From an uncultured Clostridia bacterium (GTDB taxonomy: Bacteria; Bacillota; Clostridia; Oscillospirales; CAG-272), in assembly GCA_945936265.1 (NCBI GenBank), contig CAMETB010000001.1, positions 1 to 33,335 on the forward strand: a stretch of 33,335 nt of DNA, given 5' to 3'. The notes below the pieces were generated by a model. It made no database searches, was not told the DNA's origin, and was given only the letters and a program-made list of their open reading frames with translations. Positions 1 to 33,335 of the stretch are shown one piece after another (positions within the stretch are counted from its first letter, which is position 1; each line of letters opens with the position of its first letter). Both the position numbers and the translations under genes were made by a program.

Positions 1-1
1 G

Positions 2-3000
2 TACTACCCGGGAGAGCTTGATATACATTTTTCAAGCAGTTCACCCGATGTTGCTAGCGTTGACGAATACACGGGAGTTGTAAAGACTATGCGTGAGGGT
101 ACCGCTTACATAACCGCAACTCAGTATGTAAACGGAAAGCCATCGGCATTTGCGGTAACCGCAAAATTGAATGTAGGGCCCGAATTTGATGTACAAAACG
201 GCGTTTTAAGAGGCTATTATGGTCTGGGCGGCAAGGTCACGATTCCAAAGAGCCTTAACGTATACTACATCTATGAGGAAGCATTCAAGGACAACAATAA
301 CATAACTGAACTTGAAATATCCTCTCCGTGTATGGAAATACAGCACGCCGCATTCAGCGGTATGACATCACTCAAACGAGTTATACTTCCTCAGAGCGTT
401 ACATTCGTTGCAAGTGACGCATTCAAGGATTGCACAGCACTCGAACGCATAGACCTGCGTTCACGCGCGATAACATTCAATGACCGTTGCTTCCAGGGGT
501 GCTCATCCCTTAAATATGTAAACAACCTTGTTGTTACCGACAACTCAGTGGACACGAAGGTTGCGAACATCCTCGATCTTGACGATACGCAGTTCTTGCG
601 CACTTCACCGCAGATAGGAACTCTCGGTAACGATGCTTTCAAAGGCTGTACGAGCCTCGAAAGCGTGGATATAACGGAATTGCGCGTAAGTGGCAGCAGC
701 GTATTCTCGGGTTGCACCTCACTTAAAGAGGTTACAATGTCGTCGCACACGGTTCTTGGTGACCTTATGTTTGAGGATTGCTCAAAACTTTCGACGATAA
801 GCCTTACGGATACAGATGAATTCTTTGCAAAAGGAGCAAAACTTATATTCTCGGGATGCGCCGTTACCGAATTCAGATTCAAAAACGGAACAAGCGGTAT
901 ATACTATGTAAATCCCGAAGACGGATGCTACTATACCGACAACACTCTTGAAACGCTTGTATTTGTTCCTCAGAACAAGACTTCATATACCGCCCCGTCA
1001 CAACTTAAGACAATTCTTGCGGGTGCCTTTGCAGGAAACAGAAACTTAAAGAACGTAAATCTCGGAATCGTTGAAAAGATAGGCGATTACGCGTTTGCGG
1101 ACACTTATCTTACATATAATTCTTCCCCCCTTACCGTTCCTTCAACGGTTACAGAGATGGGAGAGGGCGTATTTTACAGCTGCCCCTACCTTGCAAAAGT
1201 CAAGTTTGACGCAAGCGTAAGCAAACTGCCCGCCCGCACCTTTGAGATGTCGGGACTTGATACGATAACACTTAACAGTTACGTAAAATCTCTCGGAGAT
1301 TACTCACTTGCATATACTGATCTTGTAAATCTCGATCTTTCTTCTTCATCAGTTAGTGAGCTTGGGAATTATGTTCTCGCCTATACCTATTTGCTTGAAA
1401 CGGTAAAATTCCCTGCTCTTTCAAAGGTGGGAAGATATACATTCTTCTATGCACCGTCCGCCATGTTTACAAATCAACCTGAAGAGTATCCCTTAAGAAG
1501 CGTAAGTTTTGCAGAAGGAACTACTTCAATAGGTAAGGGAACATTCTACGGATACAACGGATTTTCGAAACTTACGGAAATAATACTTCCGGACAGCGTT
1601 AAAAACAGCGTTACCGAAATAGGTGACTTTACATTCTACGGATGTACGGCTCTTAACTCTTTGAACCTCGGCAAGATAACCTCGGTAGGTGATTATGCGT
1701 TCTACTACTGTGCGTCGCTTGAAGGACTTGATACCTCTGAGCTTACAAAAGTAGGTACAGGAGCGTTTAACGGTTGTGTAAAGCAGTCGTTCGACCTTAC
1801 AAAAGTAAAGGAAATAGGGGACTATGCGTTTGCTAACACCTCCGTGCAGACAGTTGATCTCTCTGCTTGCGAAAAGATAGGAAAATATGCTTTCAGCGCA
1901 AGTAAATTGCATACTATAAACAACCTTAACTCTGTTAAAACGATAGGCGATTACGCATTCAAGGACACTTTCTTAAATGGAACATTTACTCTCCCCGCTA
2001 CTCTGAAAAACGAAAGAGGTTCTCTCGGTGTCGGGCTGCTTATGGGTACATCGGTATCAGAAATAGCACTTGATGGCACAAACGATGTTTATTTCACAAA
2101 AGACGGGGTTCTCCTCTCCGTTCTTCCCAACGGCTCTTATCAGATAGAGATTTATCCGTGCGGAAAAGTGCTCGCGGAATATACGGTTCCCGACGGAGTA
2201 GTAAGAATACAGGACAGTGCGTTTGCAACTGCAAACAACCTTAAAAAAGTATCGTTCTCGTCCGATATCAAAGCAATAGGTGACAAAGCGTTTTATAAAT
2301 GTTCCGCCACCTCTTACTCGTTCTCGGGTCTTAATGCACCGCTGCTTGAAGCTTATATAGTAAAAGACTTTACAAATGAGGCGGAAAAATATATATTCTC
2401 GCAGTCAAGCGAAGTTGACAGAAGAGCCCAGGATGCAAAAGCGGAAGAAAAATATTACGCGAACTTCTCCGACTATGCGGCGCTTGTACTCTATCCCGAA
2501 CTTTCAAATAAGGATTCACTCGGTCTTTCCCTCTCATATCCTTCAAATGCTGCAGGCTTTGAGGGACGCATCTGGAACCTGTTCTTTGAAAATGTAAGCA
2601 AGACGGATATAATTCCCGAGCAGGATACAAAAGACGCCATAGATGCTATTGAAGCATTGCCTGAGGTGAGCAAAATAAACGCCCTTAAAGATATGTCGGA
2701 CAAAGACAATGCAAAAGCATTGCTCGAAGCCTACAAATCGCAGGTAAAGAGTGCGAGAAGTGCTTACAACAAGGTTACGAATGTCGATCAGAAGACATTT
2801 ATAACCGACGACGAAAAGCTGTTCAATGCGGAACTTGCAATACGCAATGCCCGCAAAGCGTTCGGAGAAACGATAACCATTTCCGAACTCCGCGTAAAGA
2901 CTTCCCCGACAAAACTCGTATATACGGACGGAGAAATGTTTGACGCAACCGGTATGGTTCTTACGGTAATTTACGACGACTCATCCGAAGAGAATGTATC

Positions 3001-3403
3001 GAGCGGATTTACGCTTCCCACAGAACCGCTTACCGCAGGACAACAGATGGTAACGTTTACTTATATGGGCATAGAAAAGCAGATTTCCATAACCGTAAAC
3101 AATTCATCTTCGACGGATACAGACACCGACACCGATACCGATACGGATACCGACACGGCTACAGGTACCGAGACGGACACGGACTCATCGACTGAAACAT
3201 CCGGTGGTGAGAGCAACGGCAACGGACTGAAGCCCGGCGTGATTATCGGAATAATTGTAGGAATCGCAGTTGTTGCCGGGGGATCGGTTTGCGCTGTATG
3301 GTTCTTTAACAAGAAGAAACTTTTAAGCAACACAACAACCGAACAAGTCGCAAATACAGACAATGCCGGAAACGATAAGGACGACGGCTCGTCGGAAAAA
3401 TAA
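2..3403 (+). CDS. Cell-surface leucine-rich-repeat protein (BspA-like LRR repeats), 5'-partial, with a C-terminal Ig-like module, Thr/Asp stalk and single transmembrane anchor
   Basis: The frame is open from nt 2 up to the listed ATG at 89. The upstream peptide YYPGELDIHFSSSSPDVASVDEYTGVVKTMREGTAYITAT reads like the end of a Big_2-type Ig domain, so the gene starts upstream of the window. It carries many copies of the ~23-25 aa xIGdyAFxxCxxLxxVxLPxSV repeat. An Ig-like module follows (ISELRVKTSPTKLVYTDGEMFDATGMVLTVIYDD...VTFTYMGIEKQISITVN), then (TD)n, then the helix GVIIGIIVGIAVVAGGSVCAVWFF followed by NKKK. There is no LPXTG motif. Confidence 0.85.
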   Translation, partial: YYPGELDIHFSSSSPDVASVDEYTGVVKTMREGTAYITATQYVNGKPSAFAVTAKLNVGPEFDVQNGVLRGYYGLGGKVTIPKSLNVYYIYEEAFKDNNNITELEISSPCMEIQHAAFSGMTSLKRVILPQSVTFVASDAFKDCTALERIDLRSRAITFNDRCFQGCSSLKYVNNLVVTDNSVDTKVANILDLDDTQFLRTSPQIGTLGNDAFKGCTSLESVDITELRVSGSSVFSGCTSLKEVTMSSHTVLGDLMFEDCSKLSTISLTDTDEFFAKGAKLIFSGCAVTEFRFKNGTSGIYYVNPEDGCYYTDNTLETLVFVPQNKTSYTAPSQLKTILAGAFAGNRNLKNVNLGIVEKIGDYAFADTYLTYNSSPLTVPSTVTEMGEGVFYSCPYLAKVKFDASVSKLPARTFEMSGLDTITLNSYVKSLGDYSLAYTDLVNLDLSSSSVSELGNYVLAYTYLLETVKFPALSKVGRYTFFYAPSAMFTNQPEEYPLRSVSFAEGTTSIGKGTFYGYNGFSKLTEIILPDSVKNSVTEIGDFTFYGCTALNSLNLGKITSVGDYAFYYCASLEGLDTSELTKVGTGAFNGCVKQSFDLTKVKEIGDYAFANTSVQTVDLSACEKIGKYAFSASKLHTINNLNSVKTIGDYAFKDTFLNGTFTLPATLKNERGSLGVGLLMGTSVSEIALDGTNDVYFTKDGVLLSVLPNGSYQIEIYPCGKVLAEYTVPDGVVRIQDSAFATANNLKKVSFSSDIKAIGDKAFYKCSATSYSFSGLNAPLLEAYIVKDFTNEAEKYIFSQSSEVDRRAQDAKAEEKYYANFSDYAALVLYPELSNKDSLGLSLSYPSNAAGFEGRIWNLFFENVSKTDIIPEQDTKDAIDAIEALPEVSKINALKDMSDKDNAKALLEAYKSQVKSARSAYNKVTNVDQKTFITDDEKLFNAELAIRNARKAFGETITISELRVKTSPTKLVYTDGEMFDATGMVLTVIYDDSSEENVSSGFTLPTEPLTAGQQMVTFTYMGIEKQISITVNNSSSTDTDTDTDTDTDTDTATGTETDTDSSTETSGGESNGNGLKPGVIIGIIVGIAVVAGGSVCAVWFFNKKKLLSNTTTEQVANTDNAGNDKDDGSSEK
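3113..3184 (+). repeat. Imperfect ACN-GAY (Thr-Asp) hexanucleotide tandem repeat inside the LRR protein gene
   Basis: acg gat aca gac acc gac acc gat acc gat acg gat acc gac encodes (TD)7. It then degenerates to TATGTETDTD. This is a coding low-complexity linker between the Ig-like module and the TM anchor. Confidence 0.9.
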
Positions 3404-3429
3404 GCAAAAGCAAATGCAATAACTAAAAT

Positions 3430-3468
3430 AAAAATACTGTCTTCTTGCGAGGACAGTATTTTTATTTT
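3430..3468. terminator. Bidirectional intrinsic terminator between the convergent LRR gene and SDR gene
   Basis: AATACTGTCTTC / GAGGACAGTATT forms a stem of about 12 bp (one G-U pair) with loop TTGC. An A-run lies 5' and TTTATTTT lies 3'. Confidence 0.75.
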
Positions 3469-3475
3469 AAAGGGA

Positions 3476-3501
3476 AACCGCCTGCTGAAAAGCAGACGGT
3501 T
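3476..3501 (-). terminator. Second hairpin downstream of the SDR gene
   Basis: AACCGCCTGCT-GAAA-AGCAGACGGTT forms an 11-bp stem with one mismatch. On the minus strand it is followed by TTTCCCTTTAAAATAAAAA. Confidence 0.5.
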
Positions 3502-3533
3502 TAAGGTTTCAAAGAATTAGAGTGCGCAGTAGG

Positions 3534-4334
3534 TTACCAGGTACGGGATTTCATTTCCTTGAACTGCCCGACGGTGGAAACGTGAGCGTTGAGTCCTCCG
3601 TCAACGGTTACAACCTGTCCCGTGAAGTATTCGCTCTCGTCGGAAGCGAGGTATATGCACATGTTGGCAATGTCCTCGGGGCATCCGTAACGGTTTACCA
3701 TTATGTTGTTAAGGAATATGTCCTTAAGAACCTGGGGAACGTGTGCCTCGTTGTCGGGAGTTACGATAAGTCCCGGACGAACGCAGTTGCAACGGATATT
3801 GTCCTTGCCATACTGCAATGCGGTGGACTTGGTAAGCATATCAACTCCTGCCTTTGCGCAAGCATACGCAGTTGAGCCGAGGTCTCCTCCGCAGGAAGCC
3901 ATGGAGCCTATATTAATGATAGAGCCGCCCTTGTTTTCTTTCATGTAAGGCAATACAGTCTTTATTGCATAGAAAGTTCCTCTCATGTCGCTGTTGAAGA
4001 TATTATCCCACATCTCGACGGTAAGTTCGTCAACACGTCCGTCTTTCAGAGCAACGTTTGCGGCGTTATTTACAAGAACGTCTATCTTGCCGTACTTCTC
4101 GGCGGTGTCCTTAAACAAAGCGTCGATACTTGATGTGTCGGTGATGTCCATGAAATGATAGGAAGCCTCGCCACCCTCTTTTACAATAGCGTCGACAACT
4201 GCCTGTCCCTTTGCCTCACGGCGTCCGCAGACAACGACTTTCGCGCCCTCTTTTGCAAAAAGTTTTGCAATTCCTACCCCGATACCGCTTGTGGAACCGG
4301 TTACGATTGCTACTTTACCTTTTAATCTTTCCAT
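3534..4334 (-). CDS. Classical short-chain dehydrogenase/reductase (SDR) family oxidoreductase
   Basis: It has the TGSTSGIGVGIA cofactor motif (TGxxxGxG), NNAA, and the catalytic YACAKAGV (YxxxK). I prefer the start at MERLKGK (ATG 4334) because GGAGG lies 8 nt upstream. The track's ATG at 4349 overlaps that ribosome-binding site. Confidence 0.85.
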   Translation of the reverse strand: MERLKGKVAIVTGSTSGIGVGIAKLFAKEGAKVVVCGRREAKGQAVVDAIVKEGGEASYHFMDITDTSSIDALFKDTAEKYGKIDVLVNNAANVALKDGRVDELTVEMWDNIFNSDMRGTFYAIKTVLPYMKENKGGSIINIGSMASCGGDLGSTAYACAKAGVDMLTKSTALQYGKDNIRCNCVRPGLIVTPDNEAHVPQVLKDIFLNNIMVNRYGCPEDIANMCIYLASDESEYFTGQVVTVDGGLNAHVSTVGQFKEMKSRTW

Positions 4335-4375
4335 TTTGAAATCCTCCATATATTAAAATAAACCATCCAACGAAC

Positions 4376-4404
4376 ATAATAAACCTTTTCGGTTGATAAG
4401 TCAA
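4376..4404 (-). promoter_or_regulatory. Sigma-A-type promoter for the SDR gene
   Basis: The minus strand reads TTGACT - 17 nt - TATTAT. The spacer contains the small palindrome AACCGAAAAGGTT. Confidence 0.5.
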
Positions 4405-4440
4405 TAGTTTACAAGAGATTTTCACTTAATTTTCAAAAAA

Positions 4441-5604
4441 TTACTGTCTTTTTGCAAGGCGTGAAATGCCCTCTTGTACCGCTGCTGCAAATTCATCCGC
4501 TTCCTCGGTTGTGTTTTGCGCTCCTATGCTTACCCTCAAAGTGCTGTCTGCATCTTCTCTTTTAAGTCCGAAGGCGGTAAGCGCACGGCTTACCTTGTTT
4601 GAATGTGACGAGCAGGCGGAACCGCTTGATACATATATGCCCTTTGACGAGAGAAAATGAAGCATTGTTTCGCTCTTTATTCCTCTGGTTGTAAAACTTA
4701 TTATATGCGGTGCTCTCTGCCTTGGCAGATTTACGCTTACACCGTCGATTTTCAAAAGATTGTTCGTTATATAGTCGCGTAGTGCAGTCATTTTTGAAAC
4801 GTCCTGTGCAAAAGAGGTCTTATGCTCCGACGCCGCCTCGGCAAAAGCGGCTATGGCGCAGACGTTTTCGGTTCCGGAGCGGATTCCGTTTTCCTGCCCT
4901 CCGCCGAATACTATCGGGGCTATTTTCTTTGATTTGAGTATATCGGGAGAAATATAAAGGGCACCTGTTCCCCTTGCGCCGTTTATCTTGTGCGAGCTTA
5001 TGCTTATAAGATCGGCACCAAGAGATTTCGGCGTGAATTTTACTTTCATATAGGATTGAACGCAGTCGGAGTGGGTAACCGCCGAGGGCGACATCTCTTT
5101 TACCGCCGCAAATGCATCGGCTACATTGTAGAGTGCGCCCGTTTCGTTGTTGACGTGCATAAAACTTGCAAGAATAGTTCCCTTGGCGTTTTCCCTTATA
5201 AAATCGATATCAAGTTTGCCCGAATATGTGGGGACTCTTAAAACCGTAAATCCACGTTCTTCGAGAAATTCTGCGCAATTTTCCACGCATGAATGTTCTC
5301 CGTCCGTTATAAGTATTTTCTCGTTGCCCGAGCGTCGCTTTGCAAACACGGTGCCGAGTATTGCAAGGTTGTTTGACTCCGTGCCGCCGGAGGTAAACAC
5401 AAGCTCGCCCTTTGTCGCCCTTGTAATTCCGAGAGTTTCGAGTATAGTCCTCCTTGCTCCCTCGAGGATATTTTCGGCGTCCAGTCCCCTTGTGTGAAGC
5501 GATGAGGGGTTGCCGTAATGGTCCTTTATTATTTCCACCATTCTGGAAGCGGCACCCTCCGACATTTTCGTCGTTGCGCTGTTATCAAAATAAATTTCTT
5601 TCAT
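4441..5604 (-). CDS. nifS: Cysteine desulfurase (NifS/IscS-type class V aminotransferase)
   Basis: The N-terminus is MKEIYFDNSATT. It has the PLP lysine motif SSHKINGARGTGALY and the active-site Cys loop SSGSACSS. Length is 387 aa. Confidence 0.85.
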   Translation of the reverse strand: MKEIYFDNSATTKMSEGAASRMVEIIKDHYGNPSSLHTRGLDAENILEGARRTILETLGITRATKGELVFTSGGTESNNLAILGTVFAKRRSGNEKILITDGEHSCVENCAEFLEERGFTVLRVPTYSGKLDIDFIRENAKGTILASFMHVNNETGALYNVADAFAAVKEMSPSAVTHSDCVQSYMKVKFTPKSLGADLISISSHKINGARGTGALYISPDILKSKKIAPIVFGGGQENGIRSGTENVCAIAAFAEAASEHKTSFAQDVSKMTALRDYITNNLLKIDGVSVNLPRQRAPHIISFTTRGIKSETMLHFLSSKGIYVSSGSACSSHSNKVSRALTAFGLKREDADSTLRVSIGAQNTTEEADEFAAAVQEGISRLAKRQ

Positions 5605-5612
5605 TTTGAGCC

Positions 5613-6164
5613 TTAATTGAATTTCATATTTTCTATTATGGAATTTACCGTGCCAAGATTTTTTGAGAAAAGACTGTTTTCATCGTCGATCTCGCCCATC
5701 GAAGTATAGGTTATTACGTATATACTACCGTTTCTTACGGTTGCAACCACCAAGAAGGTATACTTTACCCCACCTTTGAGCGTTCCATAATAAATATATT
5801 TGCTTGCCGCCTTGCCGTCAACTACCGTTTTTTCTCCTTCAGTTACTACAGTCATCTCAGCAAATATATTATTCATTTGTTCTTTGTAATCTTCCCACCA
5901 TGCGTCGATTGACGATATTTCGTCCGTGAGATTCCACTGTGCCACGCTGACGCTTGAACAGTCTGTTTTCGACACTTGTACACTCGTTGCTCCGTTCCTT
6001 GTGACAATCATCCATTCTTCAGGGACGAAAAGCGAATAGTCCACTACGCTCGTATCCGAGGCAAGCTTCATACCCTTCGGCACGTCATCTTTATCTGAAC
6101 ACGATGTAAATGCACACACAATAAGAACTATTGATAATGTTGACAAAATTCTTCTTACTTTCAT
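5613..6164 (-). CDS. Lipoprotein of unknown function
   Basis: The signal peptide and lipobox read MKVRRILSTLSIVLIVCAFTS|CSDKDD. I recognise no catalytic motifs. Its start overlaps the stop of the upstream M42 gene by 4 nt (ATGA). Confidence 0.65.
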   Translation of the reverse strand: MKVRRILSTLSIVLIVCAFTSCSDKDDVPKGMKLASDTSVVDYSLFVPEEWMIVTRNGATSVQVSKTDCSSVSVAQWNLTDEISSIDAWWEDYKEQMNNIFAEMTVVTEGEKTVVDGKAASKYIYYGTLKGGVKYTFLVVATVRNGSIYVITYTSMGEIDDENSLFSKNLGTVNSIIENMKFN

Positions 6165-7141
6165 ATTTCCTCCGCAATTTTTAAGACTAATTTAAGGGTT
6201 TCTTCTGCGTCCTTTATGTCTATTATCTCCGAGGATGTGTGGATATTTGCGCACGGAACTGATATTGCGCCCGCAAGGCAACCCATAGCACCTTTCTGCA
6301 ATGCTTTGGCGTCACCGTCTGCACCCGAGGCAACTACCTCGCATTGATATTTTATCGAGTTACATGATGATATTTCACGTAGTTTTTCCACTATCTCGGG
6401 GGAATAAATCATTCTCGACGTCTTTATTTTTATCGACACTCCATCGCCTAAAACCACATTTCCGTCCGATACCGAGGACTTGTCCTTTGCGTCGGTCGTA
6501 TCAACTGCTATGGCTATATCGGGTTTTACCGAATAAGCGGCAACCCTGGCACCCCTCGAATATACCTCTTGTTGTACGGTAAATACGAAATAGAGGTCGT
6601 TTTTAGTTTCCTTTATCTGCTTTATCGCTTCAATGATAATTGCACAACCGACTTTGCCGTCAAACGAGTGACCCGCATATACGTTCGAGAGAAGTTTTGT
6701 CATCTTCGGTGCGGGAACGAAAAAGTCGCCAACTTTCACCTTTGATTTTGCCTGTTTTTCGCTCTTTGCGCCTATATCTATATAAACGCTGTCTGCTTTC
6801 GGTATCTCGCTGTCCTTTTCGGACACAATAACACCCTTTACTCCGTTTTCGGAAACGACTTCCGAATATGAAAAGGCGAGAAAATCAATATCTCCGACAG
6901 GGCTTACTCTTATTGCTCCGTTCTTTTCAATAAAGGTTACGAAAAACCCGATACTGTCGGTATGTGCGGCAAAAAGAAGCTTTTTGCCGTTGCCTTTTTT
7001 ATGGGCGATGAGGTTGCCCATGGCGTCGGTTTGCATATCATCAACGTAAGGGGCTATCTCCTCTTTTATCAAATCTCTTACCTGTGCTTCCCTGCCTGAA
7101 ATGCCGGTGGCATTTACGAGTTTTTTCAAAACAGAAATCAT
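6161..7141 (-). CDS. M42 (TET/FrvX-type) aminopeptidase paralog with a degenerate active site
   Basis: Family signatures are present but altered relative to its two neighbours. AAHTDSIGF replaces AHxDEvG. SFDGKVGCA replaces ALDDxxxC. FTVQQEVYSRGA replaces xxxEExGxxGA. AIAVDTTDA and ANIHTSSE are retained. Confidence 0.8.
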   Translation of the reverse strand: MISVLKKLVNATGISGREAQVRDLIKEEIAPYVDDMQTDAMGNLIAHKKGNGKKLLFAAHTDSIGFFVTFIEKNGAIRVSPVGDIDFLAFSYSEVVSENGVKGVIVSEKDSEIPKADSVYIDIGAKSEKQAKSKVKVGDFFVPAPKMTKLLSNVYAGHSFDGKVGCAIIIEAIKQIKETKNDLYFVFTVQQEVYSRGARVAAYSVKPDIAIAVDTTDAKDKSSVSDGNVVLGDGVSIKIKTSRMIYSPEIVEKLREISSCNSIKYQCEVVASGADGDAKALQKGAMGCLAGAISVPCANIHTSSEIIDIKDAEETLKLVLKIAEEI

Positions 7142-8190
7142 ATTTTCTCCTTTTCCGTTTGCCCAAGAGGCAAATCTTTATTCGTTATTACAGCATAAAC
7201 GGCGTCGTATATACTTACTATATCGCTGTAAGATACAACGTCGGACGGTGAGTGAATGTATCTTGACGGAGCGGATATTGCAAGAACTTTTGCCCCACAC
7301 GCGCTTCTTTGAATGTGCGATGCGTCGTTACCGCCCGACACGTACTGCTTTATCTGATATTTTATATTTTCTCTTTCGAGAATATCGGTTACAAATCTCA
7401 TATAGTCACGGTCGTATATCGTCGCCCTGTCGGCGAAGGATATCGCGCCTCCCTTGCCCAAAGCGGCAACCCTCGATTTCGGCGCAACTCCCGAAATATC
7501 CGCAACCGCCGTTGACTCAATGACTATCGCATAGTCGGGTTTTATCCTCTCGGCGGCGGCAAATGCGCCCGAAAATCCAAGTTCCTCTCTGTCCGTAAAG
7601 GAGAAATAAAGGTCATACGGAATTTTGTCTTTGACTTTAATAAGATTTTTTGCAAGGGTGCACATAACGGCGCAACCGAGCCTGTCATCAAGCGCTTTCG
7701 CTTTTATAAATCCGTCACCGAACTCAACGTATTCCGAATCAAAAGCGAAATAATCTCCGACTCTGACAAGTTTTTTTGCCTCTTCCTTGTTTCTTGCTCC
7801 TATAAAGATGTACATATCCTTTATCTCGGTGCGCGCTTTTCTCTCGTCCGCACTTTGAAGGTGTATCGGCTTTGAGAGTATCGCACCCGAAACTCCGTTT
7901 TCGGACACCACTCTTTTTGAAGACAGAACAAGCGGGTCTATACCGCCGACGCATCCGAATTTAACGCAGCCGTCTGAGGTTATGCCCGTTACCATAAGTC
8001 CCACCTCGTCCATATGGGCGCTTATCATAAGTTTCGGTGCTCCCTCTTTTGCTATCCTTATGGTAACCGCACCCAAGGTATCTATTGTCGGGTTAAGTTC
8101 CGAAAGATTTTTTACTATTATATCTCTTACGCTATCAACGCAGCCGCTCGGTCCGAAGGCGGAGCAAAATTCTTTTAACAGTTCTTTCAT
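7138..8190 (-). CDS. M42 family aminopeptidase
   Basis: Motifs are SAHMDEVGLMV, KALDDRLGCAV, FTDREELGFSGA and SRYIHSPSD. There is a 4-nt overlap with the downstream paralog. Confidence 0.85.
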   Translation of the reverse strand: MKELLKEFCSAFGPSGCVDSVRDIIVKNLSELNPTIDTLGAVTIRIAKEGAPKLMISAHMDEVGLMVTGITSDGCVKFGCVGGIDPLVLSSKRVVSENGVSGAILSKPIHLQSADERKARTEIKDMYIFIGARNKEEAKKLVRVGDYFAFDSEYVEFGDGFIKAKALDDRLGCAVMCTLAKNLIKVKDKIPYDLYFSFTDREELGFSGAFAAAERIKPDYAIVIESTAVADISGVAPKSRVAALGKGGAISFADRATIYDRDYMRFVTDILERENIKYQIKQYVSGGNDASHIQRSACGAKVLAISAPSRYIHSPSDVVSYSDIVSIYDAVYAVITNKDLPLGQTEKEKI

Positions 8191-8202
8191 TTTTGCTCCT
8201 CC

Positions 8203-9231
8203 TCAAAGTCCTTTCGTTGCGTATATTGCTCTTAAAATATCGGCAAGGGATTCTATGTCTTTAATGGATACCGCCTCGCTCGTTGTGTGCATTGCCATAA
8301 GAGGAATACTCATAACCGCTGTGCGGACACCCGTGCCGCTTATCATAATAAGTTCATTGTTGGTACCTGTCGAATCCGGCTCACATATCGTCTGATATAT
8401 AATGCCGTTTTGCTCCGCCGTTTTCATAATCTCTTTTGTAAGACGCCTGTCCGTAAGGGCGGAAATATCTATCCCGGCACCACCGCCGCACTCTATTGAC
8501 TCAAACTCCGTGACGTTTTCACATTTTGCAAAATTGACGTCTGTTATTATGGCAAGGTCGGGCTTTATATCCGATGCTACAAACGAAGCACCGCATCCGC
8601 CAGTTTCCTCCTGCGCGGAAACCGTAAGATAAACATCATATGCGAGTTTTGACTTGTCCGTATTCATAAGAGAAACGAGAGCGGCGCAAACGCACGCTTT
8701 ATCGTCAAGCGCACGTGACAAAACGTAACCGTTTGATATCTCCTTAAAATCACCTTTCAGGCGGACCGGGTCTCCCACACGGACAATAGAAGAAAGTTCC
8801 TCTTTTGTGTAGCCTGTGTCTATTATTATATCGTCTATCTTAGGAGTGGATTTGGACGACTTTTCGCTCTGCAGATGGGGAGGGGTTGACGCTATTACAC
8901 CGTATATCTCTTTTTTCCCGTAAACCGTTACCTCAGCGGCGGGAAAAATCCTTGTGTCAAGTCCCCCCACGTCCGAAATATGCAAAAATCCGTCTTCCTC
9001 GATTGACGAAACAACCATACCCACCTCGTCAAAGTGAGCGTCGACAAGAAGTTTCGGCGCGTGTTCGCACTCGGATTTCATAACGAAAACACAGTTGCCG
9101 AATTTATCGACGTAGGCATTATCAAAATAACCCCCGTATCTGTCGGCAAGTTTTTTTGCCGAGGCGTGTTCATGCCCCGAAACGCTTACCGCAGAACAAA
9201 GGTCTTTTAATATTTCCTTTGTTTTTTCCAT
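8203..9231 (-). CDS. M42 family aminopeptidase
   Basis: Motifs are DAHFDEVGMVV, RALDDKACVCA, VSAQEETGGCGA, LAIITDVNFA and MAMHTTSE. Confidence 0.85.
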   Translation of the reverse strand: MEKTKEILKDLCSAVSVSGHEHASAKKLADRYGGYFDNAYVDKFGNCVFVMKSECEHAPKLLVDAHFDEVGMVVSSIEEDGFLHISDVGGLDTRIFPAAEVTVYGKKEIYGVIASTPPHLQSEKSSKSTPKIDDIIIDTGYTKEELSSIVRVGDPVRLKGDFKEISNGYVLSRALDDKACVCAALVSLMNTDKSKLAYDVYLTVSAQEETGGCGASFVASDIKPDLAIITDVNFAKCENVTEFESIECGGGAGIDISALTDRRLTKEIMKTAEQNGIIYQTICEPDSTGTNNELIMISGTGVRTAVMSIPLMAMHTTSEAVSIKDIESLADILRAIYATKGL

Positions 9232-9248
9232 ATCTTATTACTCCTTTT

Positions 9249-10544
9249 TCAATTCTCATTTTTTCTAAGTCCGGAAAATATTTTACAAAATCTCAACGAG
9301 CGTTCCCTGTAGTTTTCAAACATATCAAAACTTGCGGAAGCGGGAGATAAAAGAACGCTGTCTCCGCATTTCGCTTTTGAAAACGCTTGTGTAACCGCCT
9401 CATCAAAGTTTTCAGTCACCGTTATATTGTCGCATACATCAAAAACGGATTCATATATTTTTTCTCTGTTCTCTCCGCAGATAACGATCGCTTTTATGCC
9501 GCATAGTGCCTTGCCGAGAATATCGTAGGTTAGATTTTTGTCGTATCCGCCCAGAATAATGACGGTTTTGGATTTGTCAAATGTACTTGCAGTAGCCGCC
9601 GTTCTTGACGGTGTAGAGTCTATCGAGGAATCAAAAAACGATACTCCACCGACTTTTCCCACAAATTGCATTCTTGATTTAACACCTTCAAAAGACGAGA
9701 GTACCTCCCGTATATCGTCTGTCGGCACATATTCAAAAGCCGCACCGACCGATGCCATTGCATTCATAAGATTAAACTTTCCGCGCAGCCTTATTTCGTC
9801 CGTTTTTATGATTTTTATGCCGTCGTAGCAAAGATAACCGCCCTCCACCGTGACAAAATGCGCACACTCCTCAGGCTTTTTTGTTTCTTTTAAGGAAAAA
9901 CAGGTTATATCCTCGGGTGGTTTGCAAGAGGCAAACTCCCGAACGGTAAAATCGTCGTAATTGAGAACCGCCCTTGACGAGATTAAGACTATATTTTTCT
10001 TTGCGTCAATGTATTCGCCCATCGAGGTGTGCCAATCAAGATGGTTTTCTGTAATATTGGTAACCACGCACGTATCGAGCGATGCGGTAAAATCCATAAG
10101 CTGAAAACTTGACAGCTCGGCAACTATAAAAGAATTTTCCTCGGCGCACGGTGCAAAATCAATAACAGGCTTGCCGATATTGCCGCAAAGATACGCTTTG
10201 CCGGTTTTTTCAAGCATCAAATATATGAGCGTTGATGTCGTACTCTTGCCGTCCGAGCCTGTCACTCCTATCTTTTTTGACTTTGTAAGTGACATGGCAA
10301 ATGACGCTTCCGTCGTTATATATCCTCTGCCCGATATTTTATCGGGACGCACGGAGGGGGAGCGAATAATAATGTCCTCGTTTGTCAAAAGATATCCGTC
10401 ACCGAAAATGCCCGAGGTGCCAAGCGGTAAATCGCACGGCTTTTCGCATCTGACGGTGGGGTGTATCCCGTTTTTTGTAAAATAGGAAAGCGCCGCCTTG
10501 TTTGATACTCCGTATCCTATAAGCGAAGCGGTATTAAAGTTCAT
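9249..10544 (-). CDS. murD: UDP-N-acetylmuramoyl-L-alanine--D-glutamate ligase
   Basis: It has the N-terminal Rossmann-like motif GYGVSNKA, the Mur ligase P-loop GVTGSDGKSTTSTL, and the C-terminal LLSPASASFDMFENYRERS typical of MurD. Length is 431 aa. Confidence 0.85.
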   Translation of the reverse strand: MNFNTASLIGYGVSNKAALSYFTKNGIHPTVRCEKPCDLPLGTSGIFGDGYLLTNEDIIIRSPSVRPDKISGRGYITTEASFAMSLTKSKKIGVTGSDGKSTTSTLIYLMLEKTGKAYLCGNIGKPVIDFAPCAEENSFIVAELSSFQLMDFTASLDTCVVTNITENHLDWHTSMGEYIDAKKNIVLISSRAVLNYDDFTVREFASCKPPEDITCFSLKETKKPEECAHFVTVEGGYLCYDGIKIIKTDEIRLRGKFNLMNAMASVGAAFEYVPTDDIREVLSSFEGVKSRMQFVGKVGGVSFFDSSIDSTPSRTAATASTFDKSKTVIILGGYDKNLTYDILGKALCGIKAIVICGENREKIYESVFDVCDNITVTENFDEAVTQAFSKAKCGDSVLLSPASASFDMFENYRERSLRFCKIFSGLRKNEN

Positions 10545-10617
10545 ATCCGTCCTCTTTCTATATTATAAATAAAAAAGCTCTCAAATTCAATACCTTTGAA
10601 AAATATTCCGCTTTATT

Positions 10618-11579
10618 TCACCACGTCATCATAATATGCGGGGTCGATCCGCCGTTTATTTCATTTGTTATCAGAGCATCAATAAGCAACGAAAAGGAGT
10701 ACCCGTCGTTTATAAAGAGTTTTGGGAACATACTTATGTCGGTAAAGCCGGGTATTGAATTTACCTCGTTAAACAACACTCCCCCGTCTTTTTTAACGAA
10801 AAAGTCCATACGGCAAAAGCCCTTGCATTCAAGTGAGTAAAACAGTTTCTGGCAGTAGTTTCTTATGGCGCGCTCGCTTTGCTTTTCTGTTTTTGCGGGG
10901 ATTATATAACTGACGGTTTTGTCCTTATACTTCGTGTCGTAATCGTAAAATTCACCAAAGTAGCCTATCTCGCCAAGGGTGCTTACTCTTATTCTGCCGC
11001 CGTCGCACATAACCGCCGCTTCCACCTCTTTACCGTCTACCGCTTCCTCGGCAATTACTCGGTCCGAGCAGTAAAAAGCTTTTTCAAGCGCGGTATCGAG
11101 TTCGCTTGCGTGGTTCACCTTTGAAATGCCCACCGATGAGCCTGAGCGGCATGGTTTTATAAACACGGGATAGCCGATTTTTGATATTTTTTCCCTCAAG
11201 GTCTCCCTGCTTGCAAGCTCTCCTTTATAAGCGACAACGCTTTTTGCACACGGGACACCGATATCTTCCGCCACGAGTTTGGTAAGATATTTGTCCATAC
11301 AGATAGCACTTGACAAATATCCGCAACCGACAAATTTTATGCCCGACATCTCAAGAGCGCCCTGTATTCTGCCGTCCTCCCCAAACGCGCCGTGTCGTTA
11401 AAAATCGCTCTTTCGTCACCGTCAAAAAGGTACCACTCGCCCTCTTTCGTTATGCCGAGCTTCAAAACCTCGTATTTCTCTTTGTCAATATGCGAAGCAA
11501 CCGCAAATGCGGAGTGCAGCGACACCTCGTATTCGTTCGATTTTCCGCCGAAAATCAGACACACCGTCGGCTTTTTCAA
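10618..11579 (-). pseudogene. ddl: D-alanine--D-alanine ligase, interrupted by a frameshift (true pseudogene or homopolymer sequencing error)
   Basis: The N-terminal piece (KKPTVCLIFGGKSNEYEVSLHSA...) runs to a stop at 11337. The C-terminal frame is open from 11397 and reads RHGAFGEDGRIQGALEMSGIKFVGCG...DKYLTK...FIKP..GSSVGISKV...EVNSIPGFT. The two frames meet next to the A5 run at 11400-11404. The probable start is TTG at 11579 (MKKPTV), preceded by GAGAGGTG. Confidence 0.85.
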
Positions 11580-11634
11580 AAGAAACACCTCTCAAAAACT
11601 GATTTTACCTTTTTTTAAAAGGTCTGACGATATA

Positions 11635-11663
11635 ATTATATGATACACCGCTCTTTTTGACAA
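11635..11663 (-). promoter_or_regulatory. Sigma-A-type promoter upstream of ddl-murD
   Basis: The minus strand reads TTGTCA - 17 nt - TATAAT. Confidence 0.5.
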
Positions 11664-11730
11664 AAATAAGGCCGCCACAAACCAAAATTTGCATCAGCCT
11701 TGATATTGTATAGAGTATTTTTTAATAATG

Positions 11731-12981
11731 TTATTTATCCTGCGCGACGGTGTTTTTCTTTTTCGGCTTCTCTATCTCTCCGGCAAGCTCGAAGCCTTTC
11801 TTTGCGGCAATTACCGCAATAATTTCGTTTATTACTGCCGCTGCCGCAACCGTGCCTTGCACTATGCCTGCAAGGTCTGAGCGTGTAGCCGAGAGCGTTG
11901 TACAGATAATTCCCGTAAAAACAAGGGAAACGCCCGAATGAGGCAAAAGGGTAAGCCCGAGATATTTCTGAACGGTGGGCGCCATATTTGTTGCCTTTGC
12001 GCCGAGCCTTGCGCCGAAGTATTTTCCGACGATACGTGCGGATATATAAACGAAGGTATAAATGCCTGCGCCGAGTATCAGGCGATAGTTAAGGGGTGCG
12101 CCGAGATCGACTATGGCGGCAAGCAACGAAATGCCAAGTATCGGAGAGAAATCAGCAGTGATTTCGGCAAGGCGCTCCTCGCTTACCATATTGCTGAAAA
12201 CCGCAGAGAATGAAACACCCATAAGCATATAATTGAGCGTTATTCCCGAGAGCAAAAACGTATTGAAAATCCAGCCGATAACCATTGTACAGGTAATTCC
12301 GAGAAGCAAGACGGCAAGCGTTTTTGCCTTGCCTTTTACACGTTTGAGCAAAAGCCCTACGGGCAAGCCGACAATAATTCCTATGGCAACGGGCAAAAGA
12401 ATCATAACTGGTATCATATAAAACGGCATGGAGCCGCCCGAAACCTCTCTTGCTATAAGAGAATTTACGGTAAAGAACACAATAATTCCGACTATATCGT
12501 CAAGTACCGCCATCGGCAAAAGAGTATCGGTAACGGGGCCCTTGGCGTGAAATTCATTGACTATTGATAAAGCGGGGGCGGGAGCTGTGGCAAGTGCAAT
12601 CCCTCCGAACGCAAAAGCAAGGTATATCGGTATATCGGAAAGTGAAAAGATTATTCCGAACACAAGGCTGACGACTGCAAAGGTGCCGAGCGACTGCGTC
12701 ATTGTTGTTATTACAAGCGCCTTGCCGTAGTTTTTAAGTTTTTTCCATACAAGTTCCGTGCCGAGCATCAAGCCGAAGGCACATTGCATCCACATTATAA
12801 TTACCTTGTACCAATCGGAGTCCATAAGTTCCGTCGGCATAAGTCCGACGGCGTGAGGACCGAATATCATGCCGACGATAAGCCAGCCGAGAATTGCGGG
12901 CATCCTGATTTTTGACATAAGTTTTCCCGCAATAAAGGCAATTATTAAAACCGCTATCCAGCGAAATAAATACAATACCAT
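11731..12981 (-). CDS. Cation:proton antiporter (Na+/H+ exchanger family) membrane protein
   Basis: This is a 416 aa, highly hydrophobic polytopic protein with about 11-12 predicted helices and a Gly/Ala/Ile/Leu-rich composition typical of CPA-type exchangers. Its ATG directly abuts the tetR stop, so the two are probably co-transcribed. Confidence 0.7.
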   Translation of the reverse strand: MVLYLFRWIAVLIIAFIAGKLMSKIRMPAILGWLIVGMIFGPHAVGLMPTELMDSDWYKVIIMWMQCAFGLMLGTELVWKKLKNYGKALVITTMTQSLGTFAVVSLVFGIIFSLSDIPIYLAFAFGGIALATAPAPALSIVNEFHAKGPVTDTLLPMAVLDDIVGIIVFFTVNSLIAREVSGGSMPFYMIPVMILLPVAIGIIVGLPVGLLLKRVKGKAKTLAVLLLGITCTMVIGWIFNTFLLSGITLNYMLMGVSFSAVFSNMVSEERLAEITADFSPILGISLLAAIVDLGAPLNYRLILGAGIYTFVYISARIVGKYFGARLGAKATNMAPTVQKYLGLTLLPHSGVSLVFTGIICTTLSATRSDLAGIVQGTVAAAAVINEIIAVIAAKKGFELAGEIEKPKKKNTVAQDK

Positions 12982-13587
12982 TTACTCTCTCTCCTCTGCG
13001 ATACCGTAGAGCATAAAGTCAAAAAGCTTCATCACGTTTTCCTCGTGTATCTTTACTCTTTTCCCAAGCTCGACACCCCTGTAAAGCGGGCTGCTGAAAT
13101 ATCCGTTAAACATAGTCTGCATAAGGCGGAAATACGAAAGGGCGTCGTCCTTCGTTATGCCTTTTCTTAAAACGAGCGTATCGACCGTCTTTTTATAAAT
13201 GCTTTCGTTGAGTTTGTTAAAACTATCGAGCGCTTCGCTTATTTCCTCTGACAGATGGCTTTGCGGCATAAGAAGCGCCTCAAAAAAGATATGCGCCTCG
13301 TTTGGAAACGCCTTAAAAAATTCCATACGGACGGACATATATTTTTCCAGGCTTTCCTCTCCGCCTCTTTTGCGGATATATTCCGTAAAAGTATCGCAAC
13401 TCTTTTTTAAGCAGAACAGGTAAAGACCGTCCTTGCCCGTAAAATTATGATAGATAAGTCCTTTGTTTATTCCCGACTTACATATATTATTTATCGTGCC
13501 GCCGATATAACCGTTTGTGCCGAACTCGTCCATTGCGACCCCGGTTATCTTTGAAACGGTGATTTTCGTTTTTTCGCTTTTCTTCAT
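12982..13587 (-). CDS. TetR/AcrR family transcriptional regulator
   Basis: The N-terminal HTH region reads ITGVAMDEFGTNGYIGGTINNICKSGINKGLIYHNFTGKDGLY. I prefer the start at MKKSEKTK (ATG 13587) because AAGGAG lies 7 nt upstream. The longer track ORF would run through the promoter. Confidence 0.8.
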   Translation of the reverse strand: MKKSEKTKITVSKITGVAMDEFGTNGYIGGTINNICKSGINKGLIYHNFTGKDGLYLFCLKKSCDTFTEYIRKRGGEESLEKYMSVRMEFFKAFPNEAHIFFEALLMPQSHLSEEISEALDSFNKLNESIYKKTVDTLVLRKGITKDDALSYFRLMQTMFNGYFSSPLYRGVELGKRVKIHEENVMKLFDFMLYGIAEERE

Positions 13588-13618
13588 ATTTTTCTCCTTT
13601 TTCGGACGTTCAGTCGGT

Positions 13619-13648
13619 ATTATAGCATAAATTGACCGTATAGTCAAT
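13619..13648 (-). promoter_or_regulatory. Promoter of the tetR-antiporter operon with an overlapping palindromic operator candidate
   Basis: The minus strand reads TTGACT - 17 nt - TATAAT. The perfect inverted repeat ATTGAC-N6-GTCAAT (13631-13648) covers the -35 box. Confidence 0.55.
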
Positions 13649-13708
13649 AATATATGCAAAAAACCGAAAAATGTTTTGGCTAAAAGTCAATGCGTTCATT
13701 TTTGCAAA

Positions 13709-13738
13709 TAAAAAAATGCCCCCTCGGGCATTTTTTAT
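13709..13738. terminator. Intrinsic terminator hairpin flanked by A- and T-runs
   Basis: AAAAAAATGCCC-CCTC-GGGCATTTTTTAT. The palindrome extends outward to TGCAAATAAAAAAA...TTTTTTATTTGCA. It sits immediately after the stop-equivalent of the guaA 3' remnant. Confidence 0.8.
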
Positions 13739-13835
13739 TTGCACTCGGTATGGGCGGTAGTGGCGTTACGTCATAGAGTATAAGAGATATTTTATCTCCG
13801 AAGTTATCAATCGCTCTCACCCGGAATGCATCTAT
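13735..13835 (-). pseudogene. Decayed remnant of the last ~30 codons of a GMP synthase (guaA) gene
   Basis: The minus strand reads ...AIDNFGDKISLILYDVT, then in a shifted frame ATTAHTECK*. Intact guaA ends ...IMDNFGDKISLVLYDVTGKPPATVEWE*. The distance from the core to the stop is 48 nt here and 52 nt in the intact gene, so the remnant is out of frame. Confidence 0.8.
13783..13808. repeat. Direct repeat copy 1 (26-nt exact match to 25887-25912)
   Basis: AGAGATATTTTATCTCCGAAGTTATC is identical at both positions and in the same orientation. Flanking similarity is partial, for example 13 of 17 matches on the stop-codon side. Confidence 0.9.
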
Positions 13836-13917
13836 AACTGCTTTTTATCCGCTGGCGGTTTTATTTGCGTTTAACAGCATGAAACGGATATACAAAACAT
13901 TTTGTTTTTAAGTTATT

Positions 13918-15024
13918 TCAAACTTCCTGAGACCCTGTTTCTTCATCCCTGACAGCGTCTAATGCTGCCCGGATAACCTTGTCCATATCAAGATACTCAT
14001 ATCGTCCCAGACGTCCGCCGAAAATAACATCGGGATGTAAAGCCGAAAGTTCCCGATACTTTGAATACAGCGCCATATTTTTTTTATCATTGACAGGATA
14101 GTAAGGATCCATACCCTTATGCCATTCTGCCGGATATTCACGACTTATAACTGTTGTTTTCTGCGTCCCGTATTCGAAATGTTTGTGTTCTATTATACGT
14201 GTATACGGTATGTCTGATGATGTATAATTCACCACGGCGTTCCCTTGATAATTTTCACAACATAAAATCTCTTCTTCAAAACGAACGCAACGGTACTCCA
14301 GCTCGCCATAACAGTAATCAAAATATTCATCTATCGGTCCGCTGTAAACCGTTTTAAGTGCATCAACCGATTTTTCAATCTGCTTATAATCGGTGTTCAG
14401 CAATACCTCGATACCATCCAGCAATTTATCGAAAATCACTGAATAACCGCCTATCGGAACGCCCTGATATATATCGTTGAAATAATTATTGTCATAGGTA
14501 AATCTTATCGGAATTCTGTCAATTATGAAGGCAGGGAGATCTTTGCATTTTCTGCCCCATTGTTTTTCGGTATATCCCTTGATTAGTTTCTCATATATAT
14601 CAGTTCCAACCAAGGATATCGCTTTCTCTTCCAGATTGTTGGGTGATGAAATTCCGGAATGCAGAATTTGTTCCGATATTATCTTTTTTGCCTCGGAAGG
14701 CGTTTTTATGCCCCACATTTTGCTGAATGTGTTCATATTGAAGGGCAGGTTGTAAATCTGACCCTTATATACGGCGAGCGGTGAATTGATAAAGTTGTTG
14801 AATTCTGCATATTTGTTTACATAATTCCATATCTCACTATCCGAAGTATGAAATATATGCGCGCCGTATTTATGAACATTTATGCCTTCCGTTTGCTCGG
14901 TATAGCAATTTCCTCCGATATGCGGACGTTTATCGATAACCAGACATTTTTTTCCTCTGTCCGTCATCTCTCTTGCAAATACGGCGCCGAATAATCCCGC
15001 TCCTACAACAAGATAATCGTACAT
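13918..15024 (-). CDS. glf: UDP-galactopyranose mutase
   Basis: It has the FAD-binding start MYDYLVVGAGLFGAVFA. Family-typical stretches include HIGGNCYT, HKYGAHIFHT, IIEHKHF, YYPVN and GRLGRYEYLDMD. Length is 368 aa. Confidence 0.9.
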   Translation of the reverse strand: MYDYLVVGAGLFGAVFAREMTDRGKKCLVIDKRPHIGGNCYTEQTEGINVHKYGAHIFHTSDSEIWNYVNKYAEFNNFINSPLAVYKGQIYNLPFNMNTFSKMWGIKTPSEAKKIISEQILHSGISSPNNLEEKAISLVGTDIYEKLIKGYTEKQWGRKCKDLPAFIIDRIPIRFTYDNNYFNDIYQGVPIGGYSVIFDKLLDGIEVLLNTDYKQIEKSVDALKTVYSGPIDEYFDYCYGELEYRCVRFEEEILCCENYQGNAVVNYTSSDIPYTRIIEHKHFEYGTQKTTVISREYPAEWHKGMDPYYPVNDKKNMALYSKYRELSALHPDVIFGGRLGRYEYLDMDKVIRAALDAVRDEETGSQEV

Positions 15025-15855
15025 TTATTTTCTCCTTAAACCCTTGACAATCTTTTTAGCTAAAAATCTTCTCTTGCTCTCAGGTGGGAAAAGTGCATCT
15101 GAAATTCTTTTTTTAGCCGAGCAGCAGATATCAAGCCGGGGAAGTTCTTTTATCAGGACTTTATTTTCGTAACAGTATGATATATATATTCCGGTAAATA
15201 TCTCCCCTAAATATCCGTCCGCTCTGTCAGACTGAAAATCTCCATGGGGCTTTTTCAGCAAATCAAATTCGTTCAATGCATTGAAAAGTATATCACAGTA
15301 CTCGTAAAAGTGAGCCTTATCCATAATAAACATATTACAAAAATATTGCCTTTGCTGTGATAAATACTTTTCAACAGTTTCAGAAAGATGCGGAGATTGC
15401 TTTTTAAGTATTTTTATGAACAAATTCAAATCATCGGCGTAATGATACTGGGAGCCGCAATAGTGTTCGCGAACCGTCAGGCCCATATTTTCACTACGCG
15501 GAGCTATAATTTCGTATCCGGAAATAAGTTTTTCCCATTGTTCCCCGGTGCCGAGAAGTCTTTCATCGGTCAATTGTGAAAATACAAGATACGGGCGCTT
15601 TATGCTGTCATCAATGCAAAAAAGCCTTCGGTAATGACAAAAGCCGTAATAATCGGCAGAAATGTTTTTCCAGGCATAGTAATGAGCTGTAAGTTCGCAA
15701 TATTCACGATTTTTTATCGATATATTTTCGCCATCATTATCGTGAATTACGCCGGCAATACACGGGTTCAAAGCCGCCCCGCATTGTATTGGATTAAATA
15801 AAGGCGGAATTATGCTGTACGAATTATGGCAACATAAGAACAAAGCGTTTTTCAT
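15025..15855 (-). CDS. DUF4422-type glycosyltransferase (probable galactofuranosyltransferase)
   Basis: Motifs PIQCGAAL, DNDGENISIKNREYCELTAHYYAWKN and YYGFCHYRRLF match my recollection of the DUF4422 family. It lies directly adjacent to glf. The start is uncertain. I prefer ATG 15855 (MKNALFL) over the track's TTG at 15882. Confidence 0.7.
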   Translation of the reverse strand: MKNALFLCCHNSYSIIPPLFNPIQCGAALNPCIAGVIHDNDGENISIKNREYCELTAHYYAWKNISADYYGFCHYRRLFCIDDSIKRPYLVFSQLTDERLLGTGEQWEKLISGYEIIAPRSENMGLTVREHYCGSQYHYADDLNLFIKILKKQSPHLSETVEKYLSQQRQYFCNMFIMDKAHFYEYCDILFNALNEFDLLKKPHGDFQSDRADGYLGEIFTGIYISYCYENKVLIKELPRLDICCSAKKRISDALFPPESKRRFLAKKIVKGLRRK

Positions 15856-15976
15856 AAGCGAAAATTTCTCCGTACCGGACAATATGCTTAATAAGTTACA
15901 TACTGTATGGTTTAATTACACAAATCAGGACTCCGAACACAAAATCAACGGGTCAAAAAATATCATTTTAACTGTT

Positions 15977-17071
15977 TTATTGAACTTTAATCCAACTTAT
16001 AAGCTTTCTATATGCCTGTTCCAATCCTACTTGAGGCTTCCACCCGAGAGAACAAAGCTTGGTATTATCCAAAAACAGTTTTGTGTTCGGAGCGTATCCG
16101 TATTTCATTGAATCCGAAGGAATGTCAATAACAACTTTTATTTTATCCTCCGCAATATTATGAGCAACCATCCGAGCCATTTCTATTATAGTTGTATGGC
16201 TTGCCGGATTGCATATATTGTATGCTTCTTTGTACTTGCCTTTTTTCAACAATATAAGAATTGCTCTTATTGCATCAGATGTATATACATAGTTACCCTC
16301 TGACAATCCATTTGTGTGAAGGACTATATCGTTTCCGTCGATAACGCTCCTTGCGAATTGAGCAAACACCCTGTTTTCTGTCGGGAGAATCCCCGCACCG
16401 AAGGTCTGTGCAAGCCTTGCCGTTGTTACATTGACTCCGTATTGCGCCGAATAGGCGTTGCACAAGCACTCACATGCGCGCTTGCTTTCCGGATAACAAC
16501 TTCTGACGGAGGAAAGATCAATATAGCCAAGCGACTTTTCATCTGTCATCTCATTTTTTTCGATGTTTCCGTATACCTCCATCGAAGAAAGATATACCAT
16601 TGACGCGTTATTATCACGGGCAATTTTGAGCAATGAATCGGTACTGTTGAACGCCGAAACAAGAACAGATACCGGGAATGTTACCATTTCCTTTGAGTTT
16701 GTTATGGCTGCCGTATGGATTATAAAGTCGACTTTATCCGAAAATTCAAAATTTCCGCTCCCTAAATCTTCCGTTACCACAAAAGAAAGCGCCGTATTGT
16801 CTGATTCCTGTGAAAAAACAGACTTTGCTTTTTCTATATTTCTGACAACAGCATAAATCTTAATTTTCAGATCGTATTTTCTGTTGTAGTAAAGCAGCGT
16901 TTTGACCATGAGCGATCCTATAAGCCCTGTGCTACCCGTTATGAGAAACGAAGAACCGTAAAAATCTTTCAATCTCAATCCGTCAGATTCAACAGACTCA
17001 AAATCCTCTTCCAGAATTTTATCTTGCAAAGACAAATCAATAGCCATTGATTTGAGAATCCTCCCTTGCAT
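15977..17071 (-). CDS. Extended SDR (NAD-dependent epimerase/dehydratase/reductase family)
   Basis: It has ITGSTGLIGS (GxxGxxG), SSMEVYG and YPESKRACE (YxxxK). The start is ambiguous (TTG 17074, ATG 17071 or ATG 17047). Every option overlaps the stop of the upstream cytidylyltransferase gene. Confidence 0.75.
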   Translation of the reverse strand: MQGRILKSMAIDLSLQDKILEEDFESVESDGLRLKDFYGSSFLITGSTGLIGSLMVKTLLYYNRKYDLKIKIYAVVRNIEKAKSVFSQESDNTALSFVVTEDLGSGNFEFSDKVDFIIHTAAITNSKEMVTFPVSVLVSAFNSTDSLLKIARDNNASMVYLSSMEVYGNIEKNEMTDEKSLGYIDLSSVRSCYPESKRACECLCNAYSAQYGVNVTTARLAQTFGAGILPTENRVFAQFARSVIDGNDIVLHTNGLSEGNYVYTSDAIRAILILLKKGKYKEAYNICNPASHTTIIEMARMVAHNIAEDKIKVVIDIPSDSMKYGYAPNTKLFLDNTKLCSLGWKPQVGLEQAYRKLISWIKVQ

Positions 17072-17765
17072 CAAGAATCGCTCTCATAATATAAAAATCT
17101 TCCGGCGTGGTTATTTTAATGTTATCCTTCGGGCCTTCCGTCAGGTGAAGTTCTTTGCCGTAAAATTTCATCATTGAACAGGAATCGATAAAATCGTTCA
17201 ACCCGGATTTCAAAGACTGACGATGCGCTTCAAGAATATCTTTAAGCCAGAAACTCTGCGGGGCGCGTGCGAGTTTACAATCTTTGCGTGGAGGCACTGA
17301 TAATATTCTGCCGTCTTCGTCTGCCATCAGAACCGTTTCCTGTGCCTTAACACAAGTGATGCAACTCCCGTATTTAAGCACACAATCAATGTTGTCATCA
17401 ATAGTCTGAGAGGTAATGAGAGGTCTTACTCCATCATGGATAAGAACGATGCATTTATCTTTGTCCTCCCCTGCAATCTCCTCCGCCGCACATAAGCCGA
17501 AGTAGATCGACTGCTGACCGGAAGTGCCGCCCTTCTTTATCATCTTAACTTTCCTTATGTTGTACTTGTCAAGCAACATGTTCAGATGATCAATCCATCC
17601 GTCAACGCATACTACAACTATTGCATCTATGCGTGGGTTGTTCTCAAACACTTTCAATGTGTGGATTATTATCGGTTCTCCGTGTACTTCCAAAAACTGT
17701 TTAGGTCTTTCCTTGCTGTTCATTCTGGCACCTACACCGCCTGCAAATATAACCGCTATATTCAT
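17037..17765 (-). CDS. IspD/TarI-family cytidylyltransferase (CDP-alditol or related CDP-activated donor synthesis)
   Basis: The N-terminus MNIAVIFAGGVGARMNSKERPKQFLEVHGEPII is the AGGxGxRM...KQF signature of IspD/TarI enzymes. Length is 242 aa. Confidence 0.8.
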   Translation of the reverse strand: MNIAVIFAGGVGARMNSKERPKQFLEVHGEPIIIHTLKVFENNPRIDAIVVVCVDGWIDHLNMLLDKYNIRKVKMIKKGGTSGQQSIYFGLCAAEEIAGEDKDKCIVLIHDGVRPLITSQTIDDNIDCVLKYGSCITCVKAQETVLMADEDGRILSVPPRKDCKLARAPQSFWLKDILEAHRQSLKSGLNDFIDSCSMMKFYGKELHLTEGPKDNIKITTPEDFYIMRAILDAREDSQINGY

Positions 17766-17775
17766 CTTTTTCTCC

Positions 17776-20247
17776 CTATTTCTTCATCTTCAAACGACGT
17801 TTGATTTCCTGTGTTATTCTCTCTGAATTATCCGGTCCGTTGGCTGTCTCATCAAAGAAATACTTCAATACTTCTTTTCGCCACCCGGCGTCCTTCTGAG
17901 GATCTTCAAGATATTTTCCCACTTCTTCCATTGTTTCTTCCCAGGTGTAAGTTTTAGGACCGGGAGTTGCTTCCATATAATCGAGATTCATATCGGTATC
18001 ATTTTTACAAAATGTTTCATAGTCATAGCAAAAGAACACTGCTGCTTTGTCAAATAATAAGAAATCGTATGCTATGGAAGAGTAATCGGAAATTATTACT
18101 GCGTAATCGTTTATTCTCGGATAAATATCCTTTTCATCATCAAATTTTATTCTGTCATATTTTTTTATAACCGGTTTGATTAATTTCGAATAATTGCGCC
18201 ATGTGTTCGGATGAAGACGAAGGACAAATACCGAATCGTATTTTTCCATGGTTTCCTGAATCATACTGACACTGTCAAGAAAATTTTTAACAAGCGACTT
18301 CTCGTCTTCCTCTTTCATACGATAAGTCGGCGCATATATCACATAATTTTTTGAAGGTGAACTCAATGAATTATATACAGGCAAATTTCTCGGATGACCT
18401 GCCATGAAATAACTTGACTCCGGTATGTTCCATCTCTTTCCGAACATATCTATCCGTTCCTGACCGGGACAAACAAACAGAAAATATTTCTCGAACAATT
18501 CTCTGAAATAAGCATGCCTGAAATACTTGATTTTCTTTATAAATCTCGTGCCTGCGGAATCTCCCGGCTGTGCAATTATGTCGGTGCTGTACATTACCCC
18601 GGCAACATCGGTATTTTTAACTTCCTTGCCATTGCCCATAGATTTAAGACCGACGCCATGCCAGAGTTGGACTATCTTCGTTCTGTCACTTAATCCGTGC
18701 AGCGGATTATAATCCGTCATTTTGAAATGGTCGGTAACAGCCACAGAACAACGAGCCATCCTCCATGCCCCCGCAATCGTATTGTTCATAGAGACAGGGT
18801 AACCGTTTGCCTTCAGTTTCTTATAGAGTTCTTTGCTTTTTGTAAACCAAATGGCCTTTATTTCCGGGTGGTTTTTCACTACATATTCATAGTAATACTT
18901 TGCATTGTCGAAAAATTTGTTTCCTGCGTAAAACGAAGTAAATGCCCATCTCTTTTTGCTCTTCGGTATGAGACAATTCAGCCAGTATGCAATGAATTTG
19001 GAAAAATTATAAACTTTCCTTGAAAACTTGCACTTTTTCAGTCTGGAAATAAATTTCTTTATTTTCGCTTTTGTCAATGACAATCTGGTATATAACTTTA
19101 CTATAGGCTTGAAAAGATGCATAAATTTCGAGTTTCTTGCGACAATTTTATTACCTTCCCAGCCATAAATTCTTGTCATCCTTCTGCTGTCGTTATAAAA
19201 TGACAAATATGCGTTTAAGGAAATTACGCCGGCATCCGGGAAAGTTATGAAAAAATCCGCAATTTCTTTTTTCATATTGTTCTTGACCAGCACCTGCAGA
19301 TACAAACTTGCCTCGTATTTAATGCGATTCTCTATCTGAACAACGCCGTATCCGCCATACCATCTGATGAAAAACTGTCGTAATCCCGTCAACATTATCA
19401 GATACTGCGGTCTCGTATACAAAAAGTTCTCGTCCATGCTCTTGTATGTTGTAAGAGAGTTGTCGTTTTTTCTGTATACAGCCATTACTTTGTCTTCCAG
19501 GTACACCATGCCCCGACGTCCCATATGCAAAAGGAACATCGGCAAATCGCCTATATACTTGTTTCTGTAAAACCAATCGGGAAGAGGGTTAAGATCTTGA
19601 TTTACACGCAGCATTACAGCGAGTGGCGTAGGATTTCCCCCACACTCCATAAATGTCTTTACATCATAATAATTGTTTTTTGATTTTTTAAATTCCGGAA
19701 TACACTCCGGCATATAAATGTTTCCATCTTTTGCTCTCTTATAATACGTTTCAAGAAAATGATTTTTCGGCAGCGTCATCAGAACATTGCAGAAACATCC
19801 CCCTAAATCGGGATGCGCAGCCAAGTAATCATATTGATATTGGAGTTTGTTTTCGTCGGTCCAGTAATCATCCCCGTCACAAAATGCGACAAAAGGTGAC
19901 GCAGCAACTGCCCTCTCGCAAAGGTCTCCGAAATTTCTCATACTTCCTACATTTTTACGTCTTAAAACAGGTACTATCAACCCCGGATATCTTTTTGCAT
20001 ATTGTCTTACAATATCTGTCGTTCCGTCAGTACTGCAGTCGTCACCGACAAGTATCTGAAACCTGAAATTAGTCTTCTGGCATACAAGGCTGTCAAGGCA
20101 CTCTTTTATATATTCCTTCTGATTATAAGTAACGGTTACAATTGAAACCATTATCGGATTGACTTTTTTACGAACCGTTGTCTTTTTTTTCTTTGTTAAT
20201 TTCTTTTTGTTGCTTTTCTTATTTGTTTTTGACATATCCAATACCAA
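17776..20247 (-). CDS. Bifunctional GT2 glycosyltransferase / TagF-like CDP-alditol phosphotransferase
   Basis: The N-terminal GT2 domain reads VSIVTVTYNQKEYIKECLDSL...LVGDDCSTDGTTDI...CDGDDYW. The C-terminal Glyphos_transf-type motifs are IVQLWHGVGLK, VIYAPTYR, VLRLHPN and ISDYSSIAYDFLLFDKAAVFFCYDYE. The start is uncertain (TTG 20247, ATG 20235 or ATG 20151). Confidence 0.8.
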   Translation of the reverse strand: MVLDMSKTNKKSNKKKLTKKKKTTVRKKVNPIMVSIVTVTYNQKEYIKECLDSLVCQKTNFRFQILVGDDCSTDGTTDIVRQYAKRYPGLIVPVLRRKNVGSMRNFGDLCERAVAASPFVAFCDGDDYWTDENKLQYQYDYLAAHPDLGGCFCNVLMTLPKNHFLETYYKRAKDGNIYMPECIPEFKKSKNNYYDVKTFMECGGNPTPLAVMLRVNQDLNPLPDWFYRNKYIGDLPMFLLHMGRRGMVYLEDKVMAVYRKNDNSLTTYKSMDENFLYTRPQYLIMLTGLRQFFIRWYGGYGVVQIENRIKYEASLYLQVLVKNNMKKEIADFFITFPDAGVISLNAYLSFYNDSRRMTRIYGWEGNKIVARNSKFMHLFKPIVKLYTRLSLTKAKIKKFISRLKKCKFSRKVYNFSKFIAYWLNCLIPKSKKRWAFTSFYAGNKFFDNAKYYYEYVVKNHPEIKAIWFTKSKELYKKLKANGYPVSMNNTIAGAWRMARCSVAVTDHFKMTDYNPLHGLSDRTKIVQLWHGVGLKSMGNGKEVKNTDVAGVMYSTDIIAQPGDSAGTRFIKKIKYFRHAYFRELFEKYFLFVCPGQERIDMFGKRWNIPESSYFMAGHPRNLPVYNSLSSPSKNYVIYAPTYRMKEEDEKSLVKNFLDSVSMIQETMEKYDSVFVLRLHPNTWRNYSKLIKPVIKKYDRIKFDDEKDIYPRINDYAVIISDYSSIAYDFLLFDKAAVFFCYDYETFCKNDTDMNLDYMEATPGPKTYTWEETMEEVGKYLEDPQKDAGWRKEVLKYFFDETANGPDNSERITQEIKRRLKMKK

Positions 20248-20264
20248 TCTTCAATTTGTTTATT

Positions 20265-21542
20265 TTAAACTCTCCAGTCCAAAAGCGCTTCCACTTCGCT
20301 GCAATCAAAAACAGGAATGCCGCAGACACGGCTCACATCATAACGCTCGCTGAAAGCGTCATCGATAAATATTGCAGACTTTTGTACTATATATGATGAC
20401 TTAGGTTTATCGTTGTCAATAACGATAATATCACTGAAAAGTTCCTCGCTGATATGAAAATCCTTAAGGCTCGAATGGATATCTTTACTGTGCCGGCTTA
20501 AAAGCACGATGTTCTTACCCTGATTTTTCGCCTGATAAAGAAACATCATAAGAATTGTATTTACTTTATCTCCCAGATGAACCGTGTCATCAAAATCCAC
20601 ATAGACCCAGGAATATTCGATATCTGTTTTATAACGGCTTATAAATGCACGGTCGACCGTTATACTGTACTTATTGTCAATAACCGTTACGGGAACGCCT
20701 TCAAAACAAAATAAAGTCATCATCGGATAGTTAAGCCCGAGATTTCGGGTTATTCCCATTGTCCCCGCAATTCTGGGGGCAACCTCCATCAACCGATATT
20801 CTCCGGAATCATTTCTTTTCAGCTGGAAAAACCATGCACCTTTGAAATGAAGACGACTGTTGATAATTTTTGCAATTTGCTTTACCTTTTCATCTTCGGG
20901 CAAAATCTCGCTGCTTACGCTTATACCTGTCCTTATCCGTTTTCTGTTTCGCATTTTAAAGCACAATAAATTTCCGTCATTGTCTGTGAAACAGTCAACA
21001 GTATATTCTTCACCGCTGAGATACTCACATATTATTCTCCCGGGGTTTTCATTCAATGCATATTTAAGTTCCGCCGCGTCGTTCACTTTCAGAGCGCCCT
21101 GCGCACCTTGTCCGACATCCGGCTTTACAAACACGGGAAATTTCTTAACCTCACTCTCAGAGTATGTATCCGGCACAAAATCCTCGTCTTTGAAAAGCCT
21201 GTATGTTTTTGATTTTGAACGGCAGATCTCCGTTGTGTAAAGATCAGCGGAAACAATCACAGCGTTTATTTTATCTGCATTTTGCACAAGAAACAGTTGA
21301 ATATCATCGTACGCCGGATATATGTAATCTATTTCATACTCCTTAATCACTTCATTGAGTTTTTCAATAAAATCCGGAGAATCAAAATACGGCACCCCGG
21401 TAATGCAATTTGAAAAAACATATTCGCTGTGATTAGGCGTACTGGTCAACCCGTATACTTTGAAATGCTTGGAATATTTCAGTGCGTTATTTATTTCAAG
21501 TCCTATTTCGGAACCTGCGGGAAAAACAAGTACGTTTTTCAT
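20265..21542 (-). CDS. ATP-grasp ligase fused to a small HAD-like phosphatase domain
   Basis: Residues 1 to about 300 form the ATP-grasp domain (FPVFVKPDVGQGAQGALKV, ICEYLSGEEYTVDCF, LMEVAPRIAGTMG). The C-terminal ~110 aa carry HAD motifs: I VDFDDTV (DxDxT), II VLLSR, III DKPKS, IV FIDDAFSE. Confidence 0.7.
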   Translation of the reverse strand: MKNVLVFPAGSEIGLEINNALKYSKHFKVYGLTSTPNHSEYVFSNCITGVPYFDSPDFIEKLNEVIKEYEIDYIYPAYDDIQLFLVQNADKINAVIVSADLYTTEICRSKSKTYRLFKDEDFVPDTYSESEVKKFPVFVKPDVGQGAQGALKVNDAAELKYALNENPGRIICEYLSGEEYTVDCFTDNDGNLLCFKMRNRKRIRTGISVSSEILPEDEKVKQIAKIINSRLHFKGAWFFQLKRNDSGEYRLMEVAPRIAGTMGITRNLGLNYPMMTLFCFEGVPVTVIDNKYSITVDRAFISRYKTDIEYSWVYVDFDDTVHLGDKVNTILMMFLYQAKNQGKNIVLLSRHSKDIHSSLKDFHISEELFSDIIVIDNDKPKSSYIVQKSAIFIDDAFSERYDVSRVCGIPVFDCSEVEALLDWRV

Positions 21543-22513
21543 CGGTTTTTGCTCCTAATTTCAAATTTTATCTTTCTTATTTTCTCCGAAAGTTTTGTCA
21601 TAATCGCGACAAATACCGCAATCGGTGATATGGCAATGAATTTAATTTTTCCTACGCGGGATATTACTTGCTTTAAGCATTCTGAATTTGCAGGGCTCTT
21701 GCGGATAAGTGATTTTATCAATGCACTGCCGCATATTTTCAGTTTTCTTGTCCTGAAACAAATTTTTTTATTTTCAATATCCGACGCTAATTGTGATAAT
21801 TTTTCATTTATGTCGTAATCAACAACGGAATTTTCATTTTTATAAATTTTGTCTGTAACGCTCCCGTCGGAAAATTTACGATAGCAACCGAGTATTCTGC
21901 TCAATCGATAAAAATTTCCCTTCATCGAATACAACATTACAATGGTTCTGTCTGAAATCTGGGGATGTACCTCGTACATATTTCTAAGTTCCGGATACTC
22001 GCTGAAAATATTACGGTACATCATCGTACTTGTCTGACCCGGTAAAAATATCCCCTTAAAACTCTTGAATGTAAATTTCCGGTTATAAGATATCCACGGC
22101 AAAAAGCCATCACCCGAGAGCCTTCCGTCCTCTCCGATCAAAGTACAATCCCCGCAGCAGCCTATAAATCGAGGATGCGTTTCCATAAACTCAACCTGTG
22201 AGATAAGTTTATATTTATCACACCAATAATCGTCGCCTTCCAACGTTGCCACATACTTTCCGGAAGCTGCCGCAAGCAACAGATATAAATTTTTCGATGC
22301 ACCTATGTTCTTTTCCCTGACAAACAATTTTATTTTGTCGGGAAACCGCGACCTGAACTCTTCAAGTATGTCGGTTGTACCGTCGGTCGAGCAATCGTCG
22401 CCTATCAATATTTCATAATCAACATCACCCTGCTGAGACAGCACGCTGTTAACCGCTTCGGAAATATATTTTCGTTGGTTATGCGCGATAATCAATACAG
22501 ATACCAAACTCAT
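21539..22513 (-). CDS. GT2 family glycosyltransferase with a C-terminal hydrophobic segment
   Basis: Motifs are VSVLIIAHNQRKYISEAVNSVLSQ, LIGDDCSTDGTTDI and LEGDDYW. The C-terminus contains FIAISPIAVFVAIM. It is paralogous to the GT2 half of the 823 aa protein. Confidence 0.8.
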   Translation of the reverse strand: MSLVSVLIIAHNQRKYISEAVNSVLSQQGDVDYEILIGDDCSTDGTTDILEEFRSRFPDKIKLFVREKNIGASKNLYLLLAAASGKYVATLEGDDYWCDKYKLISQVEFMETHPRFIGCCGDCTLIGEDGRLSGDGFLPWISYNRKFTFKSFKGIFLPGQTSTMMYRNIFSEYPELRNMYEVHPQISDRTIVMLYSMKGNFYRLSRILGCYRKFSDGSVTDKIYKNENSVVDYDINEKLSQLASDIENKKICFRTRKLKICGSALIKSLIRKSPANSECLKQVISRVGKIKFIAISPIAVFVAIMTKLSEKIRKIKFEIRSKNR

Positions 22514-22514
22514 G

Positions 22515-23630
22515 TCAAGCCTTACAACACCGTAGAATCGTATCGCATATCCTGTCTATATCTTCGAAAGAAAGTTCGGCATAGAGCGGAAGCGTGAGAA
22601 CGTTCTCCGAGATTCTTTTTGCTACAGGTGTATCCGCCGGACTGCATTTTTCCCGAATCGCCGTAAAATCAGATGTTATGGGATAGAAATATTTCCTTGC
22701 AAAAATATTTTCGCTCTCGAGAGCCTTTGCTATATCGTCGCGGTTTTTCCCCAATATCTTTTCATCGAAAACAACAGGAAAATAAGAATAGTTGTAAACC
22801 GTGTTTTCTTTTTCTTTACAGAGAGTTATTCCGTCTATTCCGTCGAGGCGTTCGCGATATCTGCCGACGCATGCCTTCCTCTTATCGATGTATTCGTTTA
22901 TATGGCGCATATTACAAATTCCCATCGCGGCCTGAAATTCGTTCATTTTTGAGTTTGTACCAAGAACGCTTACATCATCCTCTCCGGAAAATCCGAACTG
23001 GCACAGAGCGTGAATCCTATCCTTGAGATTGCTGTCTTTAAACGCAAGGCAACCTCCCTCAATCGAATTGAACACTTTTGTAGCATGAAAACTGAACATT
23101 GTAATGTCTCCGAGAGAGGCTACACTTCTTCCGTCGACTTTTTCTCCGAACGCATGTGCACCGTCATATATCACTTTTAAATTATACTTGGATGCCAGCT
23201 GCTCTATCTTTTTATAATTGCAAATATTGCCGTAAACATGTACCGGCATAATGGCGCTAGTTTTTTCCGTAATAAGTGATTCGATTTTATCTGCGTCAAT
23301 GGTATAATCGTTCTCATCGATATCGCAAAATACAGGCGTAAGCCCTTTTCTCATAATCGCCAAAGTCGTGGACGCAAAGGTAAAAGGGGTCGTAATTACC
23401 TCTCCCGTAAGTTCAAGAGCATCAATTGCTATCTCAAGCGCCTGATGCCCGTTTGAAAACAAATGTATATTTGGTATATCCAGATATTTAACGAGTTGCC
23501 TTTCCAATTCCTGATGCTTCTCTCCGAAGTTGGTCAGCCAATGGCTGTCCCAGATTGATCGGATTTCCTTACAATATTCGTCAAAAGGAGGCATTGAAGA
23601 CATTGTAACCCGAATGACATCTTTACTCAT
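22515..23630 (-). CDS. DegT/DnrJ/EryC1/StrS family PLP-dependent sugar aminotransferase
   Basis: The PLP lysine motif is FSFHATKVFNSIEGG. Length is 371 aa. It lies directly downstream of rfbA-rfbB. An AAGGAAAG ribosome-binding site precedes ATG 23630. Confidence 0.85.
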   Translation of the reverse strand: MSKDVIRVTMSSMPPFDEYCKEIRSIWDSHWLTNFGEKHQELERQLVKYLDIPNIHLFSNGHQALEIAIDALELTGEVITTPFTFASTTLAIMRKGLTPVFCDIDENDYTIDADKIESLITEKTSAIMPVHVYGNICNYKKIEQLASKYNLKVIYDGAHAFGEKVDGRSVASLGDITMFSFHATKVFNSIEGGCLAFKDSNLKDRIHALCQFGFSGEDDVSVLGTNSKMNEFQAAMGICNMRHINEYIDKRKACVGRYRERLDGIDGITLCKEKENTVYNYSYFPVVFDEKILGKNRDDIAKALESENIFARKYFYPITSDFTAIREKCSPADTPVAKRISENVLTLPLYAELSFEDIDRICDTILRCCKA

Positions 23631-23659
23631 TTATTTCACTTTCCTTTTTATGTAGTATG

Positions 23660-24679
23660 TTATCTGTTCCCGTACATTTTTGCGTAATAGTCCTTATATT
23701 CGCCGTTGATGATATGTTCCCACCACTCACGGTTTTCAAGATACCACTGAATAGTCTTCTGAATCCCGTCTGCAAATTTTGTTTCCGGGAGCCATCCAAG
23801 CTCGTTGTGTATCTTTGTCGGGTCAATTGCGTATCGTCTGTCGTGTCCTTTGCGATCAGTTACATGTGTTATAAGGCTCTCGGGTTTATCAAGTGCCTTA
23901 CATATTATCCTGACGATATCGATGTTTCTCATCTCATTGTGCCCGCCGATATTATACACTTCTCCGACACGACCTTTATGAATTATCATATCAATCGCTC
24001 GACAGTGATCTTCGACATACAGCCAGTCCCGCACATTCAGTCCCTCTCCGTAAACCGGTAAAGGCTTATCATGCAACGCATTGGCTATCATTAACGGAAT
24101 GAGTTTTTCCGGAAACTGATACGGCCCGTAGTTATTTGAACAGCGAGAGATTGTTATCGGTAAACCGTACGTCCTGTAATATGCCTGCACAAGTAAATCA
24201 GCGCTTGCTTTGGATGCGGAATACGGTGAACTTGTGTGTAACGGAGTGGACTCAGTAAACAGCATATCCGGTCTGTCAAGGGGCAAATCCCCATACACTT
24301 CGTCCGTTGATACCTGATGAAAACGCTCTATGCCGTATTTCCGGCAGGCATCCATCATAACGGAAGTTCCCACTATATTGGTATTCAAAAATACGCCCGG
24401 ATTTTCAATTGAACGGTCAACATGACTTTCCGCGGCAAAGTTTATGACAACATCAGGATGCTCGTTTTCGAAAACGTTGAAAACAGCATCGCGATCGGTT
24501 ATATCAACTTTGTAAAACTTAAAATTCGGGTTGCGTGTCAGGGGTGCAATGGTTTCAAAATTCCCTGCATAAGTGAGACAATCAACACAGATTATCTTAT
24601 AATCCGGATGATTTTTCGCCATATAATGAACAAAATTTCCTCCGATAAATCCGGCTCCACCGGTCACTATGATCTTCAT
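23660..24679 (-). CDS. rfbB: dTDP-glucose 4,6-dehydratase
   Basis: Motifs are [23 protein letters not shown] and YSASKASAD, with a C-terminal WW...EY-rich tail typical of RmlB. Length is 339 aa. Confidence 0.9.
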
Positions 24680-25554
24680 TGACTATCCTCCGCCAACTTC
24701 ATAATATACTGTCCGTACTCGGTCATTTTCATCTCTTCTCCGAGTTTTTTCAACTGTTCCGTCGTTATAAATCCACGTCTCCATGCAATCTCCTCGATGC
24801 ATGAAATATAAAAGCCCTGCATATCCTGAACGCTCTGTACAAACTCAGCGGCTTTCAGCATTCTTTTCGGTGAGCCTGTATCAAGCCATGCCATTCCGCG
24901 CCCCATGAGAATTACATTAAGTTTTCCTTCCGACAAATACCGGTTGTTTATCGATGTTATTTCAATCTCACCGCGAGCAGAAGGCTCCACTTTTTTTGCC
25001 ATATCAACAACTTTGTTATCATAAAAATACAACCCCAGAACCGCATAATTCGATTTTGGTTCCGCAGGCTTTTCCTGTATGGAAATAACTTTGTTGTTCT
25101 TATCAAACTCTACAACGCCGAATTCACGCGGATTTGCAACCGGGTAACCGAAAACGGTTGCCCCTCCGTTTTCAACCTGTGCCATCGCAGTTCTCAGATA
25201 TGTACTGAGTCCTTGTCCGTAAAATACATTGTCTCCGAGAACAAGGCACACGCTGTCGTTCCCGATGAAATCTTCACCGAGAATAAATGCATCTGCAAGT
25301 CCGCGGGGCTTGTCCTGAACTTTATATTCGATATGTATTCCTATACGACTCCCGTCTCCCAACAGTTTTCTGTAATTCGGAGTATCGTCGGGAGTGGATA
25401 TTACGAGAATATCTTTTATTCCGGCAAGCAGCAGCACAGACAACGGATAATATATAAGCGGCTTATCATATATTGTCAATAACTGTTTTGAGACCGAAAT
25501 TGTGCTTGGATAAAGGCGGGTCCCTTTGCCCCCGGCAAGAATTATACCTTTCAC
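24676..25554 (-). CDS. rfbA: Glucose-1-phosphate thymidylyltransferase
   Basis: Motifs are [31 protein letters not shown] and [11 protein letters not shown] prefer the GTG start at 25554 (MKGIILAGG) with GAGAGG upstream over the track's GTG at 25572. Confidence 0.9.
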
Positions 25555-25684
25555 AGCAGTTAAACCTCTCACATCTTTTTTATCAGCATAATATACAATA
25601 GCTTCCGGAGTCAGATTATTGCATATTTCTGCAATTTTCAGAAATATTCAACCTGTTTTCAGTGGCTGATATTCCTAAGTTATA

Positions 25685-25713
25685 ATTATAACTTATTTAT
25701 TTCTTTATGTCAA
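25685..25713 (-). promoter_or_regulatory. Consensus sigma-A promoter of the glycopolymer operon
   Basis: The minus strand reads TTGACA - 17 nt - TATAAT, a perfect match to both hexamers. This gives a leader of about 120 nt before rfbA. Confidence 0.65.
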
Positions 25714-25834
25714 CATATTTCGATTCGTTTGTGCAAATTTCCAAATAAATCCGTGTCGTTTTATGTTGATAAACGGCATTTGTAAAACGTCATTAAAAAG
25801 CTGCTCTACATTGTTCAGGCGCTTTTGTAAATTT

Positions 25835-27712
25835 TCATTCCCACTCGACGGTGGCGGGAGGTTTACCCGTTACGTCGTAGAGGACGAGAGATATTTTATC
25901 TCCGAAGTTATCCATTATCTCTTTGGTTGCGGCTTTGAGTTCGTCTATCGGGAAATCGACGCCCGGCATTGCGCTGCGCGCGGTCATAAAGTCGCTTGTG
26001 CATACGGCTCTCATTGCTACAGAGAAACGTTTGCCCTCGTCGCAGGAGATGGGCAGCAAAACTGCGAAGCACTGAGCAGTCTTTTTGTTCATCAGGTGCT
26101 TTGTCACTATGGCGTCAAGTTCTCTTAAAAGTTCGGCGTTTTCGTGATTTATGTGCATAGGGGTGCAAAAAGTTGCTCCCTGCATTTCGTTCTTATTGGT
26201 ACAGTAGGTGACTCTGTTTATATAGTCAAGTTTATTCGGAATAAGTTTTGCAAGCGAATAAAGATTTTCAAAATCGCAGTCAAGAGCATCCTTGCCCTTT
26301 ACGTTGTTATAGAGTATAGCCATACTTCTGTACGAACGGTTATCGCCCTGAACGCCTACCGAACGGATAGGCGCTATATCGCTGTCGTACGGATAACCCG
26401 ACACAACCTCGTCAAGTTTGTTTATCTTGTCCGCATCGTTAAAAGTGCCTATATAGTCCGTACATATCATACGGACGCCAAGCCCGGGTCCGGGGAACGG
26501 CTGGCGGGACGCTATTTCCTCGTCAAGACCGAGCATCCTTGCAACTTGCCTTACCTCGTCCTTGTGCCAATCCCAGTTGGTTTCTATGACATGGCCTTTA
26601 TCCCTTAAAGTCCTTATTACTCCGACGTCGTTATGATGCGTTTTTATCTTGTTTGCATATCCGCTGACGTCGGGGTTGCCCGATTCTATAAGGTCGGGGC
26701 GCAAAGTTCCCTGGGCGAGAAATGCGGTATCGAAATCGAGATTGAGTTTTTTTGCCGCCTCCTCAGTGACAACGAAGAACATATGGCCTATTATCGCTCT
26801 TTTTTTCTCCGGCTCACAGGTTTGACAAAGCGGCTTATACTCCACTCCGTCAATTGTTAAGGGTGTGTTGAAAAACTCGTCCTCGGCGTTTATCCTTTGC
26901 ATATTTACAAGTCCGAGTTTTGCGAGATTTTCGCATATAAGATCGCTCTCGTTCTTTCTCATCATACCGTGGTCAATATGAATACCGTAAACCTGATCGG
27001 GACGGAGCGCCTTTGTAAGAAGTGCCGCGGTAACTGCCGAGTCAACGCCACCGGATACCAGAACGACGACTTTGCCGTTTTCGCCGACGCGCTCTCTTAT
27101 CATTCTTACCGACGTTTCTATTCTGTCCTCAAGGGCATATACCTCTTTCAGCGCGCAGACCTTGCGAAGAAAGTTTTCAAATATTTTCATTCCGTTTACC
27201 GTCGGCTCAACCTCGGGATGAAACTGAACGCCTGTTATCTTCTTTTCTCCATTCCATATTCCCGCAACGACGCCCTCGGTGGAAGCGACAACCCGGAAGC
27301 CGTCTGCAACCTTGGCAACCGCATCTCCGTGGGACATGAGAACGTATTCCTTGTCAGAGAGCCCGTCAAATACGGGGCAGGTATTGTCGATATCTATGAG
27401 TATCTGACCGTACTCCGTCTTTACCCCGGGTTTTACCACTCCTCCGAAGTACTCATTGATAAGTTGCATACCGTAACATATCCCGAGCATCGGCTTGCCG
27501 AGAGAAAATATCCTTTTATCGTATTTCGGCGCTCCGTCGCTCCACACGCTTGACGGACCTCCGCTGAGTATTATGGCGTTGTGATCCTTTATTTTATCGG
27601 GATCGACTCCGAGCGGAAATATATCCGTGTATACGCCGAGTTCCCTCACCTTGCGGTCTATAACCTTTGTGTACTGTCCGCCGCAATCAAGTATTGCAAC
27701 CTTTTCTGTCAT
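25835..27712 (-). CDS. guaA: Glutamine-hydrolysing GMP synthase, long (eukaryote-like) form
   Basis: The GATase domain has ILDCGGQYTKVIDRKVRELGV, GICYGMQ and QFHPEV. The ATP-PPase P-loop is VLVSGGVDSAV. Later motifs are AQGTLRPDLIES, IKTHHND and VGVQGDNRSY. The C-terminus is YDVTGKPPATVEWE. At 625 aa it is about 100 aa longer than the usual bacterial enzyme. Confidence 0.9.
   Translation of the reverse strand: MTEKVAILDCGGQYTKVIDRKVRELGVYTDIFPLGVDPDKIKDHNAIILSGGPSSVWSDGAPKYDKRIFSLGKPMLGICYGMQLINEYFGGVVKPGVKTEYGQILIDIDNTCPVFDGLSDKEYVLMSHGDAVAKVADGFRVVASTEGVVAGIWNGEKKITGVQFHPEVEPTVNGMKIFENFLRKVCALKEVYALEDRIETSVRMIRERVGENGKVVVLVSGGVDSAVTAALLTKALRPDQVYGIHIDHGMMRKNESDLICENLAKLGLVNMQRINAEDEFFNTPLTIDGVEYKPLCQTCEPEKKRAIIGHMFFVVTEEAAKKLNLDFDTAFLAQGTLRPDLIESGNPDVSGYANKIKTHHNDVGVIRTLRDKGHVIETNWDWHKDEVRQVARMLGLDEEIASRQPFPGPGLGVRMICTDYIGTFNDADKINKLDEVVSGYPYDSDIAPIRSVGVQGDNRSYRSMAILYNNVKGKDALDCDFENLYSLAKLIPNKLDYINRVTYCTNKNEMQGATFCTPMHINHENAELLRELDAIVTKHLMNKKTAQCFAVLLPISCDEGKRFSVAMRAVCTSDFMTARSAMPGVDFPIDELKAATKEIMDNFGDKISLVLYDVTGKPPATVEWE
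25887..25912. repeat. Direct repeat copy 2 (26-nt exact match to 13783-13808), inside the guaA 3' end
   Basis: The same 26-mer, AGAGATATTTTATCTCCGAAGTTATC, encodes DNFGDKIS of the intact guaA. Confidence 0.9.
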
Positions 27713-27743
27713 AAAAATTCCTCCGGAAAATTTCGTTTATCAC

Positions 27744-27772
27744 ATTCTATCATAAATAGTCGTTAATATCAA
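27744..27772 (-). promoter_or_regulatory. guaA promoter
   Basis: The minus strand reads TTGATA - 17 nt - TAGAAT with a TGn extended -10. The leader is short and ends in GGAGG before the ATG. Confidence 0.5.
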
Positions 27773-27806
27773 TATTATTTTTTATTTTGTCGCCATTATT
27801 TTGGCG

Positions 27807-27835
27807 TTGACAATCGTTTTCAATGTGATTATAAT
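27807..27835 (+). promoter_or_regulatory. glmS promoter
   Basis: TTGACA - 17 nt - TATAAT, a perfect consensus, divergent from the guaA promoter. Confidence 0.65.
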
Positions 27836-27889
27836 AGTAGTGTCGGAGTAAACACGGAGGACTTACTTTTGACATGCCGTGGCTATGGA

Positions 27890-28037
27890 GATAGCAAGCG
27901 CCGGGACCAAAATCCACACATGGTTGACGAGGAGAAGGTTTATCGAAAGATTCGGCGGATACCTTCCGTTTTGTGCAGGCGAAATTTCGGCTTAAAAAAT
28001 TCGGGTAATCGGATAACAAAGAGCCGAAAAGCACATA
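27890..28037 (+). ncRNA. glmS ribozyme (GlcN6P-dependent self-cleaving riboswitch)
   Basis: The conserved core reads A|GCGCCGGGACC...GACGAGGAGAAGGTTTATCGAAAGATTCGGCGGATACCTTCC...GTGCAGGCGAAATTTCGGC...GAGCCGAAAAGCAC. This matches the Bacillus/Thermoanaerobacter glmS ribozyme core as I remember it. It sits in the 5' UTR of glmS. The predicted cleavage site is between A27897 and G27898. Boundaries are approximate. Confidence 0.85.
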
Positions 28038-28151
28038 AAATGAAATCAGACTTCGGGAAGTCTTTTGGGCTGCCTTTTTTCTCTTTATTCTGAAAACGGG
28101 CGGGTATGTGTATGTAAATTCAAAAAGGCTCCCATAACGAAAGGAAAAAAT

Positions 28152-29975
28152 ATGTGTGGAATAGTTGGTTACGCAGGCAACAATGAAGCGGTGCCTGTTT
28201 TGCTTGACGGTCTTTCAAAACTCGAATACAGAGGATATGACTCCGCAGGGGTTTGCATATCGGGAAAAGACGGCATTGTAGTAAAAAAATCAAAAGGCAG
28301 GCTCTCATCCCTTGCGGAAAAGATTAAAAGCGAAGGCGGAACAGAGGGCAAAGTAGGGATAGGTCATACGAGATGGGCGACACACGGTGCGCCGTCGGAC
28401 ATAAATTCACATCCCCACAGGTACGGAAAAGTTACAGTTGTACATAACGGAATAATAGAAAATTATGCAGAGTTGCGTTCTTCCCTTACAAAACTCGGGG
28501 AAAAGTTTTCCTCGGAAACCGACACCGAAGTTGTAGCGCATCTTATAAACAAATATTACATCGACGATCCGATAAGCGCCATAGCCTGCGCCTGCGGAAG
28601 AATAAAGGGCTCTTACGCTCTCGGTATCATTTTTGACGATATACCGGATAAAATATATGCTACAAGATGTGATTCTCCGCTTATTGTCGGCATAGGAGAC
28701 GGCGAAAACTACATAGCGTCGGATATTCCTGCAATACTCGGGAGGACGAGAAATTACTATCTTATCGAGGAGGGCGAAATTGCCGAAATATCGAAAGATG
28801 GGATAAGGGTATGCAATTTTGACGGAATCCCTGTAACAAAAGAGGTACAGACGGCAGAGTGGGATATAGAGGCTGCCGAAAAAGGCGGGTACGAGCATTT
28901 TATGCTTAAAGAAATCCACGAGCAACCGAAAACAATAAAAGCGACGGTTGACCCGCGTATGATAAACTCCGTTGAAGGCATCTTAAAAGACGAAATTATC
29001 GACACTTCCTCTATAAAAAGAATAAAAATAGTCGCTTGCGGAAGTGCTATGCACGCAGGTCTGCTCGGTAAAAATGCAATAGAGCGTCTTGCAAGGATAC
29101 CCGTTGACGTGTATATAGCCTCCGAATTTCGCTATTGCAACCCCATTTTTGAAGAGGGGAGTATCGTAATTATAATATCGCAATCGGGTGAAACCGCGGA
29201 TTCTCTCTCGTCTTTGCGGCTTGCAAAGAAGAAAGGAATACCGACTTATGCGATAGTAAACGTTGTCGGCTCTTCGATAGCGCGTGAGGCGGATCATGTA
29301 ATATACACGTGGGCAGGTCCCGAAATCGCCGTCGCGACAACAAAGGCATATACGGCTCAGGTTGCCGTTTTGTATCTTCTTGCTTTAAGGTTGGCAAACG
29401 ACAAGAGAACCATAAATAAGGACGAGGCAGTGTCGATATTCAATGCTTTTTCATCTCTGCCGGATCATATAGAAAAGACATTTTCATACACAGAGAGAAT
29501 GCAGAAATTAGCCTCGCTTAACTCAAACATAAACAATCTTTTCTTTATAGGCAGAGGTCAGGACTATTCTCTTTGCCATGAAGGTTCTCTTAAACTAAAA
29601 GAAATTTCATATATACATTCCGAGGCGTATGCGGCGGGAGAACTTAAGCACGGAACGATTTCTCTTATAACCGACGGAGTGCCGGTAATTGCCGTTATAA
29701 CGGAAAAGGATGTTGCGGAAAAGACCATCTCAAACATAAAAGAGGTAAAAACGAGGGGCGCGTTTGTCATTTTAATTGCCGACAGAAATTGCGTTGACGA
29801 AAAAAACGTTTCCGACATATGTGACGAACTTATCCTGCTTGACAGTACCGCTCCGCTCCTTATGCCGATAATCTGTGCGGTGCTTTTGCAACTGTACGCA
29901 TACTACACAGCCGTTTACAGAGGTTGCGATGTTGACAAACCGAGAAATCTCGCAAAGAGCGTTACAGTCGAATAA
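28152..29975 (+). CDS. glmS: Glutamine--fructose-6-phosphate aminotransferase (isomerising)
   Basis: The true start is MCGIVGYAG (ATG 28152, with the N-terminal nucleophile Cys2), preceded by AAAGGA. Two SIS domains are present (SQSGETADS) and the C-terminus is KPRNLAKSVTVE. The track's upstream extension from 28065 has no homology value. Confidence 0.92.
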   Translation: MCGIVGYAGNNEAVPVLLDGLSKLEYRGYDSAGVCISGKDGIVVKKSKGRLSSLAEKIKSEGGTEGKVGIGHTRWATHGAPSDINSHPHRYGKVTVVHNGIIENYAELRSSLTKLGEKFSSETDTEVVAHLINKYYIDDPISAIACACGRIKGSYALGIIFDDIPDKIYATRCDSPLIVGIGDGENYIASDIPAILGRTRNYYLIEEGEIAEISKDGIRVCNFDGIPVTKEVQTAEWDIEAAEKGGYEHFMLKEIHEQPKTIKATVDPRMINSVEGILKDEIIDTSSIKRIKIVACGSAMHAGLLGKNAIERLARIPVDVYIASEFRYCNPIFEEGSIVIIISQSGETADSLSSLRLAKKKGIPTYAIVNVVGSSIAREADHVIYTWAGPEIAVATTKAYTAQVAVLYLLALRLANDKRTINKDEAVSIFNAFSSLPDHIEKTFSYTERMQKLASLNSNINNLFFIGRGQDYSLCHEGSLKLKEISYIHSEAYAAGELKHGTISLITDGVPVIAVITEKDVAEKTISNIKEVKTRGAFVILIADRNCVDEKNVSDICDELILLDSTAPLLMPIICAVLLQLYAYYTAVYRGCDVDKPRNLAKSVTVE

Positions 29976-29990
29976 ATTTTGAAAAATATA

Positions 29991-30019
29991 TTGACAAATC
30001 CGATATACAGTGATACAAT
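29991..30019 (+). promoter_or_regulatory. Promoter of the FMN riboswitch-ribU unit
   Basis: TTGACA - 17 nt - TACAAT, starting 16 nt after the glmS stop. Confidence 0.6.
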
Positions 30020-30029
30020 CAATGAAAAT

Positions 30030-30142
30030 CGAATAATCTTCGGGGCAGGGTGTAATTCCCGATCGGCGGTAAAGTCCGCGAGCATTTGGCAGATCCGGTG
30101 TGATTCCGGAACCGGCAGTAAAGTCTGAATGAAAGAAGATAA
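30030..30142 (+). promoter_or_regulatory. FMN riboswitch (RFN element)
   Basis: The sequence is ATCTTCGGGGCAGGGTGTAATTCCCGATCGGCGGTAAAGTCCGCGAGC...GATCCGGTGTGATTCCGGAACCGGCAGTAAAGTCTGAATGAAAGAAGAT. This matches the conserved RFN core, with P1 closed by TCTTC/GAAGA. It lies upstream of a riboflavin-transporter gene. Confidence 0.9.
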
Positions 30143-30169
30143 AAAATTCGCTAAAAAGCGTATTTTCTG

Positions 30170-30198
30170 TCACCCGAATTTTTTCGGGTGATTTTTTT
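30170..30198 (+). terminator. Riboswitch expression-platform terminator
   Basis: CACCCGAA-TTTT-TTCGGGTG is followed by ATTTTTTT. Confidence 0.85.
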
Positions 30199-30265
30199 GT
30201 GAGATAAGAATAAAAATAAAACGGACGCGCCGCGTCCCTTGTAAAAACTTATACGAGGTGATTTT

Positions 30266-31012
30266 ATGAACGAAAAAATAAAAAAGGTTTCGGTGCTCGG
30301 TATGTTTGCCGCGCTTGCCTACGTCTTTGTTCTTGTCGGCAGAATACCTATATCGAGCGTTGAGTTCCTTAAATACGACCCCAAGGATATAATAGTGGCA
30401 ATATGTGGCTTTATTATGGGCCCCGTGTCTGCTCTTATAGTCACCGTTATAACCTCTTTTCTCGAAATGTTGACGATAAGTACTACCGGTTTTATCGGAC
30501 TTGTAATGAACATTATATCTACCGCGTCGTTTGACTGCACCGCCGCCTTTATATATAAAAAGAAAAAAACACTCTCCGGTGCGGTTATCGGACTTATAGC
30601 GGGCGCACTTTCAATGACGGTTCTCATGATCATATGGAATTACCTTATAACTCCGATATACATGGGTTATCCGAGAGAGGCGGTGGCAGATATGCTCGCG
30701 CCCGTATTTCTTCCGTTCAATCTTATAAAAAGCGGTCTTAACGCTTCGTTTACCATGCTTCTTTACAAACCCGTTGTAACTGCTATGAGAAAAGCGCACA
30801 TAATAAGCGATATTCCCGTGCGTGAAAAAGAAATTTCAGCGTCTGACGGTGAGATTAAAGAAATCGGAGAAATCAATGCGGGAAAAATCGGAGTATCAAA
30901 CGAGGAAAGCCGTCCATATCACCTCAAAATAAATGTCTGGACAGTTGTTATCTCCCTCTTTATAATCACAATTTGTGTTCTCTGGGTTCTCGCCATTAAG
31001 AAGATCATATAA
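30266..31012 (+). CDS. ribU: ECF-transporter S component, riboflavin-specific (RibU-like), with a C-terminal extension
   Basis: The core is small and hydrophobic with 5-6 helices (VLGMFAALAYVFVLVGRIP..., FLPFNLIKSGLNA). It is directly controlled by the FMN riboswitch. The last ~70 aa add a charged linker and one more helix (VWTVVISLFIITICVLWVLAI). Confidence 0.8.
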   Translation: MNEKIKKVSVLGMFAALAYVFVLVGRIPISSVEFLKYDPKDIIVAICGFIMGPVSALIVTVITSFLEMLTISTTGFIGLVMNIISTASFDCTAAFIYKKKKTLSGAVIGLIAGALSMTVLMIIWNYLITPIYMGYPREAVADMLAPVFLPFNLIKSGLNASFTMLLYKPVVTAMRKAHIISDIPVREKEISASDGEIKEIGEINAGKIGVSNEESRPYHLKINVWTVVISLFIITICVLWVLAIKKII

Positions 31013-31017
31013 AATAA

Positions 31018-31060
31018 GCCCGAATGTGTCGGAATTGGACCGTTCGGGCATTTTATTATT
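31018..31060. terminator. Bidirectional terminator between the convergent ribU and Cys-rich gene
   Basis: GCCCGAA...TTCGGGC forms a 7-bp stem with an 18-nt loop. It is followed by ATTTTATTATTTTT. Confidence 0.55.
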
Positions 31061-31769
31061 TTTCGTCGGAATCCGAGCCGGAGAGAAACTTTATCGCGCG
31101 GTATATGGCATCCTTCGAGTCGTACCATGGCTCGCTCTCGTAGCGATAATCAAATTTTTTACAAAACCACGACACATCGTCCTTGATTTTTGCAAGGTAA
31201 GCGTTTTCGACCGAGGATATATCATCGTAAAAATCATTGAATTTGCGCCTGTCAAGTTTGTCCTTGGCAAAAGAGAGGAACCTCGTGTAGTGCGGCAGGC
31301 AAAAATACGGTTGCTTCCTTAGTTTATCCTTAAAATCTCCCGAGGTTTCCCAAAGGAGCACGGCGGTTTCTATCATCTTTGGAAAATAGAGTTCTATCCT
31401 GTCGCATATATAGCAACTTTCCGACACTGCTCCCGCCTTTTTTAGCGCGTTGTTCCCTTTTGTTCCCGTTACCGAGTTTAAAAAATTGCCCTTTAATTTA
31501 TCTTTAAGTACGTCAAGATGGCTCTCTAATATAAGTGCGAGGGAGAGTTTGTTTTCACAATTCGTCATCATAGAAAAATGCTTTTTGCAAAAACCTTTTT
31601 CGTTCGTTTCTATTCTGACGGAGGGCTCCATCATTGAAGCGCCCGTTATCATTTCAACCTCGTTGGCTTCAAGTTTGTTGAATATCGTGCAAAACGGGCA
31701 GCCGCATTTTGGGTCGGCTATGCTCTTGTCAAACGATTCGTTTACGGGTATTGTATAAATTTGTTCCAT
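31056..31769 (-). CDS. Cys-rich hypothetical protein (putative metal-binding)
   Basis: Clustered Cys/His motifs are CGCPFC, FCKKH, CYICD and FCLPHY. I cannot securely assign a family. I prefer the start at MEQIYTIP (ATG 31769) because AAGGAG lies 6 nt upstream. The track's ATG at 31802 lies inside the -10 box of its own promoter. Confidence 0.6.
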   Translation of the reverse strand: MEQIYTIPVNESFDKSIADPKCGCPFCTIFNKLEANEVEMITGASMMEPSVRIETNEKGFCKKHFSMMTNCENKLSLALILESHLDVLKDKLKGNFLNSVTGTKGNNALKKAGAVSESCYICDRIELYFPKMIETAVLLWETSGDFKDKLRKQPYFCLPHYTRFLSFAKDKLDRRKFNDFYDDISSVENAYLAKIKDDVSWFCKKFDYRYESEPWYDSKDAIYRAIKFLSGSDSDEK

Positions 31770-31787
31770 ATAACGCTCCTTTTCCTC

Positions 31788-31829
31788 TTGATTTATTTCC
31801 ATTATAAGATTATAATTGAATTATTGCAA
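31788..31829. promoter_or_regulatory. Two fully overlapping divergent promoters (ogg on +, Cys-rich gene on -)
   Basis: The + strand reads TTGATT (31788) - 17 nt - TATAAT (31811). The - strand reads TTGCAA (31829-31824) - 17 nt - TATAAT (31806-31801). Confidence 0.55.
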
Positions 31830-31855
31830 GACTTTTTGTCGAAAACGAGGATATT

Positions 31856-32740
31856 ATGGAGAAAATAAGTGCTTTTACAACTGAAAGCGGCATAGACGCA
31901 GTAAAATTGACAGATATTCCGAAACTCAATATTTTCAAGACGTTTGACTGCGGTCAATGTTTTCGGTTTGACCCTGTTTCAATGTTTGGGGGAAAATATG
32001 AGTTTGGCGGCGTTGCATACGGAAAATACGTCGTATTCTCTCAAAATAGCGACACAGAACTGGCAATTTACGGCTCCACGGTGGAAGAATACGAGAAAAT
32101 ATGGCGTCGTTTTCTTGCTTTTGACGTTGATTACGGCAAAATAAACCGCGATATATGCTCCGCCGTTTCGTCAAGTGATATGAAAACGGCGGTAGAATAT
32201 GGGGACGGTATCAGAATTTTAAGGCAGGACGGCTGGGAATGCATATGCTCCTTTATAATCTCGCAGAACAACAATATTCCGAGAATTAAAAAAATAGTAT
32301 CATCAATGTGTGAAAAATACGGTGATAAAAAATCGTTTTCGGGAAATGATTATTACACTTTTCCGACACCCCGTCGCCTTTTTGACGCAGGAGAGGATGA
32401 AATATTCGCTCTTAAAACAGGATTCCGCGCAAAGTACATATACGACGCATGCCGTCTTATATTAAGCGGTGATTTGGACCTTGATTACATAAGAAGCGAA
32501 AACGATTTTCAGAAATGCCTCGAATACCTGTGTAAGATAAAAGGCATAGGGCCGAAGGTGGCAAGTTGCGCACTTTTGTTCGGATTTGAAAAAACCGAGG
32601 CTTTTCCTATTGACGTGTGGATGAAGCGCGCCCTTGCAAAGTATTTTCCGTCGGGCATTGATCTTCCTGCCCTTGGCAAAAACGCAGGCATTGCGCAGCA
32701 ATATCTCTTTTATTATGAAAAATACCGTGCGGACACTTGA
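31856..32740 (+). CDS. ogg: 8-oxoguanine DNA glycosylase / HhH-GPD family N-glycosylase-lyase
   Basis: It has the OGG N-terminal motif FDCGQCFRF and the HhH-GPD region IKGIGPKVASCALLFGFEKTEAFPIDVWMKR. Its 294 aa length matches clostridial Ogg. Confidence 0.8.
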   Translation: MEKISAFTTESGIDAVKLTDIPKLNIFKTFDCGQCFRFDPVSMFGGKYEFGGVAYGKYVVFSQNSDTELAIYGSTVEEYEKIWRRFLAFDVDYGKINRDICSAVSSSDMKTAVEYGDGIRILRQDGWECICSFIISQNNNIPRIKKIVSSMCEKYGDKKSFSGNDYYTFPTPRRLFDAGEDEIFALKTGFRAKYIYDACRLILSGDLDLDYIRSENDFQKCLEYLCKIKGIGPKVASCALLFGFEKTEAFPIDVWMKRALAKYFPSGIDLPALGKNAGIAQQYLFYYEKYRADT

Positions 32741-32765
32741 TTATTTTTTATTTTGGTTGTATAAT
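32737..32765 (+). promoter_or_regulatory. Promoter upstream of kdgK
   Basis: TTGATT - 17 nt - TATAAT. The -35 box overlaps the ogg stop codon. Confidence 0.45.
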
Positions 32766-32819
32766 TTTATTGGTGAGAGTATTTGACCCGAAATATTAAG
32801 ATAAAAAGAAGGTAATTTT

Positions 32820-33335
32820 ATGAAAACAGTATGCTTCGGCGAAATTATGTTAAGGCTTAACCCGCAGGGTTATACGAGATTTGTTCAGGCGGACACCTTC
32901 GGCGCTACCTACGGCGGGGGTGAGGCAAACGTTGCGGTTTCTCTTGCAAACTACGGCGTTGACTCCGCTTACGTTACAAAGCTCCCCACGCACGAGATAG
33001 GTCAGGCGGCGGTAAACTCTCTGAGAAAATACGGCGTTGACACGAAAGATATCGTAAGAGGCGGCGACAGGGTCGGTATTTACTATCTTGAAACAGGCGC
33101 TTCTCAGCGTCCGTCAAAGGTTATATACGACCGTGCTTACTCCGCGATAGCACTTGCAAAAAGAGATGAGTTCGATTGGGAAAAGATACTCGACGGTGCC
33201 GATTGGTTCCACTTTACGGGCATCACCCCGGCGCTGGGTGAAAATCTGGTGCAGCTGTGCCGTGCGGCCTGTCAGGCGGCCAAAGAGCGCGGCGTAAAGA
33301 TCAGCTGCGATCTGAACTATCGCAGCAAGCTGTGG
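32820..33335 (+). CDS. kdgK: 2-dehydro-3-deoxygluconokinase (PfkB sugar kinase), 3'-partial
   Basis: This is absent from the ORF track because it runs off the window. ATG 32820 follows GAAGGT. The translation is MKTVCFGEIMLRLNPQGYTRFVQADTFGATYGGGEANVAVSLANYG...WFHFTGITPAL...ISCDLNYRSKLW, typical of KdgK. Confidence 0.8.
   Translation, partial: MKTVCFGEIMLRLNPQGYTRFVQADTFGATYGGGEANVAVSLANYGVDSAYVTKLPTHEIGQAAVNSLRKYGVDTKDIVRGGDRVGIYYLETGASQRPSKVIYDRAYSAIALAKRDEFDWEKILDGADWFHFTGITPALGENLVQLCRAACQAAKERGVKISCDLNYRSKLW

Follow-up and report, generated by a model that had tools for sequence, protein, structure and literature searches.

A probable displaced guaA 3' end at the border of a glycan-biosynthesis island in uncultured gut Clostridia

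The window in this study is the whole stretch of 33,335 nucleotides that was analysed. Within it, ten co-oriented genes lie between guaA, which ends in a TGA stop codon at 25835-25837, and a tetR-antiporter pair (Table 1). Judged by its Pfam domains, this block of genes forms an operon for cell-wall decoration of the glycan or teichoic-acid type. Most of it has a GC content of 0.37-0.42, as compared to 0.44-0.47 in the flanks. A consensus promoter lies upstream of its first gene, rmlA, and transcription of guaA may also run on into the operon.

Table 1. Features of the locus, with positions numbered along the window.
Feature	Positions	Strand	Basis
Inserted island, 12,023 nt, ten co-oriented genes	13812-25834	-	Pfam, GC, absence from sister-lineage contigs
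Intact guaA, 625-aa glutamine-hydrolysing GMP synthase	25835-27712	-	Pfam GATase and GMP_synt_C
Left duplicate: last 81 nt of guaA, exact core 25887-25912 inside	25835-25915	-	Alignment, repeat search
Consensus promoter upstream of rmlA, guaA-proximal: TTGACA, 17-nt spacer, TATAAT	25685-25713	-	12/12 hexamer matches; consensus match only
rmlA	24676-25572	-	Pfam
rmlB	23660-24679	-	Pfam
DegT aminotransferase	22515-23630	-	Pfam
GT2 glycosyltransferase	21539-22513	-	Pfam
ATP-grasp protein	20265-21542	-	Pfam
GT2 and CDP-glycerol glycerophosphotransferase fusion, 823 aa	17776-20247	-	Pfam
IspD-like cytidylyltransferase	17037-17765	-	Pfam
Epimerase/reductase	15977-17074	-	Pfam
DUF4422	15025-15882	-	Pfam
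glf	13918-15024	-	Pfam
guaA 3'-end remnant, 77 nt, exact core 13783-13808, TAA 13735-13737	13735-13811	-	Alignment; frameshifted, non-functional
Strong hairpin with A-runs and T-runs, bidirectional intrinsic-terminator shape	13703-13743	.	Folding: -22.8 kcal/mol, z = -6.3
tetR promoter: TTGACT, 17-nt spacer, TATAAT, upstream TG	13619-13647	-	Promoter scan and direct reading
tetR (12982-13587, 201 aa) and Na+/H+-exchanger family antiporter (11731-12981)	11731-13587	-	Pfam

A Pfam scan of the ten ORFs of the island, together with the main ORFs of its flanks across the 33-kb window, found no integrase, excisionase, resolvase, transposase or relaxase. Non-coding DNA at the island ends amounts to only 262 nt and 105 nt, leaving no room for a decayed recombinase gene. 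A search based on glf returned neither a donor of the island nor a second copy of it, the best glf relatives being at most 70% identical and none of them syntenic. The sequence that follows the guaA stop codon in the window has no significant similarity to the intergenic DNA of relatives, and the idea that it is a decayed copy of the terminator was likewise rejected as not significant. Folding of positions 25795-25834, after guaA, gave only a weak hairpin (-7.2 kcal/mol, z = -1.4).

At the other end of the island, the gene order is: terminator, tetR promoter, tetR, antiporter, ddl, a Mur ligase gene and three M42 peptidase genes (Pfam). The terminator was not listed by a simple terminator scan and was detected by folding. 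The tetR promoter overlaps an inverted repeat, ATTGAC-N6-GTCAAT, which is probably the TetR operator. An exact-protein look-up of the window antiporter returned nothing on record. The ddl gene of the window (10618-11588) is broken by a 121-nt frameshifting deletion near 11394 into two ORFs of 83 aa (N-domain) and 243 aa (C-domain), while Ddl has 360 amino acids in the relatives checked (L081, L084, L093 and L110); the split gene is either a strain-specific pseudogene or an assembly error. Elsewhere in the window, a glmS ribozyme (27886-28039, plus strand) lies upstream of glmS and overlaps a 94-codon ORF (27750-28034), which is probably spurious because of this overlap, and an FMN riboswitch (30032-30144, plus strand) precedes an ECF transporter S-component gene (30266-31012).

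Between glf and the terminator lies a short sequence that had been described preliminarily as an out-of-frame copy of the guaA end sharing an exact 26-nt segment with the intact gene. The repeat search agrees: the window contains exactly two copies of the 26-mer AGAGATATTTTATCTCCGAAGTTATC (13783-13808 and 25887-25912), both on the plus strand, thus forming a direct repeat. Within the 26-mer is an inverted repeat, GAGATA-AAA-TATCTC. The remnant (77 nt) and the guaA end (81 nt) can be aligned over their whole length, with 60/77 positions identical, 17 substitutions in total and a single 4-nt gap in the remnant. This deletion explains why the distance from core to stop is 48 nt in the remnant (13782-13735) and 52 nt in guaA (25886-25835), and the copy is indeed frameshifted. 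On the minus strand, the remnant translates as MRAIDNFGDKISLILYDVTPLPP..., to be compared with the C-terminal end ...EIMDNFGDKISLVLYDVTGKPPATVEWE* of guaA; it reads ...AIDNFGDKISLILYDVT, and the frame shifts after that. The substitutions are unevenly distributed, with none in the 26-nt core, four in the next 19 nt (all synonymous or V-to-I) and 12 in the last 29 nt, where the universally conserved PPATVEWE codons are missing.

Both flanks of the core had been thought to be partly similar, and this holds for one of them only. On the stop-codon side, the local alignment score was 25 against a shuffle maximum of 20 (n=2000), which is significant homology. On the 5' side, the score was 14 against a shuffle mean of 14.2, and the homology suggested by VIDALR and PIDELK was rejected as not significant in shuffles.

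The 26-mer might have matched by chance, belonged to a dispersed repeat or arisen in assembly, and similarity might have been confined to it. No third copy was present in the window even when up to 3 mismatches were allowed; 100 shuffles contained none, and none is expected by chance. An exact search of the metagenome collection gave no match, and in the scanned loci of close relatives (L001, L081-L118) the 26-mer was seen only in guaA ends and in the remnant. Together with the significant homology of the tail and the recovery of the same structure in 16 independent contigs from NCBI, ENA and Logan (see below), these results reduce such an origin to a practically negligible probability.

The comparison with other genomes was made in two rounds. 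A first scan covered one genome per GTDB species, 80 loci around guaA (L001-L080). It contained a single close relative, L001 (guaA 98% identical at the amino acid level); the 79 others were at most 74% identical and without synteny, and no att-type repeats of the guaA end were seen among the 80 species. Further contigs, from many independent assemblies, were then reached through proteins close to the window TetR and guaA, and these fall into three arrangements. The TetR homologues of 60-71% identity (L097-L108) have unrelated surroundings and were uninformative on the empty site. In a more distant species (L109, guaA 91% identical at the amino acid level), unrelated genes follow guaA.

The arrangement of the window was found in 16 conspecific contigs (L081-L096; NCBI MAGs, ENA and Logan, including pig-gut samples), whose TetR proteins are 99-100% identical. 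The remnant with a perfect core is present in 16/16, and glf and other island genes are present wherever a contig extends upstream. The island is fixed in this species. A TetR homologue, P0001, is 99% identical, and the order of tetR and the antiporter gene in the window is matched in L081-L096 and in the sister-lineage contig L115. In one MAG, GCA_051868035.1, the tetR and guaA proteins are encoded on one 56.7-kb contig with accessions 11 apart, which fits ten island genes between them.

A second arrangement is the empty site. The preliminary description had predicted that some relatives would have guaA followed directly by this terminator and the tetR-antiporter pair; absence of any guaA-tetR adjacency from all relatives would have spoken against an insertion. 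Such an adjacency was found in two independent sister-lineage assemblies, L117 (Logan) and L115 (NCBI MAG GCA_051867955.1), in which an intact guaA end is followed by the terminator, the tetR promoter, tetR and the antiporter gene. In L117 the junction is ...GTCGAGTGGGAATAAAAAAATGCCCGAGAGGGCATTTTTT, followed by the tetR promoter and tetR, and L115 is the same; the guaA end ...GTCGAGTGGGAATAA is directly joined to AAAAATGCCCGAGAGGGCATTTTTT. The junction between remnant and terminator in the window, ...GAGTGCAAATAAAAAATGCCCGAGGGGGCATTTTTTT, is in the same register as that of the intact guaA in L117 (TAAAAAATGCCC in the window versus TAAAAAAATGCCC in L117). The tetR region of L117 is only ~88.5% identical to that of the window, and its guaA tail has no k-mer path in common with a genome of the window arrangement at the junction. 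L117 thus represents a separate lineage and not an assembly chimera.

The third arrangement is the commonest one found among relatives (L110-L114 and L118, six contigs, guaA 97-98% identical at the amino acid level). Here guaA is followed by the same terminator and then by ddl. A relic of the tetR promoter/operator with a 10-nt gap, TTGACTGAACGGT...TAATACCGAC, persists (L110 4240-4525; also L111-L114 and L118), indicating that the tetR-antiporter pair was deleted there and not that it was never present. Going by this relic, the third arrangement looks like a secondary deletion of tetR and the antiporter gene from the empty-site arrangement. The tetR promoter itself is kept in L115-L117.

None of eight sister-lineage contigs (L110-L115, L117 and L118) contains the island. 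The window guaA and the sister-lineage guaA proteins are 97-98% identical. The same terminator directly follows the intact guaA in L110-L114 and L117. From this conserved position, the hairpin is read as the native guaA terminator, which now ends the island operon. Beyond the insertion, the tetR-antiporter pair is the native neighbour. The TAA of the remnant directly adjoins this hairpin and its T-run, and the earlier remark that the remnant abuts a strong terminator as a real gene end would is borne out by reading and folding alike. With collinear homology to the 3' end, disabling mutations and a position where the ancestral gene ended, the remnant is a guaA pseudogene fragment.

These results make it very probable that positions 13735-13811 are the original guaA 3' end, displaced by the entry of the 12-kb glycan-biosynthesis island into the final ~80 nt of this gene. 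Since the register of remnant and terminator is the same as in L117, and since L115 and L117 provide the empty site, the remnant is the displaced end and the 12 kb between the repeats are the insertion. In a simple insertion between direct repeats, the resident copy is the one contiguous with native downstream DNA, which again identifies the remnant as the resident. The insertion of an element into the gene end with supply of a replacement end, as proposed from the window alone, is thereby supported.

The ancestral order was guaA, terminator, tetR promoter, tetR, antiporter and ddl, to which the lineage of the window added the 12,023 nt inside the guaA tail. The following course of events is proposed: incoming DNA bearing its own copy of a guaA tail would have undergone recombination with resident guaA within or close to the 26-nt block; the recombined guaA would have consisted of the resident 5' part and the incoming tail, with the full reading frame kept; the resident tail, still attached to its terminator, would have been left 12 kb away; and this tail, free of selection, would have lost 4 nt and the PPATVEWE codons, while the neighbouring terminator and tetR promoter remained intact, the former now closing the island operon. 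Divergence at four-fold sites is 0.26-0.33 between the lineages and 0.06-0.08 within the species. On this scale, the 17 substitutions in 77 nt are roughly as many as neutral decay would have produced after the sister lineage split off. Such a level agrees with an insertion close to the base of the species, at a time when its strains had not yet diverged.

The decay of the remnant is not uniform, however, with 4 substitutions in 45 nt (the core and the next 19 nt) against 12 in the last 29 nt (Fisher P ~0.001). Neither of the recombination mechanisms considered below explains this unevenness, which could be caused by gene conversion from guaA or by a clustered mutation event. It might also mean that the central 45 nt are not the footprint of a crossover and have been held guaA-like by gene conversion or by selection, for example as an operon 3' UTR or as part of a 46-codon ORF at 13680-13820. 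In agreement with such upkeep, the core and the next 19 nt are without polymorphism across the 16 strains, in which the flanks vary. However, at a strain divergence of 4-5%, the absence of polymorphic sites from 45 nt is not significant, the RNA structure of the remnant is not unusual (z = -0.03), and the equivalent stretch in another contig, L116, looks far more degraded. We consider maintenance unlikely, and it would bear on upkeep alone, leaving the origin by insertion in place.

Other variation was seen downstream of guaA. In L116 (positions 1-62), the sequence before the same terminator and tetR is neither an intact guaA nor the window remnant, and consists of a different stretch, CTCCGAGCGATACGCAAATATCTCT. 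Its similarity to the guaA tail has a shuffle p of ~0.02, and the contig ends there; it may be a more decayed guaA tail left by a second, independent insertion at the site. No second junction at the 26-mer was seen in the loci examined. A motif, GCCGAAAARCCCAGT, is common to L001 (3865-3992), L043 (11876-12000) and L059 (11888-12010), where it lies within ~35 nt of the guaA stop and is followed by arm-like short direct repeats, such as TTTGATAACAC, which occurs twice. No Rfam family matches the motif downstream of the L001 guaA, nor does any match the remnant of the window. A scan of viral contigs for this 15-nt motif gave 61 raw matches; only that in L157 extended into a longer match (29 nt to the motif region, at 11540-11760), beside a tRNA 3' half and similar repeats. 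The motif region may be the end of a family of integrative elements that also uses guaA.

In a distant species, L048 (11852-12700), a single 235-aa ORF, which we guess from its sequence to be methyltransferase-like, follows guaA; both 15-nt direct repeats of the guaA end (GTCGAGTGGGAATGA) and a repeated CGGATGTG flank it. This looks like a one-gene insertion at the guaA stop. An 18-nt repeat ~1 kb downstream of guaA in L051 and L052 was rejected as an att-type repeat, because it corresponds to the conserved IEWE* end of another gene, located directly after the long guaA, that encodes a further GMP-synthase ATP-pyrophosphatase subunit (326 aa; L051 5328-6308, L052 4224-5204). Among the L001-L080 loci with a complete guaA end, 10 contigs stop within 410 nt after the guaA stop, versus ~3 that stop as close upstream, a hint that, in many Clostridia MAGs, the sequence beyond guaA varies or is repeated.

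How the island entered can be judged less firmly than that it did. The attL/attR-like pair suggested by the preliminary description stands as a description of the structure, but not as evidence for a site-specific mechanism, as the island and the window contain no mobility gene. Site-specific integration at an attB in guaA, by a recombinase that acted in trans or has been lost, is thus a plausible mechanism, though not a proven one. Several observations favor it: a perfect run of at least 26 nt would have a probability of only 0.005-0.008 under uniform decay; homology stops sharply 5' of the core; the core has the inverted repeat given above; tyrosine integrases in Firmicutes are documented to use the guaA 3' end as a target (PMC4844618, PMC4701971); and other inserts appear to follow guaA in L001, L043 and L059. 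Against it, the stretch of identity is located 51-76 nt before the stop and not at the exact gene end.

The same structure could have been made by host recombination instead of an integrase, from a fragment of a congener that already carried the guaA tail and the island. We give this alternative a little less than an even chance. The tail now on the window guaA is ~90-94% identical to sister-lineage tails, and this native-like sequence implies a congener as donor and suits homologous exchange at least as well. It would suit a RecA-dependent single crossover of a circularised fragment, or illegitimate recombination anchored by homology, with guaA as the homologous anchor and an illegitimate joint at -77. 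The sharp 5' edge of the repeat would then be the illegitimate joint, and the 26-nt identity would reflect a sequence invariant in the genus. In fact, every guaA examined in the genus has the same 26-mer, so its identity at the time of insertion needs no att site. The lack of mobility genes from the whole window is in line with host recombination, as are the plain deletions at the locus (tetR and the antiporter gene in L110-L114 and L118; 121 nt of the window ddl). However, it leaves unexplained why a perfect core lies beside a tail decayed to 59% identity, and it requires a donor with the island already beside guaA, of which none was found. Within the displaced-end reading, we consider site-specific and homology-driven insertion roughly equally weighted, with at most a slight lean to the former.

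A more specific version, which we regard as a long shot, is that the island is a satellite without a recombinase of its own, and that a guaA-specific recombinase encoded elsewhere in the genome or on a helper element inserts and swaps cell-wall glycan operons at the palindromic core GAGATAAAATATCTC. If so, site-specific exchange of cassettes at guaA would let gut Clostridia switch the glycans on their surface. With the present sequence, any excision at the core would link guaA to the frameshifted tail.

For the displaced-end reading, the consequences are as follows. The gain of a cell-wall glycan operon by an uncultured Clostridia species of the pig and animal gut can be dated, and it can be delimited to the single nucleotide. 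Within the genus, the DNA downstream of guaA is variable, with at least three clear arrangements and two further variants. The locus also serves as a worked example of how a displaced gene end marks the boundary of an island in the absence of an integrase. It carries the classic signature of an island border, namely a duplicated target-gene end as a direct repeat, an empty site and atypical GC, and is a clean but ordinary scar. No new mechanism is revealed. There is ample documented precedent both for remnants of gene ends at island borders and for guaA as a target of integration.

Elements that target guaA are known. Tn5801-like elements have 11-bp repeats exactly at the 3' end of guaA, next to int(Tn5801) (PMC4844618), and ICE_SmiB6_guaA is a further case, from streptococcal ICEs whose repeats measure 12-54 bp (PMC4701971). 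The island resembles these elements in its target gene and target end, in the flanking repeats derived from the guaA 3' end and in leaving guaA intact (PMC4844618, PMC4701971). However, they carry a tyrosine integrase and conjugation genes, and their short repeats (11 bp in Tn5801) cover the exact gene end, whereas the island has only a glycan operon, no recombinase or transfer gene, and a duplication of ~80 nt with the identical block 51-76 nt before the stop. Membership of the Tn5801 family is excluded because the position and length of the repeat differ and there is neither an 11-bp repeat at the exact guaA end nor an adjacent int gene. Direct repeats derived from the target (26 nt, in a duplication of ~80 nt) and an empty attB in relatives (L115 and L117) are features shared with integrative elements; the locus does not qualify as an autonomous element of this kind, because no integrase or recombinase is present, or visibly was once present, at either end.

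Surface-polysaccharide loci are exchanged through conserved flanks, such as the pneumococcal cps locus between dexB and aliA and the E. coli O-antigen locus between galF and gnd. Like the island, these are glycan cassettes of atypical GC located between conserved housekeeping flanks and variable among close lineages. However, they are replaced by double crossover and have no duplicated end of a flanking gene, which the guaA island does have. Integrase-less islands and decayed integrative elements, flanked by a remnant of the target gene, share with it a lower GC, a position at the 3' end of a housekeeping gene, a direct repeat and fixation in one lineage with absence from its sisters, although they usually keep at least an integrase pseudogene, none of which is detectable in the guaA island. 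The locus is best classed as a genomic island that lacks an integrase and is bordered by the displaced remnant of a gene end.

Follow-up and report, generated by a model that had tools for sequence, protein, structure and literature searches.

A glycopolymer operon inserted at the 3' end of guaA in uncultured gut Clostridia, probably a domesticated remnant of an integrative element

The chromosome of an uncultured Clostridia bacterium (CAG-272) carries a 12 kb glycopolymer operon inserted at the extreme 3' end of guaA, where it is bracketed by two copies of the end of that gene and encodes no recombinase. This island is probably a horizontally acquired operon that persists at guaA as the stranded, domesticated, CIME-like remnant of an integrative element. 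We analysed 33,335 nt of contig CAMETB010000001.1 (assembly GCA_945936265.1), hereafter the window, in which an earlier sequence-only reading had noticed a repeat-delimited island.

The target gene, guaA (25835..27712, minus strand), encodes an intact 625-aa glutamine-hydrolysing GMP synthase with Pfam GATase and GMP_synt_C domains. Exact copies of the protein were found on independent contigs, and the reading frame is preserved despite the insertion at its 3' end. A repeat search matched 13764–13811 to 25868–25915 over 48 nt with 90% identity (BLAST E ~1e-11), and the similarity continued to the guaA stop codon once one 4-nt gap was allowed. The two minus-strand copies were therefore delimited as 25835..25915 and 13735..13811. 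The former, an attL-like copy, comprises the last 26 codons and the TGA stop codon of the live gene, and the latter is an attR-like relic, the displaced final ~77 nt of guaA. A block of 26 nt, GATAACTTCGGAGATAAAATATCTCT, is identical within the repeat. Identity in the first 48 nt of the relic is 90%, with four of the five differences at third codon positions (p ~0.045); a 4-nt deletion follows, the tail beyond it is strongly diverged, and the terminal 13-mer differs from that of the live copy at 3 of 13 positions. Unlike the live gene with its TGA, the relic ends in TAA, as does guaA in the sister-lineage strains L171, L175, L177, L180, L003, and L176. Assemblers have difficulty at this guaA-end repeat, and scaffold L164 contains a run of Ns within the relic.

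The boundaries of the insertion were given by strains of the sister lineage (~90% nucleotide identity). In L180, L171–L174, L175, and L177, the terminator found today behind the relic comes directly after guaA. Homology of the window to these empty-site strains ends at 25827 on the guaA side, having extended ~8 nt beyond the live stop codon, and picks up at 13811 on the other side. According to the BLAST map and alignments, the DNA missing from them is 12,015 nt long (13812..25826, minus strand). The island thus lies, as noticed before, between two guaA 3' repeat copies bracketing 12.0 kb. The ancestral guaA terminator, a hairpin at 13703..13743 on the minus strand (−22.8 kcal/mol, z = −4.3), now ends the inserted operon; the identical hairpin stands immediately 3' of the guaA stop codon in L180, L171, L175, and L177. 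Between the live guaA stop and the island promoter, only a weak hairpin was detected, no better than in shuffled sequence. Beyond the terminator lie backbone genes outside the island (11731..13647, minus strand), namely tetR (12982–13587, with its promoter at 13647->13619) and a Na+/H+ exchanger-family gene (11731–12981). In L180 and L178, where the island is missing, these genes lie next to guaA, and their coding part is lacking from the empty sites of L171–L174, L175, and L177 (deleted in L171, L175, and L177 with a promoter remnant kept).

In L176 and L003, different DNA directly follows the guaA stop. Altogether, four or more states of the site occur across the sister lineage, and the glycopolymer operon is in none of them. 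The strain variability that the sequence-only reading had proposed to look for was thus found, since the cluster is not conserved at guaA and the position is either empty or holds other DNA. A local tandem duplication, which that reading had named as a contrary explanation of the repeat, did not match the relic, which is a displaced guaA 3' end still joined to the ancestral terminator and the tetR promoter. Within its own lineage, the island was present in every assembly bearing that lineage's guaA allele, and no empty site was found among contigs with these alleles. When the window was compared with L167, divergence of the island matched that of the flanks (pS 0.01–0.06), and pN/pS was mostly <0.1 with a highest value of 0.33. 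The island has become fixed in its lineage, where purifying selection acts on it. No near-identical copy was found in other species.

The composition of the island differs from that of its surroundings, as had been suspected from hand counts. GC content was 39.9% in the island versus 44.5% in the flanks, with 39.2% in the distal 8.7 kb and 41.8% at the rmlA-rmlB-degT end, and the tetranucleotide correlation to the flanks was 0.76–0.84 inside the island versus 0.94–0.95 outside. Composition is not uniform across the boundaries; the shift is real yet modest. Uniform composition, a conserved cluster, and a tandem duplication had been listed beforehand as the observations that would speak against an island, and none of the three was found.

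All ten minus-strand ORFs, from 25572 down to 13918, matched glycopolymer families of Pfam or NCBIfam, bearing out the proposed co-directional operon, and its intergenic spacers are at most 262 nt. The first genes (all on the minus strand, as are those that follow) are rmlA, encoding glucose-1-phosphate thymidylyltransferase (24676..25572; TIGR01207, 454 bits, above the cut-off), rmlB, encoding dTDP-glucose 4,6-dehydratase (23660..24679; TIGR01181, 498 bits, above the cut-off), and a gene for a DegT/DesI-like sugar aminotransferase with dTDP-4-keto-6-deoxyhexose as substrate (22515..23630; PF01041, 3.9e-94; the best NCBIfam match, DesI, was below the cut-off). They are followed by a family-2 glycosyltransferase (21539..22513; PF00535) and an ATP-grasp ligase with a C-terminal extension (20265..21542; PF15632 and PF02655), which probably transfers an acyl or amino-acyl group onto an amino sugar. 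The most distinctive protein of the island comes next, an 823-aa product in which a GT2 domain is fused to a TagF/TarF-like polyol-phosphate transferase (17776..20247; PF00535 and PF04464, 1.8e-35); its closest homologue outside the lineage, 65–66% identical, resides in an ordinary chromosomal glycopolymer locus. The remaining genes encode a TarI-like ribitol-5-phosphate cytidylyltransferase (17037..17765; NF001183, 179 bits versus a cut-off of 166), an SDR-family epimerase/reductase (15977..17074; PF01370) that may be the reductase partner in CDP-ribitol synthesis, a DUF4422 protein that is a putative glycosyltransferase (15025..15882; PF14393, 2.3e-55; no NCBIfam match), and Glf, UDP-galactopyranose mutase (13918..15024; TIGR00031, 422 bits, above the cut-off).

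The perfect-consensus promoter previously assigned to the operon was found again at 25713->25685 on the minus strand, where the sigma-70-type motif TTGACA-17-TATAAT matches the consensus at 12 of 12 positions. A second 12/12 site serves glmS, so promoters of this kind also occur elsewhere. Gene overlaps of 4 nt had been described as several, but only two were found (rmlA/rmlB and GT2/ATP-grasp); other junctions are 0–1 nt, and one overlap is ~35 nt.

The cluster would supply both the building blocks of a teichoic-acid-like wall glycopolymer and transferases for its synthesis, the exact polymer being predicted from the gene content. The likely precursors are dTDP-4-amino-4,6-dideoxyhexose, CDP-ribitol, and UDP-galactofuranose, and the predicted transferases are the two GT2 domains, the TagF-like polyol-phosphate transferase, and the DUF4422 protein. 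An exporter (TagGH ABC transporter or flippase), a priming transferase, and an LCP ligase are encoded neither in the island nor anywhere else in the window. The island must therefore use machinery encoded elsewhere, indicating an accessory module and not a complete pathway.

The Pfam search, including alternative frames, agreed with the earlier reading that no integrase, excisionase, relaxase, or transposase ORF is present. The ten ORFs are all glycopolymer genes and nine alternative-frame ORFs had no Pfam match, indicating that the island contains no recombinase. Neither an integrase, an excisionase, a relaxase, nor a remnant of one was found in the island or in the rest of the 33-kb window, and the island itself yielded no relaxase/oriT or conjugation module, no mobility pseudogene, and nothing else left over from an earlier mobility module. 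It had no match in plasmid, phage, or viral collections, and its left and right spacers showed no meaningful similarity to integrase-bearing elements, the single match being 30 nt long with E = 0.003.

The site itself is used by such elements. The 3' end of guaA is a known target of tyrosine integrases, and the elements inserted there include Tn5801-like islands, ICE_SmiB6_guaA, GIsul2, and ATE-1 (PMC5704250, PMC4701971, PMC4844618). Among ~65 distinct loci of related Clostridia, tyrosine integrases accounted for 11–12 of the 126 ORFs just downstream of guaA, and ~12 of the loci had one beside that gene. Between close relatives with guaA 91–99.6% identical, homology broke off no more than 4 nt from the stop codon. 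One locus, L103, holds a complete 6.3-kb mobilizable element with an HTH protein, an Xis-like protein, an integrase, NikA, AAA_25, and a Mob_Pre relaxase. A 13-nt repeat of the guaA end flanks it on both sides, and this 13-mer is the very end of the live guaA of the window (CGAGTGGGAATGA). Both the literature and these relatives thus uphold the sequence-only reading in naming the guaA 3' end as an integration site.

Considering the geometry of the locus, we propose that the 12-kb operon (13812–25826) entered the chromosome of the lineage's ancestor at the extreme guaA 3' end when a circular element bearing a guaA end of its own recombined with the chromosome by one Campbell-type crossover. The live guaA would have stayed intact, its terminal nucleotides and TGA stop perhaps coming from the insert, and the original end with its TAA stop would have been pushed 12 kb downstream together with the terminator, to become the decaying relic of today. 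The most likely catalyst would be a guaA-specific tyrosine integrase like those at the same site in related genomes; from geometry and analogy, we infer that an integrase performed the insertion and that mobility genes were formerly present. With the genes for integration, excision, and transfer gone and the distal site decayed, the element would now be immobile, its operon presumably transcribed from its own consensus promoter and ending at the old guaA terminator. The earlier reading had left a choice between a stranded, domesticated cargo module and movement in trans by an integrase encoded elsewhere. Because the island is present in all assemblies of its own lineage, has diverged together with its flanks under purifying selection, and has a decayed distal repeat, a stranded and domesticated remnant is the best reading.

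The length of the repeat complicates the choice of catalyst. It is ~77–81 nt around the island but 11–13 nt around the integrase-bearing elements of relatives and 11–54 bp in published guaA or other ICEs, so another mechanism or another type of integrase is possible. RecA might have inserted the operon in the Campbell manner without any site-specific recombinase, if circular DNA such as an excised or transformed fragment bore ~80–90 nt of the guaA 3' end and one crossover duplicated the homologous stretch. A repeat of ~80 nt, far longer than the 13-nt repeats of integrase-bearing elements at guaA, would be expected, as would the absence of a recombinase or its remnant; the homology of the live copy reaches ~8 nt beyond its stop, more in keeping with a homology block than with a short core, and the concentration of differences at third positions hints at two functional guaA alleles. 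However, 80 nt with an identity of ~90% offer RecA a poor substrate, the guaA end is a demonstrated tyrosine-integrase hotspot in relatives, and the model needs an unexplained circular intermediate with exactly the guaA end, and we regard it as unlikely, though deserving some weight. The repeat would also be explained without a recombinase by homology-facilitated illegitimate recombination, in which linear DNA came from a donor with the operon natively after guaA, one end recombining inside guaA and the other joining 77 nt before the recipient stop so that the recipient guaA tail was left. The live stop is TGA but is TAA in the relic and in the examined sister-lineage strains, which suits this course. 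However, guaA is uniformly 87–95% identical to its sister-lineage counterpart in stretches of 150 nt, without a block of foreign sequence at the 3' end, and no genome outside the lineage was found with the operon natively adjoining guaA. It is accordingly given little credence, slightly less than the reversal of polarity discussed below.

The direction of change could also be the opposite one, with the operon and both repeats ancestral to both lineages and the empty strains having lost the operon by recombination between the repeats. A precise deletion between direct repeats would give exactly the clean guaA-terminator junction of L180, and the more distant relatives share no synteny, which leaves gain versus loss unrooted for want of an outgroup. 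Such a loss still requires an earlier insertion to account for the duplicated guaA end, and therefore alters the timing only; moreover, a foreign origin is indicated by the reduced GC and the unusual tetranucleotide profile, and at least four site states in the sister lineage include none that holds the operon, making this polarity improbable. A chimeric assembly, or a tandem duplication that arose locally at the guaA end and has nothing to do with the cluster, is scarcely credible, even with the N run in L164 in its favour: the same structure and both junctions were recovered in independent NCBI, ENA, and Logan assemblies, and the copies are 12 kb apart, separated by exactly the DNA that empty-site strains lack.

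The island may be compared with CIMEs (cis-mobilizable elements) as defined in the literature (PMC5704250, PMC4701971, PMC4844618). Like them, the island is flanked by two copies of the 3' end of the target gene, carries adaptive cargo only, with no integrase, excisionase, relaxase, or conjugation gene, and lies where integrase-bearing elements insert in related genomes. Unlike them, it has no pseudogene or trace of a mobility module, its repeat is ~80 nt and not 11–54 bp, and its distal site has decayed (3/13 core mismatches and a 4-nt deletion), which makes the retention of a working attR doubtful. There is a slim chance that the island is a working cis-mobilizable cassette, whose two guaA-end copies co-resident guaA-specific integrases like that of L103 could still recombine. 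If this were true, whole surface-glycopolymer operons could be excised, travel along through accretion, and enter other gut Clostridia at guaA, a site-specific route of surface-antigen swapping unlike the usual exchange through flank homology.

With the ICEs, IMEs, and islands at the guaA 3' end, the locus shares the target, the intact gene, the downstream insert, and the direct repeat of the guaA end. Those elements have an integrase at one junction and usually mobilisation or conjugation genes, none of which occurs in the island, and their cargo is typically resistance or defence whereas here it is a ten-gene glycopolymer operon. A SaPI or other phage-inducible chromosomal island, typically ~15 kb long, was considered and rejected, as integrase, replication, phage-interference, and packaging genes and any phage or viral match are lacking.

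Clusters for wall teichoic acid, capsule, and O-antigen typically have lower GC and are exchanged between strains, usually being swapped via homologous recombination in conserved flanks that leaves no duplicated target end. The island resembles them in its GC below that of the genome, its presence or absence by lineage, and its genes for nucleotide-sugar synthesis and transfer, including the TagF-like enzyme and the TarI-like cytidylyltransferase, but it bears the footprint of a single-crossover insertion. In the nearest homologous cluster, L183, 8 of the 10 protein families are in common with the island; L183 has ABC-2 permeases, whereas the island has neither these nor a flippase, priming transferase, or ligase.

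Overall, the locus is best read as a clear but ordinary decayed genomic island, and the general understanding of integrative elements is unchanged by it. It documents a surface-polymer operon entering at a classic hotspot and then being domesticated in uncultured gut Clostridia, an unstudied group, with mobility genes presumably lost, the old guaA terminator re-used, and the operon fixed in the lineage as signs of domestication. The guaA end is variable: one species complex shows four or more states, and about one-fifth of related loci have integrases there. It is therefore a useful place to seek cargo that differs between strains, and it is likely to break contigs in metagenome assemblies.

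The window belongs to the genome of an uncultured gut bacterium. The guaA gene (25835-27712, minus strand) codes for a GMP synthase that, at 625 aa, is unusually long and matches the GMP_synt_C domain in two stretches. Ten closely packed minus-strand genes lie downstream of guaA. In order from guaA, they are rmlA, rmlB, the genes for a DegT/DesI-like aminotransferase, a GT2 transferase, an ATP-grasp ligase, a GT2 and TagF-like fusion, a TarI-like ribitol-5-phosphate cytidylyltransferase, an SDR enzyme and a DUF4422 protein, and glf. Beyond glf there are a 106-nt spacer, a fragment resembling the guaA end, a strong hairpin and tetR, followed by a Na+/H+ exchanger-family gene, ddl, a Mur ligase gene and genes for three M42 peptidases. 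The cargo genes form a teichoic-acid-like cluster; as no exporter, priming transferase or ligase was found in the island of the window, this cluster is an accessory module. The perfect-consensus promoter that the sequence-only reading had assigned to this operon was recovered as TTGACA-17-TATAAT running from 25713 to 25685 (12/12 match), which is no mark of foreignness because glmS has one too. Overlaps of 4 nt between genes do occur, but in two gene pairs rather than the several that had been claimed. On the plus strand, a glmS ribozyme (27886-28039) lies upstream of glmS, and the 12/12 consensus promoter before the ribozyme is located at 27807-27835.

Direct repeats of the guaA 3' end, proposed earlier as the borders of the island, were found at 13764-13811 and 25868-25915 (48 nt, 90% identity). 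Once one 4-nt gap was allowed in the alignment, the similarity reached the guaA stop codon, indicating that the displaced copy (13735-13811, hereafter the relic) represents the terminal ~77 nt of guaA. The first 16 codons of the relic read IDNFGDKISLILYDVT in frame, and those of the live copy (25835-25915) read MDNFGDKISLVLYDVT. Four of the five differences fell at third codon positions (p ~0.045), a pattern that we set aside as too weak to serve as evidence. Unusual conservation of the guaA end was also rejected, as its 65-nt run of identity between lineages compares with runs of 63-126 nt elsewhere. In L164, a scaffold of the island-bearing lineage, a run of N lies inside the relic (~1790-1800), a sign that assemblers stumble on the repeat.

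Two lineages emerged when GuaA variants belonging to one 90% cluster were looked up as exact proteins. In the lineage of the window (GuaA at least 99.5% identical), the island was present in all assemblies found (L001, L002, and L163-L170), and one further NCBI MAG had ten genes between GuaA and TetR as judged by accession number. The sister lineage, with flanks of ~90% nucleotide identity to the window (pS ~0.32-0.39), was without the island. In its contig L180, the guaA stop is directly followed by AAAAATGCCCGAGAGGGCATTTTTT and then by the tetR promoter, tetR, and the exchanger gene. Six other sister contigs (L171-L174, L175, and L177) have guaA and then the same terminator as L180. The coding sequences of tetR and of the exchanger gene (11731-13587 in the window; the L171 region is 11597-11711) are cleanly absent from these six, although part of the tetR promoter region can still be recognised. 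Both genes are retained in L180 and in L178, a further sister contig. This loss is a separate backbone deletion, a second independent indel adjoining the island, and therefore neither gene is part of the island.

BLAST mapping of the window against L171 showed that homology ends at 25827 and restarts at 13811, running through the relic and the terminator, which indicates that the relic is the displaced original end of guaA with its terminator still attached. The terminator hairpin after the relic was strong (-22.8 kcal/mol, z = -4.3), and that after the live guaA was weak, no better than shuffled sequence. Presence or absence at guaA, which the sequence-only reading had proposed to compare between strains, varies by lineage, with an empty site in these seven sister contigs and the island in every assembly found for the lineage of the window. 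Because the insert is exactly what the empty sites lack and is found in many independent assemblies, both a local tandem duplication and an assembly artefact were excluded. GuaA-based scans of genome and metagenome contigs revealed no synteny beyond the species.

The insert was AT-richer than its surroundings, as had been suggested from hand counts (39.9% GC vs 44.5% in the flanks), and the tetranucleotide correlation to the flanks fell from ~0.94 to 0.76-0.84 in the island. This shift is real and modest, and weakest at the rmlA-rmlB-degT end. The reported absence of a recombinase also held: all ORFs were accounted for, the spacers were at most 262 nt, and the nine alternative-frame ORFs had no Pfam match, leaving no room for a hidden recombinase in the island.

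Between the window and L167, another assembly of the same lineage, pS was 0.01-0.06 for the island genes, with pN/pS mostly below 0.1, and 0.02-0.10 for the flanks. These values indicate that the island was already in the common ancestor of these strains and is under purifying selection. The decay of the relic speaks against mobility at present. The most variable island gene in the lineage was the GT2 and TagF-like fusion (17776-20247; 17478-19970 in L167), with 95% identity and a 33-nt indel, its product being 819 aa in L001 and L163 vs 830 aa in L167; the other island genes were 98.4-99.8% identical. No close relative of the most distinctive island protein was found outside the lineage, the best homologue being 65-66% identical. 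Its gene lies in a glycopolymer locus like the island, but not at guaA and with no integrase, and that locus has ABC-2 permeases whereas the island of the window is without an exporter. Neither the 26-nt identical block nor the island had a match in the viral, plasmid, and phage collections.

The guaA 3' end is a published target of tyrosine integrases in many phyla. We reused the loci from the GuaA contig scans and surveyed the first two ORFs 3' of guaA in ~65 distinct loci of related Clostridia with the long GuaA type. Tyrosine integrases with an Arm-DNA-bind_4, SAM_3, Phage_integrase architecture made up 11-12 of the 126 ORFs. In pairs of close relatives (guaA 91-99.6% identical), all similarity was gone within 4 nt of the stop codon. 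In two pairs with guaA 98-99.6% identical, different elements occupy the site: L105 carries an integrase convergent with guaA and L106 a different element with an HTH gene and then an integrase, whereas L094 has an integrase and L096 an rve-type transposase. The fullest example, L103, is a complete ~6.3-kb mobilizable element at guaA (11870-18172), encoding from guaA on an HTH_3 repressor, a small Xis-like HTH protein, the integrase, a NikA-like protein, AAA_25, and a Mob_Pre relaxase. Its boundary ~6.3 kb downstream is a repeat of the 13 nt that end guaA, CGAGTGGGAATGA. Past this repeat, to 19100, TnpV and GNAT acetyltransferase genes follow, which may form a second, tandem element. A like repeat of 11-13 nt was found in L052, 5.4 kb downstream. 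The terminal 13-mer of the live guaA in the window is exactly CGAGTGGGAATGA, and the relic version has three mismatches. Such a hotspot is useful to know in these gut bacteria. In several relatives (L018, L047, L053, L054, and L068), a second, shorter guaA-like ORF lies just 3' of guaA (32-35% identical, ~290 aa matched).

The geometry of the window, namely an intact target gene, the insert, the displaced target end and the original terminator, is the outcome expected when a circular molecule with a guaA-end segment recombines with the chromosome through one crossover. The stop codon is TGA in the live copy and TAA in the relic and the sister-lineage strains examined, which fits a guaA end supplied by the insert. 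By analogy, the agent of insertion was most likely an integrase, because the integrases of the relatives demonstrably use the guaA site. Against an integrase, the repeat is ~80 nt in the window vs 13 nt at the integrase-bearing relatives, no trace of mobility genes is left, and the end spacers show no similarity to those elements. Long guaA-end repeats within 10 kb were absent from 157 related loci, in which a more sensitive pass detected only 11-13-nt repeats; published guaA-end repeats are 11 bp for Tn5801, and repeats in streptococcal ICEs are 12-54 bp. A recombinase-free single crossover via the 80-nt homology would yield the same geometry, and we consider it unlikely. A homology-anchored illegitimate join is more improbable still and has against it that guaA contains no foreign 3' block, such a block having been rejected because the identity of the live gene to the sister lineage is uniform. 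There is also a slim chance that the polarity was reversed, with an ancestral island later lost from the sister lineage, which would alter the timing only.

The island behaves as a decayed integrative element and comes nearest to the CIME definition given in PMC5704250, as a putative member of that class. Like a CIME, it has lost its mobility genes; that it retains functional att sites is doubtful, and we infer its descent from an ICE or IME. It is not itself an ICE or IME, as it has no integrase of its own, and a SaPI-like reading was rejected since no defining SaPI gene is present. The island makes a tidy, well-supported case.

Other DNA occupies the guaA end within the sister lineage. In two further strains (L176 and L003), unrelated DNA lies directly 3' of the guaA stop. 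In L176 (11879-12307), the stop is followed at once by a terminator-like hairpin and, as the first cargo gene, one for a WYL-family regulator. The 107-aa ORF of L176 is a member of a widespread WYL-type family seen mostly on short contigs, and tracing the cargo through this ORF led to one long contig (L181) with an unrelated context. L176 and L178 are contigs of the same MAG, GCA_051867955.1. L178 (1-100) starts at ATAACTTCGG, at most 1 nt from the boundary of the window relic, and has an intact 80-nt guaA end, the terminator, and tetR. This start could reflect a second, more recent island whose repeat is still fresh; alternatively, the assembly may be a mixture of strains. The sequence after the stop in L003 (3862-3992) is different again from that in L176, and the contig ends 131 nt on. 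In L179 (1-80), non-guaA DNA lies directly upstream of the shared terminator. Contig ends near guaA are common in the species complex.

Elsewhere in the window, the plus-strand gene at 89-3403 encodes a 1104-aa BspA-type leucine-rich-repeat surface protein with internal direct repeats. Its tetranucleotide profile is atypical to the same degree as the island (r = 0.76), and its homologues vary strongly in size by strain (1780 aa in L171 and 2443 aa in L175). An FMN riboswitch (30032-30144, plus strand) lies upstream of an ECF-transporter S-component gene. Compared with L171 and L175, ddl (10618-11579, minus strand) has a 121-nt deletion between CACG microhomologies, with the junction at ~11394/11395; judging from the frame shift after codon 62, it looks like a pseudogene, unless the deletion is an assembly error.

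Follow-up and report, generated by a model that had tools for sequence, protein, structure and literature searches.

A guaA-inserted gene cassette predicted to make a teichoic-acid-like glycopolymer in an uncultured Clostridia bacterium

The stretch of DNA analysed here, referred to as the window (33,335 nucleotides), contains a 12-kb island inserted at the 3' end of guaA. The best explanation is a biosynthesis cassette that is accessory and was acquired horizontally; its host is an uncultured Clostridia-type bacterium with a small genome. The cassette probably makes a teichoic-acid-like wall glycopolymer, using a primer, an exporter and a ligase that are encoded on other contigs. Within this gene set of otherwise ordinary logic lies an ATP-grasp/HAD fusion, a widespread enzyme with uncharacterised chemistry.

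Organization and boundaries of the island

Positions 13918 to 25554 form a single, tightly packed operon of ten genes on the minus strand. An earlier note made from the same DNA had described this operon. All ten open reading frames are present and the families it listed hold in Pfam and NCBIfam, but its gene list was incomplete, as it omitted the separate GT2 gene at 21539-22513. The promoter and the genes are given below in operon order, followed by the features that bound the island.

25685-25713, minus strand: operon promoter, TTGACA / 17-nt spacer / TATAAT, the sole 12/12 match to the sigma-70 consensus in the region, between guaA and rfbA
24676-25554, minus strand: rfbA, glucose-1-phosphate thymidylyltransferase (TIGR01207 454 bits, cut-off 361; PF00483 3e-73)
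23660-24679, minus strand: rfbB, dTDP-glucose 4,6-dehydratase (TIGR01181 498 bits, cut-off 365)
22515-23630, minus strand: DesI-like DegT aminotransferase (PF01041 4e-94; top NCBIfam match TIGR04427, DesI; top PDB match DesI 2PO3, 1.2e-63)
21539-22513, minus strand: GT2 glycosyltransferase, 324 aa (PF00535 6.5e-26)
20265-21542, minus strand: fusion of two domains, an ATP-grasp ligase at about aa 1-295 and, at about aa 310-425, a HAD phosphatase-like domain of the capless type (PF15632/PF02655)
17776-20247, minus strand: fusion of a GT2 domain (aa ~30-170; PF00535 5e-21) and a CDP-alditol phosphotransferase domain that is TagF-like (aa ~420-815; PF04464 1.8e-35)
17037-17765, minus strand: IspD/TarI-family cytidylyltransferase (PF01128 4e-42; 42% identity to C. 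jejuni HS5.18, 4e-58; TarI 4JIS 2.9e-41)
15977-17074, minus strand: extended SDR (PF01370; top PDB matches 8V4G/8V4H, C. jejuni HS5.17 CDP-6-fructose reductase, 9e-41; next match 3e-25)
15025-15882, minus strand: DUF4422 (GT111-type) glycosyltransferase, abutting glf (PF14393 2e-55; WbbM 6U4B 1.7e-25)
13918-15024, minus strand: glf, UDP-galactopyranose mutase (TIGR00031 422 bits, cut-off 304)
13764-13811, minus strand: island boundary, a decayed second guaA 3' end; as a direct repeat it shares 90% identity over 48 nt with 25868-25915
25868-25915, minus strand: partner repeat in the 3' end of the intact guaA; other island boundary
25835-27712: intact guaA, which carries the partner repeat at its 3' end

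The GTG start of rfbA at 25554 has an upstream GAGAGG ribosome-binding site, and an alternative GTG lies at 25572; rfbB overlaps rfbA by ATGA. Judging by the 347-aa homologue of a close relative, the true start of the SDR gene is probably slightly downstream of 17074. An old terminator-like hairpin is found at about 13710-13736, beyond the decayed guaA copy. The GC content is 0.37-0.42 within the island and 0.43-0.47 outside it. Elsewhere in the window, positions 89-3403 encode a large BspA-type LRR surface protein.

No full-length GT2-TagF gene is found in 30 related genomes, and the decorating end of the cassette varies between close relatives. Together with the insertion at guaA, these observations fit a serotype-like cassette, in agreement with an earlier suggestion that the island serves for serotype or decoration.

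The dTDP-amino-sugar branch

RfbA and RfbB, identified by TIGR01207 and TIGR01181, are followed by the DegT aminotransferase (PF01041). Among solved structures, the aminotransferase matches DesI, a dTDP-4-keto-6-deoxyglucose 4-aminotransferase, at 219 bits; the next match reaches 162 bits and the 3-aminotransferase QdtB 144. RmlC (PF00908) and FdtA (PF05523) are absent from the entire 87%-complete assembly, across which RmlD (TIGR01214) likewise gives nothing above the cut-off. At this completeness, and with even mraY (MraY) missing, such genome-wide absences are provisional.

The predicted product is dTDP-4-amino-4,6-dideoxy-D-glucose (viosamine). The earlier note had proposed that the branch, without rfbC, rfbD or a cupin 3,4-ketoisomerase, leads to a 4-amino-4,6-dideoxyhexose and not to rhamnose. 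The wide margin by which DesI is the nearest solved relative supports this proposal, and the low QdtB score and an 87%-complete assembly without a 3,4-ketoisomerase argue against a 3-aminotransferase paired with an isomerase elsewhere. The D-gluco assignment at C4 is putative, as the aminotransferase scores 290 bits against TIGR04427, under the equivalog cut-off of 650.

The galactofuranose and CDP-alditol branches

The DUF4422 protein is predicted to be a galactofuranosyltransferase from its homology to WbbM and from its position beside glf, as had been proposed for this gene pair. Contig C53 carries a GalE gene for the supply of UDP-Gal.

The nearest relatives of the cytidylyltransferase/SDR pair are the C. 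jejuni enzymes that lead from CDP-6-fructose to CDP-glucitol. The IspD-like enzyme is consequently best described as a predicted ketose-phosphate (fructose-6-P) cytidylyltransferase and the SDR as a predicted CDP-ketose reductase, and the alditol is probably a hexitol rather than ribitol. The SDR is of the nucleotide-sugar (extended) type and not a TarJ-type reductase. It keeps most active-site residues of its relative, with equivalents of the HS5.17 Met-Glu pair, Arg164, YxxxK, Gln196 and Arg208, while the CDP-contacting residues Asp212, Arg233 and Thr195 are replaced. The alditol may instead be a pentitol (CDP-arabinitol type). Among hexitols, both glucitol and mannitol would be candidates: the HS5.18/HS5.17 pair makes CDP-glucitol and Mnp1/Mnp2 make CDP-mannitol (PMC10918830).

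The GT2-TagF fusion is the only TagF-like (Glyphos_transf) gene in the assembly and is a candidate polymerase. It matches TagF 3L7I at 1.6e-14, and its QLWHGVG and LRLHPN segments align with the two TagF histidine motifs. The earlier view that an IspD-like enzyme, an SDR and a TagF-like domain add an alditol phosphate thus stands and is refined to a CDP-6-fructose-type route to a hexitol.

The ATP-grasp/HAD fusion

The fusion is predicted to be the N-acylating enzyme for the 4-amino sugar. Its HAD part shows a DxDxT motif (VDFDDTV), and 35 homologues keep the catalytic DxD, Lys and DD motifs with little or no variation. In the AlphaFold2 model (pLDDT 94.7), the HAD half matches MDP-1 and KDN-9-P/KDO-8-P phosphatases and so has the fold of capless sugar-phosphate phosphatases, and the ATP-grasp half matches both amide-forming and carboxylating ATP-grasp enzymes. 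Across 80 loci, drawn from many phyla, 66 have a DegT gene near the ATP-grasp/HAD gene, often directly adjacent, and a homologous GT2 gene is its third commonest neighbour (26-36 of the 80 related loci). Precedents for ATP-grasp acylation exist. The review of PglB2 describes an N-acylating ATP-grasp domain in Neisseria, with the 4-glyceramido sugar GATDH as the product. The paper on Bacillus cereus Pat/Pyl concerns UDP-yelosamine, in which 2-oxoglutarate is ligated to UDP-4-amino-FucNAc. In the bacillosamine-type locus L107, an ATP-grasp/HAD homologue stands right after a small phosphoglycosyltransferase, which mirrors the domain order of PglB2. The fused capless phosphatase half suggests an acid that bears a phosphate, later removed, as from 3-phosphoglycerate to a glyceroyl amide; this idea, and with it the putative acyl group, is read from the joining of the two domains and from their fold class.

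It is unlikely that the fusion leaves the amine free, so that the polymer is zwitterionic, and instead adds an amino acid elsewhere, carboxylates the amine or dephosphorylates a pathway intermediate. Such a role is compatible with the fold, which biotin carboxylase/PurK-type carboxylating enzymes match as strongly as amide ligases do, and with the 14 of 80 loci that have no DegT gene within 10 kb. However, the strong linkage to DegT across phyla, the PglB2-like position in L107 and the Pyl and PglB2 precedents speak for acylation; the operon encodes no other acyl- or acetyltransferase, and no acetyltransferase family is represented among the open reading frames of the 33-kb window. The first two of these observations also sustain the earlier view of the fusion as the only candidate N-acylating enzyme.

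Priming, export and attachment

None of the open reading frames in the 33-kb window belongs to the phosphoglycosyltransferase, Wzx/Wzy, ABC-2 exporter or LCP families, as had been noted before. The accompanying expectation that the island plugs into machinery encoded elsewhere agrees with the rest of the assembly. Contig C63 encodes an ABC-2 permease, its ATPase, a GT4 and a WbaP-type (Bac_transf) phosphoglycosyltransferase, the only one detected in the 87%-complete assembly. Contig C131 encodes the only LCP ligase. Of the genes that the earlier note proposed to seek in the genome, the exporter pair and LCP are therefore present, and TagO is not found in the 87%-complete assembly. Given this completeness and the missing mraY, a TagO-type primer or other machinery may sit in the gaps.

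The C63 exporter and the C131 ligase are the putative partners of the cassette. Among related Clostridia, eight genome loci include six with homologues of the C63 ABC pair inside the cassette, and the relative L106 (75% identical, same gene order) also carries a homologous pair within its cassette. This linkage argues against a Wzx/Wzy-dependent capsule or exopolysaccharide repeat unit, flipped by a C127 protein and polymerised by a C13 protein while the C63 ABC pair serves another polymer. That reading has a low probability, even though one block on C13 encodes CpsB, CpsC (Wzz-domain), a CpsD-like P-loop protein and a Wzy_C protein, and the genome holds a second Wzy_C protein (C73) and the Polysacc_synt flippase-like gene on C127. 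Moreover, mannitol phosphate occurs in the S. pneumoniae 35A capsule as a product of Mnp1/Mnp2 (work cited in PMC10918830). However, the C127 protein is encoded in a housekeeping neighbourhood and resembles flippases of the SpoVB/MurJ type, and the GT2-TagF fusion fits processive polymerisation in the cytoplasm. The flanks read of the ABC-bearing cassettes contain no Wzx or Wzy gene; among the loci seen, only L107, with a different, bacillosamine-type gene set, has a Wzx.

Transfer of the glycan to a surface protein (S-layer, flagellin or BspA-like LRR) instead of the wall, by an O-antigen-ligase-like oligosaccharyltransferase, is more improbable still. S-layer glycan pathways, as in Geobacillus, combine ABC export with a ligase-like transferase. 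This analogy, the two Wzy_C/O-antigen-ligase-family proteins in the genome and the BspA-type protein in the window favour such a destination. In contrast, the Wzy_C genes are unlinked to the cassette in every locus seen, an LCP ligase is present, and alditol-phosphate chemistry of the TagF kind is characteristic of wall polymers and capsules.

Proposed pathway

In the proposed route to a wall glycopolymer, one promoter would drive the ten genes that supply and join three activated building blocks. RfbA, RfbB and the DesI-like aminotransferase would form dTDP-4-amino-4,6-dideoxy-D-glucose, the amine of which the fusion would acylate. With its ligase half, the fusion would turn a small carboxylic acid into an acyl phosphate and form the amide; with its phosphatase half, it would strip off the phosphate that the acid carries. 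Glf would convert UDP-Gal to UDP-galactofuranose. The IspD-like enzyme would place CMP on a ketose phosphate, probably fructose-6-P, and the SDR would reduce the CDP-ketose to CDP-glucitol or CDP-mannitol. The GT2, the GT2-TagF fusion and the GT111-type transferase may then build, in the cytoplasm, a glycosyl-alditol-phosphate chain from these blocks, most likely begun on undecaprenyl phosphate by the C63 WbaP-type transferase and the neighbouring GT4. The ABC-2 pair encoded beside them would export the chain, and the single LCP enzyme would attach it to peptidoglycan.

Comparison with known systems

The island resembles elements targeting the 3' end of guaA in having a guaA-end direct repeat on both sides and an intact guaA frame; unlike them, its 12 kb contain no integrase, relaxase or other mobility gene.

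Viosamine/anthrose-type routes use RmlA, RmlB, a DesI/VioA/AntC aminotransferase and then the N-acyltransferase VioB or AntD. The cassette shares the first three steps, also without RmlC, RmlD or a ketoisomerase, but the ATP-grasp/HAD fusion takes the place of the CoA-dependent acetyl- or acyltransferase. With Pyl and PglB2 it shares an aminotransferase and an ATP-grasp enzyme paired in a glycan locus. The nucleotide is dTDP here and UDP there, and the capless HAD domain fused here is mentioned neither in the title of the Pyl paper nor in the PglB2 review.

The adjacent PF01128 and PF01370 genes resemble HS5.18/HS5.17 of C. jejuni HS:5, with the SDR keeping the residue equivalents named above of its best solved relative at only ~35% identity and with three altered nucleotide contacts. 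In contrast to C. jejuni HS:5 and S. pneumoniae 35A, the cassette belongs to a gut bacterium of Gram-positive type, its donor would go to a TagF-like domain, and the candidate product is glucitol, mannitol or a pentitol. The DUF4422 domain and its place next to glf recall WbbM of Klebsiella O2a, whose DUF4422 domain is assigned as a GT111 galactofuranosyltransferase; here, it is a stand-alone 285-aa protein with no GT8 fusion.

Wall teichoic acid synthesis in Bacillus and Staphylococcus proceeds through TagO/TagA priming, TarI/J or TagD donors, TagF/TarL polymerases, TagGH export and LCP ligation. The cassette departs from it in that the only primer enzyme seen in the genome is WbaP-type, with no TagO found; in a polyol donor predicted to come from a CDP-ketose reductase and not TarJ; in the predicted acylated 4-amino-4,6-dideoxyhexose and galactofuranose of the chain; in a polymerase candidate fused to GT2; and in genes spread over at least three contigs. 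What it has in common with that route is a polyol donor in CDP-activated form, a TagF-like phosphotransferase that keeps the two histidine motifs, the logic of cytoplasmic assembly, and ABC-2 exporter and LCP ligase genes in the genome.

Genome setting and operon organization

The source genome is a MAG of 1.40 Mb in 174 contigs, with an overall GC content of 0.43, an estimated completeness of 87% and contamination of 2.9%; the window is one entire contig. Homologues of its genes belong mostly to uncultured Oscillospiraceae and other Clostridia. Genome-wide absences must be read with caution, because the assembly contains no match to PF00953 (MraY/TagO), not even MraY, despite the presence of murF and ddl, which indicates that essential genes fall in assembly gaps.

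The glycan operon described in the earlier note was confirmed at 13918-25554 by ORF listing combined with Pfam and NCBIfam scans, which define ten genes. These are co-directional and closely packed on the minus strand, from 25554/25572 to 13918, and in several cases neighbouring genes share an ATGA overlap or are separated by 1-30 nt. A sigma-70 consensus promoter (TTGACA-17 nt-TATAAT, 25713-25685), the only 12/12 match in the region, lies immediately upstream of rfbA. The gene families listed in the earlier note stand, but a GT2 gene had been omitted. The complete set is as follows:

24676-25554, minus strand, RfbA (exceeds the curated equivalog cut-off, TIGR01207)
23660-24679, minus strand, RfbB (exceeds the curated equivalog cut-off, TIGR01181)
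22515-23630, minus strand, DegT aminotransferase (PF01041)
21539-22513, minus strand, GT2 (PF00535), the gene missing from the first list
20265-21542, minus strand, ATP-grasp protein with a C-terminal HAD-like domain (motif I VDFDDTV)
17776-20247, minus strand, GT2 and TagF-like fusion, 823 aa (PF00535 and PF04464)
17037-17765, minus strand, IspD-like cytidylyltransferase (PF01128)
15977-17074, minus strand, extended SDR (PF01370)
15025-15882, minus strand, DUF4422 protein (PF14393)
13918-15024, minus strand, Glf (exceeds the curated equivalog cut-off)

Domain scans of all window ORFs bore out the reported lack of priming, export and attachment genes: the rest of the 33-kb window holds no member of a priming, flippase, polymerase, exporter, ligase or acetyltransferase family, and acetyltransferases are equally absent from the operon ORFs. 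One flank encodes GuaA, GlmS, an ECF S-component, DUF6062, OGG and a PfkB kinase. The other encodes a TetR regulator, a Na/H exchanger, Ddl, MurF, three M42 peptidases, a cysteine-desulfurase-like protein, a FabG-like SDR and a BspA-type LRR protein. The M42 genes (6161-9231) are tandem paralogues of the TET/FrvX aminopeptidase type, and the large BspA-type surface protein (2-3403), which carries a Big_3 domain, runs off the contig start. The essential gene ddl is split at 10618-11588, with the Dala_Dala_lig_N part (11337-11588) and the C-terminal part (10618-11349) in different frames, reflecting either a frameshift or an assembly error.

Predicted amino sugar and galactofuranose branches

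The dTDP branch had been predicted to end in a 4-amino-4,6-dideoxyhexose, and the properties of the aminotransferase agree with this. Its best PDB match is DesI (2PO3; 1.2e-63, 219 bits), a dTDP-4-keto-6-deoxyglucose 4-aminotransferase, followed by the next match at 162 bits, the 3-aminotransferase QdtB at 144 bits and WecE-type enzymes at about 77 bits. DesI also ranks first in NCBIfam, at 290 bits and under the equivalog cut-off of 650. The absence of rfbC, rfbD and a 3,4-ketoisomerase from the operon extends to the whole 87%-complete assembly, which holds no RmlC or FdtA-type 3,4-ketoisomerase and no RmlD above the cut-off. A rhamnose or 3-amino sugar branch was rejected on the basis of these absences together with the DesI-type affinity of the aminotransferase, and the same evidence makes dTDP-4-amino-4,6-dideoxy-D-glucose the simplest product. 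A 4-amino sugar is thereby predicted with high confidence; its gluco configuration, drawn from similarity, is probable.

The assignment of Glf and the DUF4422 transferase to a galactofuranose branch also holds. Glf is recognized at the equivalog level, the DUF4422 protein is homologous to the corresponding part of WbbM (6U4B, 1.7e-25), and the two genes abut (15025/15024). GalE is encoded on another contig, C53 (452 bits).

Proposed alditol phosphate branch

The IspD-like enzyme, the SDR and the TagF-like domain had been proposed to add an alditol phosphate. This set is retained, but the SDR is not of the TarJ type. Its best PDB match is C. jejuni HS5.17 (8V4G/8V4H, 9e-41; next match 3e-25), which reduces CDP-6-D-fructose to CDP-6-D-glucitol (PMC10918830). 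In the alignment with HS5.17, the equivalents of Met139/Glu140, Arg164, Tyr167/Lys171 (Tyr-x3-Lys), Gln196, Arg208 and Tyr295 are kept, and those of Thr195, Asp212 and Arg233 are replaced. The IspD-like cytidylyltransferase shows 42% identity (4e-58) to HS5.18, a fructose-6-phosphate cytidylyltransferase whose sequence was taken from the supplement of PMC10918830; HS5.18 and Mnp1, from the CDP-mannitol pathway of pneumococcus, share a comparable 45% (PMC10918830). The cytidylyltransferase and SDR coding regions meet or overlap at 17037-17074 and lie directly downstream of the TagF fusion.

These similarities suggest that the IspD-like enzyme would most likely first transfer CMP to a ketose phosphate, which the SDR would then reduce, with CDP-glucitol or CDP-mannitol as the most likely product. 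The alditol would thus probably be a hexitol rather than a pentitol. CDP-ribitol synthesis of the TarI/TarJ type is down-weighted, since the reductase, an extended SDR, has a CDP-ketose reductase as its nearest relative and is not TarJ-like.

The TagF-like domain (PF04464, 1.8e-35) is the only one in the assembly. Its alignment to S. epidermidis TagF (3L7I) retains both histidine motifs, WHG and (L/M)H, which we take to contain the catalytic His444 and His584. In the C. difficile flagellin Type A system, TagF-like enzymes can accept CDP-linked donors other than alditols. The genes of that system (CD0241-CD0244) were also considered as a model for the combination of ATP-grasp, HAD and TagF and were rejected, as CD0242 is a nucleotidyltransferase and not an ATP-grasp enzyme.

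The ATP-grasp/HAD protein

The most interesting element of the cassette is the ATP-grasp/HAD fusion, which has thousands of homologues in many phyla; most are encoded next to a sugar aminotransferase, and no reaction has been assigned to the family. The family comprises at least 5,693 proteins at E<=0.001 among the 8,000 candidates scored, with full-length homologues (~425 aa) in Bacillota, Bacteroidota, Pseudomonadota, Spirochaetota, Chloroflexota, Acidobacteriota, Planctomycetota and Gastranaerophilales. In a diverse alignment of 35 members, the ATP-grasp lysines and acidic residues, as well as the HAD motif residues D316, D318, D319, K381 and D394, are invariant or near-invariant. AlphaFold2 gave a confident two-domain model of the whole protein (pLDDT 94.7). 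In fold, the ligase half is similar to ATP-grasp enzymes of the amide-forming and carboxylating kinds, none of the characterised ones being close; the whole-protein fold search returned 2PN1, L-amino-acid ligase, PylC, biotin carboxylase, PurK and PurT, all generic ATP-grasp matches that do not discriminate between substrates. The C-terminal 126 residues, modelled alone (pLDDT 92.8), resemble the capless HAD phosphatases MDP-1, KDN-9-P and KDO-8-P phosphatases and BF1531.

A DegT homologue lies within 10 kb of the ATP-grasp/HAD gene in 66 of 80 related loci; when neighbours were clustered, 58 of the 72 loci had a DegT family member, placed at a median offset of -1.1 kb, which corresponds to the adjacent gene. 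The next commonest neighbour is a GT2 similar to that at 21539-22513. In one relative, locus L107, a homologue with 65% identity is preceded by a PglF-like dehydratase, a DegT enzyme and a small PGT:

6161-14127 of L107, bacillosamine-type locus: PglF-like dehydratase, DegT, small PGT, ATP-grasp/HAD, formyltransferase, PIG-L deacetylase, GT4

Judged by this locus, the family is predicted to serve UDP-linked amino sugars too. In Neisseria, PglB2 carries an ATP-grasp domain to which formation of the 4-glyceramido sugar GATDH is attributed. A literature search on ATP-grasp enzymes with viosamine/Qui4N, O-antigen, N-acyl or amino sugars returned nothing on the ATP-grasp/HAD family.

The linkage to DegT, the PglB2-like position in L107 and the lack of an operon acetyltransferase led us to accept the fusion as the N-acylating candidate named in the earlier note, and N-acylation of the 4-amino sugar is its likely role. 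As to the donor, the fused phosphatase half prompts a more tentative proposal, namely a phosphorylated acid that is dephosphorylated afterwards. The ATP-grasp half would join this acid, with 3-phosphoglycerate proposed as the leading candidate, to the amino sugar, and the phosphatase half would then remove the phosphate. Speculatively, the trio of DegT, ATP-grasp/HAD and, in part, GT2 could represent a widespread, biochemically uncharacterised pathway whose range runs from Bacillota to Bacteroidota and Pseudomonadota. It would acylate a 4-amino nucleotide sugar with a phosphorylated glycolytic or amino acid (e.g., 3-phosphoglycerate or phosphoserine) through an acyl-phosphate intermediate, and the same polypeptide would then dephosphorylate the product, giving N-glyceroyl or N-seryl sugars, which here would decorate a hexitol-phosphate wall teichoic acid of a type undescribed for gut Clostridia. 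A single in vitro assay could annotate the entire family.

Candidate genes for priming, export and attachment

The dependence of the island on machinery encoded elsewhere, as anticipated in the earlier note, is supported by candidate genes on two other contigs, found in a genome search for tagO, tagGH and LCP genes. On contig C63 (7.9 kb), genes for an ABC-2 permease (PF01061), an ABC ATPase (PF00005), a Bac_transf phosphoglycosyltransferase and a GT4 all point the same way. The phosphoglycosyltransferase (455 aa, WbaP type with a CoA_binding_3 domain) is the only Bac_transf member in the assembly, and the only LCP protein (PF03816) is encoded on C131. Loci in eight Clostridia genomes, two of them truncated by contig ends, share a core of DegT, GT2, ATP-grasp/HAD, GT2-TagF, IspD-like and SDR genes, with RfbA/RfbB also visible in six. 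In 6/8 loci the cassette itself includes a permease and an ATPase homologous to those of C63 (29-41% and 43-50% identity, respectively). Among the close relatives examined, contig L106 (ATP-grasp/HAD 75% identical) shows the same arrangement: the order from DegT to SDR is identical, the ABC pair follows directly after the SDR gene, and a DUF4422 gene lies further on. None of the related cassettes whose flanks were read contains a PGT or LCP gene.

Given the ABC pair within related cassettes, the best reading is a glycopolymer that is polymerised in the cytoplasm and depends on an ABC transporter; it would then be exported by the permease/ATPase pair of C63, an assignment that we regard as reasonably likely. 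Other glycan machinery in the genome keeps a Wzy-type route, or protein glycosylation, as minority alternatives for the cassette product. Contig C13 carries a block of CpsB phosphatase, Wzz-domain, CpsD-like P-loop and Wzy_C genes (9879-13613), C73 a second Wzy_C protein, C127 a Polysacc_synt protein at its end among housekeeping genes, and C10 a CapD-like dehydratase. The C13 block is compact, with no adjoining glycosyltransferases or PGT. The C10 enzyme (14501-16354; 617 aa) is a CapD/PglF-like membrane dehydratase (Polysacc_synt_2, 409 bits) that stands alone, with no adjoining aminotransferase or PGT.

Overall, an ABC-exported, teichoic-acid-like glycopolymer cassette with machinery elsewhere is the probable interpretation. 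The refinements to the original proposal are an additional GT2, a probable hexitol formed through a CDP-ketose, and probable ABC-type export with named candidates. The wall glycopolymers of uncultured gut Clostridia are chemically almost unknown, yet they are surfaces seen by host immunity and phages, and the cassette predicts, in testable form, a polymer of N-acyl-viosamine, galactofuranose and hexitol phosphate.

Insertion at guaA and variation of the cassette

A 48-nt direct repeat with 90% identity brackets the island, one copy within the 3' end of the intact guaA (25868-25915) and the other just past glf (13764-13811), where the sequence looks like a degenerate guaA C-terminus with a terminator-like hairpin after it. 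The GC content is 0.37-0.42 within the island against 0.43-0.47 outside. A full-length GT2-TagF gene was found in 0/18 same-genus and 0/12 same-order genomes. The distal end varies among close relatives: DUF4422 and Glf in the window, the ABC pair and other genes in L106, and a 1,124-aa Glyco_transf_11 (GT11) protein (5662-9036) downstream of the SDR gene in L096, the contig of the closest relative (ATP-grasp/HAD 83% identical). These features fit the suggestion of a serotype or decoration cassette. They illustrate a route of polymer variation in which a compact donor-and-polymerase island sits in guaA, the primer, exporter and ligase genes lie elsewhere, and the decorating end is swapped between close relatives.

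The dTDP branch varies as well. In a Candidatus Fimivivens MAG (locus L043, 12365-14736), it is extended by an NDP-hexose 2,3-dehydratase and a Gfo/Idh/MocA oxidoreductase between RfbB and DegT, from which a 2-deoxy version of the amino sugar is predicted.

GuaA itself (25835-27712) is a long form of 625 aa. No close homologue occurs at E<=1e-50 in 19 of 20 same-genus genomes, and the remaining genome encodes a GuaA of 525 aa that is only 40% identical. It is possible that the guaA gene hosting the island is itself atypical or was acquired.

Comparison with known systems

In its logic the cassette is a variation on known wall-polymer systems rather than a system of a new kind. Like TagF-type wall teichoic acid systems, it has a TagF-like CDP-polyol phosphotransferase with histidine motifs and dedicated synthesis of the CDP-polyol donor (IspD-like enzyme and SDR), and the genome encodes ABC-2 exporter genes (C63) and an LCP ligase (C131) outside the window, whose functional links to this polymer are presumed. 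No PF00953 (TagO) primer was found in the 87%-complete assembly, which also lacks MraY; a single Bac_transf PGT is present instead. The adjacent PF01128 cytidylyltransferase and PF01370 reductase genes correspond to the CDP-hexitol pathways (HS5.18/HS5.17 and Mnp1/Mnp2), and the DUF4422 protein, homologous to part of WbbM and encoded with glf, corresponds to GT111 galactofuranosyltransferases. The RmlA and RmlB equivalogs match the dTDP-viosamine pathway, whereas the CoA-dependent N-acetyltransferase of that pathway (VioB type) is absent among the operon ORFs in Pfam and NCBIfam scans. Similarly, direct repeats of the 3' end of the target gene at both borders are shared with guaA integrative genomic islands, but integrase and other mobility genes are lacking here, all ten ORFs being glycan-synthesis genes. 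The ATP-grasp/HAD protein resembles N-acyl ligases of the Pyl/PglB2 type in its ATP-grasp fold, its conserved nucleotide and Mg residues and its genomic pairing with a sugar 4-aminotransferase (66/80 loci), and its L107 homologue, encoded after the small PGT, occupies the position of the ATP-grasp domain in Neisseria PglB2.

Follow-up and report, generated by a model that had tools for sequence, protein, structure and literature searches.

A widespread ATP-grasp–HAD fusion protein and its probable role in attaching an unusual acyl group to an amino sugar

We have analysed a stretch of 33,335 nucleotides (the window) from an uncultured Clostridia bacterium, contig CAMETB010000001.1, in which a sugar-nucleotide operon of ten genes encodes a protein combining an ATP-grasp and a HAD domain (Table 1). 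The fusion ORF is 100% identical to P0001, and its full-length homologues share 51–83% identity. At its start, the ORF shares 4 nt with the stop of the GT2 gene upstream, an overlap suggestive of translational coupling, and a GT2 family member was counted in 48 of the 67 related loci. Further upstream, the genes for RmlA, RmlB and the DegT aminotransferase are contiguous, and a perfect sigma-70 consensus 5′ of rmlA likely marks the putative operon promoter. On the other side, the TagF-like/GT2 fusion gene keeps its position in loci L001, L002, L004, L083 and L084. Pfam scans of the ten operon genes found no acetyltransferase; RmlC and RmlD were found neither in these scans nor among the recurrent neighbour families. 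The preliminary description of this DNA had read the gene product as a complete ATP-grasp with a minimal HAD phosphatase fused to it, encoded beside a DegT aminotransferase in a sugar-nucleotide operon devoid of an acetyltransferase. Its account of the operon held in these scans, with the addition that the fusion gene lies on the minus strand, which it had left unstated.

Table 1. Positions of the fusion gene, its predicted domains and motifs, and the surrounding operon in the window
Feature	Position	Strand	Basis or remark
ATP-grasp–HAD fusion protein, whole ORF	20265..21542	-	425 aa, ATG start; stop codon 20265-20267
ATP-grasp domain, residues 1-300	20643..21542	-	Pfam, Foldseek, invariant residues
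Predicted capless (C0) HAD-like phosphatase domain, residues 303-425	20268..20636	-	AF2 + Foldseek
HAD motif I, D316-F-D318-D-T320 (nucleophile Asp and Asp+2 general acid/base)	20583..20597	-	Translation; conservation
HAD motif II, L-L-S349-R-H351 (residues 347-351)	20490..20504	-	Translation; conservation
HAD motif III, Lys K381 in DKPKS (378-382)	20400..20402	-	Translation; conservation
HAD motif IV, D394-D395 (Mg2+ ligands) in FIDDAF (392-397)	20358..20363	-	Translation; conservation
GT2 glycosyltransferase, between DegT and fusion gene	21539..22513	-	Pfam Glycos_transf_2
DesI-like DegT aminotransferase, conserved partner of the fusion protein	22515..23630	-	Pfam DegT 4e-94; NCBIfam PLP_DesI
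RmlB, dTDP-glucose 4,6-dehydratase	23660..24679	-	Pfam GDP_Man_Dehyd + Epimerase
RmlA, glucose-1-phosphate thymidylyltransferase, first gene of the operon	24676..25572	-	Pfam NTP_transferase 3e-73
Sigma-70 consensus TTGACA-17-TATAAT, upstream of rmlA	25685..25713	-	12/12 matches, consensus match only
GT2 + CDP-glycerol-type glycerophosphotransferase (TagF-like) fusion, directly downstream of the ATP-grasp–HAD gene	17776..20247	-	Pfam Glyphos_transf + Glycos_transf_2
Remaining operon: IspD/TarI-like cytidylyltransferase, SDR, DUF4422, UDP-galactopyranose mutase	13918..17765	-	Pfam + NCBIfam

The two domains of the fusion protein

The N-terminal half passed the Pfam cut-offs for ATPgrasp_Ter (2e-18), ATP-grasp_3 and ATP-grasp_4 over residues 107–292, and CPSase_L_D2 also appeared in the same scan, in which Pfam ATPgrasp_TupA gave no match. 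The best score against PRK12767 (NCBIfam NF009402–NF009406) was 118 bits, below the curated equivalog cut-off of 390. The AF2 model of the full-length protein reached a pLDDT of 92 and a pTM of 0.89, and this pTM of a two-domain model points to a fixed arrangement in which the ATP-grasp and HAD domains are predicted to pack as one rigid unit. Foldseek matched the model to 2pn1, PylC (4ffl), the L-amino-acid ligase 3vot and biotin carboxylases (E ~1e-17, 306–345 columns, probability 1.0), and a three-subdomain ATP-grasp fold for residues 1–300 was thereby confirmed at the level of the model. We have assigned this half to the PylC / PRK12767 / ATPgrasp_Ter group, not to the TupA-like group of Cj1438C, the Campylobacter jejuni ligase considered below.

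Among 36 homologues, the columns of K140, E173, E179, R198/R200/R202, Q240, E253 and R257 are invariant, and the ATP-binding Lys, the hinge Glu and the catalytic Arg of the ATP-grasp superfamily are thus kept (K140, E173, E179, R257). In a HMMER alignment to 2pn1, the positions of the Mg2+-ligand triad (Asp/Glu, Glu, Asn) are taken by Q240, E253 and A255; the first two are invariant in the 36 homologues and position 255 is Ala or Ser. In this alignment two of the three ligand positions are non-canonical, so that canonical ligase chemistry is not guaranteed.

Sequence searches gave little for the C-terminal segment of the window protein. No HAD match was obtained in Pfam (noise only) and nothing in NCBIfam, with E up to 10; an HMM profile of 25 homologues of the domain retrieved nothing from PDB sequences; and hhalign of this profile against mouse MDP-1 (sequence identical to 1u7o) yielded no meaningful alignment. 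Weak NCBIfam matches were seen in some homologues, to HAD-IIB (Cof-type) in 9 of 25 and to HAD-IIIC in 7 of 25, with a best E of 1.8e-4. Because assignment by sequence profile failed, we base membership of the HAD superfamily on fold and motifs. For residues 303–425, AF2 gave a model (pLDDT 93) of four parallel-strand/helix units with a short hairpin after motif I; D316 follows strand 1, S349 follows strand 2, K381 opens a helix and D394/D395 follow strand 4. Its top Foldseek matches are all capless HAD phosphatases, namely MDP-1 (1u7p; E 9e-5, TMq 0.71), KDN-9-P phosphatase (4hgo), BF1531 (3slr) and KdsC. Foldseek on the full-length model and on that of the C-terminal half, a check of the kind put forward with the preliminary description, thus agreed with its two-domain reading, with the nucleophile D316 in place in a predicted HAD fold.

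The four motifs named in that description, DFDDT(V), LLSR, DKPKS and FIDDAF, are all present and proved near-invariant in 150 representatives of clusters at 50% identity: D316 and D318 are each found in 148 of 149, S/T349, K381 and D/N395 in 150 of 150, and D394 in 149 of 150. Each HAD motif residue is kept in at least 146 of the 150 representatives, H351 of motif II occurs in 132 of 149, and an invariant E399-R400 follows motif IV. We regard the domain as a predicted capless HAD with a fully conserved phosphatase catalytic set, and motifs so nearly invariant in about 150 divergent clusters speak for catalysis. This bears directly on the possibility that the C-terminal domain has no catalytic role and is a structural or regulatory appendage, or that the ATP-grasp half is a kinase or carboxylase forming no amide. 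The failure of every sequence profile to recognise the C-terminal domain and the two non-canonical Mg2+-ligand positions would suit such a protein. Yet the conservation of the HAD motifs, the invariance of Lys and Glu (ATP binding) and Arg (catalysis) in the ATP-grasp half, and a constant pairing with an aminotransferase, which fits an amine-acylating ligase, make it very improbable.

A conserved two-gene module

The fusion is no rarity: the C-terminal HAD domain occurs in about 940 clusters at 50% identity, nearly always behind the same ATP-grasp, and 318 stretches were confirmed when one genome per species was scanned, with relatives in Clostridia, Bacilli, Bacteroides and Methanobacteria. 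It is thus a large conserved family, hosted by gut and rumen microbes in cell-surface glycan loci. The literature search returned nothing relevant on this fusion or on any ATP-grasp that uses viosamine or another amino-sugar nucleotide as substrate, nor any characterised family member, in line with the preliminary description, whose author knew of no characterised enzyme of this build. Literature on PF15632 concerned the Ter stress operon only. In Clostridium tertium the fusion gene lies between two flagellin genes; a paper on Clostridium flagellar glycosylation contains no mention of tertium, sartagoforme, ATP-grasp, pyruvyl, DegT or carbamoyl.

The survey of distribution and neighbourhoods, also proposed at the outset, strengthened the link to the DegT aminotransferase. 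Of 67 intact loci, 52 encode a DesI-like DegT within a few genes of the fusion gene, and in 35 the two genes are direct neighbours; DegT usually takes position +1 or -1, in the same orientation as the fusion gene, and the loci without one are mostly short contigs. The DegTs of related loci are 46–61% identical to that of the window, apart from one outlier at 28%, and are about as conserved as the fusion protein itself. The fusion gene is therefore co-inherited with a DesI-like DegT as a conserved two-gene module. In two divergent three-domain relatives, DegT still lies directly upstream. The best PDB match of the window DegT is DesI (2po3, 1e-63), with NtdA also among the PDB matches; PLP_DesI is its top NCBIfam match by about 80 bits, while its 290 bits against the TIGR04427 equivalog do not reach the cut-off of 650. 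DesI is a dTDP-4-keto-6-deoxyglucose 4-aminotransferase, and the position of a DesI-like enzyme beside RmlA and RmlB points to a sugar as the amine. RmlB is found near the module in 16 other loci of the 67 and RmlA in 11, with RmlB copies of 70–80% identity adjoining the module; as the two genes are adjacent in only 11–16 of 67 loci, the use of a dTDP-sugar elsewhere is an assumption.

The remaining neighbours vary. Compact GT2-Wzx-fusion-DegT cassettes occur with unrelated genes on both flanks and no source of a glycan carboxylate, and neither a deacylase nor a GT-C transferase was seen beside them. In 7–8 of the 67 loci a pyruvyl transferase directly follows the fusion gene, in Butyrivibrio loci it is followed by CMP-nonulosonate synthetase-like and NeuB genes, and in 3 loci there is a probable UDP-glucose dehydrogenase, read from the sequence alone. 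The survey revealed no conserved dehydrogenase in the module that would form a keto-sugar phosphate. Ribitol/alditol-phosphate genes were rejected as functional partners, since TarI-like, SDR and TagF-like neighbours are present in only about 5 of 67 loci. An AEP-phosphonate cassette, LicD and the pyruvyl transferase were likewise rejected as obligatory partners, being found in about 10, 26 and 7–8 of 67 loci, respectively.

A possible reaction and its alternatives

The fusion protein probably attaches an unusual acyl group to an amino sugar. As to how, we tentatively propose, as a possibility somewhat short of probable, that it is a bifunctional cell-surface-glycan enzyme which N-acylates dTDP-4-amino-4,6-dideoxyhexose with a phosphorylated acid and then dephosphorylates the product. 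RmlA and RmlB would make dTDP-4-keto-6-deoxyglucose, which DegT would turn into dTDP-4-amino-4,6-dideoxyhexose. The ATP-grasp half would take a common phosphorylated acid, activate its carboxylate to an acyl phosphate and form an amide with the 4-amino group of the sugar; 3-phosphoglycerate and O-phosphoserine are our guess at the simplest candidates. The HAD half would then hydrolyse the phosphate ester on the attached acyl chain, giving an N-(hydroxyacyl or hydroxy-aminoacyl) sugar nucleotide, and the neighbouring GT2 may install the acylated sugar in an alditol-phosphate/galactofuranose glycopolymer. Among ATP-grasp structures, the closest are all ligases that join the carboxylate of a small molecule to an amine; the window operon has no acetyltransferase gene; and the compact cassettes without a carboxylate source would be understandable for a single modified amino sugar as product. 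Large or tethered substrates are typical of capless HADs. BF1531, whose matched domain is a phosphatase domain by the depositor's name, is FkbH-like, and BF1531 and MDP-1 are both HAD-IIIC enzymes; FkbH members of HAD-IIIC dephosphorylate an enzyme-bound phosphoglyceryl group.

The same overall product could arise if the HAD half acted before or independently of ligation, either by freeing the acid for the ATP-grasp half (3-phosphoglycerate to glycerate, or phosphoserine to serine) or by dephosphorylating another intermediate, for example a sugar phosphate. The intact catalytic set is compatible with this order, and in the model the ATP-grasp domain could serve as a surrogate cap that admits small substrates. 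Moreover, the kanosamine pathway runs from NtdA, a DegT-family enzyme, to the HAD phosphatase NtdB, and NtdA is one of the PDB matches mentioned above. We nonetheless consider this order unlikely: the substrates of capless HADs are usually large, serine or another free acid requires no dedicated phosphatase, and the module has no conserved dehydrogenase for a keto-sugar phosphate.

The opposite polarity has an exact experimental precedent. In the C. jejuni HS:2 capsule, the TupA-like ATP-grasp Cj1438C amidates GlcA with a phospho-amine and the HAD enzyme Cj1435 removes the phosphate, as the preliminary description had correctly stated. The PLP enzymes of that locus, Cj1437 and Cj1436, are presumably of the DegT family. 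By analogy, DegT would make a phosphorylated amine, for instance by converting dihydroxyacetone phosphate to serinol phosphate like Cj1437, the ATP-grasp half would amidate a carboxylate of the glycan or sugar (a uronic acid, a pyruvate ketal or a nonulosonic acid), and the HAD half would then remove the phosphate. All three joint activities are known from Cj1437/Cj1436, Cj1438C and Cj1435, the phosphatase is accounted for without inventing a phosphorylated acid, and the pyruvyl transferase, the CMP-nonulosonate synthetase-like/NeuB genes and the probable UDP-glucose dehydrogenase are possible carboxylate sources that would fit. We judge it quite unlikely for the window enzyme. Its DegT is clearly DesI-like, with a nucleotide-sugar 4-aminotransferase as best match by a wide margin; RmlA and RmlB without RmlC/RmlD adjoin DegT here and in 11–16 other loci, and their product needs a consumer; no carboxylate-forming enzyme is encoded in the window operon or in the compact four-gene cassettes; and the ATP-grasp half falls outside the TupA-like clade of Cj1438C.

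Returning to N-acylation with a phosphorylated acid, perhaps the family as a whole represents an unrecognised, carrier-protein-independent route to N-glyceroyl or N-seryl 4-amino-6-deoxyhexoses, an extension that we find doubtful. A glycolytic phospho-acid would be converted to an acyl phosphate on the ATP-grasp half and passed to the dTDP-amino sugar; with 3-phosphoglycerate this acyl phosphate would be 1,3-bisphosphoglycerate, the species used by FkbH enzymes. A private, highly diverged HAD-IIIC-like domain would strip the phosphate and expose a hydroxyl, which the often-adjacent LicD-type transferases might load with phosphocholine, aminoethylphosphonate or glycerol phosphate. If this is true, surface charge in gut Firmicutes, Bacteroides and methanogens would have a widespread determinant in this family.

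Both the immune system and phages recognise gut and rumen anaerobes in ways shaped by surface glycans, and for most of the unusual substituents of these glycans no biosynthetic enzyme has been assigned. The module of fusion protein and DesI-like DegT is found in hundreds of species of Clostridia, Bacilli, Bacteroides and Methanobrevibacter. Once established, its reaction would give a function to the roughly 940 clusters whose present label is just "ATP-grasp domain-containing protein", would mark out a new HAD clade missed by Pfam, and would allow a specific N-acyl amino-sugar epitope to be predicted from genome sequence alone.

Comparison with known systems

PylC, the L-amino-acid ligases (BL00235, 3vot) and 2pn1 have the three-subdomain ATP-grasp fold and the conserved ATP-binding residues in common with residues 1–300, and the characterised members of this group ligate an amino-acid carboxylate to an amine. 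Their identity to the ATP-grasp half is only 16–21%, none carries a HAD domain or uses a sugar-nucleotide substrate, and the canonical Mg2+ ligands Asp/Glu and Asn align with Gln240 and Ala255 here. MDP-1, the BF1531 N-domain, KdsC and KDN-9-P phosphatase share the capless Rossmannoid fold predicted for the HAD half (TMq 0.58–0.71), with similar local motif shapes (DxDxT, S-R, K, F-x-D-D) at the expected structural positions. However, motifs I and II are separated by 32 residues in the shorter fusion domain compared with 58 in MDP-1, and the fusion domain, almost only found behind this ATP-grasp, has no significant profile relationship to HAD-IIIC or the other capless HADs.

The Arn pathway, in which an NDP-4-amino sugar is transiently N-acylated before transfer to lipid, offers a further lead, and a lead only. 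It groups the genes of a DegT aminotransferase (ArnB), an N-acylating enzyme (ArnA) and a GT2 (ArnC), an arrangement similar to the GT2-Wzx-fusion-DegT layout, whereas ArnA uses formyl-tetrahydrofolate instead of ATP and the pathway has no phosphatase.

The C. jejuni HS:2 locus is likewise a surface-glycan locus in which a PLP enzyme, an ATP-grasp amide ligase and a HAD phosphatase are encoded together, and its phosphate is carried through ligation and taken off afterwards, as we propose for the fusion protein. In C. jejuni the ligase and phosphatase are separate proteins, and here they are one; the ATP-grasp there is TupA-like, in contrast to the ATPgrasp_Ter / PylC / PRK12767 type of the window; and its amine is a small phospho-amine and its carboxylate the GlcA of a polymer, whereas here a DesI-like DegT stands beside RmlA and RmlB. 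The domain fusion, the operon context and this precedent, as first described, have stood, amended in that the fusion is widespread and its ATP-grasp is of another group, and the fusion protein can be regarded as a known enzymatic logic in a new variant form.

The fusion gene and its operon

The ORF encoding the ATP-grasp/HAD fusion has the coordinates of the preliminary description and is the fifth gene in a closely packed minus-strand operon of ten genes (Table). The operon had been described as containing a DegT aminotransferase and lacking an acetyltransferase, and this was borne out: none of the ten gene products (0/10) was an acetyltransferase in the Pfam scan.

Table. Operon genes and associated sites in the window
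Feature	Coordinates	Strand	Remarks
RmlA, gene 1	24676-25572	-	Pfam scan
RmlB, gene 2	23660-24679	-	Pfam scan
DegT aminotransferase, gene 3	22515-23630	-	Pfam scan
GT2, gene 4	21539-22513	-	Pfam scan
Fusion ORF, gene 5	20265-21542	-	425 aa, ATG start
GT2 + TagF-like glycerophosphotransferase fusion, gene 6	17776-20247	-	Pfam scan
IspD/TarI-like cytidylyltransferase, SDR, DUF4422, UDP-galactopyranose mutase, genes 7-10 in order		-	Pfam scan
TTGACA-17-TATAAT, perfect consensus, 5' of rmlA	25713-25685	-	consensus match only
Q240, E253, A255, R257	20772-20825	-	HMMER alignment to 2pn1

The cytidylyltransferase and SDR genes (15977-17765, minus strand) overlap by 38 nt, and the SDR is of the Epimerase family, not a TarJ-type dehydrogenase. 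The pair, present twice in Clostridium sp. AF18-27 (L083), is reminiscent of CDP-ketose reduction routes to CDP-alditols. Elsewhere in the window, a D-Ala-D-Ala-ligase-like gene (10618-11588, minus strand) is seemingly split into an 83-aa ORF for the N-terminal part (11337-11588) and a 243-aa ORF for the C-terminal part (10618-11349), in different frames with a 13-nt overlap; the split might be due to a frameshift or a sequencing error, or mark a pseudogene. ORF 89-3403 (plus strand, 1104 aa), with leucine-rich-repeat-like internal repeats and a C-terminal end in which a (Thr-Asp)n run and then a Gly/Ser-rich stretch precede a final hydrophobic segment, probably encodes a cell-surface protein. 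Three successive, seemingly paralogous ORFs of 326-350 aa (6161-9231, minus strand) each carry a similar motif, AH(M/T/F)D(E/S)(V/I)G.

The two halves of the fusion protein

The fusion of an ATP-grasp with a minimal HAD domain, first proposed from sequence, was confirmed by Pfam for the N-terminal half, by AlphaFold2 models, and by Foldseek searches with the full-length and HAD models. Residues 107-292 matched the Pfam families ATPgrasp_Ter (2e-18), ATP-grasp_3 and ATP-grasp_4, while the best NCBIfam models, the PRK12767 "carbamoyl-phosphate-synthase-like" group and PylC, were every one far under cut-off. The full-length model, built from an alignment of 36 homologues (mean pLDDT 92, pTM 0.89), matched 2pn1 (a PRK12767-type ATP-grasp), PylC, L-amino-acid ligase and biotin carboxylases (E ~1e-17, 306-345 columns). 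The ATP-binding K140, hinge E173 and catalytic R257 are invariant among the 36 sequences. In the HMMER alignment to 2pn1, two of the three Mg2+-ligand positions appear non-canonical across the same sequences: an invariant Q240 stands at the canonical Asp/Glu position, and position 255 is Ala or Ser versus the canonical Asn.

For residues 303-425, searches of Pfam, NCBIfam and PDB sequences found nothing meaningful, even with a 25-sequence profile, nor did hhalign meaningfully align the C-terminal profile to MDP-1; their HAD membership is confirmed by predicted fold and motifs rather than by a sequence model. Modelled separately (pLDDT 93), this segment found only capless HAD phosphatases as top Foldseek matches, namely MDP-1 (E 9e-5, TMq 0.71), KDN-9-P phosphatase, the BF1531 phosphatase domain and KdsC. 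All four previously noted HAD motifs occupy their expected places in the model and are near-invariant in 150 representatives from different clusters at 50% identity: nucleophile Asp 148/149, Asp+2 148/149, motif II Ser/Thr 150/150, motif III Lys 150/150 and motif IV Asp 149/150. Such conservation argues, at the sequence level, for a working phosphatase and makes a non-catalytic HAD domain unlikely.

Family spread and gene neighbourhood

The fusion is not unique. A word-index search with the whole protein returned more than 5,600 matches, of which the best 120 are all ~425-450 aa, cover 95-100% of the query, and bear at most the name "ATP-grasp domain-containing protein" or generic labels of the carbamoyl-phosphate-synthase type. 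A HAD-domain-only profile searched against 1.84 billion cluster representatives retrieved just 937 proteins (E <=0.001); ATP-grasp sequence precedes the HAD domain in 120 of the best 150, and the others include many short fragments, several of which still start with the inter-domain linker. Since these matches lie mostly behind an ATP-grasp, the C-terminal domain is a diverged HAD clade of its own that goes with the ATP-grasp of this family. Two relatives carry a third domain, either a second PylC-like ATP-grasp or an Acetyltransf_6-type GNAT.

A one-genome-per-species scan gave 318 confirmed stretches, and 80 loci were kept from Clostridia (Lachnospiraceae, Oscillospiraceae, Clostridium tertium, C. 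sartagoforme), Bacilli (Gracilibacillus), Erysipelotrichales, Bacteroides and Methanobrevibacter. Full-length members with 47-52% identity occur in Methanobrevibacter MAGs (L059, L076, L080) and Bacteroides/Bacteroidaceae (L031, L069), four of these five having a DegT neighbour, the exception being the short contig L069. Given correct MAG binning, this implies that the module moved between domains among gut/rumen organisms.

Neighbouring ORFs were called and clustered for the 67 loci in which the target ORF is intact. An orthologue of the window DegT is the strongest partner (52/67), lying directly downstream in 25 loci and directly upstream in 10, on the same strand, as well as directly upstream in both divergent three-domain relatives; loci devoid of it are mostly short contigs. 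The orthologues share 46-61% identity with the DegT of the window (median 56%, one outlier at 28%) and are thus about as conserved as the fusion protein. Other recurring neighbours are GT2 (48 loci), a Wzx-type flippase (33), LicD (26), RmlB (16), RmlA (11) and a polysaccharide pyruvyl transferase directly 3' of the fusion gene (7-8), with hexapeptide acetyltransferases adjoining it in a few loci. The window's alditol-phosphate genes recur in just ~5 loci; the Clostridium sp. AF18-27 operon is almost identical in make-up to that of the window. Several genomes hold a compact GT2-Wzx-fusion-DegT cassette whose genes overlap or nearly abut, with unrelated genes on either side.

A complete 2-aminoethylphosphonate cassette is found in ~10 loci, with genes for an HTH-nucleotidyltransferase, a class-V aminotransferase, a cytidylyltransferase-PEP mutase fusion and a ThDP-dependent decarboxylase, the last presumably phosphonopyruvate decarboxylase. 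It immediately precedes GT2-Wzx-fusion-DegT-(RmlA/B)-LicD in L010, L016, L018, L025, L027, L030, L038, L053 and L062, and in a different gene order in L031; these loci probably yield a phosphonate-decorated glycan. In Clostridium tertium (L007, ~1100-13500), two flagellin-like genes, presumed flagellin genes from one representative sequence, flank the fusion gene, a pyruvyl transferase gene and DegT, which suggests decoration of a flagellin glycan and not of a wall polymer. A ~250-aa protein (family f68), to our eye WbqC-like in sequence, is encoded at most two genes from the fusion gene in L012 and L046; WbqC belongs to the E. coli O121 cluster, and the O121 O-antigen bears N-acyl Qui4N.

Proposed reaction and known systems

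The top PDB match of the window DegT is DesI (2po3, 1e-63, versus 2.5e-46 for the runner-up), and PLP_DesI is its top NCBIfam match by ~80 bits, yet under the equivalog cut-off. DesI is the dTDP-4-keto-6-deoxyglucose 4-aminotransferase, and RmlA with RmlB, found without RmlC or RmlD in the window operon and other loci, would give exactly its keto-sugar substrate. Family knowledge and synteny thus point to dTDP-4-amino-4,6-dideoxyhexose as the amine. The closest ATP-grasp relatives couple a small-molecule carboxylate and an amine via an acyl phosphate; since the operon has no N-acetyltransferase and the compact cassettes encode no glycan-carboxylate source, the most economical proposal is that the ATP-grasp domain N-acylates the amino sugar. 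In the opposite polarity, that of the C. jejuni HS:2 capsule module (PLP enzymes Cj1437/Cj1436, ATP-grasp Cj1438C, HAD Cj1435), DegT would make a phospho-amine, the ligase would amidate a glycan carboxylate and the HAD would strip the phosphate. Despite direct experimental precedent, and hints in some loci from an adjacent pyruvyl transferase, nonulosonate genes and a probable UDP-glucose dehydrogenase (read from its sequence), we consider this unlikely here, as the DesI-like DegT, the RmlA/RmlB synteny, the carboxylate-free compact cassettes and the different ATP-grasp clade all speak against it.

For N-acylation of the amino sugar, the fusion of an invariant phosphatase with the ligase implies a phosphate ester on one substrate, which the HAD domain would later remove. 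The capless architecture favours the bulky ligated product as the HAD substrate; action before ligation, or independently of it, appears rather unlikely. A phospho-hydroxy-acid donor such as 3-phosphoglycerate is attractive because the HAD domain is structurally akin to MDP-1 and to the phosphatase domain of BF1531, which we take to be HAD-IIIC and FkbH-like, although O-phosphoserine would be just as possible. The additional ATP-grasp or GNAT domains of the two three-domain relatives and the neighbouring hexapeptide acetyltransferases would be in keeping with a further change to an amino-acid side chain.

Literature searches found no paper on this fusion, and no characterised member or curated family was found. 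For microbiome glycobiology, the family is a large, conserved and testable case more than something conceptually surprising. C. jejuni already provides an example of an amide ligase paired with a phosphatase within one glycan locus. There, however, the two are separate proteins and the ATP-grasp is TupA-like, whereas the window enzyme is fused, its ATP-grasp belongs to another clade, its HAD clade is private and its polarity, with the amino sugar as nucleophile, is probably different.
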